From: Holosporales bacterium
GTDB lineage: Bacteria; Pseudomonadota; Alphaproteobacteria; Paracaedibacterales; CANFPP01
Assembly: GCA_947449005.1 (NCBI GenBank)
Contig: CANFPP010000009.1
Location: 796-64,795, forward strand
Direction of reading: 5' to 3'
Length of the DNA stretch: 64,000 nt
Numbering within the stretch: position 1 is the stretch's first letter; every line of letters starts with the position of its first letter. Below the pieces are notes generated by a model, which was given only the letters and a program-made list of their open reading frames with translations, did not search any database and had not been told where the DNA came from. The translations under genes and the position numbers were made by a program. Positions 1 to 64,000 of the stretch are shown here, piece by piece.

Positions 1-28
1 ATAGGTAATAGAAGATTAATAAACTTCC

Positions 29-313
29 ATGTCATATTTTGTATATATAATGTCTAGCAATGCTAATGGAACCTTATATGTTGGTGTCACTAGTGATTTG
101 ATTCGCCGTGTATATCAGCACAAAGAAGGATTGGTAGAAGGATTTACAAAAAAATATCATGTTAAGAAATTGGTGTACTATGAAATCTATGAAGAAGTTC
201 TCTATGCTATTCAACGTGAGAAAAATCTAAAATTCTGGATTCGAAACTGGAAAATTGAATTAATCGAAAAAATGAATCCAGAATGGCGAGATTTATATGG
301 TGATTTATTCTGA
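29..313 (+). CDS. GIY-YIG nuclease family protein (small stand-alone, UPF0213-like)
   Basis: 94-aa ORF. 'YFVYIMSS..GTLYVGVTSDLIRRVYQHK' gives the GIY/YVG motifs with the conserved Arg, and 'REKNLKFW' supplies the downstream Glu/Asn. TGA stop at 311-313. Confidence 0.85.
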   Translation: MSYFVYIMSSNANGTLYVGVTSDLIRRVYQHKEGLVEGFTKKYHVKKLVYYEIYEEVLYAIQREKNLKFWIRNWKIELIEKMNPEWRDLYGDLF

Positions 314-322
314 TTTAATATG

Positions 323-470
323 CATGAGATCCTGGTGTCAGGTACCAGGATGACAGAGAGGGAATGGAGATGCCAGAGAGGGAGTGTGGAGATGCCAGAG
401 GGAATGGAGATGGCAGAGGGAATGGAGATGGCAGAGTGGGAGTGGAGATGGCAGCAGAGGAAATGGGGCT
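323..470. repeat. Non-coding mosaic repeat: conserved head (catgagatc + 7-bp-stem hairpin + gatgacagagaggga) followed by about five degenerate 18-21 nt G-rich tandem units
   Basis: Read directly from the sequence. The stem is tcctggt (330-336) / accagga (344-350). Units like ggaatggagatggcagag repeat over about 358-468. The same head recurs at 18426-18470. Track ORFs 320..547 and 364..600 are just translations of the repeat. Confidence 0.6.
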
Positions 471-503
471 CATCTATTTATATCTTTTCTGCTGTTGCTT
501 TTT

Positions 504-770
504 TTACTTCTTTTCTGCGATGTTTTCTTCTAAATCTCGGATCATGATGGCTAGTTCTTCATCTGATACGTTTTTAAAAGAAAAAGGGACGCGTTTTTGA
601 AAGCCTACAGCAGGTTTTCTGACGAATAAACCGAGTTGTTTGCCTAAAAGCTCTGTGCTTTTTAAAGCAACATTAAGATTTTTTTGCTTAAGAGCTAAGT
701 TAAACAGTAGTTCTAAATGTTGATAAATAGTTTCTGGAGTTGGAGGGATGCTTGTGTTTTTTTTGTTCAT
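504..770 (-). CDS. Small hypothetical protein (88 aa) with a weak phage terminase small-subunit-like segment
   Basis: 'ALKSTELLGKQLGLF' resembles the '..LLGKHLGMF' segment I associate with terminase small subunits. The 3-prime end runs into the tandem repeat. No other support. Confidence 0.3.
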   Translation of the reverse strand: MNKKNTSIPPTPETIYQHLELLFNLALKQKNLNVALKSTELLGKQLGLFVRKPAVGFQKRVPFSFKNVSDEELAIMIRDLEENIAEKK

Positions 771-936
771 TTAAACATGTCCTTTCTAGTTGATAATCTC
801 AGTATCATGAATAAATATGTTTATTGACTAGAGTCTAAAAGTGGCCGGTCTTTACTATTTTCTCGATTTAAGGTGTGTGCATTCTTTCTTTTGTGTTAAA
901 TCAAATGCACTGATCATGTTTTTCTAAAAGAGTATA

Positions 937-2112
937 ATGAATCCATACGACGTTATTATAATTGGTGCTGGTGCCGCAGGGTTGATGGCAGCTATTACTG
1001 CAGGCAAACGTGGAAAAAGAGTACTCCTGATTGAGCACACTCAAAAAGTCGGTGAAAAGATTAGAATTTCGGGCGGTGGGAGATGTAACTTTACGAATGT
1101 CCATGCGAAAAAAACGAACTATCTTTCGCAAAATCCGCACTTTATTACATCAGCACTGGCCAGTTACACACCGCAAGATTTTATTAGCCTGATTGAATCT
1201 CATCAAATTGCCTATCATGAGAAAACATTAGGCCAGCTCTTCTGTGATGGATCGTCTAAACAGATCATTTCAATGTTGGTTAATTTGTGCCAAAAGCACA
1301 ACGTTGAAATCAAAACAAATTGTTGTGTAGATGATATCTCTAAAAACGATCATTTTAGCCTTTCAACAAACGAGGGCGTATTCTCTGCGCATGCACTGAT
1401 TATGGCGTGTGGCGGGCTTTCGATTCCGCAAATTGGCGCGAGTGATTTTGGCTATCGTATTGCCAAAAAATTTGGTCTTTCTATCATACCAACACGTCCA
1501 GCTCTTGTTCCTTTAATTGTTGATGCCACGCAGCGCGATCTTTTTACAGAACTTAGTGGTGTGTCGAATCCCTCTATTGCGTCCTATAAAAAGACACATT
1601 TTCCTGAGAGTATTTTGTTCACACATAAAGGGCTCAGCGGGCCTGCTATTTTACAGATTTCATCTTATTTAGAAGGTTTTAATCATCAAGAAATTAGCCT
1701 TAACTTATTACCTGATATTGATCTTAAAACACAATTCATGATCGATAAAAATAGCAAAAAAACGCCTGCCAATTATCTAAAGACCTATCTGACCAATCGA
1801 TTGGTTGATCATTTGGCATCGCATCCGGATTTTAATAGAAGTATTACTGACCTTACAAAAGAGGCGCTTTTTAAAATCGCCGAAAAAATTAATAGCCTAA
1901 AGGTTGTCATTAACGGTAGTGAGGGTTATCAAAAGGCGGAGGTTACTGTGGGCGGGGTTGATACTGATGAATTGTCGTCAAAAACTATGATGTGTAAAAA
2001 AGTGCCAAATCTGTATTTTATTGGTGAAGTTGTGGATGTGACAGGATGGCTTGGAGGATATAATTTCCAATGGGCATGGTCGTCTGGATATGCGGCCGGG
2101 AATAATTGTTAG
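937..2112 (+). CDS. HI0933/YhiN (BaiN-like) family NAD(P)/FAD-dependent oxidoreductase
   Basis: Rossmann motif 'DVIIIGAGAAGLMAA', 'SGGGRCNFTN', and C-terminal 'GEVVDVTGWLGGYNFQWAWSSG' are typical of this family. 391 aa. Confidence 0.85.
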   Translation: MNPYDVIIIGAGAAGLMAAITAGKRGKRVLLIEHTQKVGEKIRISGGGRCNFTNVHAKKTNYLSQNPHFITSALASYTPQDFISLIESHQIAYHEKTLGQLFCDGSSKQIISMLVNLCQKHNVEIKTNCCVDDISKNDHFSLSTNEGVFSAHALIMACGGLSIPQIGASDFGYRIAKKFGLSIIPTRPALVPLIVDATQRDLFTELSGVSNPSIASYKKTHFPESILFTHKGLSGPAILQISSYLEGFNHQEISLNLLPDIDLKTQFMIDKNSKKTPANYLKTYLTNRLVDHLASHPDFNRSITDLTKEALFKIAEKINSLKVVINGSEGYQKAEVTVGGVDTDELSSKTMMCKKVPNLYFIGEVVDVTGWLGGYNFQWAWSSGYAAGNNC

Positions 2113-2120
2113 CCTACGCT

Positions 2121-2642
2121 TTAATCCGGTTCGTTCAAGATCATGCGTACCGTTGCCAACGTCATGAGGAGCGTCATTGACTGTAATGGCGACTCTACAA
2201 ACCCACGCGATAAGTAAAATCGTTTAGCTTGTTCCGACAATGCATGAACCATAATAGCGAATACCCCCGTATCGCTGGCAATGTGAACGGCTCGAAGCAT
2301 GGCGTCACGCAGGAGCGCGCGACCGAGGCCCTGATTGTGATAGCGCTGGTCAATCGCCAGTCTACCTAGTAGTAATACCGGCAGCGGGTTAGGCATGTTA
2401 CGTCGCATCACCTTAGGAACTGCCTCGTGGTTAATCCCGCCTGCTGATAGACTGTAATAGCCAATGACAGTGTGATCATCACAGATGACAAAGCAGCGTG
2501 AAGTATTAGAAGCCTGATTTTTAAGTGCTCGTTTTCTCAACCATTCGCTAAGCGATAGTTCCCCACACTCAAAACCATCAAGCAGATGCTCGACTGAGAG
2601 CGATGCTGGTGGAGATAAGTCAGGAACGATCATTTGTCCCAT
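2121..2642 (-). CDS. GNAT-family acetyltransferase toxin (TacT/KacT-like) of an RHH-GNAT toxin-antitoxin pair
   Basis: 173 aa. Acetyl-CoA motif 'IDQRYHNQGLGRALLRDA'. Overlaps the upstream DUF1778-type gene by 13 nt. Locally GC-richer than its surroundings by eye. Confidence 0.8.
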   Translation of the reverse strand: MGQMIVPDLSPPASLSVEHLLDGFECGELSLSEWLRKRALKNQASNTSRCFVICDDHTVIGYYSLSAGGINHEAVPKVMRRNMPNPLPVLLLGRLAIDQRYHNQGLGRALLRDAMLRAVHIASDTGVFAIMVHALSEQAKRFYLSRGFVESPLQSMTLLMTLATVRMILNEPD

Positions 2643-2911
2643 GGAGCTTTAGTCTTGAGCAGTCGGCGTAGCTTGTCAGTCGGTGGCAACGGTTGATCCA
2701 TCATCGCCAGGAACTTGACAAAAGTGCTAGCGTTAACTGTGAAAAACGTTTGATCTAGCAATACATCTTCTGCCTCACGGCAAGCAGCTTCAAGCATGAA
2801 ATCTGACCGGCTACGGCCGAGTCGTTGAGCAGCTTGGTCAATCAGATCACGTTGTCGCACCTTGGCGCGAATATTAATGGACACGGCTTCTTTTGTTTGC
2901 ACATATGCCAT
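2630..2911 (-). CDS. DUF1778/TacA-like ribbon-helix-helix antitoxin
   Basis: 93 aa. 'SINIRAKVRQRDLIDQAAQRLGRSRSDFMLEAA' is RHH-like. Sits upstream of and overlapping the GNAT toxin gene. Confidence 0.8.
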   Translation of the reverse strand: MAYVQTKEAVSINIRAKVRQRDLIDQAAQRLGRSRSDFMLEAACREAEDVLLDQTFFTVNASTFVKFLAMMDQPLPPTDKLRRLLKTKAPWDK

Positions 2912-3096
2912 AGTAGGGTCTCCTTATATAGTTTAGTGTACATAATTGTATAGAAGAATGCAATACAAATCTTGTGTGGTTGAATACTTCCTGTCAGTGA
3001 TGCACAGCTTGACATATTTCTTTTGAACAATCATATTATGGGCACGATTTATGAGGGAATTTTTTCCCGTAACCGAGAGAAATAAACTTCATTTAC

Positions 3097-4965
3097 TTGG
3101 CTTCTTTACTCTTAATTTTTTTCATAGCTATTCCTACAATCGCTGTCGCTTCAACACAGACGTTGCCTGCTGTTGTTGTGTCTGCTTCGCGTCATATCGA
3201 GCCATCTCCTTCAATAACAACGATTACTGAAGATGATATCGAAAATAATCAGTATGAAGACTTGCCCAAAGCTTTAGATGAAGCTTCTGGATTAAGTGTT
3301 GTGCAGAATGGTGGTGTTGGCAATCAGAGTTCTGTTTTTATAAGGGGCAGTAATTCTAATCACGTTCTGGTGTTGATTGACGGAATAAAGGCGAACAATC
3401 CTAGTTCTCCCAATGGAGCATTTGATTTTGGCCAATTGCGAACAGACGGAATTGAGAAAATTGAAATTTTGCGCGGTCCCCAAAGTTCACAATATGGTTC
3501 GGATGCTCTTGGCGGTGTTATAAATATTGTAACGCGCAAAGGGCAGGGGAAAACAAAAGTTTCTGGAACGCTAGAGGCAGGTTCTTTTCAAACGAATGGG
3601 CAATCTCTCAATGCTCAAGGAGAGCAGGGGCGTGCCAATTACAATGTCACAGTTTCAAGGCTGCAAACTGGTGGAACAGTTGTAACGCCTGCATTCTACC
3701 GAACAAAGCCACGGCAATTTGGCGCGGATCCTTACCAAAATGAATCAATGACATCCAGAGTTGGTGCGGATGTTAACGATCGTCTTCGAATTTCTTTATT
3801 TAACCATTATCTAAATACCAATCGTAAATATATATACATGATTGATAAAGTTAACCCTTCGTATCAACAGCATAAAAAGCAATTTTATAATCGGTTACAA
3901 GCTGATCTAAATTCTCCTGATGATTTATGGCAGCCAAGCTTTGGAGCGTCCTATACCGATATTTGGACACGTAGTGGTAATGATATTCCTTCTTATGGAA
4001 CGCCTTCTTGGAATGTGGGGAATATTGGAGGTATTGATTGGAAAAATCGTATTAATGTTAACCAAAACTATCAAATTGATGCGGGAGTGGAAAAAGAAAA
4101 ACAATCTATGCAGCAATATAATGGCAGGACTAATAACTTTATAATTGCGAAGACAAGTAGCGCTGGTGGTTTTATGGGACACCACCTCACTTTTTTTCAA
4201 AGAGTTGCTGTGGATGTGGGAGCACGATTAGATCACCATGATAATTTTAAAGATGCAGCAACCTATAGACTTTCAGTAAGCTATGATCATCTAGAAACAA
4301 AGACAAAGGTGTTTACGGCTTACGGGACGGGCTATAAAGCGCCCAGCCTCTCGCAGTTATTTGGAATTGATTCAGGTAATCCAAATCTTAAACCTGAGAA
4401 GAATAAAGCGGGTGAAGTGGGCGTTGTTCAATCTTTCCATAAAATGGAAATTGGGAGCACATATTTTTACGACAGTATTAGCAATTTAATTGAAAATATC
4501 CGAAGCCCTAGTGACCCGCAGCAATTTCTTTATACTAACATTAATCAGGCCAAAATTTGGGGTTTCGAATCGTTCGCATCCTTTAGAATTAATGCAGATA
4601 TTATGCTGAGAGTTAGTCACACGTTTACGCATGCTAAAGATCCTGTAAGCAATAAACAGCTGATGCGACGTCCCCAACATAAAATCACGGGGCAATTGGA
4701 TTATCAAATAACACCCGATTGGAAAATGGGGATGGGGGTTATTTATAATGGTAAACGAGCAGATTCTCAGTATGAATTTCCTTATAGCAGAGTATATCCT
4801 GGCGGGTATACAGTTGTTAGAGCTGTTACGAGTTACAATGTGAACAAAAGAGTTCAGTTATTTGGTAGGGTTGAAAACGCTTTGAATCGACGTTATGAAA
4901 ATCCAAAAGACTTCGAGCAGCCTGGTGTTGGTTTCTACGCTGGGATTAAAACGGTATTTTCATAA
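3097..4965 (+). CDS. TonB-dependent outer-membrane receptor
   Basis: Signal peptide, then plug motifs 'LPAVVVSASR' and 'IEILRGPQSSQYGSDALGGVINIVT', then a long beta-barrel region. TTG start as in the track (no in-frame ATG upstream). The stop overlaps the tonB-like ATG by 1 nt. Confidence 0.85.
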   Translation: MASLLLIFFIAIPTIAVASTQTLPAVVVSASRHIEPSPSITTITEDDIENNQYEDLPKALDEASGLSVVQNGGVGNQSSVFIRGSNSNHVLVLIDGIKANNPSSPNGAFDFGQLRTDGIEKIEILRGPQSSQYGSDALGGVINIVTRKGQGKTKVSGTLEAGSFQTNGQSLNAQGEQGRANYNVTVSRLQTGGTVVTPAFYRTKPRQFGADPYQNESMTSRVGADVNDRLRISLFNHYLNTNRKYIYMIDKVNPSYQQHKKQFYNRLQADLNSPDDLWQPSFGASYTDIWTRSGNDIPSYGTPSWNVGNIGGIDWKNRINVNQNYQIDAGVEKEKQSMQQYNGRTNNFIIAKTSSAGGFMGHHLTFFQRVAVDVGARLDHHDNFKDAATYRLSVSYDHLETKTKVFTAYGTGYKAPSLSQLFGIDSGNPNLKPEKNKAGEVGVVQSFHKMEIGSTYFYDSISNLIENIRSPSDPQQFLYTNINQAKIWGFESFASFRINADIMLRVSHTFTHAKDPVSNKQLMRRPQHKITGQLDYQITPDWKMGMGVIYNGKRADSQYEFPYSRVYPGGYTVVRAVTSYNVNKRVQLFGRVENALNRRYENPKDFEQPGVGFYAGIKTVFS

Positions 4966-5498
4966 TGAACTACTATAAAGCATTTTTATTCTCACTGCTT
5001 GTGCATGGGACAAGTGCCTTTGGTTTGTTCATTGCGTCGAAATATTTGGGTGTGCAAACTGCATCTTTATCGCCAACAGAGCTTCAGGTGGATTTACTAG
5101 TGGAAACGCCTGTAGCCGAAAAGATTATTATCCCTGCCAAAAAGAAACCGAATAAGCCAATTGCTGTAAAAGAGGCTGCCGTGCAAGAAACGCCATCATC
5201 AACGGGAGAGGGGCAACCTTCTGCCAAGATGAGTAATATTATTGTGCCCGATCCCAGTAATCCTGCCCCAGGTTATCCAGAAGCTGCGCGGAAAAAGCAT
5301 TTAGAAGGTGAAGTGTTGATTGAGTTAACGATTAATCAGGCAGGTGAAGTGGTGGATTTGAAGCTTATGGAGACACAAGCAGATCCTATCTTATGCGAAA
5401 GGGCCATTGAGACTTTAAAGAAATGGAAATTTAAAATATCCAATCCAAGTGTAATGCCGATCAAAATACAGGTTCCGGTTAAATTTAATCTGCATTAA
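4965..5498 (+). CDS. TonB-family energy transducer (short, C-terminal TonB domain)
   Basis: N-terminal TM segment, Pro/Lys-rich linker, and C-terminal 'PGYPEAARKKHLEGEVLIELTINQAGEVVDLKL' typical of the TonB C-terminal domain. Translationally coupled to the receptor gene. Confidence 0.75.
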   Translation: MNYYKAFLFSLLVHGTSAFGLFIASKYLGVQTASLSPTELQVDLLVETPVAEKIIIPAKKKPNKPIAVKEAAVQETPSSTGEGQPSAKMSNIIVPDPSNPAPGYPEAARKKHLEGEVLIELTINQAGEVVDLKLMETQADPILCERAIETLKKWKFKISNPSVMPIKIQVPVKFNLH

Positions 5499-5699
5499 AA
5501 CACATAGGTATATATAATTTTATTAAAAAAAGAAGTGCAATAAACAATAATTTGTCTTATTATACTTAGAAGAGAGAATTTGATTTTAAGCTGACATTAT
5601 AATAATTGCTAAAATTTTATTGAAAATTTTTCTAAAATTTGTTATTTAGACCATGTCCAAAAGAATGAACCCACAATTTGAGCGGTATAAAATATACTG

Positions 5700-6503
5700 A
5701 TGAATCTACCAAACAATATAAATTATCTTGCAAGCCAGCTGTCAAAGGCACTGGATGCAGATGCTTTAGATATTTTCTTTCAGCCCAAAATTTCCCTTAC
5801 AACTGGTGTTGTTATCGGTGCTGAGGTATTGCTTCGGGTTCCGAACGATGAGCTTGAACATATTTCTACAGATATGTGGATCAAGGCTGCAACAGATCAA
5901 GGATTAATGGGAGATTTAACGAACTGGTTGGTTAAGAAAGTCATTAATCAAATCAAAAAATGGCCAAATCCTAAGGTCCCTTTATCTATTAATGTTCCGC
6001 CAACAATATTTGATCATGAGTTTTCCGACTTTGTACTTAAGTCTTTAAAGCAAGCAGGTGTTTCTAATTCATTGCTTGAAATCGAAATTATAGAGGCTAA
6101 TCGCCCACCAAATCTAAAGATCTTATCAGAGTCTGTTCAGTACCTTCGTAGCAAGGGCGTTAAAGTTTCAATTGATGATTTTGGATCTGGATATGCAACG
6201 ATGCAGTATTTGGTTGGAATTCCCGTTGATACAGTCAAAATTGATAAAAGCTTTATACAGCAAGCGCCACATTCTTCTGCAGCCTATATGGTTCTTCGAT
6301 CTCTCATTGAACTTGCGAAAGAAATGGAGATCTATGTGATTTGTGAGGGGGCTGAAACTCTTGAGCAGCTGAAAATATTGCTCAAGATGAAATGTGACGC
6401 CATTCAAGGTTTTATTGTGAGTAAACCCATGGCGAGTGAAGATGCTATTGCTTGGTTTGCTGCTAACCCAATTATCGATTTTAAAAAAATGGTTGAAATT
6501 TAG
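5700..6503 (+). CDS. Stand-alone EAL-domain protein (putative c-di-GMP phosphodiesterase)
   Basis: Motifs 'FFQPKISL..GAEVLLR', 'EIEIIE', 'DDFGSGYATMQYL', 'KIDKSFI', 'ICEGAETLEQ', 'QGF'. Confidence 0.85.
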   Translation: MNLPNNINYLASQLSKALDADALDIFFQPKISLTTGVVIGAEVLLRVPNDELEHISTDMWIKAATDQGLMGDLTNWLVKKVINQIKKWPNPKVPLSINVPPTIFDHEFSDFVLKSLKQAGVSNSLLEIEIIEANRPPNLKILSESVQYLRSKGVKVSIDDFGSGYATMQYLVGIPVDTVKIDKSFIQQAPHSSAAYMVLRSLIELAKEMEIYVICEGAETLEQLKILLKMKCDAIQGFIVSKPMASEDAIAWFAANPIIDFKKMVEI

Positions 6504-6552
6504 GGACTTTTGTTCTTAAGATCCCAAAATTATCTCCTTCATAAATATTGTC

Positions 6553-9162
6553 ATGAATAAAAATCTTGATGCGACCGTGAGCCCTATGATGGTTCAATAT
6601 TGGCAGATTAAAAATCAGCATAATGATTGTTTGCTATTCTTCCGTATGGGCGATTTTTATGAACTGTTTTTTGATGACGCTGTTATTGCCGCAAAAGATT
6701 TAGAAATCACCCTTACGCGGCGCGGGCAACACAAAGGGGAAGAGATTCCGATGTGTGGTGTGCCTGTACATTCTCATGAAATTTATTTATCTAGACTTAT
6801 CCAAAAAGGTCACAAAGTTGCAGTTTGTGAACAATTAGAGAGTCCGGAAGCTGCTAAAAAACGAGGAAGTAAGGCGCCGCTAGAGCGGGGCGTTATTCGA
6901 ATTATAACCCCGGGAACGATTACAGAAGAGGGACTTTTGCCTTCGAATAGGTATAATTTCCTAGTCGCCCTTTCTCCTATTTCGAAGAGTAACATGATTG
7001 GCATCGCGACGATTGATATCTCGACGGGCGCATTTTTTGTTGAAGAAAATAATCTGGAGCGGCTGGCGTCAACATTAACACGGCTCAATCCGGCAGAGAT
7101 TATTTTGCCTGACGCGCTGTTGCAAGATCCTATTATCTATCAAAGTTTGGATGCTTGGAAAAAACAATTTAGCCCATTGCCACTGGCGAGGTTTGATTTT
7201 CAGAATGGTAAGGCACGCCTTGAAAAACTCTTTCATGTAAAAACACTGGAAGCATTTGGGTTTTTTTCAGAAATAGAGACTAGGGCAGCTGGTGTTTTGG
7301 TTGACTATATCGAAATAACACAAAAGCAAGTTTGCTCATTTTTGGATTATCCGCGCCAAATTAATGCGAACTCGTTAATGGTGATTGACCCAACAACAAA
7401 GCGAAGTTTAGAGATTGATTCGACGCTGAATAGTGGAAATCATCAAGATAATCTTTTTAATACGATAAATCTCACGGTAACGGCGAGCGGGGCGCGTTTG
7501 TTGGCGTATCGATTGTCGGCGCCGCTGATTAATCCAGCACAGATTAACAAGCGACTTGATCAGGTTTCTTTTTTTATTGAGCATCCAGATGTTCTGACGA
7601 CTATACGTGGTTTTTTGAAGGTATGCCCTGACTTAGAGCGATCGTTGTCGCGTTTATGTCTTGGTCGCGGAACGCCGCGAGATCTGGCTGCTATTGGTTC
7701 AGGATTGAATCAGACACATAAGATTAAGGCTTGCTTAGAAGGGTATTCAAGCCCAATTGTTTCTACGTTTGTTGATGGTTTTCATGATTACACAGTTCTC
7801 GTTGAAACTTTATCTGCAGCTTTGGCTGAGAGTTTGCCTGCGAATACGAAAGAGGGCGGGTATATTGCAGCGAACTATAACCAAGAATTAGATGAGCAAC
7901 GGGAACTGAGAGATAATGGCCGTGCGATCATTCTCGATCTGCAGCAGAAATACAGTGCAGAAACCGGAATCAACACTTTAAAAATCCGCCATAATAACGT
8001 GTTGGGTTATCATATCGATATTAACCCGAATCATGCTTCTAAAATGGGTGAAGGGTTTATTCATCGCCAAAGTTTAGCCTCCAGCATGCGCTATACGACA
8101 ACGGAATTGGCTGAGCTGGAAAAGAAAATCGATGGAGCAACCTTTAGGGCGCTCAACATCGAAATGGAGCTTTTCTTAAGTTTAGTGGAGAAAGTGCAAC
8201 AGCAACGTGTGGAAATTCAGCAAACAAGTCGAGGGCTTGCTAAACTGGACGTTGCTGCGGCCTTAGCGCAACTAGCACGCACATATAATTATTCTAGGCC
8301 AATTGTTGATAACAGTCTTATCTTTTCCATCAATAAGGGGCGGCATCCGGTTGTAGATATTTTGCTTAAAACCCGGAATGATGTGTCTTTCGTGCCGAAC
8401 AATTGCTTGATGGATGATGAGACAAAGCTGTTGCTGTTAACGGGGCCGAATATGGCGGGTAAAAGTACGTACCTGCGTCAGAATGCATTGATAGCAATTT
8501 TAGCGCAGATGGGGTCGTACGTTCCGGCGGAGTCGGCTCATATTGGAATTGTGGATCGAATCTTTAGCCGTGTTGGGGCGGCGGATGACTTAGCATCGGG
8601 CCGGTCAACCTTTATGGTTGAGATGGTGGAAACGGCGGCAATCCTTCATCAGGCGACGGAAAGATCCTTTGTTATTTTAGATGAGATTGGACGTGGGACC
8701 GCGACGTATGATGGCCTGTCAATTGCGTGGGCGGTTATCGAAGCGCTTTGCCACAAGAACAAAAGCCGAACTTTGTTTGCAACGCATTATCATGAACTAA
8801 CACACTTAGCGCAGAGTTTATCGATGCTGTCATGTCTGACAATGAAGATCAAAGAGTGGAATAATGATGTTATTTTCTTGCATCAAGTAGCGCCAGGGCA
8901 GGCGGATAAATCGTATGGGATTCATGTGGCAGCGTTAGCGGGCTTGCCAAAATCTGTAATAGAGCGAGCAAGTCATATCTTAGTGGGGCTGGAGAGTAAG
9001 AAAAAGGTTGAAATTCCAAAACAACAATTACCACTTCCGATTAACTCTCGGCCTGTTGCTCCTCCTTCAAAGGTCGAAGAGCTGCTAAAATCTATCGATG
9101 TTGATCAGCTAACGCCACGTCAGGCGCTGGATCAAATGTATTACCTGAAGGGGTTGATTTAG
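6553..9162 (+). CDS. mutS: DNA mismatch repair protein MutS
   Basis: 'FFRMGDFYELFFDDA', Walker A 'TGPNMAGKSTYLRQ', 'ILDEIGRGTATYDG', 'FATHYHELT'. 869 aa. Confidence 0.96.
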   Translation: MNKNLDATVSPMMVQYWQIKNQHNDCLLFFRMGDFYELFFDDAVIAAKDLEITLTRRGQHKGEEIPMCGVPVHSHEIYLSRLIQKGHKVAVCEQLESPEAAKKRGSKAPLERGVIRIITPGTITEEGLLPSNRYNFLVALSPISKSNMIGIATIDISTGAFFVEENNLERLASTLTRLNPAEIILPDALLQDPIIYQSLDAWKKQFSPLPLARFDFQNGKARLEKLFHVKTLEAFGFFSEIETRAAGVLVDYIEITQKQVCSFLDYPRQINANSLMVIDPTTKRSLEIDSTLNSGNHQDNLFNTINLTVTASGARLLAYRLSAPLINPAQINKRLDQVSFFIEHPDVLTTIRGFLKVCPDLERSLSRLCLGRGTPRDLAAIGSGLNQTHKIKACLEGYSSPIVSTFVDGFHDYTVLVETLSAALAESLPANTKEGGYIAANYNQELDEQRELRDNGRAIILDLQQKYSAETGINTLKIRHNNVLGYHIDINPNHASKMGEGFIHRQSLASSMRYTTTELAELEKKIDGATFRALNIEMELFLSLVEKVQQQRVEIQQTSRGLAKLDVAAALAQLARTYNYSRPIVDNSLIFSINKGRHPVVDILLKTRNDVSFVPNNCLMDDETKLLLLTGPNMAGKSTYLRQNALIAILAQMGSYVPAESAHIGIVDRIFSRVGAADDLASGRSTFMVEMVETAAILHQATERSFVILDEIGRGTATYDGLSIAWAVIEALCHKNKSRTLFATHYHELTHLAQSLSMLSCLTMKIKEWNNDVIFLHQVAPGQADKSYGIHVAALAGLPKSVIERASHILVGLESKKKVEIPKQQLPLPINSRPVAPPSKVEELLKSIDVDQLTPRQALDQMYYLKGLI

Positions 9163-9350
9163 GGGAGAGGCTATGTTTCTTAGCTTTTTCTTTCTTGCAA
9201 GCCGTTTAAATTGCCTTCTTTTACCATAAAACCCTGAAGTGTCTATATTGTCTGTTGTGCGGAGTGTTTAGTGTAATAGACTATTTGATTAGTAATTATT
9301 TTTTATGCCGAGTATACTTCGTTTTTTTTTATTAAGCAGAGTGAACACTG

Positions 9351-10280
9351 GTGGACTGTAAATTGTTAAAGATAATTTTCTTATTTTTACTCATTGATAC
9401 GACATGCGTTCATTCAATGGAAAGTGAAGTAATCCACCACCATAAAGTTCTTGATGATGGTTCTGTAGTCGAACATACTTATTGTTTCAATCAAATAAAA
9501 TATAATGAACTTTCCGCTCAATACTTATCCCTTGATTGCATACCTGAATTAAAATCTTATGCTTATTTAGGAGAAATAAATTTTGAGAAATTTCATTATT
9601 TACAAATGCAAATGGTAGCGCACATTGGAGGCAAAAGCCCATACTCACAAGCAGCAACCGATGGTATTTATGATTGTGTTGGAATTGTATTAATTAGAGG
9701 GAGAGATAATGCTGCGTTGGTGACACATGCATTGGCTTCAGAAGACTTTGGATGTTTTGAGGATTATCTATCTGATTTTACAAATGAAAGAACAGATGAT
9801 ACACGTGTACACCTCGTAACTTGCTATAATTCTCCATTTTTATTAAGTGTCATTGATATCTTAAGAAGTTTCAATCTTGAGATCAGCACCTTAAATAGAA
9901 GAAAATTGCCCAACGGTCAGCATGTTATATCTGAAAAATATTTTGAAGAAACATTCCCTCACTGTAAATATTTTATGCCAGAAAATTGTAGAAATTTAGT
10001 AAGACCAGACTATACTCATGGACTTGAAGATCCGTTTCTGCATACTTACACGGATAACCCAGTAGAATTGTTTGTAGATATAGATTTAGGGTACGTTGGT
10101 TTTAATATCCCATCTGTTGATGTTAAAAAATTTAATGTTAGGTATTGGGAGGATATGGATAGTTTATTACCAGAAGAACGAAATATGATAATTCAAACAT
10201 ATCCGCATCTGCAAAGAGCACAAAAAGAATTTTTCTTAAGAGTTAAACAAAAAGATGCATCTTTTTATCTAGTTTCTTGA
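9351..10280 (+). CDS. Orphan exported protein with a CheD-like Thr/Cys/His motif
   Basis: GTG start and hydrophobic N-terminus 'LLKIIFLFLLIDTTCVHS'. 'ATDGIYDCVGIVLIRGRDNAALVTHA' (T103, C109, H126) matches the spacing of the CheD deamidase active site. The rest has no recognisable similarity. Confidence 0.4.
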   Translation: MDCKLLKIIFLFLLIDTTCVHSMESEVIHHHKVLDDGSVVEHTYCFNQIKYNELSAQYLSLDCIPELKSYAYLGEINFEKFHYLQMQMVAHIGGKSPYSQAATDGIYDCVGIVLIRGRDNAALVTHALASEDFGCFEDYLSDFTNERTDDTRVHLVTCYNSPFLLSVIDILRSFNLEISTLNRRKLPNGQHVISEKYFEETFPHCKYFMPENCRNLVRPDYTHGLEDPFLHTYTDNPVELFVDIDLGYVGFNIPSVDVKKFNVRYWEDMDSLLPEERNMIIQTYPHLQRAQKEFFLRVKQKDASFYLVS

Positions 10281-10407
10281 TCAAACATCGAAATTTTCCA
10301 TGCCTATGGTGGCACTAAAAAACTATAAATTATACTGTGACTAAAATATTGTAAAAAAATAAACAAATCTTATATATTGCGAATGAAACTATATAGGGTT
10401 AAATAAC

Positions 10408-10710
10408 GTGAATTTAAAATACTTAATCTCATCTGCACTCATATCAACCTCACTTTTTGCCGCTGAAAATTCTGTTAATGATGCAGCAACACTATCTTTA
10501 GATGAAGCAGCAACTCGGATTCAAAGAAGGTTTAGGCTTCCTCTAGATAAAAAGCTCCATGGCATAAAAGATGAGCTTTCGCCTGAAGCAGCACTCGTTC
10601 ATTGGACATTGGGGGCTCCTTATCAAGGAGAGGAATTTGCTGCAACAGAACATGCAGAGGAATGGTTTTTTTTACGCGATAAGCTGCTTGGGCCCCCCCT
10701 CAAAAGTTGA
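10408..10710 (+). CDS. Small exported orphan protein with an IQ-like motif
   Basis: Signal-peptide-like 'MNLKYLISSALISTSLFAAEN'. 'AATRIQRRFRLPLDKK' is IQ-like. A C7 tract lies at 10693-10699 near the stop. Confidence 0.4.
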   Translation: MNLKYLISSALISTSLFAAENSVNDAATLSLDEAATRIQRRFRLPLDKKLHGIKDELSPEAALVHWTLGAPYQGEEFAATEHAEEWFFLRDKLLGPPLKS

Positions 10711-10720
10711 GTAGTAAGAA

Positions 10721-10793
10721 TCTATGGATGTTGATCAGCTAACGCCACGTCAGGCGCTGGATCAAATGTATTATTTGAAGGGGCTGATTTAGG
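10721..10793 (+). pseudogene. Duplicated 3-prime end of mutS (last 23 codons plus stop)
   Basis: Aligned by eye to 9091-9163: 73 nt with 4 mismatches (positions equivalent to 9096, 9144, 9145, 9154). Three of the four are synonymous in the mutS frame. Confidence 0.9.
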
Positions 10794-11022
10794 AGTAAAA
10801 AATTACAATTAATTTTCTCCTTCATTTTCACATCAAAAATAGCATTGCTATTTTACCGTCCATCCTTAGAAAAACTAGGTCGAGTTCAATGGGCTACCAA
10901 AAAGATGCGCTTGGGCTTCAATTTTGGTGGTAAAGTTGCGCCAATTCTTTAGCGTTGACAGATGAAAATCCTTTATGTTTAGATTGATTTTATTAAAATG
11001 ATAATTAATTCAGAGTAAATGT

Positions 11023-11901
11023 ATGGAATCAAAGGATTTGGCACTAATAGAATCTTTAATAAATGAATTAAAGGTTAATAATCAGATATTGCATTCTAAT
11101 TACTTGCATTTCCTCAATTTAAAAGATTTAATTCTGCAAAAAATAAGTTATGATTTCCAAAAAACTGATCAAAACCCATTCAATAAATTTGGCAAAAAAT
11201 GTTTTTCCCAAACAGATGAAGATGGCCTTACTATTGAAATAATTAGACGGCTCGGCATTCAAAAGGGGATATACGCTGAATTTGGAGTAGGCGATGGTTT
11301 AGAAAATAATACGTTAATTTTGGCTGCTCTTGGCTGGAGTGGATTTTGGGTTGGTGGTGAAGACCTTGCTTTTGACTATTCTAAGGCGAAAAAATTTAAA
11401 TATATTAAAGATTGGATAACATTAGAAAATATATCCGGGCATGCAACAACAGGGCTCAATAGTCTAAATGCAACGTCAGTTGATGTTATTTCGCTAGACC
11501 TTGATGGCAACGATTTTTATTTTGCTCAAAAATTATTACAAGATAAAATGTTGCCAAAGCTTTTTATTGTTGAATATAGCGCAAAATTTCCACCGCCTGT
11601 AAAATTTAAGATTGACTATTCAGAAAATCACCAGTGGATTGGTGATGATTATTTTGGTGCATCTTTAAGTAGCTTTAATGAACTGTTTAACCAGTTCGAT
11701 TACCAACTAATTTGCTGCAACTCAGGCACTGGCGGTAATGCTTTTTTTGTAAAAAAAGAATTTATTCATCTTTTTACTGATGTGCCTACTGATATTAATA
11801 AACTTTATATTGGTCCGCGGTATTTTTTGTATAATTTACATGGACATAGAAACTCTGCTAAAACTATAGAGCTGATTTTTAATCGAGAAGAAGAGTACTA
11901 A
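11023..11901 (+). CDS. FkbM-like / class I SAM-dependent methyltransferase-like protein
   Basis: 'FSQTDEDGLTIEIIRRLGIQKGIYAEFGVGDGLENNTLILAALGWSGFWVGG' and 'DLDGNDFY' resemble the FkbM-type methyltransferase fold. By-eye call only. Confidence 0.5.
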   Translation: MESKDLALIESLINELKVNNQILHSNYLHFLNLKDLILQKISYDFQKTDQNPFNKFGKKCFSQTDEDGLTIEIIRRLGIQKGIYAEFGVGDGLENNTLILAALGWSGFWVGGEDLAFDYSKAKKFKYIKDWITLENISGHATTGLNSLNATSVDVISLDLDGNDFYFAQKLLQDKMLPKLFIVEYSAKFPPPVKFKIDYSENHQWIGDDYFGASLSSFNELFNQFDYQLICCNSGTGGNAFFVKKEFIHLFTDVPTDINKLYIGPRYFLYNLHGHRNSAKTIELIFNREEEY

Positions 11902-11942
11902 GTGATAGTGAGATTTGTTTTCTCTCTTCATCCACGCTAACC

Positions 11943-12548
11943 TTAAACTATAAAGAGCTCTGTAGTTTTAGGGATTTCTGTACCTGACATTGATTGTCTG
12001 TTTACCCTTAATGTTGTTACTTTTCTCGTTGCCTTTGGCAGCATTAATTCTTTTCTCAAGCCATCTCTTAACATATTTAATAAAACTTCACACTGAATAT
12101 TGCCATCGTGATTAAGATGGTACTGCTCTATTAATGAACAAACTAATTTTATTTCTCTTCGCTCTCCATACAATTGAATAATGGTGAAAGATTTTTCAAG
12201 ACCATCTAGGTATGAGTCGTATTCAGTGCTCTGAGGATCTCTCCTGATGTATAAAGCAATGCCTTCATAAGCAGCACTTAAATACTCTATTCTTTTTACT
12301 CTTCGAATGTTTTCATTGGCAGCTTTGGAGGTGATAAGCCAGCCTAAGATTGCGACACTTATGACACTTATTGTTAAGCCGTTCCCAGTTTTTTCTTGTT
12401 CTGAAAAAGAATGAATCCCGTAAATTGTAACGATAATGCTGCATAAAATAATAAGCCAGTAACGCTTCCAACGATTAAAAAACTTAAAAATATTTTCTGA
12501 TAATTTTCTGACAGTTTCATCTATAGCAATGTTCATTTTGTTTTTCAT
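11943..12548 (-). CDS. Hypothetical membrane protein (two N-terminal TM segments, soluble C-terminal domain)
   Basis: Hydrophobic stretches 'YWLIILCSIIVTIYGI' and 'LTISVISVAILGWLITS'. No recognisable motif. Confidence 0.4.
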   Translation of the reverse strand: MKNKMNIAIDETVRKLSENIFKFFNRWKRYWLIILCSIIVTIYGIHSFSEQEKTGNGLTISVISVAILGWLITSKAANENIRRVKRIEYLSAAYEGIALYIRRDPQSTEYDSYLDGLEKSFTIIQLYGERREIKLVCSLIEQYHLNHDGNIQCEVLLNMLRDGLRKELMLPKATRKVTTLRVNRQSMSGTEIPKTTELFIV

Positions 12549-12785
12549 TTCTCTGTATTTTAATTTTAAGGAAAATAGTTATTTTTTATTATTAATATGT
12601 AAGTAGTATTAACCATAATTGCAATTAAGAAAATCTAATATAAATGATGGTGGTTTGAGCAGAACTAAAGTTTTATTCTTCCTAAAAGTCTTTTGTTTTT
12701 CATTTTGATTTATAAATATAATTTTATTGATTTAATAATTAATTAAACAAATTCATTATATACTATAATCTATAGGAGAATTTTC

Positions 12786-13169
12786 ATGAATAAATTTATT
12801 CTTTCTACTGTCTTTGTTCTTTGCATACCATCTGTCTTTGCCATGGAGAAGGGAGATAAAGAACTTTTCAATGCTCCGACTCTTACTACATTTAAAAAAA
12901 TTTCTTTAGACAGTGGAAATCCTACATCATTACTAGCATTGCTGATTGATAACTCTGATAAAAGTATTAGAAAGGAACAGGAAATGAGTCCTGGTTCTCA
13001 TCCTGAAGTAATCAGCAAGTCTTTTATCTTGAGTCTCTTTAACGATGAAGATTTAATTAACTTTAGCAACGGTAAAAATCCCGACAATCTCAAGCTAAAA
13101 GTTTCATTGTGCAGTAGTAATGATCAAACGATATGTGGGGCTTCTTGCTATTTAGGGTCAAAGAAATAA
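12786..13169 (+). CDS. Small exported orphan protein
   Basis: Signal peptide 'MNKFILSTVFVLCIPSVFAME'. No recognisable family. Confidence 0.4.
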   Translation: MNKFILSTVFVLCIPSVFAMEKGDKELFNAPTLTTFKKISLDSGNPTSLLALLIDNSDKSIRKEQEMSPGSHPEVISKSFILSLFNDEDLINFSNGKNPDNLKLKVSLCSSNDQTICGASCYLGSKK

Positions 13170-13205
13170 AAAAGTAACAATTATAGTTGCTTATATTTCT
13201 TACAC

Positions 13206-14363
13206 TCAAGGCGTATTAAGAAGTTCTAGCGCGGCTTTACCAAAAATATCATAGCGCCAGGACCTGAGGATTGGATTATCTGCACGTTGATCTTTGACGA
13301 AGGATTCGATGTCGTGGCGGCTGGCGATTAAATGTGGCGGCAATCCAGATTCAAGGGATGACTGAGCTAAGAGATCACGAAGATCTTCTACTTGATCACG
13401 AAACTTAAGGGAGAGAGGGGTGCGTAAAAATTGCTTCATCTCCTCTTGCATTTGTGTTTTTCGAAATTCTCTGTCGGGTGAATCTTCTGAAATTAAACTC
13501 CGCGAAACTTGCAGGCATTCAAAAAGATCTGGAAGTAGTTTTAGTTTTTTAATCTCGTGGCGATGTTTTTTAAAAAGATCTTCAAATTCGCTGATATCGG
13601 TTACAAGCGATGCGCTAAGTGTCGTTAGCATTTTATCTTCAACAAGCCAAGCGCGTGGCAGGTTGTGAGCTTGTGCCTTTTCTTCACGCCAAAAGGCGAG
13701 GTCTTTTAGGACAGATAAGACTTTCCAATCTTTAATCGATCCACCGACTCTGTGCCAAGCATGTTCAAGGCGAGCGTTGTAGACATTTTTATCTTCTAGA
13801 GTGCGGCATTCTTCTATAACCCATTCCAACCGATTAAGATCAGATAACTTTTGACACAAGATTGGGTAGAGAGTGCGAAGATGCAGAACATCATCCAGAG
13901 CATATGTTAATTGAGAATCTCTCAAGGGGCGCTGGGCCCAATTGGTGTGTTGCGAAGATTTGTCAATCGTGATGCCCAATAGATTTTGCACCAGACCATC
14001 ATAGCTAAGCCCCACCCCGAGGCCTGCAAAAGTTGCGGCAATTTGCGTGTCGAAAATAGGATAGGGGACTTCTTTGAAAGTATTCCAAAAAATTTCTAAA
14101 TCTTGGCGGCCAGAATGAAAAATTTTTATAATGCTTTGATTTCGAAAGATTTCTTTTAAGGGAGAAAGATCCATATTGTTTGCCAATGGATCGATAATGG
14201 CAGCTTGGTTTGGTGTGGCAATTTGTACAAGACACAGTTGCGGGTAATAGGTTGATTGGCGCGCAAACTCCGTATCAACCGCAATAAAATCCGGGTTTTC
14301 CTTATTAATTGCATCACAAAAATCTAAAAACACAGATGATTCTGTGATTACAGGAACTGCCAT
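13206..14363 (-). CDS. rnd: Ribonuclease D
   Basis: DEDD 3-prime-5-prime exonuclease motifs '[10 protein letters not shown]', '[11 protein letters not shown]', 'YALDDVLHL', followed by an HRDC-like region. 385 aa. Confidence 0.9.
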
Positions 14364-14456
14364 TCTATTCTCACTTTAAGGTGTACCTTGACAAAAGTAC
14401 ACTTTCCATGTCTCTTTGACGATAGAAAACATTATGAATTTTTGGAAAATAAGAGA

Positions 14457-16247
14457 ATGAGTTTACTACATTGTTATCGCACACACACATGCGGGCAGCT
14501 AACTTTAGAAGATGCTGGAAAAAGCGCTCGTATATCTGGGTGGGTTCACCGAAAGCGTGACCATGGTAATTTGGTGTTTATTGACGTACGTGATCATTAC
14601 GGCATAACACAGTGTGTTATTGACAGTGACAGTCCTTGTTTTCAAATTGCAGAAAGTCTGCGCAATGAAAGCGTGATAACTGTTGATGGAGAAGTCGCAG
14701 AGAGAACTGCAGACACTGTTAACACTAAGATGACAACTGGGGCGATTGAACTCAAAGTTAATGCGATTATAGTGCAATCTGCTGCAGAAATGCTTCCTCT
14801 TCAAGTTAACAATAATGCTGATTTTCCAGAAGAAACACGTCTTACGTATCGCTTTTTAGATCTGCGCAAAGAAAAATTGCATGCCAATATTGTTTTGCGT
14901 TCGCAAATTATTTCTTCAATCCGCAAGCGTATGATTGATCAAGGGTTTATGGAGTTTCAAACACCAATCTTAACGTCATCCTCTCCAGAGGGTGCGCGTG
15001 ATTTTCTCGTTCCTAGCCGTCTGCACCCAGGTCAGTTTTATGCACTCCCTCAGGCGCCTCAACAATTTAAGCAGCTTTTGATGGTTGCTGGGTTTGATCG
15101 TTATTTTCAAATTGCCCCTTGTTTTAGAGATGAAGATGCGCGTGCTGATCGCTCTCCTGGTGAATTTTATCAGTTAGACTTTGAAATGTCTTTTGTGACA
15201 CAAGAAGATGTATTCGCTGCAATTGAGCCAGTTTTGACTGGCGTTTTCGAAGAGTTTGCAAATGGTCGGACTGTTAGTCCTTATCCTTATCCGCGGATTT
15301 CCTTTTATGATGCTATGTTGAAATATGGATGTGATAAACCTGATCTTCGAAATCCTTTGTTGATTACAGATGTGACCAATGTATTTGCTGATTCTGGATT
15401 TTCAATCTTTGCAAAAGCAATTGCGAATGGTGCTGTTGTTAGAGCGGTTCCAGCCCCTAAAGTCTCTGGACTTCCGCGCAGCTTTTTTGACAAGCTTAAT
15501 GGTTGGGCACAAGACCAAGGAATGGCTGGTCTCGGTTATATCATATTCGAGAATGGTGAAGCAAAAGGACCTATTGCAAAATTCCTAGACTCTGATCGTT
15601 TGAAAGATTTGAAAAATCAAATGAGCCTTGAAGATGGCGACGCTGCATTCTTTATTTGTGATAAAGTTAATAAAGCCGTTAAATATGCTGGTGCAACGCG
15701 AACAAAAGTTGGACAGGATCTCGGTTTAATTGAAGAAGGTACCTTTAAATTCTGTTGGATTGTTGATTTTCCAATGTTTGAAAGAGATGAGGAAACTGGG
15801 AAACTTGACTTTTCTCATAATCCATTTTCAATGCCACAAGGCGGTCTACACGCATTGGAGAACCAAGACCCTCTCGACATTAAAGCCTTTCAGTATGACA
15901 TTGTTTGTAATGGTATTGAGCTTTCTAGTGGTGCTATTCGAAATCACTTGCCTGAAGTTATGTACAAGGCATTTGCTCTTGTTGGTTACAGCAAGGAAGA
16001 GGTTGAGGCACGATTTGGTGGCTTATTGAACGCCTTTAAATTTGGAGCGCCACCGCATGGTGGATCTGCGCCTGGAATTGACAGAATTGTGATGTTGTTG
16101 GCGGATGAGCCGAACCTTCGTGAAGTTATTGCCTTCCCAATGAACCAACAGGCTCAGGATTTGCTGATGGGTGCGCCTTCACAAGTTGGAATTGATCGCC
16201 TGAAAGAATTGCATTTACAAGTAAAATTACCGGTTAAAATTGCTTAA
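14457..16247 (+). CDS. aspS: Aspartate--tRNA ligase
   Basis: 'RTHTCGQL', '[22 protein letters not shown]', class II motifs '[16 protein letters not shown]', '[24 protein letters not shown]', 'GGSAPGIDR'. I chose ATG 14457 over the track's TTG 14388 because the conserved N-terminus starts there. Confidence 0.95.
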
Positions 16248-16252
16248 TAATG

Positions 16253-16447
16253 CTGGTGATATTGCACACTCTCGCCGTCATGGCGAGTCCGAAGGACGCG
16301 GCCATCCAGGAGAATTAACACATATAAAACAACCGGCTATTTTATATTATGGCAAATCAACGAAATGGAAAGATTTATATACAGATATTGTTTTACTGGA
16401 TGGCCACGCACCTACGGTGCTCGCCATGATGGCAGAGATTAATCATC
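16253..16447. mobile_element. MITE-like palindromic element (195 bp) with about 44-nt imperfect terminal inverted repeats and a 7-bp flanking direct repeat
   Basis: The left arm 16270-16313 (ctctcgccgtcatggcgagtccgaaggacgcggccatccaggag) pairs with the reverse complement of 16394-16438 (ctctgccatcatggcgagcaccgtaggtgcgtggccatccagtaa). AATAATG occurs at 16246-16252 and 16448-16454, flanking the element. No coding capacity. Confidence 0.65.
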
Positions 16448-16451
16448 AATA

Positions 16452-16954
16452 ATGTTCGGATAATTGGCCTTGATCCTGGCCTTCGGCATACGGGGTGGGG
16501 TGTTATTGACTCAAATGGCAATAGCTTAACGCATGTTGCACATGGGGTTATTAATACACGCTCGGGTGACGAACTTGCGGAACGGCTCAGTCATATTCAC
16601 CGTGAACTTATCAAGGTTATAGAGCTTTATGCGCCTATTGAGGCAGCGGTTGAGGAAACTTTCGTTAATAAAAATCCAAGCTCAACCCTTAAACTAGGGA
16701 TGGCACGTGGTGTGGTCTTGTGCGCCCCGGCCTTTGCCGGTTTAAAAGTGAGCGAATATTCAGCCAATCGTATTAAAAAATCGGTAGTCGGAGTAGGGCA
16801 TGCAGATAAAACCCAAGTCGCGATGATGGTACAAAGATTACTTCCTAAGGCTGCAAGTCCTGATGGTAACTCAATCATCGCTGATGCTGCGGATGCTTTA
16901 GCAACAGCAATTTGTCATGCGCATTATCGCAGGGTTAATGCACTGATTGGGTAA
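16452..16954 (+). CDS. ruvC: Holliday junction resolvase RuvC (start region disrupted, or a non-canonical start)
   Basis: Translation from 16454 gives 'VRIIGLDPGLRHTGWGVID...VEETFVNKNPSSTLKLGMARGVV...GHADKTQVAMMVQRLLP..DAADALATAICHAH', a full-length RuvC. The only nearby ATG (16452) is one nt out of frame. There is no ATG/GTG/TTG in frame between the stop at 16427 and the GLDPG motif. Confidence 0.85.
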
Positions 16955-18275
16955 ATCTTTTCAATGATATGCCCAATACAGTTCTCGCTTTTCTTCTTTC
17001 TAGCGCAGCTTTAGCGATTTCTGGATCTAGTGTATCCAATGTTTCTATTAACATAATAACAACAGAAAAATCGTTTAGTCTTTTTGTGAGGAGTTCATCA
17101 ACACAATCATTAACGACTATTGCTAGGATTTTTTTTGCACGTTTTTCATCTAATTTACTTAACAGCAGTTTTATTTGAACCATAGAGGTGGGAAAAAGCT
17201 GGTTAACTACTGACCAATCACATTTATCGATAAATACAAGAAAATTTTTCTTGAGTTCTTCTTTTAAAGTTTTTTCAGCAGATTCTCGACCTAACGAAAT
17301 CGATTCCCCAAGCATTGAGATACCCTCTGAAAAATTGTCATTGATTTCAGCTGATTTCAAAAGTTCACTAGCTTGACTATGGAGGGCCTGTGCTAAGACT
17401 CTTTGAGCGTATTCGCACCCCCCAAATTGGATTGATTCTCTTAATAATAAAATAGCTTGGGGTAAATCTTTTGTAGTGCCTTTCATGAAGCTAACGGAAT
17501 GATTGTAAAGGGCTTTGGCGAGGTTAGTTTTGGCAGATTCGCACCCTAAGACGACAGATTCTCTAAAAAGTTCAATTGCCTGAAGTGTTTTTTCAATATC
17601 TTTTGGACTTTTCATAAGCTTAATGGCAAAACTGTTTAGTGTTGCCGCTAATTTTTCTTGAGTGCATTCAAGCCTTAGGTTAAACAATTCTCTGAAAGTT
17701 GAAATGATTTGAGGTAAATCTGTTTCGAGATCGCTGCTCCCTTGCATGAGAGTATCAGCACGCGCGTAAAGTTTTGCTGCCAATGTTTGTTTATCATTTT
17801 CAAAATTAAATCTAAGAAATTTTTTAAAATCATCAATAAATTTGCGTGCATTTTCTTCATTACTATCGGTGCCTTCTGTGAGCTCAGAAAGATAAAGACT
17901 AAAGTCTGACGATAAAATTTCGTGATGATAAACAAGAAGCTCTGTGAAAAGCTCATTTGCCTTTGATAAGCTTTTTATCGCGCCTTGTGTTCCTTCGATA
18001 TGGTCGGCTGCATAATCATGTAATCCTCTTGCTAAAAGAAGTTTGTGAGATAGTTTTGATGGGCGTTCTACAGGGCCATATTTTCCTGCTAATGTAATAC
18101 CAATTTCGTGACTTAACGCCTCAAAAAGATGGATTTTCTTTTCGATTTTAGCTTCATTACGCTTAATTTCAAGTCGTTGTAACCACTCTAAAGGGTCAAT
18201 TTCTGCTGCAGCAAATATCGGTACTCTTGACAAAGAGCAAAAGATTAACATTAAAGCTATAAATCTTGATTTCAC
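16935..18275 (-). CDS. Exported helical-repeat (Sel1/TPR-like) protein
   Basis: Signal peptide 'MKSRFIALMLIFCSLSRVPIFAAAE'. Recurrent units of about 36 aa such as 'AKTNLAKALYNHSVSFMKGTTKDLPQAILLLRESIQFG'. The 3-prime end overlaps the ruvC 3-prime end by 20 nt (convergent). Confidence 0.45.
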   Translation of the reverse strand: MKSRFIALMLIFCSLSRVPIFAAAEIDPLEWLQRLEIKRNEAKIEKKIHLFEALSHEIGITLAGKYGPVERPSKLSHKLLLARGLHDYAADHIEGTQGAIKSLSKANELFTELLVYHHEILSSDFSLYLSELTEGTDSNEENARKFIDDFKKFLRFNFENDKQTLAAKLYARADTLMQGSSDLETDLPQIISTFRELFNLRLECTQEKLAATLNSFAIKLMKSPKDIEKTLQAIELFRESVVLGCESAKTNLAKALYNHSVSFMKGTTKDLPQAILLLRESIQFGGCEYAQRVLAQALHSQASELLKSAEINDNFSEGISMLGESISLGRESAEKTLKEELKKNFLVFIDKCDWSVVNQLFPTSMVQIKLLLSKLDEKRAKKILAIVVNDCVDELLTKRLNDFSVVIMLIETLDTLDPEIAKAALERRKARTVLGISLKRFTQSVH

Positions 18276-18425
18276 TAAAAAAACGTCCCGCTAAATAAAT
18301 TGTTTATTTTATATAGTGTTTAGTCTTTAAAACGTCAACAATATTTAATATATATTTTTTGTTATGAATCCCAATTTGTGATTAGGTTTTATAATCAGAC
18401 AATTTCCTGAAGATCAATTATGCTT

Positions 18426-18545
18426 CATGAGATCTCCCGGTCCAAGCCCGGGGATGACAGGGAGGGAGTACAGGAACTTATAGCGAGGGGCATAGGACTG
18501 TAGTGAAGGGGTATGATAGTAAGCGTAATGGCAGAAGCAGCAAAT
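18426..18545. repeat. Second copy of the hairpin-head plus G-rich degenerate repeat element
   Basis: catgagatc (18426-18434), cccgg/ccggg hairpin (18436-18452), gatgacagggaggga (18453-18467), then degenerate units of about 20 nt (gagggagtacaggaacttatagc / gaggggcataggactgtagt / gaaggggtatgatagtaagcg). Confidence 0.5.
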
Positions 18546-18574
18546 TTTGCGTAAGTAAGTTTGCTCTCTCGTCA

Positions 18575-19165
18575 TCACTTCCCAATGGCAGATTCATTAC
18601 CTTTTAATAACCGTGAAATGTTGCTGTAGTGTGTCGTTAAAATGGTGAGACAAATCACATTGCAGAAAAGAAAGAGAGATTTATCCGTGGAATGCTGCAA
18701 GTGCAAAAGCCCGTAAGCTACTAAAGGGGAAAGCATAAACGCTATTAGCGCTGAAAGAGAAGAGATGCGGAATAGTTTAGCGGCAATTAACCAAATCAAA
18801 CAGGTTGCTAACCCAAGTATCCAGTTAAGGGCAAAGAATACTCCCAAAGCCGTTGCAACGCCTTTGCCGCCCTTAAACTTCAACCAGACGGGGAAAATAT
18901 GGCCGATAATTGCGGCAAAACCAGCGAAGAATGCAGAGGAGGGGGAAAGGTGCAATGCAATTAAAACTGCAAAGGTTCCTTTTAACAAGTCACAAAGGAG
19001 TGTTAATGCCGCAATTTTTTTGTTTCCAGTGCGAAGAACATTCGTGGCTCCAATATTGCCTGAGCCAATTTTACGAACATCACCCAAGCCAGCCATTTTT
19101 GAAAAGAGTAACCCGAATGGGATTGATCCTAAAATGTATCCAAGTGCAATGACGAAAGCTTCCAT
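18575..19165 (-). CDS. plsY: Glycerol-3-phosphate acyltransferase PlsY
   Basis: 'GSGNIGATNVLRTGNKK', 'FKGGKGVAT', multi-TM, 196 aa. Confidence 0.9.
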   Translation of the reverse strand: MEAFVIALGYILGSIPFGLLFSKMAGLGDVRKIGSGNIGATNVLRTGNKKIAALTLLCDLLKGTFAVLIALHLSPSSAFFAGFAAIIGHIFPVWLKFKGGKGVATALGVFFALNWILGLATCLIWLIAAKLFRISSLSALIAFMLSPLVAYGLLHLQHSTDKSLFLFCNVICLTILTTHYSNISRLLKGNESAIGK

Positions 19166-19464
19166 TTAGTGTTCCCTTTGTTTATTTGAGATCCATTTTT
19201 GTTATTCTAAGTGAACTTCTCCTCGCTCTCAATCCATTTTATTGACGAATACCTTTATAATAGATATGACTATACCTGTCATAAATGAAGATACCTGTTT
19301 TTAAGTTGATCTTTTGATCATTAATTATCACTTTTAAAATCTTAGATAGAATGAGCTATCTGCGATTTTAAAAACTCTATTTCTGCTCAAAATCTCTGCC
19401 TTAAATTCCAAGCATCTTCATTCATAACAGGTATAAAGCAAATATTTAGGAGTTATTTTGAATA

Positions 19465-20118
19465 ATGATTATTGCTATAGATGGGCCGGCTGGAGCGGGG
19501 AAGGGAACGATTGCTCGTTATCTCGCTCAGAAATTTGATTTAGACTATTTAGATACAGGCCTTCTCTATAGAGCCGTTGCTTTGAAAGTAATGGAAGAAA
19601 AAATTGATATTGATAACAAAGATTCTATTATTTCGATTGCTAAGATAATTGAGGTAAAGTCATTAAATAATCCGGCATTAAAAGAAGAGGGAACTGCCTC
19701 AGTTGCTTCAAGAATTGCTGTTATTCCAGAGGTTCGTCAGATTCTAACGGAAAAGATGCGATCTTTTTGCCTGAATGTTGCGCTGCCCTATAAGGGAGTC
19801 GTATTGGATGGACGTGATATTGGTACAGTTGTCTGTCCTGAAGCTAATTGTAAGCTATTTATTACCGCCTCTGTTGAAATCAGAGCAACGCGCCGCACCA
19901 TAGAAATGGAAAAATCAAATCCTTCTGAGGCAAATCAGCACTACTTAGGAGAGATCATTCAAAGGGATTCACGCGATACTGGGCGTCAAAGTTCTCCACT
20001 TATCCCAGCGAATAATGCCGTTACTATTGATACAAGTGAGCTTACAATTGCTCAAGCTTGTGCACTGGCTGAGAGTTATTTACCTGAAGTTCTTCTTTAT
20101 CCTGAAGAATTTCAATAA
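19465..20118 (+). CDS. cmk: Cytidylate kinase
   Basis: P-loop 'IIAIDGPAGAGKGTIA', 'LDTGLLYRAVA', 'VLDGRDIGTVV', 'RDSRDTGR'. Confidence 0.92.
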   Translation: MIIAIDGPAGAGKGTIARYLAQKFDLDYLDTGLLYRAVALKVMEEKIDIDNKDSIISIAKIIEVKSLNNPALKEEGTASVASRIAVIPEVRQILTEKMRSFCLNVALPYKGVVLDGRDIGTVVCPEANCKLFITASVEIRATRRTIEMEKSNPSEANQHYLGEIIQRDSRDTGRQSSPLIPANNAVTIDTSELTIAQACALAESYLPEVLLYPEEFQ

Positions 20119-20227
20119 GTTTCTTGAATTTTTTAGTTTTTTGCAGCACAATGCGTTGGTTCATTACTATAATGAACTTATATTATATTAACCTCTAACC
20201 GATCGTAGATACTCGATAAGGATTAAC

Positions 20228-21946
20228 ATGGAAAATTTATCCAGCCAACACTCACAAGCAAAAGAATGCTTTGCAGACTTATTAGAAGACTCACTCGCAG
20301 GGAGAGAATCTTTTGATGGTGCTGTTGTTAAAGGCATCATTGTTTCAATAAAGAACGATATTGCTATTGTTGATGTTGGTTTAAAGTCAGAAGGCCGTGT
20401 TTCAATTAAAGAACTAACAGGACGTGGACGTGAGCAAGAGCTCCGTGTTGGCGACACTGTTGATGTTTATGTTGAACGCATGGAAGACAAGAATGGTGAA
20501 GCTGTTCTCAGCGTAGAAAAAGCAAGACGCGAAGCTGCGTGGGGAGAATTAGAGAAATCTTGTGAAACAGGAGTTCTTGTTAACGGTGTAATCTTTGGAA
20601 GAGTCAAGGGCGGTTTTGCTGTTGATCTTGATGGCGCAATTGCGTTCCTTCCTGGAAGCCAAGTTGACATTCGCCCAATTCGTGACATTGGTCCGCTTAT
20701 GAACATAATGCAACCTTTCAAACTTTTGAAAATGGATAAAGCGCGTAGCAATATCGTTGTTTCTAGAAGATCGGTTCTTGAAGAATCAAGAGCTGAAGCT
20801 CGTAGCGAGTTGGTTTCTCACTTGGTAGAAGGTCAAGTTCTTTCTGGTGTTGTTAAAAACATTACAGATTACGGCGCCTTTATCGATTTGGGTGGCGTTG
20901 ATGGATTGTTGCATGTAACTGATATTTCTTGGCGTCGTATTAATCACCCAAGTGATGTTCTAAAAGTTGGTGAAACAATTGAAGTTCAAGTCATTCGCTT
21001 TAACAAAGAAACTCAACGTATTTCTCTTGGTATGAAACAGTTAGAATCTGATCCTTGGAAGGGCGTTGAAGAACGTTATGTTGTTGGATCTAGACATACT
21101 GGTAAAGTTACCAACGTTGCTGATTATGGTGCGTTTGTTGAGTTAGAACCAGCAGTTGAAGGCTTGATTTACGTAACTGAAATGAGCTGGACTCGAAAGA
21201 ACGTACATCCTGGAAAGATTTTAGCGTCTAGCCAAGAAGTTGAGATCATGATTCTTGAAGTTGACATGAACAAGAGACGTATTAGTCTTGGTCTAAAACA
21301 ATGTATGGACAATCCATGGCAGAAATTTATGGATCAAAATCCAATAGGTAACATTCTTGAAGGAACTATCAAAAACATTACTGAATTTGGATTGTTTGTT
21401 GGTGTTTCTGAAGAACTAGATGGAATGATTCATTTATCAGATCTTTCTTGGGAGCAGGCTGGCGAAGAGTTGATTAGCACATTCAACAAGGGCGACGTTA
21501 TTAAAGTTAAAGTTCTAGATATCGATCCTGAAAAGGAAAGAATCAGTCTTGGCGTTAAGCAATTGGAGAATGATCCATTTGAACAAGCTTCTGGTGGTGT
21601 TAAAAAAGGTGATGTTATGACAGGAACAGTTCTATCTGTTCATGACAAAGGCATCGAAGTAACACTAGCTGATGGATTGACTGGTTCGATTAGAAAATCT
21701 GACCTATCAAGAGATCGTGCATATCAACGTCCTGATCGCTTTGCAATTGGTGAAAAAATTGATGCAAAAGTTATCACGATAGATAGAGCAACTAGAAAAG
21801 TAAACTTATCAATCAAAGCAAGAGAAGTTGAAGAAGAGAAAGAGGCTATGTCCGAATATGGCTCTTCTGATAGTGGTGCAAGCTTGGGAGATATTCTAGG
21901 TGCGGCTATGAGCAGAGCTTCTGCAAAGAAGAAAAGTAAAGAATAA
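20228..21946 (+). CDS. rpsA: 30S ribosomal protein S1
   Basis: Six S1 repeats (for example 'GVVKNITDYGAFIDLGGVDGLLHVTDISW'). 572 aa. cmk-rpsA-ihfB synteny. Confidence 0.96.
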   Translation: MENLSSQHSQAKECFADLLEDSLAGRESFDGAVVKGIIVSIKNDIAIVDVGLKSEGRVSIKELTGRGREQELRVGDTVDVYVERMEDKNGEAVLSVEKARREAAWGELEKSCETGVLVNGVIFGRVKGGFAVDLDGAIAFLPGSQVDIRPIRDIGPLMNIMQPFKLLKMDKARSNIVVSRRSVLEESRAEARSELVSHLVEGQVLSGVVKNITDYGAFIDLGGVDGLLHVTDISWRRINHPSDVLKVGETIEVQVIRFNKETQRISLGMKQLESDPWKGVEERYVVGSRHTGKVTNVADYGAFVELEPAVEGLIYVTEMSWTRKNVHPGKILASSQEVEIMILEVDMNKRRISLGLKQCMDNPWQKFMDQNPIGNILEGTIKNITEFGLFVGVSEELDGMIHLSDLSWEQAGEELISTFNKGDVIKVKVLDIDPEKERISLGVKQLENDPFEQASGGVKKGDVMTGTVLSVHDKGIEVTLADGLTGSIRKSDLSRDRAYQRPDRFAIGEKIDAKVITIDRATRKVNLSIKAREVEEEKEAMSEYGSSDSGASLGDILGAAMSRASAKKKSKE

Positions 21947-21954
21947 GTGTAATC

Positions 21955-21996
21955 GCTGAGAAAAGGCCTGCTTGGCTTTTTCTCAGCCTTTTTTTA
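21955..21996 (+). terminator. Rho-independent terminator downstream of rpsA
   Basis: gctgagaaaaggcc (21955-21968) pairs with ggctttttctcagc (21974-21987) with one mismatch. 5-nt loop, followed by a T-run at 21989-21995. Confidence 0.75.
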
Positions 21997-22007
21997 AAAA
22001 GATTAAA

Positions 22008-22298
22008 ATGACTAGATCAGAATTAATTTCGAAACTGCTAACTATCCATCACAACTTAACTTCAAAACAAGTAGAGAAGATTGTTGATCTGATTTTTGAT
22101 GGAATATCAAATGCACTTGCAGAGCAAAAACGTGTTGAGATAAGAGGTTTTGGTAGCTTTTTTGTCAAAGAGAGACAATCAAAGCAATCAAGAAACCCAA
22201 GAACAGGAAAAGTTATCTTAGTTGAAAACAAAACAATACCTTTCTTCAGAACAGGTAAAGAACTTCGAAACCGTCTGAATTTATCTCAAGCTAACTAA
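22008..22298 (+). CDS. ihfB: Integration host factor subunit beta
   Basis: 'MTRSELISKL..', 'RVEIRGFGSFFVKERQSKQSRNPRTGKVILVENKTIPFFRTGKELRNRLN'. I chose ATG 22008 because the track's TTG 21972 lies inside the terminator. Confidence 0.9.
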   Translation: MTRSELISKLLTIHHNLTSKQVEKIVDLIFDGISNALAEQKRVEIRGFGSFFVKERQSKQSRNPRTGKVILVENKTIPFFRTGKELRNRLNLSQAN

Positions 22299-22351
22299 GT
22301 TTCCAACCCTTATAAGGCTTTAATTTTTAACATGCATCTGAGGTATAGCGA

Positions 22352-23200
22352 ATGAACTGGTTGACTAACTTTGTACGTCCAAAGATCCAAGCTTTTATTC
22401 GTAGCAATGAAATTCCTGACAATCTGTGGATAAAATGCCCTGGATGTGAGCATATGCTATTTCATCGGGATCTCCTTAGTAACACACATGTGTGTCATCA
22501 CTGTCAGCATCATTTGCGTTTGAACATTCAGCAGCGTCTTGAATCTCTATTTGATGATAATGAATATAAAGAATCAGAAATCCCTAAAGTTGTAGCGGAT
22601 CCATTAAAATTTCGTGATAGCAAAAAATACGTAGATAGACTGAAAGAATATCGTTTAAAAACCAACCAAAACGATTCTGTTATTGTGGCTTATGGCCATA
22701 TTGAGAAAAATCCGGTTGTGGTTGCTGCGTTCAACTTTGCTTTTATGGGAGGTTCAATGGGGCTTGCGGCTGGAGAAGCTTTAGTCACTGCAGCAAACTT
22801 AGCTGTTAAAACTAATTCTCCTTTATTAGTCATTCCAGCTTCAGGCGGGGCTCGTATGCAGGAGGGGATTTTATCTCTCATGCAAATGCCGCGAACTATT
22901 ATTGCTGTTGAACGTGTTAAAGAGGCAGGGTTGCCTTACATTACACTTCTAACTGATCCCACTACGGGTGGCGTTACGGCATCATTTGCGATGCTAGGTG
23001 ATATTGCCATATCAGAGCCAGGGGCGATGATTGGCTTTGCTGGGGCTAGGGTTATTGAAGAAACTATGCGTCAAAAATTACCTGAAGGTTTTCAAACAGC
23101 TGAATATCTTCTTGATCATGGAATGATTGACATGGTTGTGCACAGACACAAAATGCGTGAGACATTAGGACGGTTATTTCGCCTTATTAGTAAAAAATAA
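22352..23200 (+). CDS. accD: Acetyl-CoA carboxylase carboxyltransferase subunit beta
   Basis: Zn-ribbon 'CPGCEHMLFHRDLLSNTHVCHHCQHH', 'FAFMGGSMG', 'SGGARMQEG'. Confidence 0.93.
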   Translation: MNWLTNFVRPKIQAFIRSNEIPDNLWIKCPGCEHMLFHRDLLSNTHVCHHCQHHLRLNIQQRLESLFDDNEYKESEIPKVVADPLKFRDSKKYVDRLKEYRLKTNQNDSVIVAYGHIEKNPVVVAAFNFAFMGGSMGLAAGEALVTAANLAVKTNSPLLVIPASGGARMQEGILSLMQMPRTIIAVERVKEAGLPYITLLTDPTTGGVTASFAMLGDIAISEPGAMIGFAGARVIEETMRQKLPEGFQTAEYLLDHGMIDMVVHRHKMRETLGRLFRLISKK

Positions 23201-23239
23201 CCCAGAAAATTAAGAAGCAGAGGGGGACGGAGCAAAAAA

Positions 23240-23815
23240 ATGAAAGATAAAAGTTTTTTGATAGGGCTTGTTTTATCTCCCATAATTTTATTTGGAATGT
23301 ATTGGATTGGCAGTTCATCTGATACAAAGCAACCTAAGGCAACAAATGAAGTTGTTGATATTTTAAGTTTAAATTTTTCTCCGGCAATTCCCATCAAAGC
23401 AGTGACAGAAATGCCGTTTCTGCAACTTATAGAAAAAGCAGAGCAGAAGGTATCTTTAAAAGATTTCGCAGGTAAACCTGTGGTTTTGCATTTTTGGGCA
23501 ACTTGGTGCGGTGCGTGTGTCGCTGAAATGCCAGAATTAGATGAGTTTGCAAAGCAAAATGGTATTCATATTATTCCAATAGTTGCTGAGGAAAACGCTC
23601 AATCGAAAGTGGCGGAATACTATTCCAAGAAAAATATCAAAAACCTTAAGATTTACGTCGATACAAAATCGGCACTTGCACGTTGGTTTGGTGCGAACGC
23701 ACTGCCAACAACTATATTTATTAATAAATCTGGGTTTGAAGTTGGAAGAATAATTGGGCCTGTTGATTGGTCATCGTCTGCAGGACAAGCTATTTTGAAG
23801 TATCTGACAGAGTAA
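23240..23815 (+). CDS. TlpA-family periplasmic thiol:disulfide oxidoreductase
   Basis: N-terminal TM anchor, 'VVLHFWATWCGACVAEMPEL' CxxC thioredoxin motif, 'LPTTIFINKSG'. Confidence 0.82.
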   Translation: MKDKSFLIGLVLSPIILFGMYWIGSSSDTKQPKATNEVVDILSLNFSPAIPIKAVTEMPFLQLIEKAEQKVSLKDFAGKPVVLHFWATWCGACVAEMPELDEFAKQNGIHIIPIVAEENAQSKVAEYYSKKNIKNLKIYVDTKSALARWFGANALPTTIFINKSGFEVGRIIGPVDWSSSAGQAILKYLTE

Positions 23816-23970
23816 GTTTAGAGTTATTCATACCCTATAATATGACAATAACGATAATTATCTCCAGATTATCTGAAATTAGGTGCTAATTCTCTTCAAA
23901 ATTGATTTACTTACTAAGCTAGTTGTTATACAAGTTCTGGTAATGCTTCTTTATTTACTAAGATACTTGT

Positions 23971-24699
23971 GTGTTAGAAAAAAAAAACATTGAGCCGTTA
24001 CTTTCTCGGCTTTGTGAAGAGAATTCACTTTTGGGTTTAAAAAAGGCGTTTACAGAGATATGCCAACATTATTCCTTTGACCAATTTTCTTTTGCCCAAT
24101 TTCACTATTCTAAGAAACTACTAAATTTTGAAGTAATTTCTGAGAGTTATCCTAGTTCTTGGTCGCACCATTATAACAAAAAACAATATTACTTAAATGA
24201 TCCACGCTTAAAAGATTTTGGAAAAATACACTCTCCAGTTCTTTGGGATTTAGAAAAGAATATTAGCGAATTATCTTCACTTCAACAAAGAATCTTCAAA
24301 GAAGCTGGTGACTTCAATATCAGGCAGGGAATAACAATTCCTTTTTTTGTAGAAAGCGGAACTCAAGGTTTTTTGACAGTACTTAATGTTAAAAAAATCT
24401 GTCCGGAGTCTCTACATATTGTGACGATGGTGGCTGATGCTTACTTTAAGAAAAAAAATCTACTTGAGTCTAAAGATTTAATTTCAAAGTTAACTCCACG
24501 TGAATATGGAGTCCTTAAATCAAGATCTGAAGGACTTTCTAGCAAAATGACGGCAGAGAAACTTCAAATATCTGAGAACACGGTAACTTTTCATCTCTTA
24601 AATATTAGAAAGAAGCTCAATACAAACTCTATTGATCATACAATGTTTAAATTTGGCACTGCAACCGCGCAAGAGAAGCAGTTAATTAGACCTTTTTGA
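23971..24699 (+). CDS. LuxR-family transcriptional regulator with an AHL-type autoinducer-binding domain (no cognate LuxI in the window)
   Basis: W64, Y68, D77, P78, W92, G120 fall at exactly the canonical spacing of TraR W57/Y61/D70/P71/W85/G113. C-terminal HTH 'LTPREYGVLKSRSEGLSSKMTAEKLQISENTVTFHLLNIRKKL'. GTG start. Confidence 0.82.
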   Translation: MLEKKNIEPLLSRLCEENSLLGLKKAFTEICQHYSFDQFSFAQFHYSKKLLNFEVISESYPSSWSHHYNKKQYYLNDPRLKDFGKIHSPVLWDLEKNISELSSLQQRIFKEAGDFNIRQGITIPFFVESGTQGFLTVLNVKKICPESLHIVTMVADAYFKKKNLLESKDLISKLTPREYGVLKSRSEGLSSKMTAEKLQISENTVTFHLLNIRKKLNTNSIDHTMFKFGTATAQEKQLIRPF

Positions 24700-24754
24700 G
24701 CTTTTCCGGCTCCGGTAGTGCTTAGTAGCGATCTGTTAAAATGAGATATGCTTT

Positions 24755-27700
24755 CTAATTTTTAAGATCTCTTAATTGTACTCCAGGCGTAATATCAAGA
24801 GATTTTGGTAAATGCAGATTTCTTAGTCCCTTTAAAAAGTTTATTAGTTTAGGAGAGACAATCACGATTTGAGCAGGATATTTTAAAGGAAGGGTTAATA
24901 TATACTTATTATCACTTTTGTAAGTTTTAACCGCAGAGGAATCTATTAATTTAAATATACTCCAAAATCCCTCAAAATGGAGGGAGTAGTCTTGCTGGGT
25001 AAAATCAGTACCTGAAATTTCGCAGCTATTATTTTGAAGGTTAGAGTCTGACCAATTAAACTTTTTATATTGAGATGGACCATGACGATAAGTGAATGCT
25101 TCTCCAGCATAAGAAAAAGATAATGAAGCGAACTTTGGATCCATCGTAAATGACTCGATCTGAAACGACACCATTATTTTATTTGTTTGATCAATAAATT
25201 CATCCTGAAAGCTAAGTGCTGATTGAATCTTTTGTAATGACGCTGTTGTTGCATAGAAGGAAGGTAGAACCGCATTTTCTGTACCATCTTTTAGAAGAGT
25301 GGGGCTGTGCTGCAGCATATCTAGAAAGGGCTTTAGATATGTTGTAAAAAATACTTTAAGAGTTCCATTTTCTCCAAATATTTCTTTAAAGGTTGCTAAT
25401 TCCAGATCCTTTTGGGATTTTTCAAGAAAGGGATAGGTTTGACAAAACTCCTTCTCATAAGTCTCATACACATCTGTTTTCCACGTTGTTTCAATATATT
25501 GAGAGGCATTTTGAATTACATATATCCAAGTCCGTTCAATGATTTCATATATCCAGTCTTTAAGAGGAGAGGGGAGCTTGCTAGCAGTTTCTTTAAGGGC
25601 ATAGATTGGATTTTTGACATCACCCTCTTGATAAGATTTTGCATAGAGAAAACAAGCTTTATTAGTATCAGGGGCATTAATAAGAATGGTTAGCGATTGT
25701 GCAAATTGCCCAATATTAGTGATGGTGCTTTGAAGTGTTACCAATCCTTTGTCTTGAGTAAGCATTGCAAATTCACAGAGTTCTTTAAATTGAGCCTCTG
25801 ATGATAAGGGGGAAATTGAGGCAATTTCACGGTTAATAAACGTTATTATTTTTAATAAACCTTCATTTTTGCCTGTTAGTAAATTTAGGATGTTGGCAAT
25901 ATCTTTAAGTGATGTTGTTGGTGCAATCCGAATAGTCTGTAAGAAATCTTGCCACTGAGTTAAAAAATCATGAAAATATAAATCTGTCAGCTCTTTATGA
26001 ATAACTTCCTTGTTGTAGGTAACAGGATTCGTTGTGATATCTAAGCCGAGATGTAGATCCTCGAGGAGTATGCGCTCTATAAACGAGGCACTTTTTTCTT
26101 TTATAATATGCGCATAGCCATTTTCTGTATAAAAAGATGGGATAAGTGTCTGGTTTTCTTTAAAGATCTGCCTAAAATAGGGATCCCATGCATTGATTGG
26201 TATTAAAAATCTAGGTTCTTGGCTGTCTGAATAAGCTTTTAAGCTTTGATAAATGCGATCAAGTGGATTTGATAATTTTAAAATATCTTGCTTCTTTTTA
26301 ACTAAATCAGGATCTATCGGATGGTAAGGAAGATCTTTACTTAATACTCTATCTAAGTACCACATTAATTTCGCGCAATCCTCCGGAGTATCTTTGTAAA
26401 GATTCCTAATATCTTCAGAAAAAACCTCTCGTACTATTTTATGTTCAATGGTCGATTTTTTTCCCAACGCTAAATAGACTTTAAGAAGCTTAATAAGGTT
26501 TTCAGTAGGGGCTTGCTCATTTTCAAGAAGAATTTCAAGACGTTTGTAGAGAAGGGGGATATATAACTTTATAATAGCTTTTTCAAGTATTTCTTCCATA
26601 GCATCTTGAACCTCACCTAACGTGTACTGGGTGTAAGGCCGATACCACTTTTCCTCTTTTCTATCAGTGTCCACAGTTATTCGAATCGGCTCAAGGAAAG
26701 GCAATACATCTACGAGGCTTTCCTTTGACTCCGCTGCGGCTTCTTTATTGGGGAACAATGAGAGTGTTTCAACGATGTTTTCGGTGTCATTGTGAATAGC
26801 AATATCCGACAAAAAGCAGGAAAATACAAAATATATAAAAAGTGAAATTGCTGAAAAAATACTTACTTGACGTGCCCATTGCGCAAATTTATATCGCCGT
26901 TGTTTATTTACGATAAAGGGGATGCCTCCAAAAATATGTTTTTTAAAAAACCCTTTTAAAAAATATGTCTTTGTTTGGGATTCTTGTGTGAGTGTTTGCT
27001 GGTTTTTTCTAAATAGTTTTTGTAGTGAAAAAAAATAATAATCAGTTGGTTGAGAGTAAAATGATGCAGCACTTGAAAAATAAAGTCCGAACAAAGTGTA
27101 TGGCTTTTCGGGACCTGCACCACTAAAAAGTGTTTTCAAGAAGTTTTGCAAAGTATTTTTCATGCAATAAAGCTGACGCGGAAAATTAATTGCAGAACCA
27201 AGAGTTAATGAGTCACTTTCAGAGGAAATGCCGTGAGTTGCGTTGGTTTGCAGTTGACTAATAAAATGATCGTGCTTTATAGAAAATACGCGTTGAATTG
27301 AGGCAGGATCTGACTCTTGAATTAAATAACCCAGAGGACATTCTCGTTCTGCATGTGTTAGTGCTGAAAAATATTCACAAAAGCCATCAATTTGGTCCAT
27401 TTTGCTAAGCAGGAGATAGATAGGTACGCGTATTTTTAGGCTTTGGTATAAATTGAAGAGGTATATTTGTAGCGTTTGGGTATACGTGACTTGATCTTCT
27501 TCTGTTAGCGATAAAAGATAAGGTGCATCTTGTACTAGGATAATGCCGTGAAGAGCGTGGCAAAATTGGTTACGTTTTAAAATACTTAGTAGGAGTGTTA
27601 AGATAGTTGTATTCTTAGTAGTTGTATCAATTTCTAAAAAAATACCTTCTTGAGTTAACCACCAATTTCCTGCATTTATTTTTTTTAATTCTGCTAAAAT

Positions 27701-28156
27701 ATTTTGAACTGTTGTATCAAGCGTAGCAGGAGTCATTCCAGCTTTTTGTAGTATAGATGTTTTTCCTGATGAGGGAGATCCCATAATGAGAAACAAAGGC
27801 ACTTGAGAGGTGTAAACTTTTTTGTGGCTATGCCACAATGATTGTTTTTGAAGAGTTTTAATTAACAGTGAAATGTTTTTCTTAAGTGCTTGAGGGTCGA
27901 CGCTTTCTTCAGATTTTTCATCTGTTAATTTATTAATTATTTTTTGATTGGCATATTTATCCAATAAAAAACAACTAATAATTTTGATAATCCAAAATAT
28001 AAATATAAAGCTAATGATTCCTAATCGAGTGGAAGCTGAAGCTAAAAAGGCAGAGCCATTTATTGTAATAAAAGGTCCTGCAAACCAAATTAATAAGCTG
28101 ATTAAAATTAAACCAATTAGGTTTGCAATTTCAGATATATTAAGAGTTTTTTTCAT
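24755..28156 (-). CDS. tssM: T6SS membrane complex protein TssM (IcmF)
   Basis: 1133 aa, three N-terminal TM segments, Walker A 'GSPSSGKTSIL', long IcmF-like periplasmic C-terminus. Sits next to tssL. Confidence 0.9.
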   Translation of the reverse strand: MKKTLNISEIANLIGLILISLLIWFAGPFITINGSAFLASASTRLGIISFIFIFWIIKIISCFLLDKYANQKIINKLTDEKSEESVDPQALKKNISLLIKTLQKQSLWHSHKKVYTSQVPLFLIMGSPSSGKTSILQKAGMTPATLDTTVQNILAELKKINAGNWWLTQEGIFLEIDTTTKNTTILTLLLSILKRNQFCHALHGIILVQDAPYLLSLTEEDQVTYTQTLQIYLFNLYQSLKIRVPIYLLLSKMDQIDGFCEYFSALTHAERECPLGYLIQESDPASIQRVFSIKHDHFISQLQTNATHGISSESDSLTLGSAINFPRQLYCMKNTLQNFLKTLFSGAGPEKPYTLFGLYFSSAASFYSQPTDYYFFSLQKLFRKNQQTLTQESQTKTYFLKGFFKKHIFGGIPFIVNKQRRYKFAQWARQVSIFSAISLFIYFVFSCFLSDIAIHNDTENIVETLSLFPNKEAAAESKESLVDVLPFLEPIRITVDTDRKEEKWYRPYTQYTLGEVQDAMEEILEKAIIKLYIPLLYKRLEILLENEQAPTENLIKLLKVYLALGKKSTIEHKIVREVFSEDIRNLYKDTPEDCAKLMWYLDRVLSKDLPYHPIDPDLVKKKQDILKLSNPLDRIYQSLKAYSDSQEPRFLIPINAWDPYFRQIFKENQTLIPSFYTENGYAHIIKEKSASFIERILLEDLHLGLDITTNPVTYNKEVIHKELTDLYFHDFLTQWQDFLQTIRIAPTTSLKDIANILNLLTGKNEGLLKIITFINREIASISPLSSEAQFKELCEFAMLTQDKGLVTLQSTITNIGQFAQSLTILINAPDTNKACFLYAKSYQEGDVKNPIYALKETASKLPSPLKDWIYEIIERTWIYVIQNASQYIETTWKTDVYETYEKEFCQTYPFLEKSQKDLELATFKEIFGENGTLKVFFTTYLKPFLDMLQHSPTLLKDGTENAVLPSFYATTASLQKIQSALSFQDEFIDQTNKIMVSFQIESFTMDPKFASLSFSYAGEAFTYRHGPSQYKKFNWSDSNLQNNSCEISGTDFTQQDYSLHFEGFWSIFKLIDSSAVKTYKSDNKYILTLPLKYPAQIVIVSPKLINFLKGLRNLHLPKSLDITPGVQLRDLKN

Positions 28157-28165
28157 CCTGTATTC

Positions 28166-28906
28166 CTATTTTTTAACTATAACGGAATTGAGAGTTTCAT
28201 TGATTGTATCGAGAACTTTAAAAATTGGATTTGTTACAGATTCAACATGATAATTAAAAATTAGACTTGCTATTAAGATGAGAACAAAAAAAACTACGGC
28301 AATAAGCCACATTGGCAAGGTAGTTTGTTTTTTAGGTAATGCATTTTTGTAGGTATCTAGAAAATAATCTGTTTTTTTCTGAAGATAAGGTTCAATTTTT
28401 TCCCAAAGATCTTGCTGAATTGCCTTTTGGATAAGGGGATCTTTGTTATAATTTTTCCCCTTAAAACCAAGTCTTAATAAAATGTATAAAACTTCTAATA
28501 AGGGTGCGTTGAGAGGGGGGTCTTCGAGCATTGTCTCAACGATAATATAAAATCTCTCGCCTCCAAATGTTTCCTTATAAAAGGTGCTCAGCAAACTCAT
28601 TTCATTCCAAATTCCCTCCCGTCCCCAAGGAGTGCACATAATTGCTTCATCGAGGGCTGTGCAAAAACAGTATTTTACCGCTAAGATTTGGCGTGTTGAA
28701 AATCCTAGATGATACGCATTTTGTTCAAAGGTATTGAGACAGTGGATTAAAAATGTATTAATTACTCGTAGATCTTCTTCTGGCTCTGAGTTCTTTAAAT
28801 TAATTAAAATACTAAGAAGGGGCATAACAGTTGTTAATAAATTATTTTTCTCCTGATCCAAGGTTAAGCTCGTGTTTTGAAGTGAGGTGGATTGATCATG
28901 CATCAT
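28166..28906 (-). CDS. tssL: T6SS membrane complex protein TssL (DotU), no OmpA/peptidoglycan-binding extension
   Basis: 'CTALDEAIMCTPWGREGIWNEMSLLSTFYKETFGGERFY' DotU signature and a single C-terminal TM 'MWLIAVVFFVLILIASLIF'. Confidence 0.87.
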   Translation of the reverse strand: MMHDQSTSLQNTSLTLDQEKNNLLTTVMPLLSILINLKNSEPEEDLRVINTFLIHCLNTFEQNAYHLGFSTRQILAVKYCFCTALDEAIMCTPWGREGIWNEMSLLSTFYKETFGGERFYIIVETMLEDPPLNAPLLEVLYILLRLGFKGKNYNKDPLIQKAIQQDLWEKIEPYLQKKTDYFLDTYKNALPKKQTTLPMWLIAVVFFVLILIASLIFNYHVESVTNPIFKVLDTINETLNSVIVKK

Positions 28907-28909
28907 AAT

Positions 28910-30262
28910 TTATTCCTCGTAGATATACTGATTGTCAGTACGTTGAATTGTCCATACTTCAAATTGAAAATCTGGAAATTGACTAGAAAGATGAAATCCT
29001 AAGCCTGATGATGTTTTAAGTTTTTGCCAGAGTGGACTGTTCTGATCGAGGGAAAAATAACTGTAGCCGGCATAAAATGGTATTTTGCGCGGAACAACGG
29101 GTAAGGCTTGTAAAGCAATACCTGGTAAAGAGTGTGTTACTAAGTCGGTAATTTCTTCAAAGGCACTAATTTTGAGCGTTTTAGGTAGCTCTTCATGTAA
29201 TTCCTCTGATGTTACATGTGCCCGTGCCACCACAACAAAATCTGTCGTTTCAAGTAGTGTTTTATCTGGGATTTTAACAATCCATAAGCCAGGCTTATAC
29301 GCTTCAACTGGCAAAGATTGTGCATTTTGATTAATCATTAATAAAAATGATTGACGTAATGAAGCAAGCAATATTGAAAATGTATTGGCTAAATTATCAT
29401 GATCGTAAGGAAGGGCTTTTACTGCGCATTTTTTTGTGTATGTTGTCATTTCCCCTAAAAGCTGAGTAAATATATTATAGAGTTTAAAAGGGTGATTGGG
29501 TGAACTTTGTGCAATACTATTAATAAGAGGGCTATACTCATTCATGAGTTGTAAAAGCATAAAATCAGCAAGTTCTGAAATTCCTCCATCTTCAACGCCA
29601 GCAACGCGGCCTGCTAATGTTTCTGCGCGGTGCGTCAGAAGAGTCATAATTTCATTAATATACCCTTGAAGTATGGTATTTTTATTGGCATTAAGCATAG
29701 GAGGAATAAAAGCTTGGTTCAATCGAATGCCTTGACCGGCGACAATTTGATCAACATGCGCAATGTTTAAATGGCTATAGGCTGTATTATTATCTGCCGA
29801 GGAAAAAAGGGTTAAGCGTGGATTCCCAATTGTAACGTACACCGTATCCTCGAGCAGATCTGAAGTATTGTTTTGTACAGGCTTACTTGTTGCTAAGTAA
29901 CGAATAGGCTGAACCGTATTAATGTCATCTGTAACTTCTGGTAAACCAATATGTCGAAGAGGAATGGCTAAAGAAATGGTGCAATTGGTTGTGTTTGGAG
30001 GAAGCACTAAAGGGCAGGGTGGAGAAGATATATTGGGTATATCAATGAGTGTGCCATCTGGAAAGAGACCTCGGCACTGCTTAAGACCTATCTTTCCTAG
30101 AGCAAGAAGTTCTTGGTCAAGCTCAAGAGAGTCAAAACCCCAGCTATAAGGTTGGAAAAGGGCAATGTGGCTTCGAAATAAGAACTCAAAATAACGATCT
30201 TGTTGTTGAAAATGTTGAGGCTGAAGAAACATACCTTCTGACCAGATTGTTTTATTGTACAT
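28910..30262 (-). CDS. tssK: T6SS baseplate protein TssK
   Basis: N-terminus 'IWSEGMFLQPQHFQQQDRYFE' is the TssK hallmark. 450 aa. Confidence 0.9.
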   Translation of the reverse strand: MYNKTIWSEGMFLQPQHFQQQDRYFEFLFRSHIALFQPYSWGFDSLELDQELLALGKIGLKQCRGLFPDGTLIDIPNISSPPCPLVLPPNTTNCTISLAIPLRHIGLPEVTDDINTVQPIRYLATSKPVQNNTSDLLEDTVYVTIGNPRLTLFSSADNNTAYSHLNIAHVDQIVAGQGIRLNQAFIPPMLNANKNTILQGYINEIMTLLTHRAETLAGRVAGVEDGGISELADFMLLQLMNEYSPLINSIAQSSPNHPFKLYNIFTQLLGEMTTYTKKCAVKALPYDHDNLANTFSILLASLRQSFLLMINQNAQSLPVEAYKPGLWIVKIPDKTLLETTDFVVVARAHVTSEELHEELPKTLKISAFEEITDLVTHSLPGIALQALPVVPRKIPFYAGYSYFSLDQNSPLWQKLKTSSGLGFHLSSQFPDFQFEVWTIQRTDNQYIYEE

Positions 30263-30295
30263 TTTTTATCCTTTATTTTTTAATTCTTACTTAAG

Positions 30296-30763
30296 CTATG
30301 AGATTGAAAAGCTTAGTTTGTTGAAATTAATTATTATGTTGTCTCCCCTAACAGCAGAAGTAGCAATTGTATCGCGCCATTTTGCATTTTCTAGATCATA
30401 ATATGCGACAAGAAATCCTAAATATTGTATTTCTTCATCTATTCTAAGAGTAAATTCCTTTGTCTGATGAATATTAATTTCAAATTTATGTTCTTCTATA
30501 AGGTCCTTCTCTAGCGTTTCTGAAGGATTTGTATAGAGATCAAAAAACTTAGCTTGAGTAAACGAGTGAAGATTTTTAAGCTGATAAATGTGAACGTCAA
30601 CAGGTGAGGCACGACCATTGACATTGGGATTGAGATCTTCGCTACTTTGAAACTTTAGAGTTACTTGTTCCAACGGAGGGCGAGGAATTGATGAGCAACC
30701 TAATAAAACAAAAGATACACTAAACATAAGGAATATATAGCGGTATAAATATGAATATTTCAT
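30296..30763 (-). CDS. tssJ: T6SS outer-membrane lipoprotein TssJ
   Basis: Lipobox 'VLLGCSS'. 'DLNPNVNGRASPVDVHIYQLKN..F..AKFFDL' is SciN-like. 155 aa. Confidence 0.78.
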   Translation of the reverse strand: MKYSYLYRYIFLMFSVSFVLLGCSSIPRPPLEQVTLKFQSSEDLNPNVNGRASPVDVHIYQLKNLHSFTQAKFFDLYTNPSETLEKDLIEEHKFEINIHQTKEFTLRIDEEIQYLGFLVAYYDLENAKWRDTIATSAVRGDNIIINFNKLSFSIS

Positions 30764-31305
30764 GACTGCGAAACTTTCTTTAATAATTTTTTAAAACGTG
30801 AAACAAGAGGTGTCGGTACAGAAGGTTCTGTTTGTTTTTCTTTAGTAAGAAGCAATGAATAGGATGTATAAGGTATTTCAGTATTTGAGAAAGATTCAGA
30901 GTTTTGATAAGTCGATTGTGTTTGCAGGAGGGCTGGATTCACATTTTGATACAGAAAGGCAAGTTTATCTTCTTTAGGGTCATCAACTAAGGGAGTAGCC
31001 AGAGTATTTCTTCTTAAAGATGAATTATTCCCTTGGGTAACTTGGGCTGCCGAATTTTTTAAATTTGTTTCACACGTTATTATGTGGGAATCAAAAACTA
31101 TATCTTGGCATGGACTTAAGCGCCGCCATTGATTTTCATGTTTTATGTACCATTGATGATTTATGAGGTTAAATTCGAGAATTAAAGGATTTCTTTCAAC
31201 CGGGATAGATAAACCGGATGGCAATAATGAACGTATGAATGAAACAGGGGATGCTTCTCCGTAGAATGAAGATAATTTTTTCTGAATAAAACACTTTAAA
31301 TACAT
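30760..31305 (-). CDS. T6SS-embedded hypothetical protein occupying the Fha/TagH slot (no clear FHA signature)
   Basis: Overlaps tssJ by 4 nt and tssG by 10 nt, so it is co-translated with core genes. 'LILEFNLINHQWYIKHENQWRRLSPCQDIVFDSHIITCE' is only vaguely FHA-like, and the GR / SxxH phosphothreonine-binding residues were not found. Confidence 0.35.
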   Translation of the reverse strand: MYLKCFIQKKLSSFYGEASPVSFIRSLLPSGLSIPVERNPLILEFNLINHQWYIKHENQWRRLSPCQDIVFDSHIITCETNLKNSAAQVTQGNNSSLRRNTLATPLVDDPKEDKLAFLYQNVNPALLQTQSTYQNSESFSNTEIPYTSYSLLLTKEKQTEPSVPTPLVSRFKKLLKKVSQS

Positions 31306-32456
31306 GTGTGAACACTTTGATAAGCTGTTTTGGTAATTTCATCATTTGTGTTGACGGGAGTGTGTTTACGATATTTTGAAGGATCTACATGATAGTTTAT
31401 ATGCGTATCATTCTTATCATGATAGGGAGACTTTGTAATAAGCCATGTATTCCAGCCTAATTGAAAAGAGTTATTGAGACGGCATTTAGGAACATTATTT
31501 TTTTTTAAAATGAGATTGATGCAATATTTTAAATTGTTGTTAATGTAATACTTTATGAGTGTATTGAGGTTGTTTAAAAATGCAGAGCAGGGGATAAAAC
31601 ATTGAAATGTCTCATAATCAACAGGCCCGATGACCAGCGTAAATTTATTATTAACAGACCACACTTTTTGACCAAGAAGAGCTGTTTTTCCTAATTGATT
31701 GTATAAGCGCTTGCTTCCTAAAATTGTTCGGTCATGTTTTTCTAAACGTAACCATTCTCCTTCGCATTGACGAATGGAAACATCAAGTGAAAGATAACTT
31801 TTAAGAAGACGTGTTAACCCACAAGCAGATCGGGGTTGTTGAGCTAAAATGCCAGCATAAAACACGCTTGTGTTTGACAAACTAGCTTGAAAATCTTCAT
31901 TAGATGAAGTCAAGCCATTGCCATGAAGGCTCTTTAGAATGAGAGCATAATAATCATCTTTGTTTGAGTTCTGTTGTTGTTTTTCATAATTGATAAATAT
32001 GCGTTTTTTTGCCCAGGCTCGATAATAAAAAGAGAGAAGCCGATGATCAAATATATCTAAAAAATCAGCAAGCGTAGTATTGCCGAGACGTTTCTGGGAT
32101 AAAATGAAGTCCGTGTAATACTGAGGTAAAGCTCCTAAAATGCCCGTTAAGCCTAGAATAGATACAGTTAAATTTGGCTGTGTTAAATTAGAAGTTTCTG
32201 TATCAAATGTTGCAGGTTCAACGTTATATACGCCAGCCACAGGAAAGGATAGTGAAGTTTTGTTTTTCAGGCGCACAACTTCCTGGTGCGCTAAAGCAGT
32301 ATCACCAATGTAAGCTGTGGGCATAGGCATAGGTTGAGCCTTGTCCAAAAAAGAACCTTTTTCAAATAGTCTAATCACTTGAAAAAAATTAAAAAGGGAG
32401 GGTCTACTTATTAATTTTTCTAAAGGAGAACTTTTGATCCCATATTTGGTTTCCAT
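31296..32456 (-). CDS. tssG: T6SS baseplate protein TssG
   Basis: 'LFNFFQVIRLFE' N-terminal hallmark. 386 aa. Overlaps tssF. Confidence 0.85.
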   Translation of the reverse strand: METKYGIKSSPLEKLISRPSLFNFFQVIRLFEKGSFLDKAQPMPMPTAYIGDTALAHQEVVRLKNKTSLSFPVAGVYNVEPATFDTETSNLTQPNLTVSILGLTGILGALPQYYTDFILSQKRLGNTTLADFLDIFDHRLLSFYYRAWAKKRIFINYEKQQQNSNKDDYYALILKSLHGNGLTSSNEDFQASLSNTSVFYAGILAQQPRSACGLTRLLKSYLSLDVSIRQCEGEWLRLEKHDRTILGSKRLYNQLGKTALLGQKVWSVNNKFTLVIGPVDYETFQCFIPCSAFLNNLNTLIKYYINNNLKYCINLILKKNNVPKCRLNNSFQLGWNTWLITKSPYHDKNDTHINYHVDPSKYRKHTPVNTNDEITKTAYQSVHTCI

Positions 32457-34225
32457 TGTATAACCTCTCCTGATTTATTAGCGTATTGAATTGTCAGCTG
32501 AGTAAACGAATTAATAGAACAATAGGAAGCAATAAATTTTTCCAAAACACTTGAGAATAAAAAAATTGCTGGATGTTCTTTAACGAAAGTTACGATCATC
32601 TCTGTGCCGCTGAATACGGTGTTCCCATAATTATAAGATCCCCGAGCGACGATAGGTTTTGTTTCCACAGAGGCAATGTTATTAATAAATAAAGCATGCT
32701 CTTCCATTTGTGAAAAATTATACAAATGCAGGATTTCTTTTAAAAACTTAGTGGCATCTGAATTTTTAGAAAACGTAAATGTATTTAACATTAAATGAGA
32801 AATTAACTGCCAGCGAATGCCGTTGCTTAAAGGTAAATGATAGCAGGGAGTAAAAGGTAATAAGCTACGAATCTCTCCTTCTATATTTTCTTTTACCAGC
32901 TGTAGTTTTGGATGGCCGCCCCCGTGTGGTAACTGACTTGGTAGCTGGTGATTCGTACAAAGAAGAGATATTTGTGCAATTGAAGTTTCCACTTCCTGGT
33001 TGCTATCGACAAAAGAAATAAATACATCAATTTCACGATTGTGTTGTTCAATAGATGAGGAAGGGGCGCGATGCTTGCGTTCAGTGTGCCAATAAGTATT
33101 TCGGCTATTTTTTTCTTTAAATCCATATAAAGGAAGGCAACTTTGAAATGCTCCAGAAAGTTTTGACAAGGCAACTGATTTTACTTTATAAACCTCAATT
33201 TCTGTTAATCTTCTGGCATCAGGAATAATTGGATAAGCACTTTGTGTGTGATCAACAAGAATAGGTTCGGCTTCTTTGTCAAATAAATTAACCAAAGGAG
33301 TGCAATGCAGAGCAAGACTATTGTTTGTTAGGATAGGTCGTAGGGTGGGGGCAGAATCTTTAAAACAGAGAATAATTTTTATATCTCGACCAACATCATT
33401 AGCAACAAAAAAATCCTCTTTAAAAGCAATGTCAAAAAATAAAAATTTTGCAGGAAACACAAAAAACTCAGTTAACAAACGGTAACTAAGAGCAGATTGT
33501 TCTGGGTAAGGGATAATTCCAAAATTCTCGTTAAATCCAATAGCAAGTATATCGTCACGAGAAAATGCAACAGGTTTTTTACCTGCTTCAACAATAAAAC
33601 CTCCTAAACCATCTCTAAATAATAAATCATAAAAAATGTAAGAATAGGGCGTGGTAAGGTTAATAAAGAATCGAATGCTTTTGGGATTCAGCATTGAAAA
33701 TGATACTTTTGATTTCAGGCAACGAAGTGATATTTCTAATATGCACTGAGTTGTGGGCAAAAAAGGTAAAGCCGCTGATGTTTCTTCAATTAATTCTAAG
33801 TGAGTTATTTCTATGGGATGCACCATCACATCATAACATGTTGAAAATTGACACGTAGCACCCTCTGAAGGATTGCTTTCGATTTGCATTTTCTGAGGAA
33901 TAAAATGACCTGCTGTAGCTTCTGGATTTGCTTGAAATTGAATAACGGATAATGAAGGAATCGGCAGCTGATAATGAGGATATAACGTGCCAAGAATTGT
34001 ATCTGCAAGCTCTGGCAAATCATCATCAATTTTACGATGGATGCGAGCCGTTAAAAATGCAAAGGACTCAATTAAGCGTGCTATATGTGGATCTTCCGAT
34101 CCATGTTCATTTAAGCGCAGTCGGCCCGCAATACTTGGATTAGTTTTTGCAAACTCATCTCCTGCTGCTCGTAAAAAGCTAAGTTCATTATTATAGTATG
34201 ATAAAAAATCATCTTTCATAGACAA
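32420..34225 (-). CDS. tssF: T6SS baseplate protein TssF
   Basis: 'FLSYYNNELSFLRAAGDEFAKTNPSIAGRL', 'EDPHIARLIESFAFLTARIHRKIDDDLPE'. 601 aa. Confidence 0.92.
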   Translation of the reverse strand: MSMKDDFLSYYNNELSFLRAAGDEFAKTNPSIAGRLRLNEHGSEDPHIARLIESFAFLTARIHRKIDDDLPELADTILGTLYPHYQLPIPSLSVIQFQANPEATAGHFIPQKMQIESNPSEGATCQFSTCYDVMVHPIEITHLELIEETSAALPFLPTTQCILEISLRCLKSKVSFSMLNPKSIRFFINLTTPYSYIFYDLLFRDGLGGFIVEAGKKPVAFSRDDILAIGFNENFGIIPYPEQSALSYRLLTEFFVFPAKFLFFDIAFKEDFFVANDVGRDIKIILCFKDSAPTLRPILTNNSLALHCTPLVNLFDKEAEPILVDHTQSAYPIIPDARRLTEIEVYKVKSVALSKLSGAFQSCLPLYGFKEKNSRNTYWHTERKHRAPSSSIEQHNREIDVFISFVDSNQEVETSIAQISLLCTNHQLPSQLPHGGGHPKLQLVKENIEGEIRSLLPFTPCYHLPLSNGIRWQLISHLMLNTFTFSKNSDATKFLKEILHLYNFSQMEEHALFINNIASVETKPIVARGSYNYGNTVFSGTEMIVTFVKEHPAIFLFSSVLEKFIASYCSINSFTQLTIQYANKSGEVIQWKPNMGSKVLL

Positions 34226-34240
34226 GCTCTTTTTTCATGA

Positions 34241-34708
34241 TTAATTAATTCCTTCTGCATCAAGCTTAATATTTTGCACTGTATAGCGAGAGTCAGCGTA
34301 AGCTAAGGTTAGCTCCAAAGCAGAATCGCCATTTTGCAGCTCAGCTTTAACAAAAAAAACAGCAGACTCTTTGTTTTTAAGTATTACTTTTACGTTTTTT
34401 AAACGGGGCTCATAGAGCGATATTGCCTTTTCTAGATAGAAACGAGCTTTATTAAGATCATGTGCAGAATAAATTGAAAGTGATGAGAAATCTTCTATAC
34501 CATACGTCAAAACAGAGGTGTTTAGCTCAGTTAGGAAAGAAGGAAGCGTTTGAAAAAAACAGTGTGTTTGTAAAATGCATTCAATGTTTTTCAATATACT
34601 TTCTATAATGAGGTCAAGTGTGTCTTGTGAAGAGTATAGGCCGTGAGCATTATATGGTGTCTGTAATGCCGAATCAGTGGCGCGGTCGAAAAGTGCTAAC
34701 GATATCAT
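34241..34708 (-). CDS. tssE: T6SS baseplate protein TssE (gp25-like)
   Basis: 'SLALFDR', 'SVLTYGIEDFSS', 'LYEPRLKNVKV'. 155 aa. Confidence 0.82.
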   Translation of the reverse strand: MISLALFDRATDSALQTPYNAHGLYSSQDTLDLIIESILKNIECILQTHCFFQTLPSFLTELNTSVLTYGIEDFSSLSIYSAHDLNKARFYLEKAISLYEPRLKNVKVILKNKESAVFFVKAELQNGDSALELTLAYADSRYTVQNIKLDAEGIN

Positions 34709-36015
34709 GACAAACTCATTTCTAAAAATAAGTTTTCATCAAGCTGATCTTGAAAATGATGTGGTGTTAAATTGAACGCGCCGTAAAAATGACCTGGCTT
34801 AGTGGGCCGTTCTAGCACTGTAACATTTGCTGCGCTAAGTGGATATTTGGCGGTAAAATCTGGCGTTGCTTCTCCGGCAGCATTAGATGTGTATTGAAGA
34901 ATCCAGCTTTGTAAGTAATTTTGCAAGCCATCTCGAGTGATAAGTGAGCCAATTTTTTGACGACCAATGACCTTTAAATAATGAGCAAACCGTGATACGC
35001 ATAAAATCGTATCAAGTGAAAGCGCAACTTGATCTTTTGAGCGTTGGTAAAATGCTTTGCAGGCGTAAAAAACACAAAAGGGACTGTAAGTGCAGCGTGA
35101 TAATATAATAAATCCGAGATTTTGTAGCTCAATCTCATGCGTGTATCTTAAAACCGTTTCACAAGGTGGTTTTGCATAAAAAGGTGAAACATCATCTTCA
35201 AAATAATGTGGAATAAGTCCTTCAACTAATCCTCCTTGTAGGGCATCTTTACGAGTCCCTTTTATTTCGTAAAACCAACCTGTTTGCTCAAATGAGCGAA
35301 TGCATACACCCGCTAAACAATAAGCAGAGTTTCCCCAAAGGTAGTGATTATGCTCATAGGCATCCTCTTGAAAGCAAAAATCATCGGATCGATCATCCAT
35401 CAATACATAGGGAATTCGCAGGCAAAATCGGATGAGCATTAAATTTATGAATCGTGCATCTGCGTCTTGTCGAATTTTCTTCCATTTGTCATAAGAAAGA
35501 TGTTCAAAAATACGCGAAAAATCAACGAGCGACTCAAGGTCTGAAAGTTGACTAACCCCAAAAAACTGGGGGTCAAGGCCAATCAAACAGGGAGAGAAGG
35601 AGGATGCAGCGATTCCTGCAAGCGCTCTTAAGGCATAGACATCATTACTTCCTGCGTTGTCTTGCTTTGGATTCACAAAATAATCACAGATGAGAAGTCC
35701 AAACGGATGTCCGCCAGGTTGATCAAATTCATTGGTATAAATTTTTTTAAAAAGCTGACTTTGATCAAAGTCAATAGCATTCATCAAATCTCGGCTGAGT
35801 TCAGCCCAGCTTATGTCAAGAACTCGAATTTTAAGATTTCTGATGTTTTTCTCGCGATCCAAAAGATACGAAAGTCCCCGCCAGCTTGCTTCCATTTTTT
35901 GGAAATCTGGATGATGCAAGATCGCATTTACTTGGCGATTCAAAAGTGCATCAATTGTAACAAGGAGGGTCTCATACATTAAAAATGCTTTCCGTAAAAG
36001 GGATCTCAGATGCAA
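34705..36015 (-). CDS. tssC: Second, N-terminally shorter TssC paralogue (TssC40-like sheath protein)
   Basis: Collinear with the canonical TssC: 'EASWRGLSYLL', '[31 protein letters not shown]', 'RFAHYLKVIGRQKIGSL', 'ERPTKPGHFYGAFNLTPHHFQ'. TTG start 36015, or ATG 35979. Confidence 0.82.
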   Translation of the reverse strand: MHLRSLLRKAFLMYETLLVTIDALLNRQVNAILHHPDFQKMEASWRGLSYLLDREKNIRNLKIRVLDISWAELSRDLMNAIDFDQSQLFKKIYTNEFDQPGGHPFGLLICDYFVNPKQDNAGSNDVYALRALAGIAASSFSPCLIGLDPQFFGVSQLSDLESLVDFSRIFEHLSYDKWKKIRQDADARFINLMLIRFCLRIPYVLMDDRSDDFCFQEDAYEHNHYLWGNSAYCLAGVCIRSFEQTGWFYEIKGTRKDALQGGLVEGLIPHYFEDDVSPFYAKPPCETVLRYTHEIELQNLGFIILSRCTYSPFCVFYACKAFYQRSKDQVALSLDTILCVSRFAHYLKVIGRQKIGSLITRDGLQNYLQSWILQYTSNAAGEATPDFTAKYPLSAANVTVLERPTKPGHFYGAFNLTPHHFQDQLDENLFLEMSLS

Positions 36016-36071
36016 AAGAATTATCTCTTTGCACCTGAGATAGTTGTGTTAAAACAGCCTTATGATGCTGG

Positions 36072-37580
36072 TTACCCTAGCTTTGGAATTTTAGCGACAA
36101 GACGCAGCGACGCTGTTAGCTCCTCCATTTGCAACCAAGGCCTTAGCCATGCAACGGCATTATAAGATCCGGGACGTCCTGGAATCTCCTCAACTTTTAC
36201 AAGAGCTTCTGCTAAAGGAAACTTTGCTTTCATGTCTTGTCCAGCATCCGTGTTTCCATTCACATAATTAATAATCCAACGATTAAGCCACGACTCAACA
36301 TTTGAAGCCTCCATAAAGCTGCCAATCTTATCTCTCGCCATGATTTTTAAATAATGAGCAAAGCGACACGTAGCCATAATATAGGGAAGACGCGCAGATA
36401 TGGATGCATTGGCTGTTGCATCTGCTAAATCATATTGTTTTGGTTTTTGTGTTGTTTGTCCGCCAAAAAAGACTGCATAATCAGTGTTCTTATAGTGACA
36501 TAAAGGCAAAAATCCAAGGCCGCTTAGTTCGGCTTCTCTGCGGTCTGTGATCCCAATTTCTGTTGGGCACGCAGCATCAATTTCTCCGTCATCTGTTTTA
36601 AAGATATGCATAGGAAGACCTTCAACTTTACCTCCACCTTCAGCGCCTCTAATTGCAGTGCACCATCCATATTCACTAAACGCTGACGTGATTCTAACTC
36701 CATGGACAAAAGCAGAGTTCATCCAGCAATAATTATTGTGTTCAAGCTCTCTGCTATTTCCTTCTGCATCGAGTGGGGCTTCTTCATAGTCAAATTCATC
36801 AATAGGCTTTGTAGATGCACCATACGGAAGACGGGCTAAGACGCGAGGCAACGTAAGAACAACAAAACGTGCATCTTCACTATCTCTAAAATTTCGCCAA
36901 GCAATATATTCAGCTGAATCAAAGACTTTAGATAGATCTCGTGGCTTAGAAAGATCTGTCCACGTATCAAATCCAAATGTTGATGCACTCGCACTTGAAA
37001 TAAAAGGACAGAAACTGCTTGCGGCAACACCTGAAATATTTTTAAGCATCTCTAAGTCATCAGGACTATTTGTAAAGTCATAATCGGCAACTAATAAGGC
37101 GTAAGGCTCGCCACCGGCGCTTCCAAATTCGCTTTCGTAGACTTTTTTAAATAGCTGACTTTGGTCAAACTCTGCCGCTTTATCTAAATCTTTAAAAATT
37201 TCACGCTTGGTTGCATTCATCACTTTTATTTTTAGATTGCTTCCTGTTTCTGTGTTCATGACAAGATAACTTAAGCCCCGCCAAGTGCCTTCTGCTTTTT
37301 TAAATTCTTCGGCATGCATGATTTCTTTTAGCTGTTGTGATAGCTTTTTATCAATAATCTGGATAGCTTCATTAAGCGTAATAACAAGGTTTTTATTCCA
37401 CTTTATTGTGCCATTCAAGATTTGTTGTACGAATACTGTTAATAGCTCTTTTGCTTGTTCTACAGGTGTTTGTTTTGTAACAGCAATCACTTGATCCACT
37501 AGACTCAATGGAGCCTCAGTGCTTGAAGTGCTTGTGTCTGTAGTTTGCTCTACTCCAACTGTTTCTTCAGTAATACTCAT
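36072..37580 (-). CDS. tssC: T6SS contractile sheath large subunit TssC (VipB)
   Basis: 502 aa. '[11 protein letters not shown]', '[31 protein letters not shown]', '[17 protein letters not shown]', '[22 protein letters not shown]'. Confidence 0.94.
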
Positions 37581-37592
37581 TTGTTTATCTCC

Positions 37593-38102
37593 TTAGTTAG
37601 GGGCGACTTGTTCTAGTCCAAGTTCGCTTGTAATACTTTTAAGTTGATCATTATTTTGAAGTAGATCTTCCAAAATTCTCTCTAAGTCTTCTGAACGGTC
37701 TGTTTTTGTTGACAAATCTCTAATTTTATTTCTGATATCTAATAAATCTTTTAAGGGCTTAATCTGAGCAATGACATTGGCAGGCTCGAAATCAGAAAGT
37801 TTTTCAAAATGAAGCTCAATGCTCATATTGCTGCCGTCATTTTGAATAACATTCTCAACATTAAATGTTAGTCCTGGCTTAAAGTTGGACATGACCTCAT
37901 CGAAATTATCACGGTCAATCTGAATAAATTTTCGCTCACGCAACGATTTTTTCTCTGCTCCTGCATTGCCTGAGAAATCTCCTAATACGCCGACAACAAA
38001 AGGAAGTTCTTTTTGAACTACTGCCCCTTCGGTTTCAACTTCATAAACAATATGTACTCGTGGTTTGCGAACACGAGAGAGCTTCATTTGTGTGCTTTCC
38101 AT
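37593..38102 (-). CDS. tssB: T6SS contractile sheath small subunit TssB (VipA)
   Basis: '[33 protein letters not shown]'. 169 aa. Confidence 0.94.
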
Positions 38103-38125
38103 TTTTTTTCCTTTTCTTTAATTTT

Positions 38126-46678: not shown

Positions 46679-46938
46679 CCATGTTTCTCAAATAGCTTTT
46701 TAGCGGTGAGGGTAGAGCCAAAATCAACATAATGACTCTTAATCAAACTAATTTACAGTATCAAAATCTAGTTATTAAACGGTTTGCAACGTTTCTTAGA
46801 AGTTATTCCGTCAAAGCCATTTGCACGATAACGAGCCAATAATCTTTTTATCTGCCTGGTGCTGATGTTAAGTATCTCTGCAGCTTTATATTGCTGGTGT
46901 AGCAAAAGGGATATTTTAACTTTGCTAAAACCTGACAT
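46679..46938 (-). pseudogene. Remnant of an IS transposase N-terminus (HTH region), interrupted by stops
   Basis: The minus-strand translation from ATG 46938 is 'MSGFSKVKISLLLHQQYKAAEILNISTRQIKRLLARYRANGFDGITSKKRCKPFNN*', then '..SLIKSHYVDFGSTLTAKKLFEKHGI*'. This pattern resembles the N-terminal HTH part of rve/DDE transposases I recall being annotated as ISNCY-type. The catalytic domain is absent. Confidence 0.55.
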
Positions 46939-47078
46939 TTCTATCTGTCGAGTACACCCTCACATTGCTACAGAGGGTGTGCTTGCCTAAAATAGAAAAT
47001 TGAAAAACATTACAACTGGATTGATTGGCTTAGAATAGATATTTCTAGTTTTATGAAGTTTCAAATAAGTTGCTTAAA

Positions 47079-50000
47079 ATGTTTTTTTTGTTAAAATTAG
47101 CTTATTGTATAGTTTTTGTAGTTAATCAAAGTAATGCTACTGAGTGTATCGATTTAACAGATATAAATCCTCACGAAATTTCTCCACCTCCGTTAAGTGA
47201 ATTAATTACGCAACTTAAAACATCACTTACTCTTTCTATGGTTGAAATTGAAGAAGAGAGCTTTGAAGGGTTCTGTCTTACAAGTGCTGATAAAGAGACA
47301 GAGAAATTGTTTCTATTAGCAAGCAATGGTAATAGAAGGGCCTATCAACAACTAAAAGAAAAAGCGCAACATACTGACCCCATCGCTTGTGGTTTTATGC
47401 TTCGTTATTTATTGACTGTGGGTCCTACTTATCATTGTTATGATGATTTAGACGCGAATCCTCAAGAATATTTAAGAAAATGTGAGCAAAGCTTACGTGA
47501 CTTGTCTCAGCAAGAGCATCCTTATGCACTTGAAATACTAGGATTGGTATATGAAGTCGGATGCGGTGCAATTATACCTGATATAGAGACAGCTAAAGTC
47601 TATACATTAAAGGCTGCGCTGAAAAGATATTCTAGAGCTCAAAATTTAATGGGATACGTTTTAAATAAACAGAAAGATCCTGAAGCTTTACTTTGGTTTA
47701 TTCGTGCCGCCAGAAACGGTTCTCTCACGGCGATCAGAAATTTAGGATTTGAAGTTGAAAGAATAAAGCTTAAGGAACTCGCCGTAGAGTTTTATAAAAC
47801 AGCAGCGATAATGGGTGATAGTGATTCGTTATTAGTAATTGCGAATTACTACAAGACTCTTGGGGATCATCATACTGCTTTTCTCTACTTACAGAAGGCC
47901 GTGGAGTTCAATAGCATTGAAGCTTATTTTCAAATAGGTAGCTATTTATTACAAAGTTTATTAGAAGAAATAGGGGTCGAAAAACCAGAGCCCCAAAGTA
48001 AAATTAGTGATTATTTTTCCGTTGCAGCCAAATATAGATACAAACATGCTTTTTATAATTTAGCGCAGTATTATGAAGTTATCAAAGATGAACATGAAAA
48101 AATAAATAGTTTAAGGCGAGGGGATGCTATTGGAGATACCTCTTGTACTTTAGCTCTTGCAAAAAATTTACTTGAGACAGATCTAGCAGAAAGTAGGGCA
48201 CTTTTTGAAAAATGTTTGTCGTTGAAAGTAAAGAATGCTGAAGCCTGGTTAGCCCAATGTATTTTGCAGGAATGTGATATTCTTATCGACGAAGAGGAAT
48301 TGTTGTTTGCAAAACTAACACAGGCATTAGATTCACTTAAACTTTATGCCCATGAAAAAAAATCTGTTTTTTACGAAGTTAATCGCGAAAAAACACTTAT
48401 TGTAATTTGGAAACTTCTTAAAAGGTTTTTAAATCTACTAGATGAAAACAAAGTGGTTCAAGCGAGTCAATTGGAACCCTACATTAGTGAATTCCTGCTA
48501 TTGCCAATTCTAGATGATTTGACAGAGGCTCAACCATTGTTAGGTAATTTTGCTTATGATTTAACTCTTTTTTATTTACATAAGCAAAATCATATTCAGG
48601 CATCAAAAAATATGTTGCTTGCAGTACGATTTGGTCATGAATCAGCTCTTGATCTTATCGGAATGGTAAGATCGCAGATTGTAGATGCATCGACAGAACA
48701 TAGTAATTTAGACGAGCCAATAAGGGAACGGAGAACAATAGAAGAGGAACTTCTATTGATGATGCCTGAGCCATCACTTTCTCCGGCTACTATTAGTTCT
48801 TTAGCTTTCGGGTATTATTTTGGGCGATATGGATTTTCTAAAGATCATGTGAAGGCTTTGTACTGGTTTAGGAAAGGTACTGAAGTTGGTATTGATAGTT
48901 TTTTTCATTGCCTTGCATATGTTCAGTGGAATGAGGGAAAAACTCTTCAAGAAAAAAAAGAAGCTGCAGAAATTTACAGACAAGCGATTGCTGTTCAGAA
49001 AGAAAATCTAAACAATAGGGGGGTTTCAAAATTACACCTTGCTCGAATGCTTGTTGATTTATCATCCCAAGAAACTGGGAACAGAACAAACGTGCAAGAA
49101 GCGTATATGCTTATCAATGAAGCTTTATCAGATGGGGGCATAGGAAGCAAAAAGCGCAAAAGTTTTACTTGGTATGGAGTTTCAAAAGATATGCAAGTTT
49201 CTTTTGAAGAAGCAGAAGCATCTTTCTTAGACATAGTGGATAGCTCCGATCCGTCTATAAGTATAGGGAAGCGGGGTAAAGCAGCATTTGATTTAGCTTG
49301 CCTCAATTTATGGGGAGGTTTTCAAAAAGCAAAGAGTTTAAAACAGACTCTAACTCACTTTAGTCAAGCTCTACATTATGGTGAAATGGAAAGCCATTTA
49401 TTTTTAACGGTCATTACTGATTATTTAACGATGAAAACGATTAGTGGCTGGGTTGTCGGAGAGCCTGACAGTGCCTCGGTTCTGTATAGTGCCAGGCGTA
49501 CAGATTTAAATTTAACGACACATGAAATTGTGGATGTTCAACGACGAACAAAATTAGGAGATTCAGCTGCTTTAAATATGATAGGAACATTTTACCAAAC
49601 TGGCTCAAATGGTTTTTCTCGTATTCCTGTTTTGGCGAAACTGTATTTTATGAAAGCAGCTCAGGCTGAAAATATGACAGCTATGTTTAATTTGGCGAAT
49701 GGATTTTTTAATGGGTGGTTTGGTGCCGCTGACGAGAATGAAGCTCATAAATGGTATAAAGAAGCTGCTAAGAGAGGACATATGCCCTCAAAGTATATGT
49801 GTCTCAGTATAGAGCAGCAAAGAGCAAGAATACTTAATGTAACGGCATCTCAACCTAATTTGATAAAAAAGCTTGAAGAACTTTATCGTAATAAAGATTT
49901 TTTCCCGGCGGCTTTAGATTTATCTTTATGTTACAGCTACGGTCTTAAGGGGATAAGTCCTTCTTCCGAACATGCTGTCCTTTGGTTAGAAAGAGCGGCG

Positions 50001-53000
50001 CAAACGAATCAAATCGCTAAGCTTATTTTTAAATCATATTATCCTACTCTAGTTACTCTTACAGAAGAGGAATTAACGAAACTCTGGTCATCTAGAACCA
50101 ACGTTGAGGGACGTTCAACAATAGCAATTATTGGAGGAGGAGTAGGCGGAACTCTTTCAGCCGTTTTACTGGCGAAATTGAGAGATTATGCAGGAGAGCC
50201 TGTCTTTACCATTAATCTGATTGAAAGAGAAAATAATTTATTAGAAGGGGCAAGTAAGTCTATTTCGCGTCTTCATCTTGGAGCAGAGTATCCAAAAGAT
50301 CAATTAACAGCTTTGCAGTGTTTATATTGTGCAATCCTTTTTCGTCAAATGTTTCAAACTGACAAAATATTAACAGAACGTAAGACGCTTAGTTTTTTGT
50401 TGGCTCGAGCTTGTGAAAGCGAAGAGGCTCCGCACAAGAGACTTCAGAGAGAAGAACTTCATCAACACTATGAGCGGATCAAAAGTAATTATGGAGAGTA
50501 TTACGAAAAGCTAAAAGAAATTTATGGAGAAGCTATTAACGATCTTCTTTTTGGTCCTCCGTCTACATTTTTCGATGTTATGCAAGAGGATGAGCTAGAG
50601 AAATTAAGGTTGTTCTCTCATTTTTCTACGGGAATTAATACAAGAGAAAGAGGATTTCAGCCAGTTGCACTTGGAGTCATCCTAGAGAAGCTCGTTCGTG
50701 AACAGTCCAATATTAAAGTCTATAAAAACTCTAACATTATAGATGTTGAGCATCATCGTGAGAGAGGATTTCATCTAAGAACATCCGACTCTAGAAATAT
50801 ATATGGAAAATATTTAATTAATGCTTCATGGGATAATATTCCACGTATCAACTCCTTGGTTGTAGGGCAACCTTCTATAGGAGCAGCTAGTAGAAAGGAT
50901 GTTACGGTCTATCTTAGAAGTTTAGCGATGATTGATATTAGTGAGTGTACAGCTTTACCCACAGATAGAAGTTTCTTTGGACTTATCGATAGCTATGGGG
51001 GAATGCTATCCTGTTTTACGGATAAAGTTGCAACTTTATTCATTCCTAAAGAAGGGATGTCTTATCAAGGAGAATACCATCTCAATCAAGATGAGTTTCT
51101 TATTAGTACACTTCCAACTGAAGCCTCTCATCGTTATGAAGAGTTAAAAAATGAAGCAAAAATGCAAGAAATCGTCCGAAATATGATTGAAGATGCTATA
51201 AGTAAATATCCTCAGCTAAGAGGAGCAAAACCTATTACGCTCATAACAAAGACGACTCTTTCTTCTGATGATGAGATTTTTAAGAGAACTCATGTGGGGG
51301 CTACATGGATTGATGAAGGCAACGAATGTTTGCAAGTTTATGCTTCTAAAGCTACATTTGCTCCGCTGTTAGCAGCTCAAACTTTAGCAAGGTTTGTGAT
51401 GGATAAGCCAGAAGGAAAAAGAGTTAAACTAGATGAGTCTACGCACAGATTTTTACAGAATATTTCCGGTGAGCATGTTTTAGAAGACCCTGTGTTACCT
51501 CGAGACTTAGTTTTAGTACCATCAATTGATTTAGAGGAAAGTCTACAAATAGATAATGATCTCTATTCCTATGCTTTCAGAAGAAATCTTCCCTATGCTC
51601 TTTTTGATCCAAATGATGATACGCATGGTATAGGAGATGTGGCCGGACGTTTTAGTAAGCTGGCTTTGAGTAATGAACTAGATTTAGAGTGCAGTGTAAT
51701 TACTGTTGAATTAGCAAAATATCTTATAGAACTCTTTGAACTTCAAAAATCATTTGTCACAATTAAACTCGGGACATTTATTGAGGGTGATGATCAAGAG
51801 GAAGAAGATATGTTGGGAGCTGTTCTGACATCTCTCATAAACCTGCCTCATTTAAAAAAGTTAACATTAAAGAATTGCAATTTAACAGTGTTGTCTCATT
51901 CTAAGCTATTAAATGTGCTTATACAAAAATTAGAAAATCTCACCCTTAGTGATGATGTTGTTTTAGATGAAAGAAGTTCTAAACATATTTTTAAAAAGGA
52001 AACTGCTACAAATATTAATTATCTATCTGTAAGCGGCTCAACTATTAGCCACATTGTTTTGTCGCATATAGTAGATTTTATCTTAGTTCACCATTCGCTA
52101 GTAGATGTAGAGTTAGCCAACAATAGTTTTAATTTTAAGCATAAAGAAGAAGCTATTTCTTCCATAGAAAGATTGATTAAATATTCTCAGACTTTAAAAC
52201 ATTTATATTTAAACGGACACAACCTATTCGGGGGAGAAAGTAGCTCAGCGAGATCTTCTCAAACACCATGGACAGAAAGTAATATAATTAATAGAGTTTT
52301 AAGAACCATTGCTGCTAATAAGTCTTTAGACTATGTAGATTTAAGCAATAGAGACTCAACTGATTTGCAAAACGCTTTAGATTACTATTTTGCTTTTCGA
52401 CAAAAAGAGCATCTGATGATTTCTCCTCATGATATTGAGGAGTTCGAAAGACAATTACAAGTTTCTATAGAAGATGGTCGAGTTTTTACTTTTTCTCCAG
52501 AAAAAACGCATGATGAAGAGTTAGTTCCTGCTCAAGAAGTTGAGATAGAATACGTAGGAACGTTAAGAAATCAACCCATGTTTTTTGAAGTTAAAAGAAT
52601 CTTTGGAGATGATATTGGTGGTGGTTATAGCGCAATGGATGTCAATCGTCGTTTTGTTGTAAAAATGCTAAAACAAGTTCTAGGAGGAGATGATGAGCTT
52701 AAGAAAAGCATAATTGTTCCTATTCTTATTAATGAGATTGAAGATAATTTTGAGCGCTTGCCGAGAAGTATGATGACTAAAGAGCATTATCGTTCAAGTG
52801 TGAGAGAAATCAGAATTCTTGATGAAGAAAAGCAGCATTTAGTTGTACAATTAAATGATCTTTTGGGACAACCTGAAGGTCAAAGAGTATGTGATGTTGA
52901 GTTGGTTAGAGAATGCCAGAGCCGAATAGAAGAATTAACACAGCAGCAAGCTGCTACATATCACCAGCTCTTGAATTTAGTGACGAGTGAAAAAGATAGG

Positions 53001-53444
53001 ATTAAAAGCCTAAAACAATCTTATGCAAGAAGCCCCGGAGTTATTGCCGAATACTTGACAAATTATATAGCGATAAGTCCGCAGGAATACTACGTACTTG
53101 AAAAACAAGATAATCGGTTAGCCTATCATAAAGATGAAGAGAGTGAGCAAAGACTAACAATTCTTGATGCAATTTCTTATCTGCAACAAAAAAACCTAGC
53201 AGTATGGGAGAATTCCGGAGAACTTTTGGGCAATCTTATCTTAACCCATTTCTATTCTCCTTTTCCTCAGCAAGAAATACTTCATCTTCTCTATGCCAAT
53301 GATCATTTTGATAGACTTAAACAGACTAAGAAAACTGCGGAGCTTTCCCGGGAATTGCTCTCGCAGCCGAAAGCACGGATTGGATTAGAGCGGGACGATC
53401 CGAAGGATAATCATGAAGCTAGTCTCTTGCAGCAAACGACGTAG
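47079..53444 (+). CDS. Giant exported multidomain protein: Sel1-repeat arrays + embedded FAD/NAD(P)-binding oxidoreductase module + RNI-type leucine-rich repeats + OTU-like C-terminal region
   Basis: Signal peptide 'MFFLLKLAYCIVFVVNQSNA'. Sel1 units such as 'GDSAALNMIGTFYQTGSNGF..AKLYFMKAAQAENMTAMFNLANGFFNGWFG..EAHKWYKEAAKRGH' (about 47.5-50.0 kb). 'IAIIGGGVGGTLSAVLLAKL' dinucleotide fold (about 50.1-51.4 kb). LRRs 'LPHLKKLTLKNCNLT', 'LENLTLSDD', 'LKHLYLNGHNL' (about 51.8-52.4 kb). The C-terminus is discussed in findings. I preferred ATG 47079 to TTG 47070. Confidence 0.8.
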   Translation: MFFLLKLAYCIVFVVNQSNATECIDLTDINPHEISPPPLSELITQLKTSLTLSMVEIEEESFEGFCLTSADKETEKLFLLASNGNRRAYQQLKEKAQHTDPIACGFMLRYLLTVGPTYHCYDDLDANPQEYLRKCEQSLRDLSQQEHPYALEILGLVYEVGCGAIIPDIETAKVYTLKAALKRYSRAQNLMGYVLNKQKDPEALLWFIRAARNGSLTAIRNLGFEVERIKLKELAVEFYKTAAIMGDSDSLLVIANYYKTLGDHHTAFLYLQKAVEFNSIEAYFQIGSYLLQSLLEEIGVEKPEPQSKISDYFSVAAKYRYKHAFYNLAQYYEVIKDEHEKINSLRRGDAIGDTSCTLALAKNLLETDLAESRALFEKCLSLKVKNAEAWLAQCILQECDILIDEEELLFAKLTQALDSLKLYAHEKKSVFYEVNREKTLIVIWKLLKRFLNLLDENKVVQASQLEPYISEFLLLPILDDLTEAQPLLGNFAYDLTLFYLHKQNHIQASKNMLLAVRFGHESALDLIGMVRSQIVDASTEHSNLDEPIRERRTIEEELLLMMPEPSLSPATISSLAFGYYFGRYGFSKDHVKALYWFRKGTEVGIDSFFHCLAYVQWNEGKTLQEKKEAAEIYRQAIAVQKENLNNRGVSKLHLARMLVDLSSQETGNRTNVQEAYMLINEALSDGGIGSKKRKSFTWYGVSKDMQVSFEEAEASFLDIVDSSDPSISIGKRGKAAFDLACLNLWGGFQKAKSLKQTLTHFSQALHYGEMESHLFLTVITDYLTMKTISGWVVGEPDSASVLYSARRTDLNLTTHEIVDVQRRTKLGDSAALNMIGTFYQTGSNGFSRIPVLAKLYFMKAAQAENMTAMFNLANGFFNGWFGAADENEAHKWYKEAAKRGHMPSKYMCLSIEQQRARILNVTASQPNLIKKLEELYRNKDFFPAALDLSLCYSYGLKGISPSSEHAVLWLERAAQTNQIAKLIFKSYYPTLVTLTEEELTKLWSSRTNVEGRSTIAIIGGGVGGTLSAVLLAKLRDYAGEPVFTINLIERENNLLEGASKSISRLHLGAEYPKDQLTALQCLYCAILFRQMFQTDKILTERKTLSFLLARACESEEAPHKRLQREELHQHYERIKSNYGEYYEKLKEIYGEAINDLLFGPPSTFFDVMQEDELEKLRLFSHFSTGINTRERGFQPVALGVILEKLVREQSNIKVYKNSNIIDVEHHRERGFHLRTSDSRNIYGKYLINASWDNIPRINSLVVGQPSIGAASRKDVTVYLRSLAMIDISECTALPTDRSFFGLIDSYGGMLSCFTDKVATLFIPKEGMSYQGEYHLNQDEFLISTLPTEASHRYEELKNEAKMQEIVRNMIEDAISKYPQLRGAKPITLITKTTLSSDDEIFKRTHVGATWIDEGNECLQVYASKATFAPLLAAQTLARFVMDKPEGKRVKLDESTHRFLQNISGEHVLEDPVLPRDLVLVPSIDLEESLQIDNDLYSYAFRRNLPYALFDPNDDTHGIGDVAGRFSKLALSNELDLECSVITVELAKYLIELFELQKSFVTIKLGTFIEGDDQEEEDMLGAVLTSLINLPHLKKLTLKNCNLTVLSHSKLLNVLIQKLENLTLSDDVVLDERSSKHIFKKETATNINYLSVSGSTISHIVLSHIVDFILVHHSLVDVELANNSFNFKHKEEAISSIERLIKYSQTLKHLYLNGHNLFGGESSSARSSQTPWTESNIINRVLRTIAANKSLDYVDLSNRDSTDLQNALDYYFAFRQKEHLMISPHDIEEFERQLQVSIEDGRVFTFSPEKTHDEELVPAQEVEIEYVGTLRNQPMFFEVKRIFGDDIGGGYSAMDVNRRFVVKMLKQVLGGDDELKKSIIVPILINEIEDNFERLPRSMMTKEHYRSSVREIRILDEEKQHLVVQLNDLLGQPEGQRVCDVELVRECQSRIEELTQQQAATYHQLLNLVTSEKDRIKSLKQSYARSPGVIAEYLTNYIAISPQEYYVLEKQDNRLAYHKDEESEQRLTILDAISYLQQKNLAVWENSGELLGNLILTHFYSPFPQQEILHLLYANDHFDRLKQTKKTAELSRELLSQPKARIGLERDDPKDNHEASLLQQTT

Positions 53445-53477
53445 CTTTAGTACTGATTTTAATGAGTTTTCGTAGAA

Positions 53478-54914
53478 TCATGTGATTTTTTTTTGCATTA
53501 GATTTTCAAAATCTGGTGGACAAAAGCCACCAAATTCTTGTTCTAATTTATGCAAAATATCTATAACAACATGATCATAAAATGGTTTTGCAACAATTTG
53601 AACTCCAATAGGAAGGCCTTCTTTTGTCTGGCCGCACCTCACAACACCAACAGGCCAGCCTAAAAGATTATATGTCATTGCATAAGTGTAATCTTCGATA
53701 TTGCTAAATGATGTGTTATGAAGCTTTGCGGGAGTTGCACAAGGAGGACATAGAATGATGTCATAATTGTCCATAAAATCATGCATCTCGAAGCGAAACT
53801 TTGCAATTTGCGAAATGTATTCGTATAAATCTATAAGGTCAAATTTTGTCTTTTGTGTATCCTTAATAAACTCTTTTTGTAAGGAAGAAATATTTTTTGT
53901 CTTTAATTTATTAAACGTATCATAAACATTTTGACTTTGGAGTCCTTTCCTAAAATAAACTTTCCATAAGAGTTCAAAAGTTTGATCGATGCTGGGAGGA
54001 GCAACCCTGTTAACTACACATCCGTTCTTAGAAAAAAATTCGGCTGTCATATCAATGACAGAACTTATTTCCGGGGTTGGCTTAACGATTCCATTATCTG
54101 TATAAACGGCTACCCTTAGATGACTAAATTCATCTCCCTTCAAAGAATGCATTTGTATAGGAAGGCTTGTTGGATCTTTAAAATTGTATCTGGCAAGGAT
54201 GGGAAGCGATAATTTCAGATCTTCTACATACCGTGCCATTGGTCCAAATGTTCCATGCGGATCAATTAATCCAATTCCAGAAAATGGAGATTTAATTCCA
54301 TCAAGACTTAACAATCCTTGTGTGGGTTTTATGCCTGTAATTCCGCAAAAATGAGAGGGGACCCTAATGCTCCCACCTCCATCAGAACCTAATCCAAGGG
54401 GAGACCCGTTTGCTGCTAAAATTGCAGCTTCACCGCCTGAACTACCTCCCGGAGAATACTCCAAATCATAGGGATTGTTTGTTACCCCATAAATAACATT
54501 TGATGTTTCGTAAGCTTCAGCAAATTCAGGAGAGTTTGTCATCCCTATGATGATAGCCCCTTCCTCTAATAGTCTTTTTACGCAAAAAGCTGAAGTACTT
54601 GCTACACGATCTTTATAGCCTTCCGTACCATAAGTGCAGATATAGCCTTCAATATCACAAAAATCTTTAATTGTTATGGGTAGTCCTTGCAGCTTACCAA
54701 TGTTATGTCCTAACGCAAGTTGCTTATCGGTTTGTCTAGCTTTAGATAAGGCTTCTTCTTGTTTCTGTTGGACAACAGCACCTAGGATTGGATTTACCTT
54801 TTCTATTTGATCTAGAAAAGCTTGAACAACTTTTTCTGAACTTAAAGCGCCTGATTTTATTTCATCAACCAGTGTCGTTGCAGATTTTTCAATAATTGAC
54901 TTCATAAAATTCAA
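53478..54914 (-). CDS. Amidase-signature family amidase (GatA-like)
   Basis: 'GLPITIKD', 'GGSSGGEAAILAANGSPLGLGSDGGGSIRVPS' amidase signature. 478 aa. Confidence 0.88.
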   Translation of the reverse strand: MNFMKSIIEKSATTLVDEIKSGALSSEKVVQAFLDQIEKVNPILGAVVQQKQEEALSKARQTDKQLALGHNIGKLQGLPITIKDFCDIEGYICTYGTEGYKDRVASTSAFCVKRLLEEGAIIIGMTNSPEFAEAYETSNVIYGVTNNPYDLEYSPGGSSGGEAAILAANGSPLGLGSDGGGSIRVPSHFCGITGIKPTQGLLSLDGIKSPFSGIGLIDPHGTFGPMARYVEDLKLSLPILARYNFKDPTSLPIQMHSLKGDEFSHLRVAVYTDNGIVKPTPEISSVIDMTAEFFSKNGCVVNRVAPPSIDQTFELLWKVYFRKGLQSQNVYDTFNKLKTKNISSLQKEFIKDTQKTKFDLIDLYEYISQIAKFRFEMHDFMDNYDIILCPPCATPAKLHNTSFSNIEDYTYAMTYNLLGWPVGVVRCGQTKEGLPIGVQIVAKPFYDHVVIDILHKLEQEFGGFCPPDFENLMQKKIT

Positions 54915-55023
54915 GACCTCTTGTTGGATTGTGAGTTTTCCGATTTGTTTAAATCAGCTTTTTAAAATTAAAAGAAAAGAAGGAACAGGTTAAAACCAGT
55001 TCCTTCAAGAGAGAGAAAATCAG

Positions 55024-55746
55024 TTAAATCTTGCGAGCAAGTGTAACGCCATCACCAAGAGCAAGCATGCTTATCTCTACTCGCTTATCATGCTTTAGTT
55101 TTTCATTTAAGCTGCGGACGCCAACAGTATCAATGTCGTTATGTGCAGTATCAATGACTTTTCCGCCCCATAAAACATTATCAACAATTATAAGTCCGCC
55201 TGAGCGCACTAAATCTATTGCATATTCGAAATAAAGGGATTGATTACTTTTATCTGCATCGATGAAAACGATATCAAATGTTTCAGAGTATCCTGATTTT
55301 TTAAGTACTTCTAAAGTGTCTTCAGCGGCGGCAATCCGTAAATCAATTTTGTGATCAACCTTTGCAAGTTTCCAATATTTTTGTCCCAGACTTGTCCACT
55401 CCTCTGAAACATCACAAGCAATTATTTTCCCATCTTCAGGTAAAGCTGAGGCCATCCAAAGAGTGCTGTATCCCGTAAATGTACCAATTTCGAGAATTTT
55501 TTTTGCCCCAACAAGTTTAACCAGAAGAGCCATAAACTGTCCTTGATCAGGAGAGGATTGCATGACCATTTGAGAATTATTATGTGTATCAATACGTAAT
55601 TCTTTCATTAATTCTGGTTCATTAGAAGTCACCTTGAGGATATATTGATAAAGCTCATCAGTTATAGGAAGAATCCCTTTTTCTTTGAACTCATATTCTT
55701 TTGGAACAGCTCTAATATAATCTTCTTTTTTTAATACGTTTGTCAT
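55024..55746 (-). CDS. Class I SAM-dependent O-methyltransferase (caffeoyl-CoA OMT-like, Methyltransf_3)
   Basis: 'KKILEIGTFTGYSTLWMA', 'FDIVFIDADK', 'GGLIIVDNVLWGGKV'. Confidence 0.85.
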   Translation of the reverse strand: MTNVLKKEDYIRAVPKEYEFKEKGILPITDELYQYILKVTSNEPELMKELRIDTHNNSQMVMQSSPDQGQFMALLVKLVGAKKILEIGTFTGYSTLWMASALPEDGKIIACDVSEEWTSLGQKYWKLAKVDHKIDLRIAAAEDTLEVLKKSGYSETFDIVFIDADKSNQSLYFEYAIDLVRSGGLIIVDNVLWGGKVIDTAHNDIDTVGVRSLNEKLKHDKRVEISMLALGDGVTLARKI

Positions 55747-55786
55747 AATTTTTCCTTTTTTAAATATAATTTAATTTTTAGTATTA

Positions 55787-56512
55787 TTAAAAAGCCTCAG
55801 ACTGTTTTGTTAACTCTTCCATCGCGCTAATAAGGGAAGTGTCTTTTTTATCTTGCATAGCAAGTCCTTCTGCATTCACAGCAGTAACGTTTCTAATTCC
55901 GATAAAACCTAAAGTGGTACGCATATATGGCGTAAGATGATCATATGATGTTCCGCCATAACAACCGCCAGAGGTCGTGATTAACATTACAGGTCGATCT
56001 TCAAGCATTCCTTGTGGGCCACTAGAAGTGTATCCGAATGTTTTTCCAGCACGCAGGATAAGGTCAATGTAAGATTTCAACGGTGCTGGAATGGTGAAAT
56101 TATGCATTGGTGTTGCAATCACGATTGCATCAGAAGTTTTTAATTCATTTATCAAAGTATCTGATAAGCGCCTGAGACTTTCAGCCTCTGGTGTCAGAGC
56201 AGTACCAGCCAAAATTACTTCAAGGGTTTGATTGTTTATATAAGGTACTGGTTCTCTTCCTAGATCCCTGTACATAGGTTCATATTTTCCTGGGTAACGA
56301 CTATTTAGTTGATCCAAAAAGTGCTGGGATAAGACCCTAGAATTAGAACTCGTTAAATTTGGACTTACGTTCATCACCAATAATTTTTTTACCACTTTTG
56401 CTGCTCCTCCTATGAATTCTTCTGCTATCGATGCGTTTGCGTTATGTGAAGTTAGTGTTGAAACAACGACTATCAAAGCTTTGATAGAGAATGATATTTT
56501 GTGTGTGTTCAT
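55787..56512 (-). CDS. azoR: FMN-dependent NADH-azoreductase (AzoR-like) with an N-terminal signal-peptide-like extension
   Basis: 'KKLLVMNVSPNLTSSNSRVLSQHF', 'AIVIATPMHNFTIPAPLKSYIDLILRAGKTF', 'LGFIGIRNVTAVNAEG'. Preceded by about 40 aa, 'MNTHKISFSIKALIVVVSTLTSHNANAS'. Confidence 0.8.
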   Translation of the reverse strand: MNTHKISFSIKALIVVVSTLTSHNANASIAEEFIGGAAKVVKKLLVMNVSPNLTSSNSRVLSQHFLDQLNSRYPGKYEPMYRDLGREPVPYINNQTLEVILAGTALTPEAESLRRLSDTLINELKTSDAIVIATPMHNFTIPAPLKSYIDLILRAGKTFGYTSSGPQGMLEDRPVMLITTSGGCYGGTSYDHLTPYMRTTLGFIGIRNVTAVNAEGLAMQDKKDTSLISAMEELTKQSEAF

Positions 56513-56660
56513 TTTTTTATCCTTTTTATTATTAATTATAAATTTATGTTTTTCTTTGTAAGGGCTATATTTTCATATTTTCTCTCCTTCATTCTGGATT
56601 TGTCATAATATTTTATTCTTTCAAATAAACTTTTTTTATTACTAATTTTTTTTGTTGAAA

Positions 56661-64000: not shown

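What the first reader, a model, noticed from the sequence alone, without database searches (positions are those of the whole stretch)
9091..10793. 1.63-kb two-gene cassette inserted behind mutS, flanked by a 73-nt duplication of the mutS 3-prime end
Positions 9091-9163 (the last 23 codons and stop of mutS) recur at 10721-10793 with only 4 mismatches. Three of these are synonymous in the mutS frame (tac/tat, ctg/ttg, ttg/ctg) and one is Ile to Met. The second copy therefore looks as if it came from a functional, slightly diverged mutS allele. This points to one of two events: a site-specific element using the mutS 3-prime end as its att site, or homologous-recombination capture of foreign DNA together with a neighbouring mutS end. 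The 1.56 kb between the repeats carries two orphan exported proteins and no integrase.
Basis: seen in the sequence. Interest (0 to 1): 0.6.

Follow-up and report, generated by a model that had tools for sequence, protein, structure and literature searches.

The report
Recombination scar duplicating the mutS end
The second copy of the mutS gene end is real, but it is most likely the end of another lineage's mutS gene, left behind when a fast-changing stretch next to mutS was reshuffled by recombination, and not the footprint of a self-moving two-gene cassette.

Summary
The repeat is confirmed: 9089-9163 and 10719-10793, 71 of 75 bases identical. These are the only two copies in the 1.9-Mb assembly, and at least five independent assemblies show them. 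Homology extends to about 101-104 nt. The extra 18 alignable bases differ only at five synonymous third positions, followed by in-frame stops.

Three relatives from public metagenomes settle the context:
- A 97% sister strain has the same layout.
- An 88% sister species also has a duplicated mutS end, around a different 570-nt insert. Its 12 differences are all synonymous (P<1e-5).
- An 89% syntenic species has a single mutS end.

That last species shows that ORF2 is the truncated first ~60-70 codons of a resident 447-aa gene. The DNA between the repeats is therefore not a discrete foreign cassette. No recombinase lies nearby. At least five other loci in this genome show gene-end duplications around 1-3 kb inserts.

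Best reading (0.55): one-sided, homology-anchored recombination with one illegitimate joint, between alternative versions of a hypervariable region downstream of mutS. Rivals are insertion with long target duplication followed by allele turnover, and site-specific integration.

This scan has noted the same kind of scar before, in this genome and in others.

The parts
6553..9162 (+). mutS (869 aa), intact, all five MutS domains
   Evidence: The precomputed Pfam list also includes MutS_C.
9061..9163 (+). Copy 1: the working 3' end of mutS (PPSKVEELLKSIDVDQLTPRQALDQMYYLKGLI, stop). The 75-nt core is 9089-9163.
8222..9330 (+). Patch about 5% diverged between the window strain and its 97% sister strain. 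It spans the mutS 3' end, copy 1 and about 170 nt of the insert, and is flanked by near-identical sequence. This is the footprint of a later homologous exchange.
9351..10280 (+). ORF1 (309 aa from GTG 9351; 287 aa from ATG 9417). An exported protein of a very small family, with a predicted CheD/NTAN1-type amidohydrolase fold and invariant Thr81, Cys87 and His104 (numbered from 9417).
10270..10284 (+). Tentative decayed vestige of a stray internal mutS fragment. The clear 43-nt version sits at L072:10436-10477 and matches window 8869-8911.
   Evidence: weak in the window, clear in species E
10326..10590 (+). Ancestral resident DNA: the promoter region and first ~60-70 codons of a 447-aa exported helical-repeat gene. 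It is 93% identical in nt to L072:10473-10737.
10408..10710 (+). ORF2 (100 aa): a truncated remnant of that 447-aa gene, followed by about 30 unrelated codons. It ends in a C7 tract (10693-10699) at the edge of copy 2.
10591..10693 (+). About 103 nt of unknown origin between the truncation point of the 447-aa gene and copy 2
   Evidence: no match in relatives or elsewhere in the genome
10694..10793 (+). Copy 2: a displaced mutS end, mosaic in structure. The decayed part 10694-10718 reads PPSKVE, TAG, TAA. The pristine 75-nt part is 10719-10793. The first stop is GAG in assembly L048.
11023..11901 (+). 292-aa gene that follows copy 2. It is absent from the syntenic species E. Homologues at 63-71% aa lie in unrelated metagenome contigs with no mutS beside them.
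11943..14363 (.). Synteny with species E resumes here: the 201-aa gene (-), the 127-aa gene (+) and rnd (-)

Best explanation
The interval between mutS and rnd is a hypervariable slot in a species complex of Paracaedibacteraceae-like bacteria. Copy 2 is the end of a different mutS allele. It became stranded when two alternative versions of this slot were joined by recombination that was homologous on one side only, of the homology-facilitated illegitimate recombination type. One end of the incoming DNA paired in conserved sequence, either mutS itself or the 201-aa/rnd side. The other end was joined illegitimately about 100 nt before a mutS stop codon. The result is the order: intact mutS end, ORF1, a resident 447-aa gene cut after ~60-70 codons, a second mutS end, the 292-aa gene.

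Shown directly:
- The repeat and its codon-preserving divergence.
- The truncated resident gene.
- The single-end relative.
- An independent duplication with a different insert in a sister species.
- The absence of a recombinase.
- Mosaic strain-to-strain divergence.

Inferred:
- The one-sided recombination itself.
- Which copy is donor and which is recipient.
- That the pristine 75-nt part of copy 2 was later refreshed by homologous exchange or gene conversion, while its upstream 25 nt decayed.
For: 1. Copy 2 diverged under MutS coding constraint. In the window there are 9 differences and 1 amino-acid change (P about 1e-4). In sister species D there are 12 differences and none, with the stop kept (P<1e-5).
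2. Species E (L072, 89% nt, same gene order from the TonB receptor to ruvC) has one mutS end. It carries an intact 447-aa gene whose first ~70 codons correspond to window ORF2. The DNA between the repeats is therefore partly resident and is cut at its right end, as expected at an illegitimate joint.
3. Species D (L071) has its own duplicated end around an unrelated 570-nt insert. There is no homology with the window to the left of copy 2.
4. Species E also holds a stray 43-nt internal mutS fragment carrying a stop. This is an older scar of the same kind.
5. There is no recombinase in or near the locus. The genome's three tyrosine and four serine recombinase hits are all on other contigs.
6. 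Homologous exchange is active here. Strains A and B are identical across 6122-8200, about 5% apart across 8222-9330, and nearly identical again after that. Two of the copy 1/copy 2 differences segregate as alleles in strain B.
7. At least five other genes in the genome have duplicated ends around 1-3 kb inserts. This points to a general process and not a mutS-specific site.
8. recA, comEC and dprA are present.
9. The same model is in print for T6SS effector-immunity arrays and for Rhs orphan arrays (PMC5361080).
Against: - The predicted parental arrangement, mutS directly followed by the 292-aa gene, was not found in any collection.
- The left edges of copy 2 in the window (about -104 from the stop) and in species D (about -99) nearly coincide. 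Random illegitimate joints would not be expected to do this.
- 103 nt of unexplained DNA lies between the truncated gene and copy 2.
- The mosaic of copy 2 (decayed upstream part, pristine 75 nt) needs an extra step to explain it.
- comEC, dprA and recA are too widespread to prove DNA uptake.
- No reads could be examined.
Confidence: 0.55

Rival explanations
1. Insertion with long target duplication (Nobusato 2000; Furuta 2010). A DNA segment was inserted at the mutS end, and about 100 nt of the target was duplicated as identical copies. Later the working copy, copy 1, was swapped for other alleles by ordinary homologous recombination. Copy 2 stayed behind as a fossil of the old allele.
For: - The structure fits the published criteria: a direct repeat longer than 30 bp, no mobility gene, and an insert shorter than 20 kb (PMC2853133).
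- Allele turnover across copy 1 is seen directly in the A/B patch at 8222-9330.
- Several near-perfect gene-end duplications exist in the same genome (C3 145 nt at 98.6%, C5 84 nt at 98.8%).
Against: - The 'insert' contains resident DNA: the promoter and 5' end of the 447-aa gene, at the same place as in species E and truncated.
- No empty-site allele was found with the flanks adjoining.
- In species D, copy 2 has 12 synonymous differences and no decay at all. This needs a very recent swap of copy 1 for an allele 12% away.
- The mechanism of this insertion class is itself unknown, and it may be the same process as the best explanation.
Confidence: 0.22
2. Site-specific integration. An element with a tyrosine or serine recombinase used the mutS 3' end as attB and carried a mutS-end mimic in attP, as phage 21 and e14 do at icd in E. 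coli (recalled from memory, not checked here). The element later lost its recombinase and most of its genes.
For: - The two copies share a 46-nt perfectly identical core.
- The differences are synonymous, as in element-borne gene-end mimics.
- The left edge of copy 2 is nearly the same in two species with different inserts.
Against: - There is no recombinase gene or remnant between or beside the repeats in the window, in strain B or in species D.
- The recombinases of the genome lie on other contigs.
- The right part of the insert is ancestral resident DNA.
- None of 20 order-level relatives has a second mutS end within 10 kb.
- The same scar type occurs at unrelated genes in this genome.
Confidence: 0.1
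3. Assembly artefact: a chimeric or duplicated join at a repeated k-mer.
For: The window comes from a metagenome-assembled genome. Short-read contigs from other samples break at the repeat (L042, L046, L074).
Against: Both junctions are spanned in several independent assemblies from different samples, with 0-2 mismatches. The two copies differ at fixed positions. In species D the copies share no exact run long enough to mislead an assembler.
Confidence: 0.02

Closest known systems
Homology-facilitated illegitimate recombination (de Vries & Wackernagel 2002; Prudhomme et al. 2002; Meier & Wackernagel 2003, as cited in PMC5361080), and the 'sequential displacement' model for Vibrio cholerae T6SS effector-immunity arrays and Rhs/CDI orphan arrays (PMC5361080)
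   Same: A conserved upstream gene serves as the anchor and a variable region lies downstream. New DNA is added without an integrase. Displaced 3' pieces and truncated genes are left downstream. The stranded pieces come from other strains and not from duplication.
   Different: Here the anchor is a housekeeping repair gene. The stranded piece is a short non-functional gene end, not an immunity gene kept by selection. No experiment or parental genome demonstrates the event.
Insertion with long target duplication of restriction-modification units (Nobusato et al. 2000; Furuta et al. 2010, PMC2853133)
   Same: A direct repeat of tens to hundreds of bases overlaps a gene end and flanks a few kb that carry no mobility gene. 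The repeats may be imperfect.
   Different: The cargo is not a restriction-modification or toxin-antitoxin unit. Part of the 'insert' is resident DNA. The repeat differences are codon-preserving and mosaic, which a fresh duplication does not predict. No empty site with adjoining flanks was found.
The mutS-rpoS polymorphic region of Escherichia coli and Salmonella (mosaic structure described in PMC4209514)
   Same: A strain-variable, mosaic, horizontally exchanged stretch lies immediately downstream of mutS.
   Different: It occurs in a different phylogenetic group, and its neighbour is rnd, not rpoS. As far as I recall, duplicated mutS ends are not a described feature there (not checked).
Prophage e14 / phage 21 integration in icd with an alternative icd 3' end
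   Same: The gene 3' end is duplicated, the copies differ mostly at synonymous sites, and the working gene stays intact.
   Different: Those elements encode an integrase and are discrete. Here there is none, and the inserts are heterogeneous.

Membership tests
Site-specific integrative element with a gene-end mimic | A recombinase gene (tyrosine or serine) inside or adjoining the element | tested here: not met
   There are no such ORFs or Pfam hits in 9164-10693 or in the flanks. PF00589 and PF00239 hits occur only on contigs C43, C27, C44, C22, C29 and C36.
Site-specific integrative element with a gene-end mimic | A discrete element whose whole content is absent from the empty site | tested here: not met
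   The single-end relative E carries the homologue of 10326-10590 downstream of mutS.
Site-specific integrative element with a gene-end mimic | An identical core shared by both ends | tested here: met
   There is a 46-nt identical run within the 75-nt repeat.
Insertion with long target duplication | A direct repeat longer than 30 bp of target sequence flanking an insert shorter than 20 kb, with no mobility genes | tested here: met
   criteria from PMC2853133
Insertion with long target duplication | A related genome with one copy of the target and both flanks adjoining (the empty site) | tested here: inconclusive
   Species E has one mutS end but different neighbouring genes (228 aa, 447 aa). 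No genome with mutS followed directly by the 292-aa gene was found.
Insertion with long target duplication | The two copies derive from one target, so their differences are random decay | tested here: not met
   The differences preserve codons: P about 1e-4 in the window and P<1e-5 in species D.
Homology-facilitated illegitimate recombination scar | The stranded sequence comes from another allele or lineage | tested here: met
   The divergence is synonymous only, and two variant sites segregate in strain B.
Homology-facilitated illegitimate recombination scar | A non-homologous joint that truncates resident or donor sequence | tested here: met
   The 447-aa gene is cut after ~60-70 codons. Copy 2 begins abruptly about 100 nt before the stop, with no MutS-like sequence upstream.
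Homology-facilitated illegitimate recombination scar | Identified donor and recipient parents, with microhomology at the joint | tested here: inconclusive
   The parents were not found. 103 nt of unknown DNA lies at the joint.
Homology-facilitated illegitimate recombination scar | A route for DNA entry and RecA-dependent pairing in this organism | not testable with these tools
   recA, comEC and dprA are present, but these genes are widespread. Competence cannot be inferred from them.

The most novel reading that the evidence does not exclude
The displaced mutS ends may be kept because they are translated. In species D, copy 2 is preceded by an in-frame ATG, giving a 37-aa reading frame. In the window, the only amino-acid-changing difference (ATC to ATG) creates a start codon directly after the two stops, giving a 22-aa frame, MDVDQLTPRQALDQMYYLKGLI. 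A free copy of the MutS C-terminal oligomerisation helix could bind MutS and weaken mismatch repair and its barrier to recombination. That would favour further imports at this locus. A related, less bold reading is a dedicated recombinase-free exchange process with a fixed edge about 100 nt before the mutS stop.
Probability: 0.06. Interest if true: 0.8.

Novelty: new member of a known kind. Interest (0 to 1): 0.38.

Why it matters
The finding shows how an uncultured protist-associated bacterium with no obvious mobile-element machinery at this site still reshuffles candidate host-interaction genes: by recombination anchored in a conserved housekeeping gene. The stranded, codon-perfect gene ends record which lineages exchanged DNA.

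It also bears on a structure this scan keeps meeting, small inserts between long duplications of a gene end. Here the two copies can be shown to be alleles and not fresh duplicates. That supports one-sided homologous recombination as a source of at least some such structures.

The locus being mutS adds interest, because MutS itself limits recombination between diverged DNA. No effect on mutS function is shown.

Tried and rejected
- A degenerate 47-nt pattern for the tail peptide found nothing in metagenome contigs or genome contigs.
- ORF1 by exact look-up and by word search gave only itself and near-identical variants. A 73%-identical ORF1 fragment (L050) sits beside an ISL3 transposase, and its downstream sequence diverges at once, so it says nothing about the repeat.
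- Twenty order-level relatives have no second mutS end and share no synteny downstream of mutS, so they cannot serve as empty sites.
- MutS protein against the insert found no further MutS-like coding upstream of copy 2, in the window or in species D.
- The window and species D share no homology to the left of copy 2, so a single shared ancestral joint is not supported.
- Rfam found nothing meaningful in 8900-11100. No terminator-like site was found, and promoter-like sites are at chance level.
- The single-sequence AlphaFold model of ORF1 was useless, with pLDDT 37.
- A tandem duplication model was rejected, because ORF1 does not follow copy 2.
- A transposon target-site duplication was rejected, because the repeat is about 100 nt and its differences are allelic.
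Full report
**Observation.** The window has a 75-nt direct repeat at 9089-9163 and 10719-10793, with 71/75 bases identical and a spacing of 1630 nt. Copy 1 is the last 23 codons, the stop and two following bases of an intact 869-aa mutS (6553-9162). The own assembly (1.9 Mb, 74 contigs, 91% complete) holds exactly these two copies.

A local alignment extends the homology upstream to 9061 and 10694. Copy 1 reads CCT CCT TCA AAG GTC GAA GAG CTG CTA AAA. Copy 2 reads CCC CCC TCA AAA GTT GAG TAG TAA GAA. That is six codons with five third-position synonymous differences, then two in-frame stops and one codon fewer. A protein-level search gives the same picture: VAPPSKVEELLKSIDVDQ... against LGPPSKVE**-ESMDVDQ..., E = 2e-13, with nothing MutS-like further upstream.

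**Not an artefact.** An ENA metagenome scaffold (L040) matches 9015 nt across the whole locus with 2 mismatches. A second MAG contig (L045), two further ENA scaffolds (L047, L048) and Logan unitigs (L042, L046) cover the junctions. One assembly (L048) has GAG where the window's copy 2 has its first stop, TAG. This is the codon expected from mutS.

**Who the organism is.** The nearest named MutS proteins are alphaproteobacterial: Bartonella at 49% over the whole protein, and Candidatus Paracaedibacter, Odyssella and Finniella at 64-70% over the C-terminal 310 residues. The genome is the only member of its family among the reference genomes held. Twenty genomes of the same order have no second mutS end within 10 kb and no shared gene order downstream of mutS. 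They cannot serve as empty sites.

**Three close relatives from public assemblies decide the case.**
- *Strain B* (L041 and L044, about 97% nt) has the same left junction and ORF1. There, ORF1 carries a 1-nt deletion and runs into sequence that resembles the insertion-sequence ends found at many contig ends of the own genome. Strain B's working mutS end differs from the window's at four synonymous sites. At two of these (TAT TTG) it equals the window's copy 2, so these differences are alleles segregating in the population.
- *Species D* (L071, 88% nt in mutS) also has two mutS ends: L071:2940-3041 and 3611-3708. They lie around a different insert of about 570 nt holding only a 60-aa reading frame on the other strand, and are followed by an unrelated convergent gene. 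Its copy 2 encodes SKVEELLKSIDVDQLTPRQALDQMYYLKGLV and a stop, exactly as its copy 1 does, despite 12 nucleotide differences including TAG versus TAA.
- *Species E* (L072 and L073, 89% nt) is syntenic from the TonB-dependent receptor to ruvC and has a single mutS end.

**Codon test.** I placed the observed number of substitutions at random on copy 1. The chance of as few amino-acid changes as observed is below 1e-5 for species D (12 differences, 0 changes). For the window it is about 1e-4 (9 alignable differences, 1 change), at transition/transversion ratios of 1 to 6. Copy 2 therefore spent most of its divergence time as a working mutS end in another lineage, or it is itself under selection.

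**What lies between the repeats.** Species E has this order: mutS, a 228-aa gene on the minus strand, a stray 43-nt internal mutS fragment with a CAG-to-TAG change (L072:10436-10477, matching window 8869-8911), a 447-aa gene, and then the 201-aa gene where synteny with the window resumes (window 11943).

Window 10326-10590 is 93% identical to the promoter region and 5' end of that 447-aa gene. ORF2 matches its first 70 residues at 84% and then diverges. The 447-aa protein has paralogues on contig C1 of the own genome. These are probably the helical-repeat array described in earlier notes of this scan. ORF2 is thus a truncated remnant of a resident gene, and the right part of the supposed cassette is ancestral. 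What is new relative to species E is 10591-11942: 103 nt of unknown origin, copy 2 and the 292-aa gene. Homologues of the 292-aa protein (63-71% aa) occur in three unrelated metagenome contigs with no mutS beside them.

**Recombination is active here.** The window strain and strain B are virtually identical across 6122-8200. They are about 5% apart from 8222 to about 9330, a patch spanning the mutS 3' end, copy 1 and about 170 nt of the insert. After that they differ at only 3 positions up to 10188. The genome encodes RecA, ComEC and DprA, though these genes are too common to prove DNA uptake. Its three tyrosine-recombinase and four serine-recombinase hits all lie on other contigs.

**A general process, not a mutS-specific site.** A self-comparison of the genome finds at least five other places where a gene end is repeated 1-3 kb away around unrelated inserts:
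- a sodium:dicarboxylate symporter gene (C3, 145 nt, 98.6%);
- a beta-lactamase-family gene (C5, 84 nt, 98.8%);
- an alpha/beta hydrolase gene (C5, 105 nt, 93%);
- a thiolase gene (C26, 110 nt, 88%);
- an intergenic 46-nt repeat (C7).

The inserts mostly carry genes with no Pfam family.

**Explanation.** The best fit is recombination between alternative versions of a hypervariable region downstream of mutS, homologous on one side and illegitimate on the other. This is the process described as homology-facilitated illegitimate recombination. It has been proposed for the sequential displacement of T6SS effector-immunity modules in Vibrio cholerae and for strings of orphan 3' ends at Rhs loci (PMC5361080). 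When the illegitimate joint falls upstream of a mutS stop codon, a second mutS end is stranded.

This accounts for several observations:
- the allelic, codon-preserving divergence;
- the truncated resident gene;
- the unrelated inserts in two species;
- the older stray mutS fragment in species E;
- the lack of a recombinase.

It does not tell which copy is donor and which is recipient.

The mosaic of copy 2 needs one more inferred step. Its upstream 25 nt are decayed, with stops and an indel, while its 75-nt part is pristine and only about 5% from the population's alleles. The inferred step is a later homologous exchange or gene conversion that used copy 2 as a pairing partner.

**Rivals.** Insertion with long target duplication (PMC2853133) fits the outline, and allele turnover of copy 1 is seen directly. 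It does not explain the resident, truncated DNA inside the 'insert', and no empty site was found. It may in fact be the same process under another name.

Site-specific integration with a gene-end mimic would explain the 46-nt identical core and the near-coincident left edges of copy 2 (about -104 in the window, about -99 in species D). There is no recombinase, however, the 'element' is not discrete, and other genes show the same scar. The coincidence of the two edges remains unexplained.

**Cargo.** Homologues of ORF1 (only 10 among 1.8 billion representative proteins) carry signal peptides and share invariant Thr81, Cys87 and His104. A model built with this alignment (pLDDT 77, pTM 0.80) matches human N-terminal asparagine amidohydrolase NTAN1 (E = 1.6e-8) and the chemotaxis deamidase CheD (E = 3.9e-5, TM 0.56 on the target). 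More weakly it matches YfiH and the CNF1 catalytic domain. ORF1 is therefore a candidate exported Cys-His amidohydrolase or deamidase. It is decaying in strain B.

**Verdict.** The 'mobile two-gene cassette' reading is not supported. This is a new example of a known kind of recombination scar. It is made unusually legible by two sister lineages and one single-end relative.

Noticed in passing
window 9351-10280: ORF1 is predicted to have a CheD/NTAN1-type amidohydrolase fold, with invariant Thr81, Cys87 and His104 (numbered from ATG 9417). Its homologues carry signal peptides. It is a candidate exported deamidase or amidase of a very small family (10 hits in 1.8 billion proteins).
   Followed up: yes
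window 10693-10699: A C7 tract sits exactly at the left edge of copy 2. With six C's, the ORF2 frame would run into the PPSKVE codons of copy 2 and end at its TAG/TAA stops.
   Followed up: partly
window 10724-10792; L071:3598-3708: Both displaced mutS ends begin with an in-frame ATG, giving frames of 22 aa in the window and 37 aa in species D. In the window the ATG is created by the only amino-acid-changing difference. The ribosome-binding sites look weak. No expression data were available.
   Followed up: partly
L041:8026-8075 and many contig ends of G000: In the sister strain, ORF1 runs into sequence about 83% similar to a motif found roughly 120-143 nt from the ends of many contigs of the own genome. 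This is probably the end of a multi-copy insertion sequence that breaks the assembly.
   Followed up: partly
L074 (ERZ19026178), equivalent to window 6801-6977: One assembly carries a mutS with a 177-nt internal gap relative to the window. The gene caller splits it into 209-aa and 594-aa products. It may be a mutS-defective subpopulation or a misassembly.
   Followed up: no
G000 C3:30957-33519; C5:39154-41608; C5:60754-63354; C26:23050-25594; C7:3588-6818; C19:16801-19336: Other 46-145 nt duplications of gene ends (symporter, beta-lactamase-family, hydrolase and thiolase genes) flank 1-3 kb inserts of mostly family-less genes. The near-perfect ones differ at third codon positions. The 88-93% ones differ at all codon positions.
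   Followed up: partly
L072:10436-10477 (possible vestige at window 10270-10284): A stray 43-nt internal mutS fragment with a CAG-to-TAG change lies between the 228-aa gene and the 447-aa gene of species E. It is an older mutS-derived scar in the same region.
   Followed up: partly
window about 2100-2900 versus L072:2730-3243: The toxin-antitoxin slot upstream of the TonB-dependent receptor holds a TacA-type pair in the window lineage and a RelB/ParE-YafQ pair in species E. The adjoining region is 8% diverged between strains A and B. This is a second variable slot in the window.
   Followed up: no
L050 (ERZ27280268): A remnant of the ORF1 C-terminus, 73% identical in aa, lies beside an ISL3-family transposase in an unrelated metagenome.
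   Followed up: partly

Follow-up and report, generated by a model that had tools for sequence, protein, structure and literature searches.

The 64,000-nucleotide stretch of Holosporales DNA that we analysed (the window; GCA_947449005.1, CANFPP010000009.1:796-64795) holds a single long gene whose product we read, with a probability of roughly one half, as a scaffolded flavoenzyme exported through Sec, from a conserved family that is uncharacterised so far and is found in protist endosymbionts of the Paracaedibacteraceae type and in related uncultured bacteria. Most likely the predicted protein is a secreted and probably host-directed flavin oxidase, set between Sel1-like repeats and leucine-rich repeats (LRRs) and followed by a tail of its own lineage (Table 1).

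The open reading frame is a real and uninterrupted gene. There are no stops in its frame, as against 30-101 per segment in the other two frames, and its DNA has a GC content of 36% over 2,121 codons without a stop. Codon usage matches that of the other window genes in all four segments, the tail included (r = 0.79-0.86 in frame, only 0.14-0.36 in the same comparison out of frame). Homologs from independent assemblies (P0015, P0017, P0018, P0011 and Odyssella ORF2) are colinear with the protein over aa 567-1771, and in homologs from four independent assemblies one ORF runs from the signal peptide to the LRR. The single frame claimed by an earlier, sequence-only reading of this DNA therefore stands, with native codon usage throughout and no internal stops.

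Residues 1005-1530 are predicted, from profiles and an AlphaFold2 model (pLDDT 91.6, pTM 0.93), to form an intact two-domain FAD enzyme of the DAO superfamily, whose core extends to about aa 1445 and is followed by a conserved helical extension. The sequence-only reading had proposed an embedded FAD/NAD(P) oxidoreductase, and both fold and conserved residues bear out an FAD enzyme. The dinucleotide fold motif, G1019-G-G1021-V-G-G1024, lies in a strand-helix-strand unit of the model, and the acidic residue that ends strand 2, E1049 in INLIE, is present in 48 of 52 family sequences. The key residues are G1019xG1021xxG1024, E1049, GAS1059, R1064xH1066xGxE1070Y1071, C1081, R1280, G1307, R1403 and K1424. 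The window protein retains all nine columns that do not vary among the 52 aligned sequences, and likewise the columns conserved in at least 80%, except for a poorly aligned first column and the conservative replacements G1069A and L1206V.

When the modelled structure was searched with Foldseek, there were 912 PDB matches at E <= 1e-3, and each of the top 50 was a DAO-type enzyme. The best were glycerophosphate oxidase (2rgo, E 3.6e-15), glycine oxidase (4ysh) and L-amino-acid deaminase (5fjm and 5hxw), followed by GlpD, L2HGDH and sarcosine oxidase, and a profile search of the PDB was headed by Mycoplasma pneumoniae GlpO (4x9m, E 1.5e-15). The core forms its own clade, with glycerophosphate oxidase/dehydrogenase, glycine oxidase and L-amino-acid deaminase as nearest relatives. 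With TM scores of about 0.5-0.7 and identities of 9-16%, the fold alone cannot name the substrate; a pair of almost invariant arginines is suggestive of a small anion, for instance an amino acid, hydroxy acid or glycerol-3-phosphate, and nothing in the genes around stand-alone homologs pointed to a substrate. The window protein scores 17.1 bits with the Pfam DAO model (PF01266), below the gathering threshold of 27.9, which several homologs pass (P0040, 72.3; P0088, 57.5; P0043, 55; and P0034, 35.6 bits).

Ahead of the enzyme, the sequence-only reading had described about 950 aa of Sel1 repeats; such repeats are present, and they are detectable as two clusters only. The Pfam Sel1 model (PF08238) matches three stretches of the window protein with 64.3 bits against a threshold of 30.7, Sel1-like-repeat (SLR) proteins of the PDB align to aa 140-340 and 800-905 (E down to 3.6e-10), and a self-trained repeat HMM places units at aa 575-599, 834-861, 872-897 and 948-974. 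Cluster 1, to part of which human SEL1L aligns weakly (aa 230-332), is homologous to Odyssella ORF1, and the region of cluster 2 is colinear with P0015 and with Odyssella ORF2.

Behind the enzyme, the AlphaFold2 model has eight strand-helix units (pLDDT 80-96) that we identify as a horseshoe, a fold in which strands alternate with helices and the unit repeats about every 22-44 residues (usually about every 24-33). Foldseek matches it to NLRP proteins, RNase inhibitor and FBXL proteins at E values of 1e-6 to 1e-4, and also to the LRR of LegL1. The LRRs of ribonuclease-inhibitor (RI) type that had been claimed are thus upheld by structure, while the window protein stays below the Pfam LRR thresholds (LRR_4, E 4.7, and LRR_1, E 7.1, only); homolog P0021 matches LRR_6 at E 7e-15. 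The first residues after the horseshoe, ISPHDI, resemble the ISPQDL extension of Odyssella P0012. In the model, the remainder of the tail consists of a short beta segment, long helices at aa ~1898-1929 and 1940-1983 and further helices, with a pLDDT of 32-48 outside the helical hairpin and no alignment depth. The tail has no homolog, Pfam or PDB match in the databases searched; searched alone, it gave no Pfam match to OTU (PF02338) and no match to PDB sequences, each at E <= 10. The sequence-only reading had called the tail OTU-like, which would make it an OTU deubiquitinase or cysteine protease. The proposed catalytic loop, GDDIGGGYSAMD, contains no Cys, and the only two Cys of the tail lie close together among its central helices (QRVCDVELVRECQ), at a distance from the loop; with no Pfam, PDB or homolog match either, the label is not supported. 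The slot after the LRR is variable in this family of scaffolded flavoenzymes, and is here filled by a lineage-specific helical tail.

A family profile search returned 450 representative proteins at E <= 1e-3, of which 76 also reach E <= 1e-30. Among the 150 best representatives, 20 carry the same LRR after the FAD module, 10 of them with very strong matches, and proteins with the order signal peptide, (Sel1), FAD module and LRR recur in Candidatus Odyssella thessalonicensis, Ca. Finniella inopinata and uncultured alphaproteobacteria, where their annotation is solely FAD-dependent oxidoreductase or hypothetical. The protein is therefore not a one-off chimera: the sequences indicate a conserved but unstudied family. 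A literature search found no description of a Sel1-flavoenzyme-LRR protein, in agreement with the earlier remark that a redox enzyme between such repeats had not been described. In Odyssella, which has three paralogs, a separate ORF with Sel1-like repeats, homologous to aa 15-335 of the window protein, lies ahead of each one; two of these three ORFs have an F-box (L002, 23.2 bits against a cut-off of 20.5; L003, a sub-threshold 18.2 bits), a domain that is absent from the window protein itself. A further expansion, a tandem pair, is found in L014, and stand-alone homologs of ~415 aa carry the same conserved residues without the scaffolds. The MutS protein of the window, which is 57-61% identical to those of Paracaedibacter, Odyssella and Finniella, places the organism near the Paracaedibacteraceae; this relationship to protist endosymbionts fits the amoeba-symbiont setting proposed before.

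The N-terminus, MFFLLKLAYCIVFVVNQSNA followed by TE, shows, by eye, the n, h and c regions expected of a Sec signal peptide, with a putative cleavage site between SNA and TE that has small residues at -3 and -1 and an acidic residue following. Similar N-termini are found in P0001, P0003-7, P0011, P0014-18, P0021, P0022, P0025 and P0031; most multi-domain homologs that are complete have kept a signal-like N-terminus, which the ~415-aa stand-alone members lack. These observations agree with the Sec-type signal peptide of the sequence-only reading and suggest export via Sec. Exported flavoproteins that are already loaded with cofactor normally take the Tat pathway; the N-terminus of the gene product has no twin-arginine motif. 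With a Sec route, FAD would have to be loaded after the protein has left the bacterial cytoplasm. We identified no means by which the gene product would cross the outer membrane.

Upstream lies a divergent LuxR/GerE-family gene, whose product has an N-terminal sensor domain of unassigned type. Homologous LuxR-type genes adjoin family members in seven loci, and full-length homologs of the regulator do so in L003, L004, L012, L021, L022 and L029; the neighbouring regulator probably controls expression of the gene. Promoter-like sites number six, compared with 3.4 expected in shuffled controls, which is no clear excess. The gene had also been placed one IS relic away from a T6SS island: relic and T6SS cluster are both there, but the gap is ~4.6 kb and includes two unassigned ORFs, a few shorter ORFs and the LuxR-type gene besides the relic.

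Table 1. Features of the gene and its surroundings (positions in the window)
Feature	Position	Strand	Basis or remark
Whole gene, 2,121 aa plus stop	47079..53444	+	counted from ATG
Alternative start, in-frame TTG	47070	+	would add MLK
Signal-peptide-like N-terminus, aa 1-21	47079..47141	+	sequence, read by eye
Sel1/TPR-like cluster 1, aa ~140-340	47496..48098	+	PDB SLR 4bwr, 6deh, SEL1L; weak Pfam TPR/Sel1
Sel1-like cluster 2 and conserved helical region, aa ~567-990	48777..50048	+	Pfam Sel1, PDB 6ork and 6ur7, repeat HMM
Predicted DAO-superfamily FAD oxidoreductase, aa 1005-1530	50091..51668	+	profiles, AlphaFold2, Foldseek
Ribonuclease-inhibitor-type LRR horseshoe, aa ~1531-1777, ~8 strand-helix units	51669..52409	+	AlphaFold2, Foldseek
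Orphan C-terminal tail, aa 1778-2121 (344 aa)	52410..53441	+	codon usage native
LuxR/GerE-family regulator, ~200-aa N-terminal domain	45451..46299	-	Pfam GerE; divergent, candidate cognate regulator
IS relic, frameshifted transposase N-terminus fragments (helix-turn-helix part)	46672..46938	-	sequence inspection
Unique inverted repeat, 11-nt arms, 11-nt spacer	46951..46983	.	overlaps promoter-like site
Promoter-like site	46965-46993		overlapped by inverted repeat
Promoter-like site	47009-47036		
T6SS cluster, complete-looking, with Hcp and VgrG	24755-42469		upstream of gene

In the mechanism that we propose, the enzyme would oxidise a C-H bond adjacent to N or O, passing a hydride to FAD, as enzymes across the DAO superfamily do. 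Outside the bacterial membrane it would have no respiratory partner, which makes O2 the likely electron acceptor and the enzyme an oxidase that would release H2O2. The flanking Sel1-like solenoid and RI-type LRR most likely anchor it at specific host proteins or compartments, and the adjacent LuxR-type regulator would control its expression. We infer export, host delivery, the O2 acceptor and the substrate class; for host targeting, the best indirect support comes from the F-box in the Odyssella partner ORFs, and an LRR of the NLRP, RNase-inhibitor, FBXL or LegL1 type, the expansion through paralogs and the kinship by MutS with Paracaedibacter, Odyssella and Finniella point the same way, making the protein a good candidate for a host-directed enzyme.

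Sel1 proteins are often merely periplasmic, as are many of the characterised bacterial ones, and the protein might instead be a housekeeping enzyme of the periplasm or envelope, whose Sel1 repeats and LRR organise a bacterial complex and whose electrons pass to a membrane acceptor, with no host target. The Sec-type signal peptide without an outer-membrane route would suit such an enzyme, as would weak NCBIfam matches to MerG, ExoR and MotX and fold relatives that include the membrane-linked L-amino-acid deaminase and a Bordetella 'exported protein' (3dme). We nevertheless find it unlikely, since the named family members come from protist-endosymbiont lineages, an F-box beside two of the three Odyssella paralogs is sensible only inside a eukaryotic cell, and effector families typically show RI-type LRRs and C-terminal tails that vary. 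That the neighbouring T6SS, whose cluster includes Hcp and VgrG, exports the gene product as a cargo effector seems improbable to us. A review names the T6SS as leading candidate for delivery in Holosporales, where none of its effectors is known yet (PMC11909080), but a Sec-type signal peptide is unexpected on T6SS cargo, and we detected neither an adaptor gene nor a marker of the PAAR, MIX or Rhs type. Moreover, gene and cluster have the LuxR-type gene and the IS relic between them, and homolog loci L012, L013 and L014 have no T6SS gene within 10 kb; without conserved adjacency, the earlier T6SS link is not sustained.

An enzyme flanked on both sides by protein-binding scaffolds could also act on a protein, the repeats binding a host target while the flavoenzyme oxidises a side chain or modification such as an amine or methyl-amine, by a logic analogous to that of flavin-dependent demethylases. 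The DAO superfamily does include enzymes that act on macromolecule-borne amines, and stand-alone homologs weakly match the tRNA-modifying MnmC (NCBIfam), yet LSD1-type amine oxidases are not among the top fold matches and the existence of scaffold-free ~415-aa homologs with the same conserved residues suggests a small-molecule substrate, so we give this version, demethylase-like logic included, little chance. It is very improbable, finally, that the gene is an assembly or annotation artefact joining separate genes, or that the FAD module is a dead pseudo-enzyme serving only as a scaffold. A chimeric join could be suspected because all three Odyssella paralogs are split into two adjacent ORFs, the tail has no relatives in any database searched and the public protein collection has no record of the exact protein; against this stand the stop-free frame at 36% GC, its uniform codon usage, the one-ORF homologs and the likeness of ISPHDI to ISPQDL directly after the LRR. 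The family-conserved residues, kept apart from the exceptions given above, argue against a dead enzyme.

Among known systems, the scaffolded flavin oxidase that we favour is closest to GlpO and GlpD (2rgo, 4x9m and 2qcu), the best Foldseek and profile matches, with which it shares the two-domain DAO/GR2 fold, GxGxxG and the acidic residue ending strand 2, and presumably also a loop of the form Ser...H-x-G-x-x-Y following the Rossmann unit and, towards the C-terminus, a conserved Lys-x-Thr. In Mycoplasma, GlpO is known as a virulence enzyme that produces H2O2. However, identity is only 11-16%, and the NCBIfam GlpO/GlpD models do not match the window protein (the best homolog, P0020, scores 38.2 bits against a cut-off of 460). 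The window family has invariant residues of its own, E1070 and C1081, and a SKATFAP motif where GlpD and GlpO carry a GGK..YR signature; furthermore, GlpO and GlpD are single enzymes, located in the cytoplasm or associated with the membrane, and have neither signal peptide, Sel1 repeats nor LRRs. ThiO, sarcosine oxidase and L-amino-acid deaminase (4ysh, 1ng3, 5fjm and 5hxw) have the same fold (E 1e-14 to 1e-11, target-normalised TM up to about 0.73), and their oxidation of amines by FAD is the type of chemistry proposed for the window enzyme, but at 9-16% identity there is no family-level sequence match, and they lack repeat scaffolds.

To our knowledge, a Sel1-repeat protein and a flavoprotein of the secreted pathway are functionally paired only in the case of SEL1L and ERFAD (FOXRED2). 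These are two separate proteins, ERFAD is outside the DAO family, and we regard the likeness as an analogy rather than as evidence; FOXRED2 is listed under the ERAD pathway (PMC13251465). Intracellular bacteria also have eukaryote-like repeat effectors, among them Legionella Sel1 proteins such as LpnE and EnhC, the LRR protein LegL1 (PDB 4xa9) and F-box effectors; those of Legionella use the Dot/Icm system rather than a Sec signal. Known effectors of this kind are binding modules or bear other enzymatic domains, and a literature search found none with an embedded DAO-type flavoenzyme. The window family resembles them in its Sel1 repeats and RI-type LRRs, its expansion through paralogs, its variable C-terminus and, beside two Odyssella paralogs, its F-box ORFs.

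By predicted fold and key motifs, the enzymatic core of the window protein is a member of the D-amino-acid oxidase (DAO) superfamily of FAD enzymes, and it lies outside every characterised DAO subfamily. A word-indexed search found two relatives only; an exhaustive profile search raised the number of representatives to 450 at E ≤ 1e-3, with 76 of them reaching E ≤ 1e-30. Nine columns are invariant in a 52-sequence alignment (G1019, G1021, H1066, E1070, Y1071, C1081, G1159, G1307 and K1424), near-invariant residues include E1049, S1059, R1064, R1280 and R1403, and all of these are kept in the window protein, which has two conservative changes among the columns conserved at ≥80%. AlphaFold2, run on this alignment, gave a model of the module with pLDDT 91.6 and pTM 0.93, and its top Foldseek matches in the PDB are solely DAO-superfamily enzymes, at 9-16% identity: Streptococcus alpha-glycerophosphate oxidase (E 3.6e-15), glycine oxidase, Proteus L-amino-acid deaminase, dimethylglycine dehydrogenase, GlpD, L-2-hydroxyglutarate dehydrogenase and sarcosine oxidase. 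The closest solved relative by sequence profile is Mycoplasma pneumoniae GlpO (E 1.5e-15). The Pfam DAO score of the window protein alone is 17.1 bits, under the cut-off of 27.9, whereas other family members exceed the cut-off; neither the window protein nor its homologs come near the cut-off of any NCBIfam equivalog. The FAD-binding features of the central module, in conserved residues and in fold, thus extend well beyond the GxGxxG from which a flavoenzyme had been proposed.

The cysteine at position 1081 is present in all 52 aligned members and located 15 residues past the FAD-loop histidine that is likewise invariant; it could attach the flavin covalently or be redox-active. The gene neighbourhoods of stand-alone homologs yielded no clues to the substrate, as contigs were short or neighbours uninformative. 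At one such locus (homolog P0020, JGI 3300059473) the flavoenzyme gene adjoins one of the mitochondrial-carrier family, a eukaryote-like feature, which hints that this contig, too, derives from an organism living inside cells or from a genome associated with eukaryotes. In the window itself, the run of enzyme genes convergent to the flavoenzyme gene may be a biosynthetic cluster.

Sel1 repeats are clearly present on the N-terminal side of the core: Pfam Sel1 scores above threshold (64.3 bits), solved Sel1/TPR proteins align to two regions, and a repeat HMM trained on the window protein and its homologs places four units. The repeats had been described as about 950 aa long, but they form two clusters, joined by a conserved stretch that is probably helical. 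On the C-terminal side, Pfam detects no leucine-rich repeats (LRRs) at aa ~1531-1777, although LRR_6 matches the homolog P0021; AlphaFold2 with eleven aligned homologs builds eight strand-helix units there (pLDDT 80-96), which Foldseek matches to the LRRs of ribonuclease inhibitor (RI), NLRP, FBXL and Legionella LegL1.

The tail that follows is an orphan. No homolog was found in a word-indexed search of 5.8 billion proteins, among 150 family representatives or in a JGI metagenome scan; tblastn against all 30 homolog loci and the window returned only the tail itself, and searches of Pfam and the PDB (both E ≤ 10) gave nothing relevant. The tail model, built without alignment depth, is of low confidence save for two long helices, so its fold-search matches appear to come from the LRR. 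The sequence-only reading had called this region OTU-like, but the suggested Cys loop GDDIGGGYSAMD contains no cysteine, neither Pfam nor the PDB gives an OTU match, and the only two cysteines of the tail are near each other in the central helical region, distant from that loop. The OTU assignment is unsupported by these sequence tests on a region modelled only at low confidence.

The architecture is that of a family and no one-off. Whole-protein BLAST against family representatives aligns aa 567-1771 colinearly (the second Sel1 cluster, the FAD module and the LRR), in one single alignment for P0015 (1,549 aa) and in two colinear pieces each for P0017, P0018, P0011, P0013 and the Odyssella proteins P0008, P0010 and P0012. 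Of the 150 best representatives, 20 have the family's LRR domain behind the FAD module according to an HMM of that domain, 10 of them at E < 1e-70. Members of a shorter class (P0003-P0007 and P0021) consist of signal peptide, FAD module and LRR, followed by unrelated, often coiled-coil C-termini, so that the post-LRR position is a variable slot with the window tail as one occupant. Named members, all from endosymbiont lineages, are WP_165380359.1 from Candidatus Finniella inopinata, MBY0280627.1 from an alphaproteobacterial MAG, and three paralogs in Candidatus Odyssella thessalonicensis L13. The label of the first, 'FAD-dependent oxidoreductase', conceals a distinct multi-domain class.

In Odyssella, a separate ORF stands in front of all three paralogs; it aligns to window aa 15-335, starts with a signal-like N-terminus and carries Sel1-like repeats. 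Two of these ORFs also contain the eukaryote-specific F-box (PF00646), at 23.2 bits in locus L002 (cut-off 20.5) and at a sub-threshold 18.2 bits in L003. The equivalent region of the window protein is fused into the single ORF and has no F-box. The window MutS shares 57-61% identity with its counterparts in Paracaedibacter, Odyssella, Finniella and Paracaedibacteraceae MAGs; by this relatedness, a protist-symbiont context for the window organism is reasonable. The window contig, 65,306 bp long in its NCBI record, was also found in ENA metagenomes, and ENA sample ERZ19026152, the source of the scaffold with tandem paralogs (L014), also contains a contig of the window organism.

Positions of the features discussed (L, genomic loci of homologs; aa, residues of the window protein)
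Feature	Sequence	Position	Strand	Remark
T6SS cluster	window	24755-42469		TssM, TssK, TssF, TssC, TssB, Hcp, VgrG
Hcp	window	39286-39813	+	PF05638, E 1.5e-31
DUF6931 protein	window	41861-42469		after VgrG
Two ORFs	window	42839-43696; 43873-44616		no Pfam match; between T6SS cluster and LuxR-type gene
LuxR/GerE-type regulator	window	45451-46299	-	upstream, divergent
Transposase N-terminus fragments	window	46672-46938	-	frameshifted; upstream of gene
Inverted repeat	window	46951-46983		between IS relic and gene
Window-protein ORF	window	47079 (ATG) or 47070 (TTG) to 53444	+	2,121 aa from ATG
C1081 codon	window	50319-50321
Co-oriented small-molecule enzyme genes	window	53478-60043	-	downstream; amidase, O-methyltransferase, flavodoxin-like FMN reductase, unassigned 129-aa ORF, 'thermostable hemolysin' family protein, AMP-binding enzyme, TauD-type dioxygenase
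Sel1/TPR alignments	window protein	aa 140-340; aa 800-905
Repeat-HMM units	window protein	aa 575-599; 834-861; 872-897; 948-974
FAD module	window protein	aa 1005-1530		DAO superfamily
Tail	window protein	aa 1778-2121
ORFs preceding Odyssella paralogs	L001; L002; L003	6282-8117; 6327-8423; 6222-8573
LuxR-type homologs	L004; L012; L003	335-1180; 15993-16817; 13086-13937		beside family genes
LuxR-type homologs	L022; L021; L029	6619-7443; 10712-11539; 8990-9817		beside family genes
Tandem signal peptide-FAD-LRR paralogs	L014	5823-9839; 10001-13546		71.8-kb scaffold

The N-terminus of the window protein, MFFLLKLAYCIVFVVNQSNA|TE, begins with a short charged stretch and has a hydrophobic core of 9-14 residues; the residues at -3 and -1 are small. 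Almost every complete multi-domain homolog shares this signal-like start, typically with acidic residues after it; the stand-alone homologs of ~415 aa start directly at the Rossmann strand and have no such N-terminus. From these features we infer, with good support, that the window protein is exported. No twin-arginine motif is present in its N-terminus; Tat is the usual export route for cofactor-loaded flavoproteins. A lipoprotein reading of LAYC was ruled out by the Tyr at -1 and a too-short N-terminal region, and autotransporter or RTX-type secretion by the helical C-terminus, which contains no domain of either kind.

LuxR/GerE-type regulators of 274-283 aa are encoded beside flavoenzyme-family genes in seven loci, the window included, of the ~18 that by our estimate have usable flanks. 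Identity to the window regulator is 51% in L004, where the gene lies directly upstream, 35% in L012 and 24% in L003; the full-length homologs in L021 and L022 accompany more distant family members, and in L029, where tblastn matched the HTH part only, a recovered 275-aa ORF aligns full-length. The regulators have in common a conserved N-terminal domain of ~200 aa; searches of Pfam and the PDB gave no match to it, and matched the HTH alone. The recurrence of this pairing across deep divergence suggests that regulator and enzyme are a functional pair. A common inverted repeat, as a shared operator, was not found upstream of the homologs. The GC-rich inverted repeat of the window, AGTACACCCTC-N11-GAGGGTGTGCT, is unique and overlaps a promoter-like site.

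In the window protein an intact DAO-type core lies between Sel1-like repeats and an RI-type LRR, both of them binding modules, behind a conserved signal-like N-terminus. Most likely the protein leaves the cytoplasm by Sec and acts outside the bacterium, probably on the host, with the repeats localising the enzyme. The enzyme would oxidise a small substrate, probably anionic in view of the near-invariant arginines R1280 and R1403, with transfer of hydride to FAD. With no respiratory partner, the flavin would be reoxidised by O2 with release of H2O2; Mycoplasma GlpO is reoxidised by O2 and releases H2O2. A bolder reading, tentative at a probability of about 0.3, would make these proteins the first family of secreted flavoenzyme effectors to be recognised in Holosporales-type protist symbionts. 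Sec would then export the oxidase unfolded, and FAD would be gained only outside the bacterial cytoplasm, possibly from the host; the Sel1 and LRR scaffolds would position the enzyme on host targets, for two Odyssella paralogs alongside a neighbouring F-box ORF. A host metabolite would be converted locally, H2O2 released, or both, under a dedicated LuxR-type sensor with a new ligand-binding domain, and the orphan tail would serve host interaction or catalysis as a module of a new type.

Four rival explanations were weighed. The first is an artefact or a pseudo-enzyme. In the search for an independent assembly of the gene, the exact window protein proved absent from public protein records, and a metagenome contig of the same organism stops short of the gene. 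The ORF is nevertheless genuine, with no sign of a chimeric join: it has zero in-frame stops, against 30-101 per segment in the other two frames, and when it is cut into four segments (N-terminal repeats, FAD module, LRR and tail), codon usage in each correlates with that of twelve other window genes at r 0.79-0.86 in frame and 0.14-0.36 out of frame. The correlation holds for the tail, which is thus coding and compositionally native. Against a pseudo-enzyme, the core retains all nine invariant residues of the family alignment.

Delivery as T6SS cargo would accord with the T6SS as the main candidate delivery route in Holosporales (PMC11909080), and a T6SS cluster is present in the window. The gene had been placed one IS relic away from this island; 4.6 kb and several ORFs in fact intervene, no T6SS genes occur within 10 kb in homolog loci L012-L014, and the N-terminus is signal-like. 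The Holosporales T6SS is apparently without some core components, including TssD (PMC11909080), an account against which the clear Hcp of the window stands. A purely periplasmic role would share the export signal with the effector reading, and is to be set against the RI-type LRR and the F-box partner ORFs. The Sel1 and LRR modules could serve an oxidase directed at proteins; the stand-alone homologs of ~415 aa, which have the conserved residues but no scaffolds, suggest a small-molecule substrate.

The finding is real, conserved and experimentally tractable, and it is its function that we infer. Host-interaction mechanisms of Holosporales/Paracaedibacteraceae are poorly understood and their secreted molecules and effectors unknown (PMC11909080); a family that is conserved, has expanded through paralogs and bears a signal-like N-terminus, and that in Odyssella has F-box partner ORFs next to two of its paralogs, provides concrete effector candidates with a directly assayable enzymatic core. 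It also raises the question of how a Sec-exported flavoprotein gets its FAD. If the effector reading is true, the use of repeat domains to direct metabolite oxidation or the release of H2O2 to a target would be a new effector logic. We found no description in the literature of a repeat effector with an embedded DAO-type flavoenzyme, and as a whole protein the window protein is alike to the eukaryote-like repeat effectors of intracellular bacteria.
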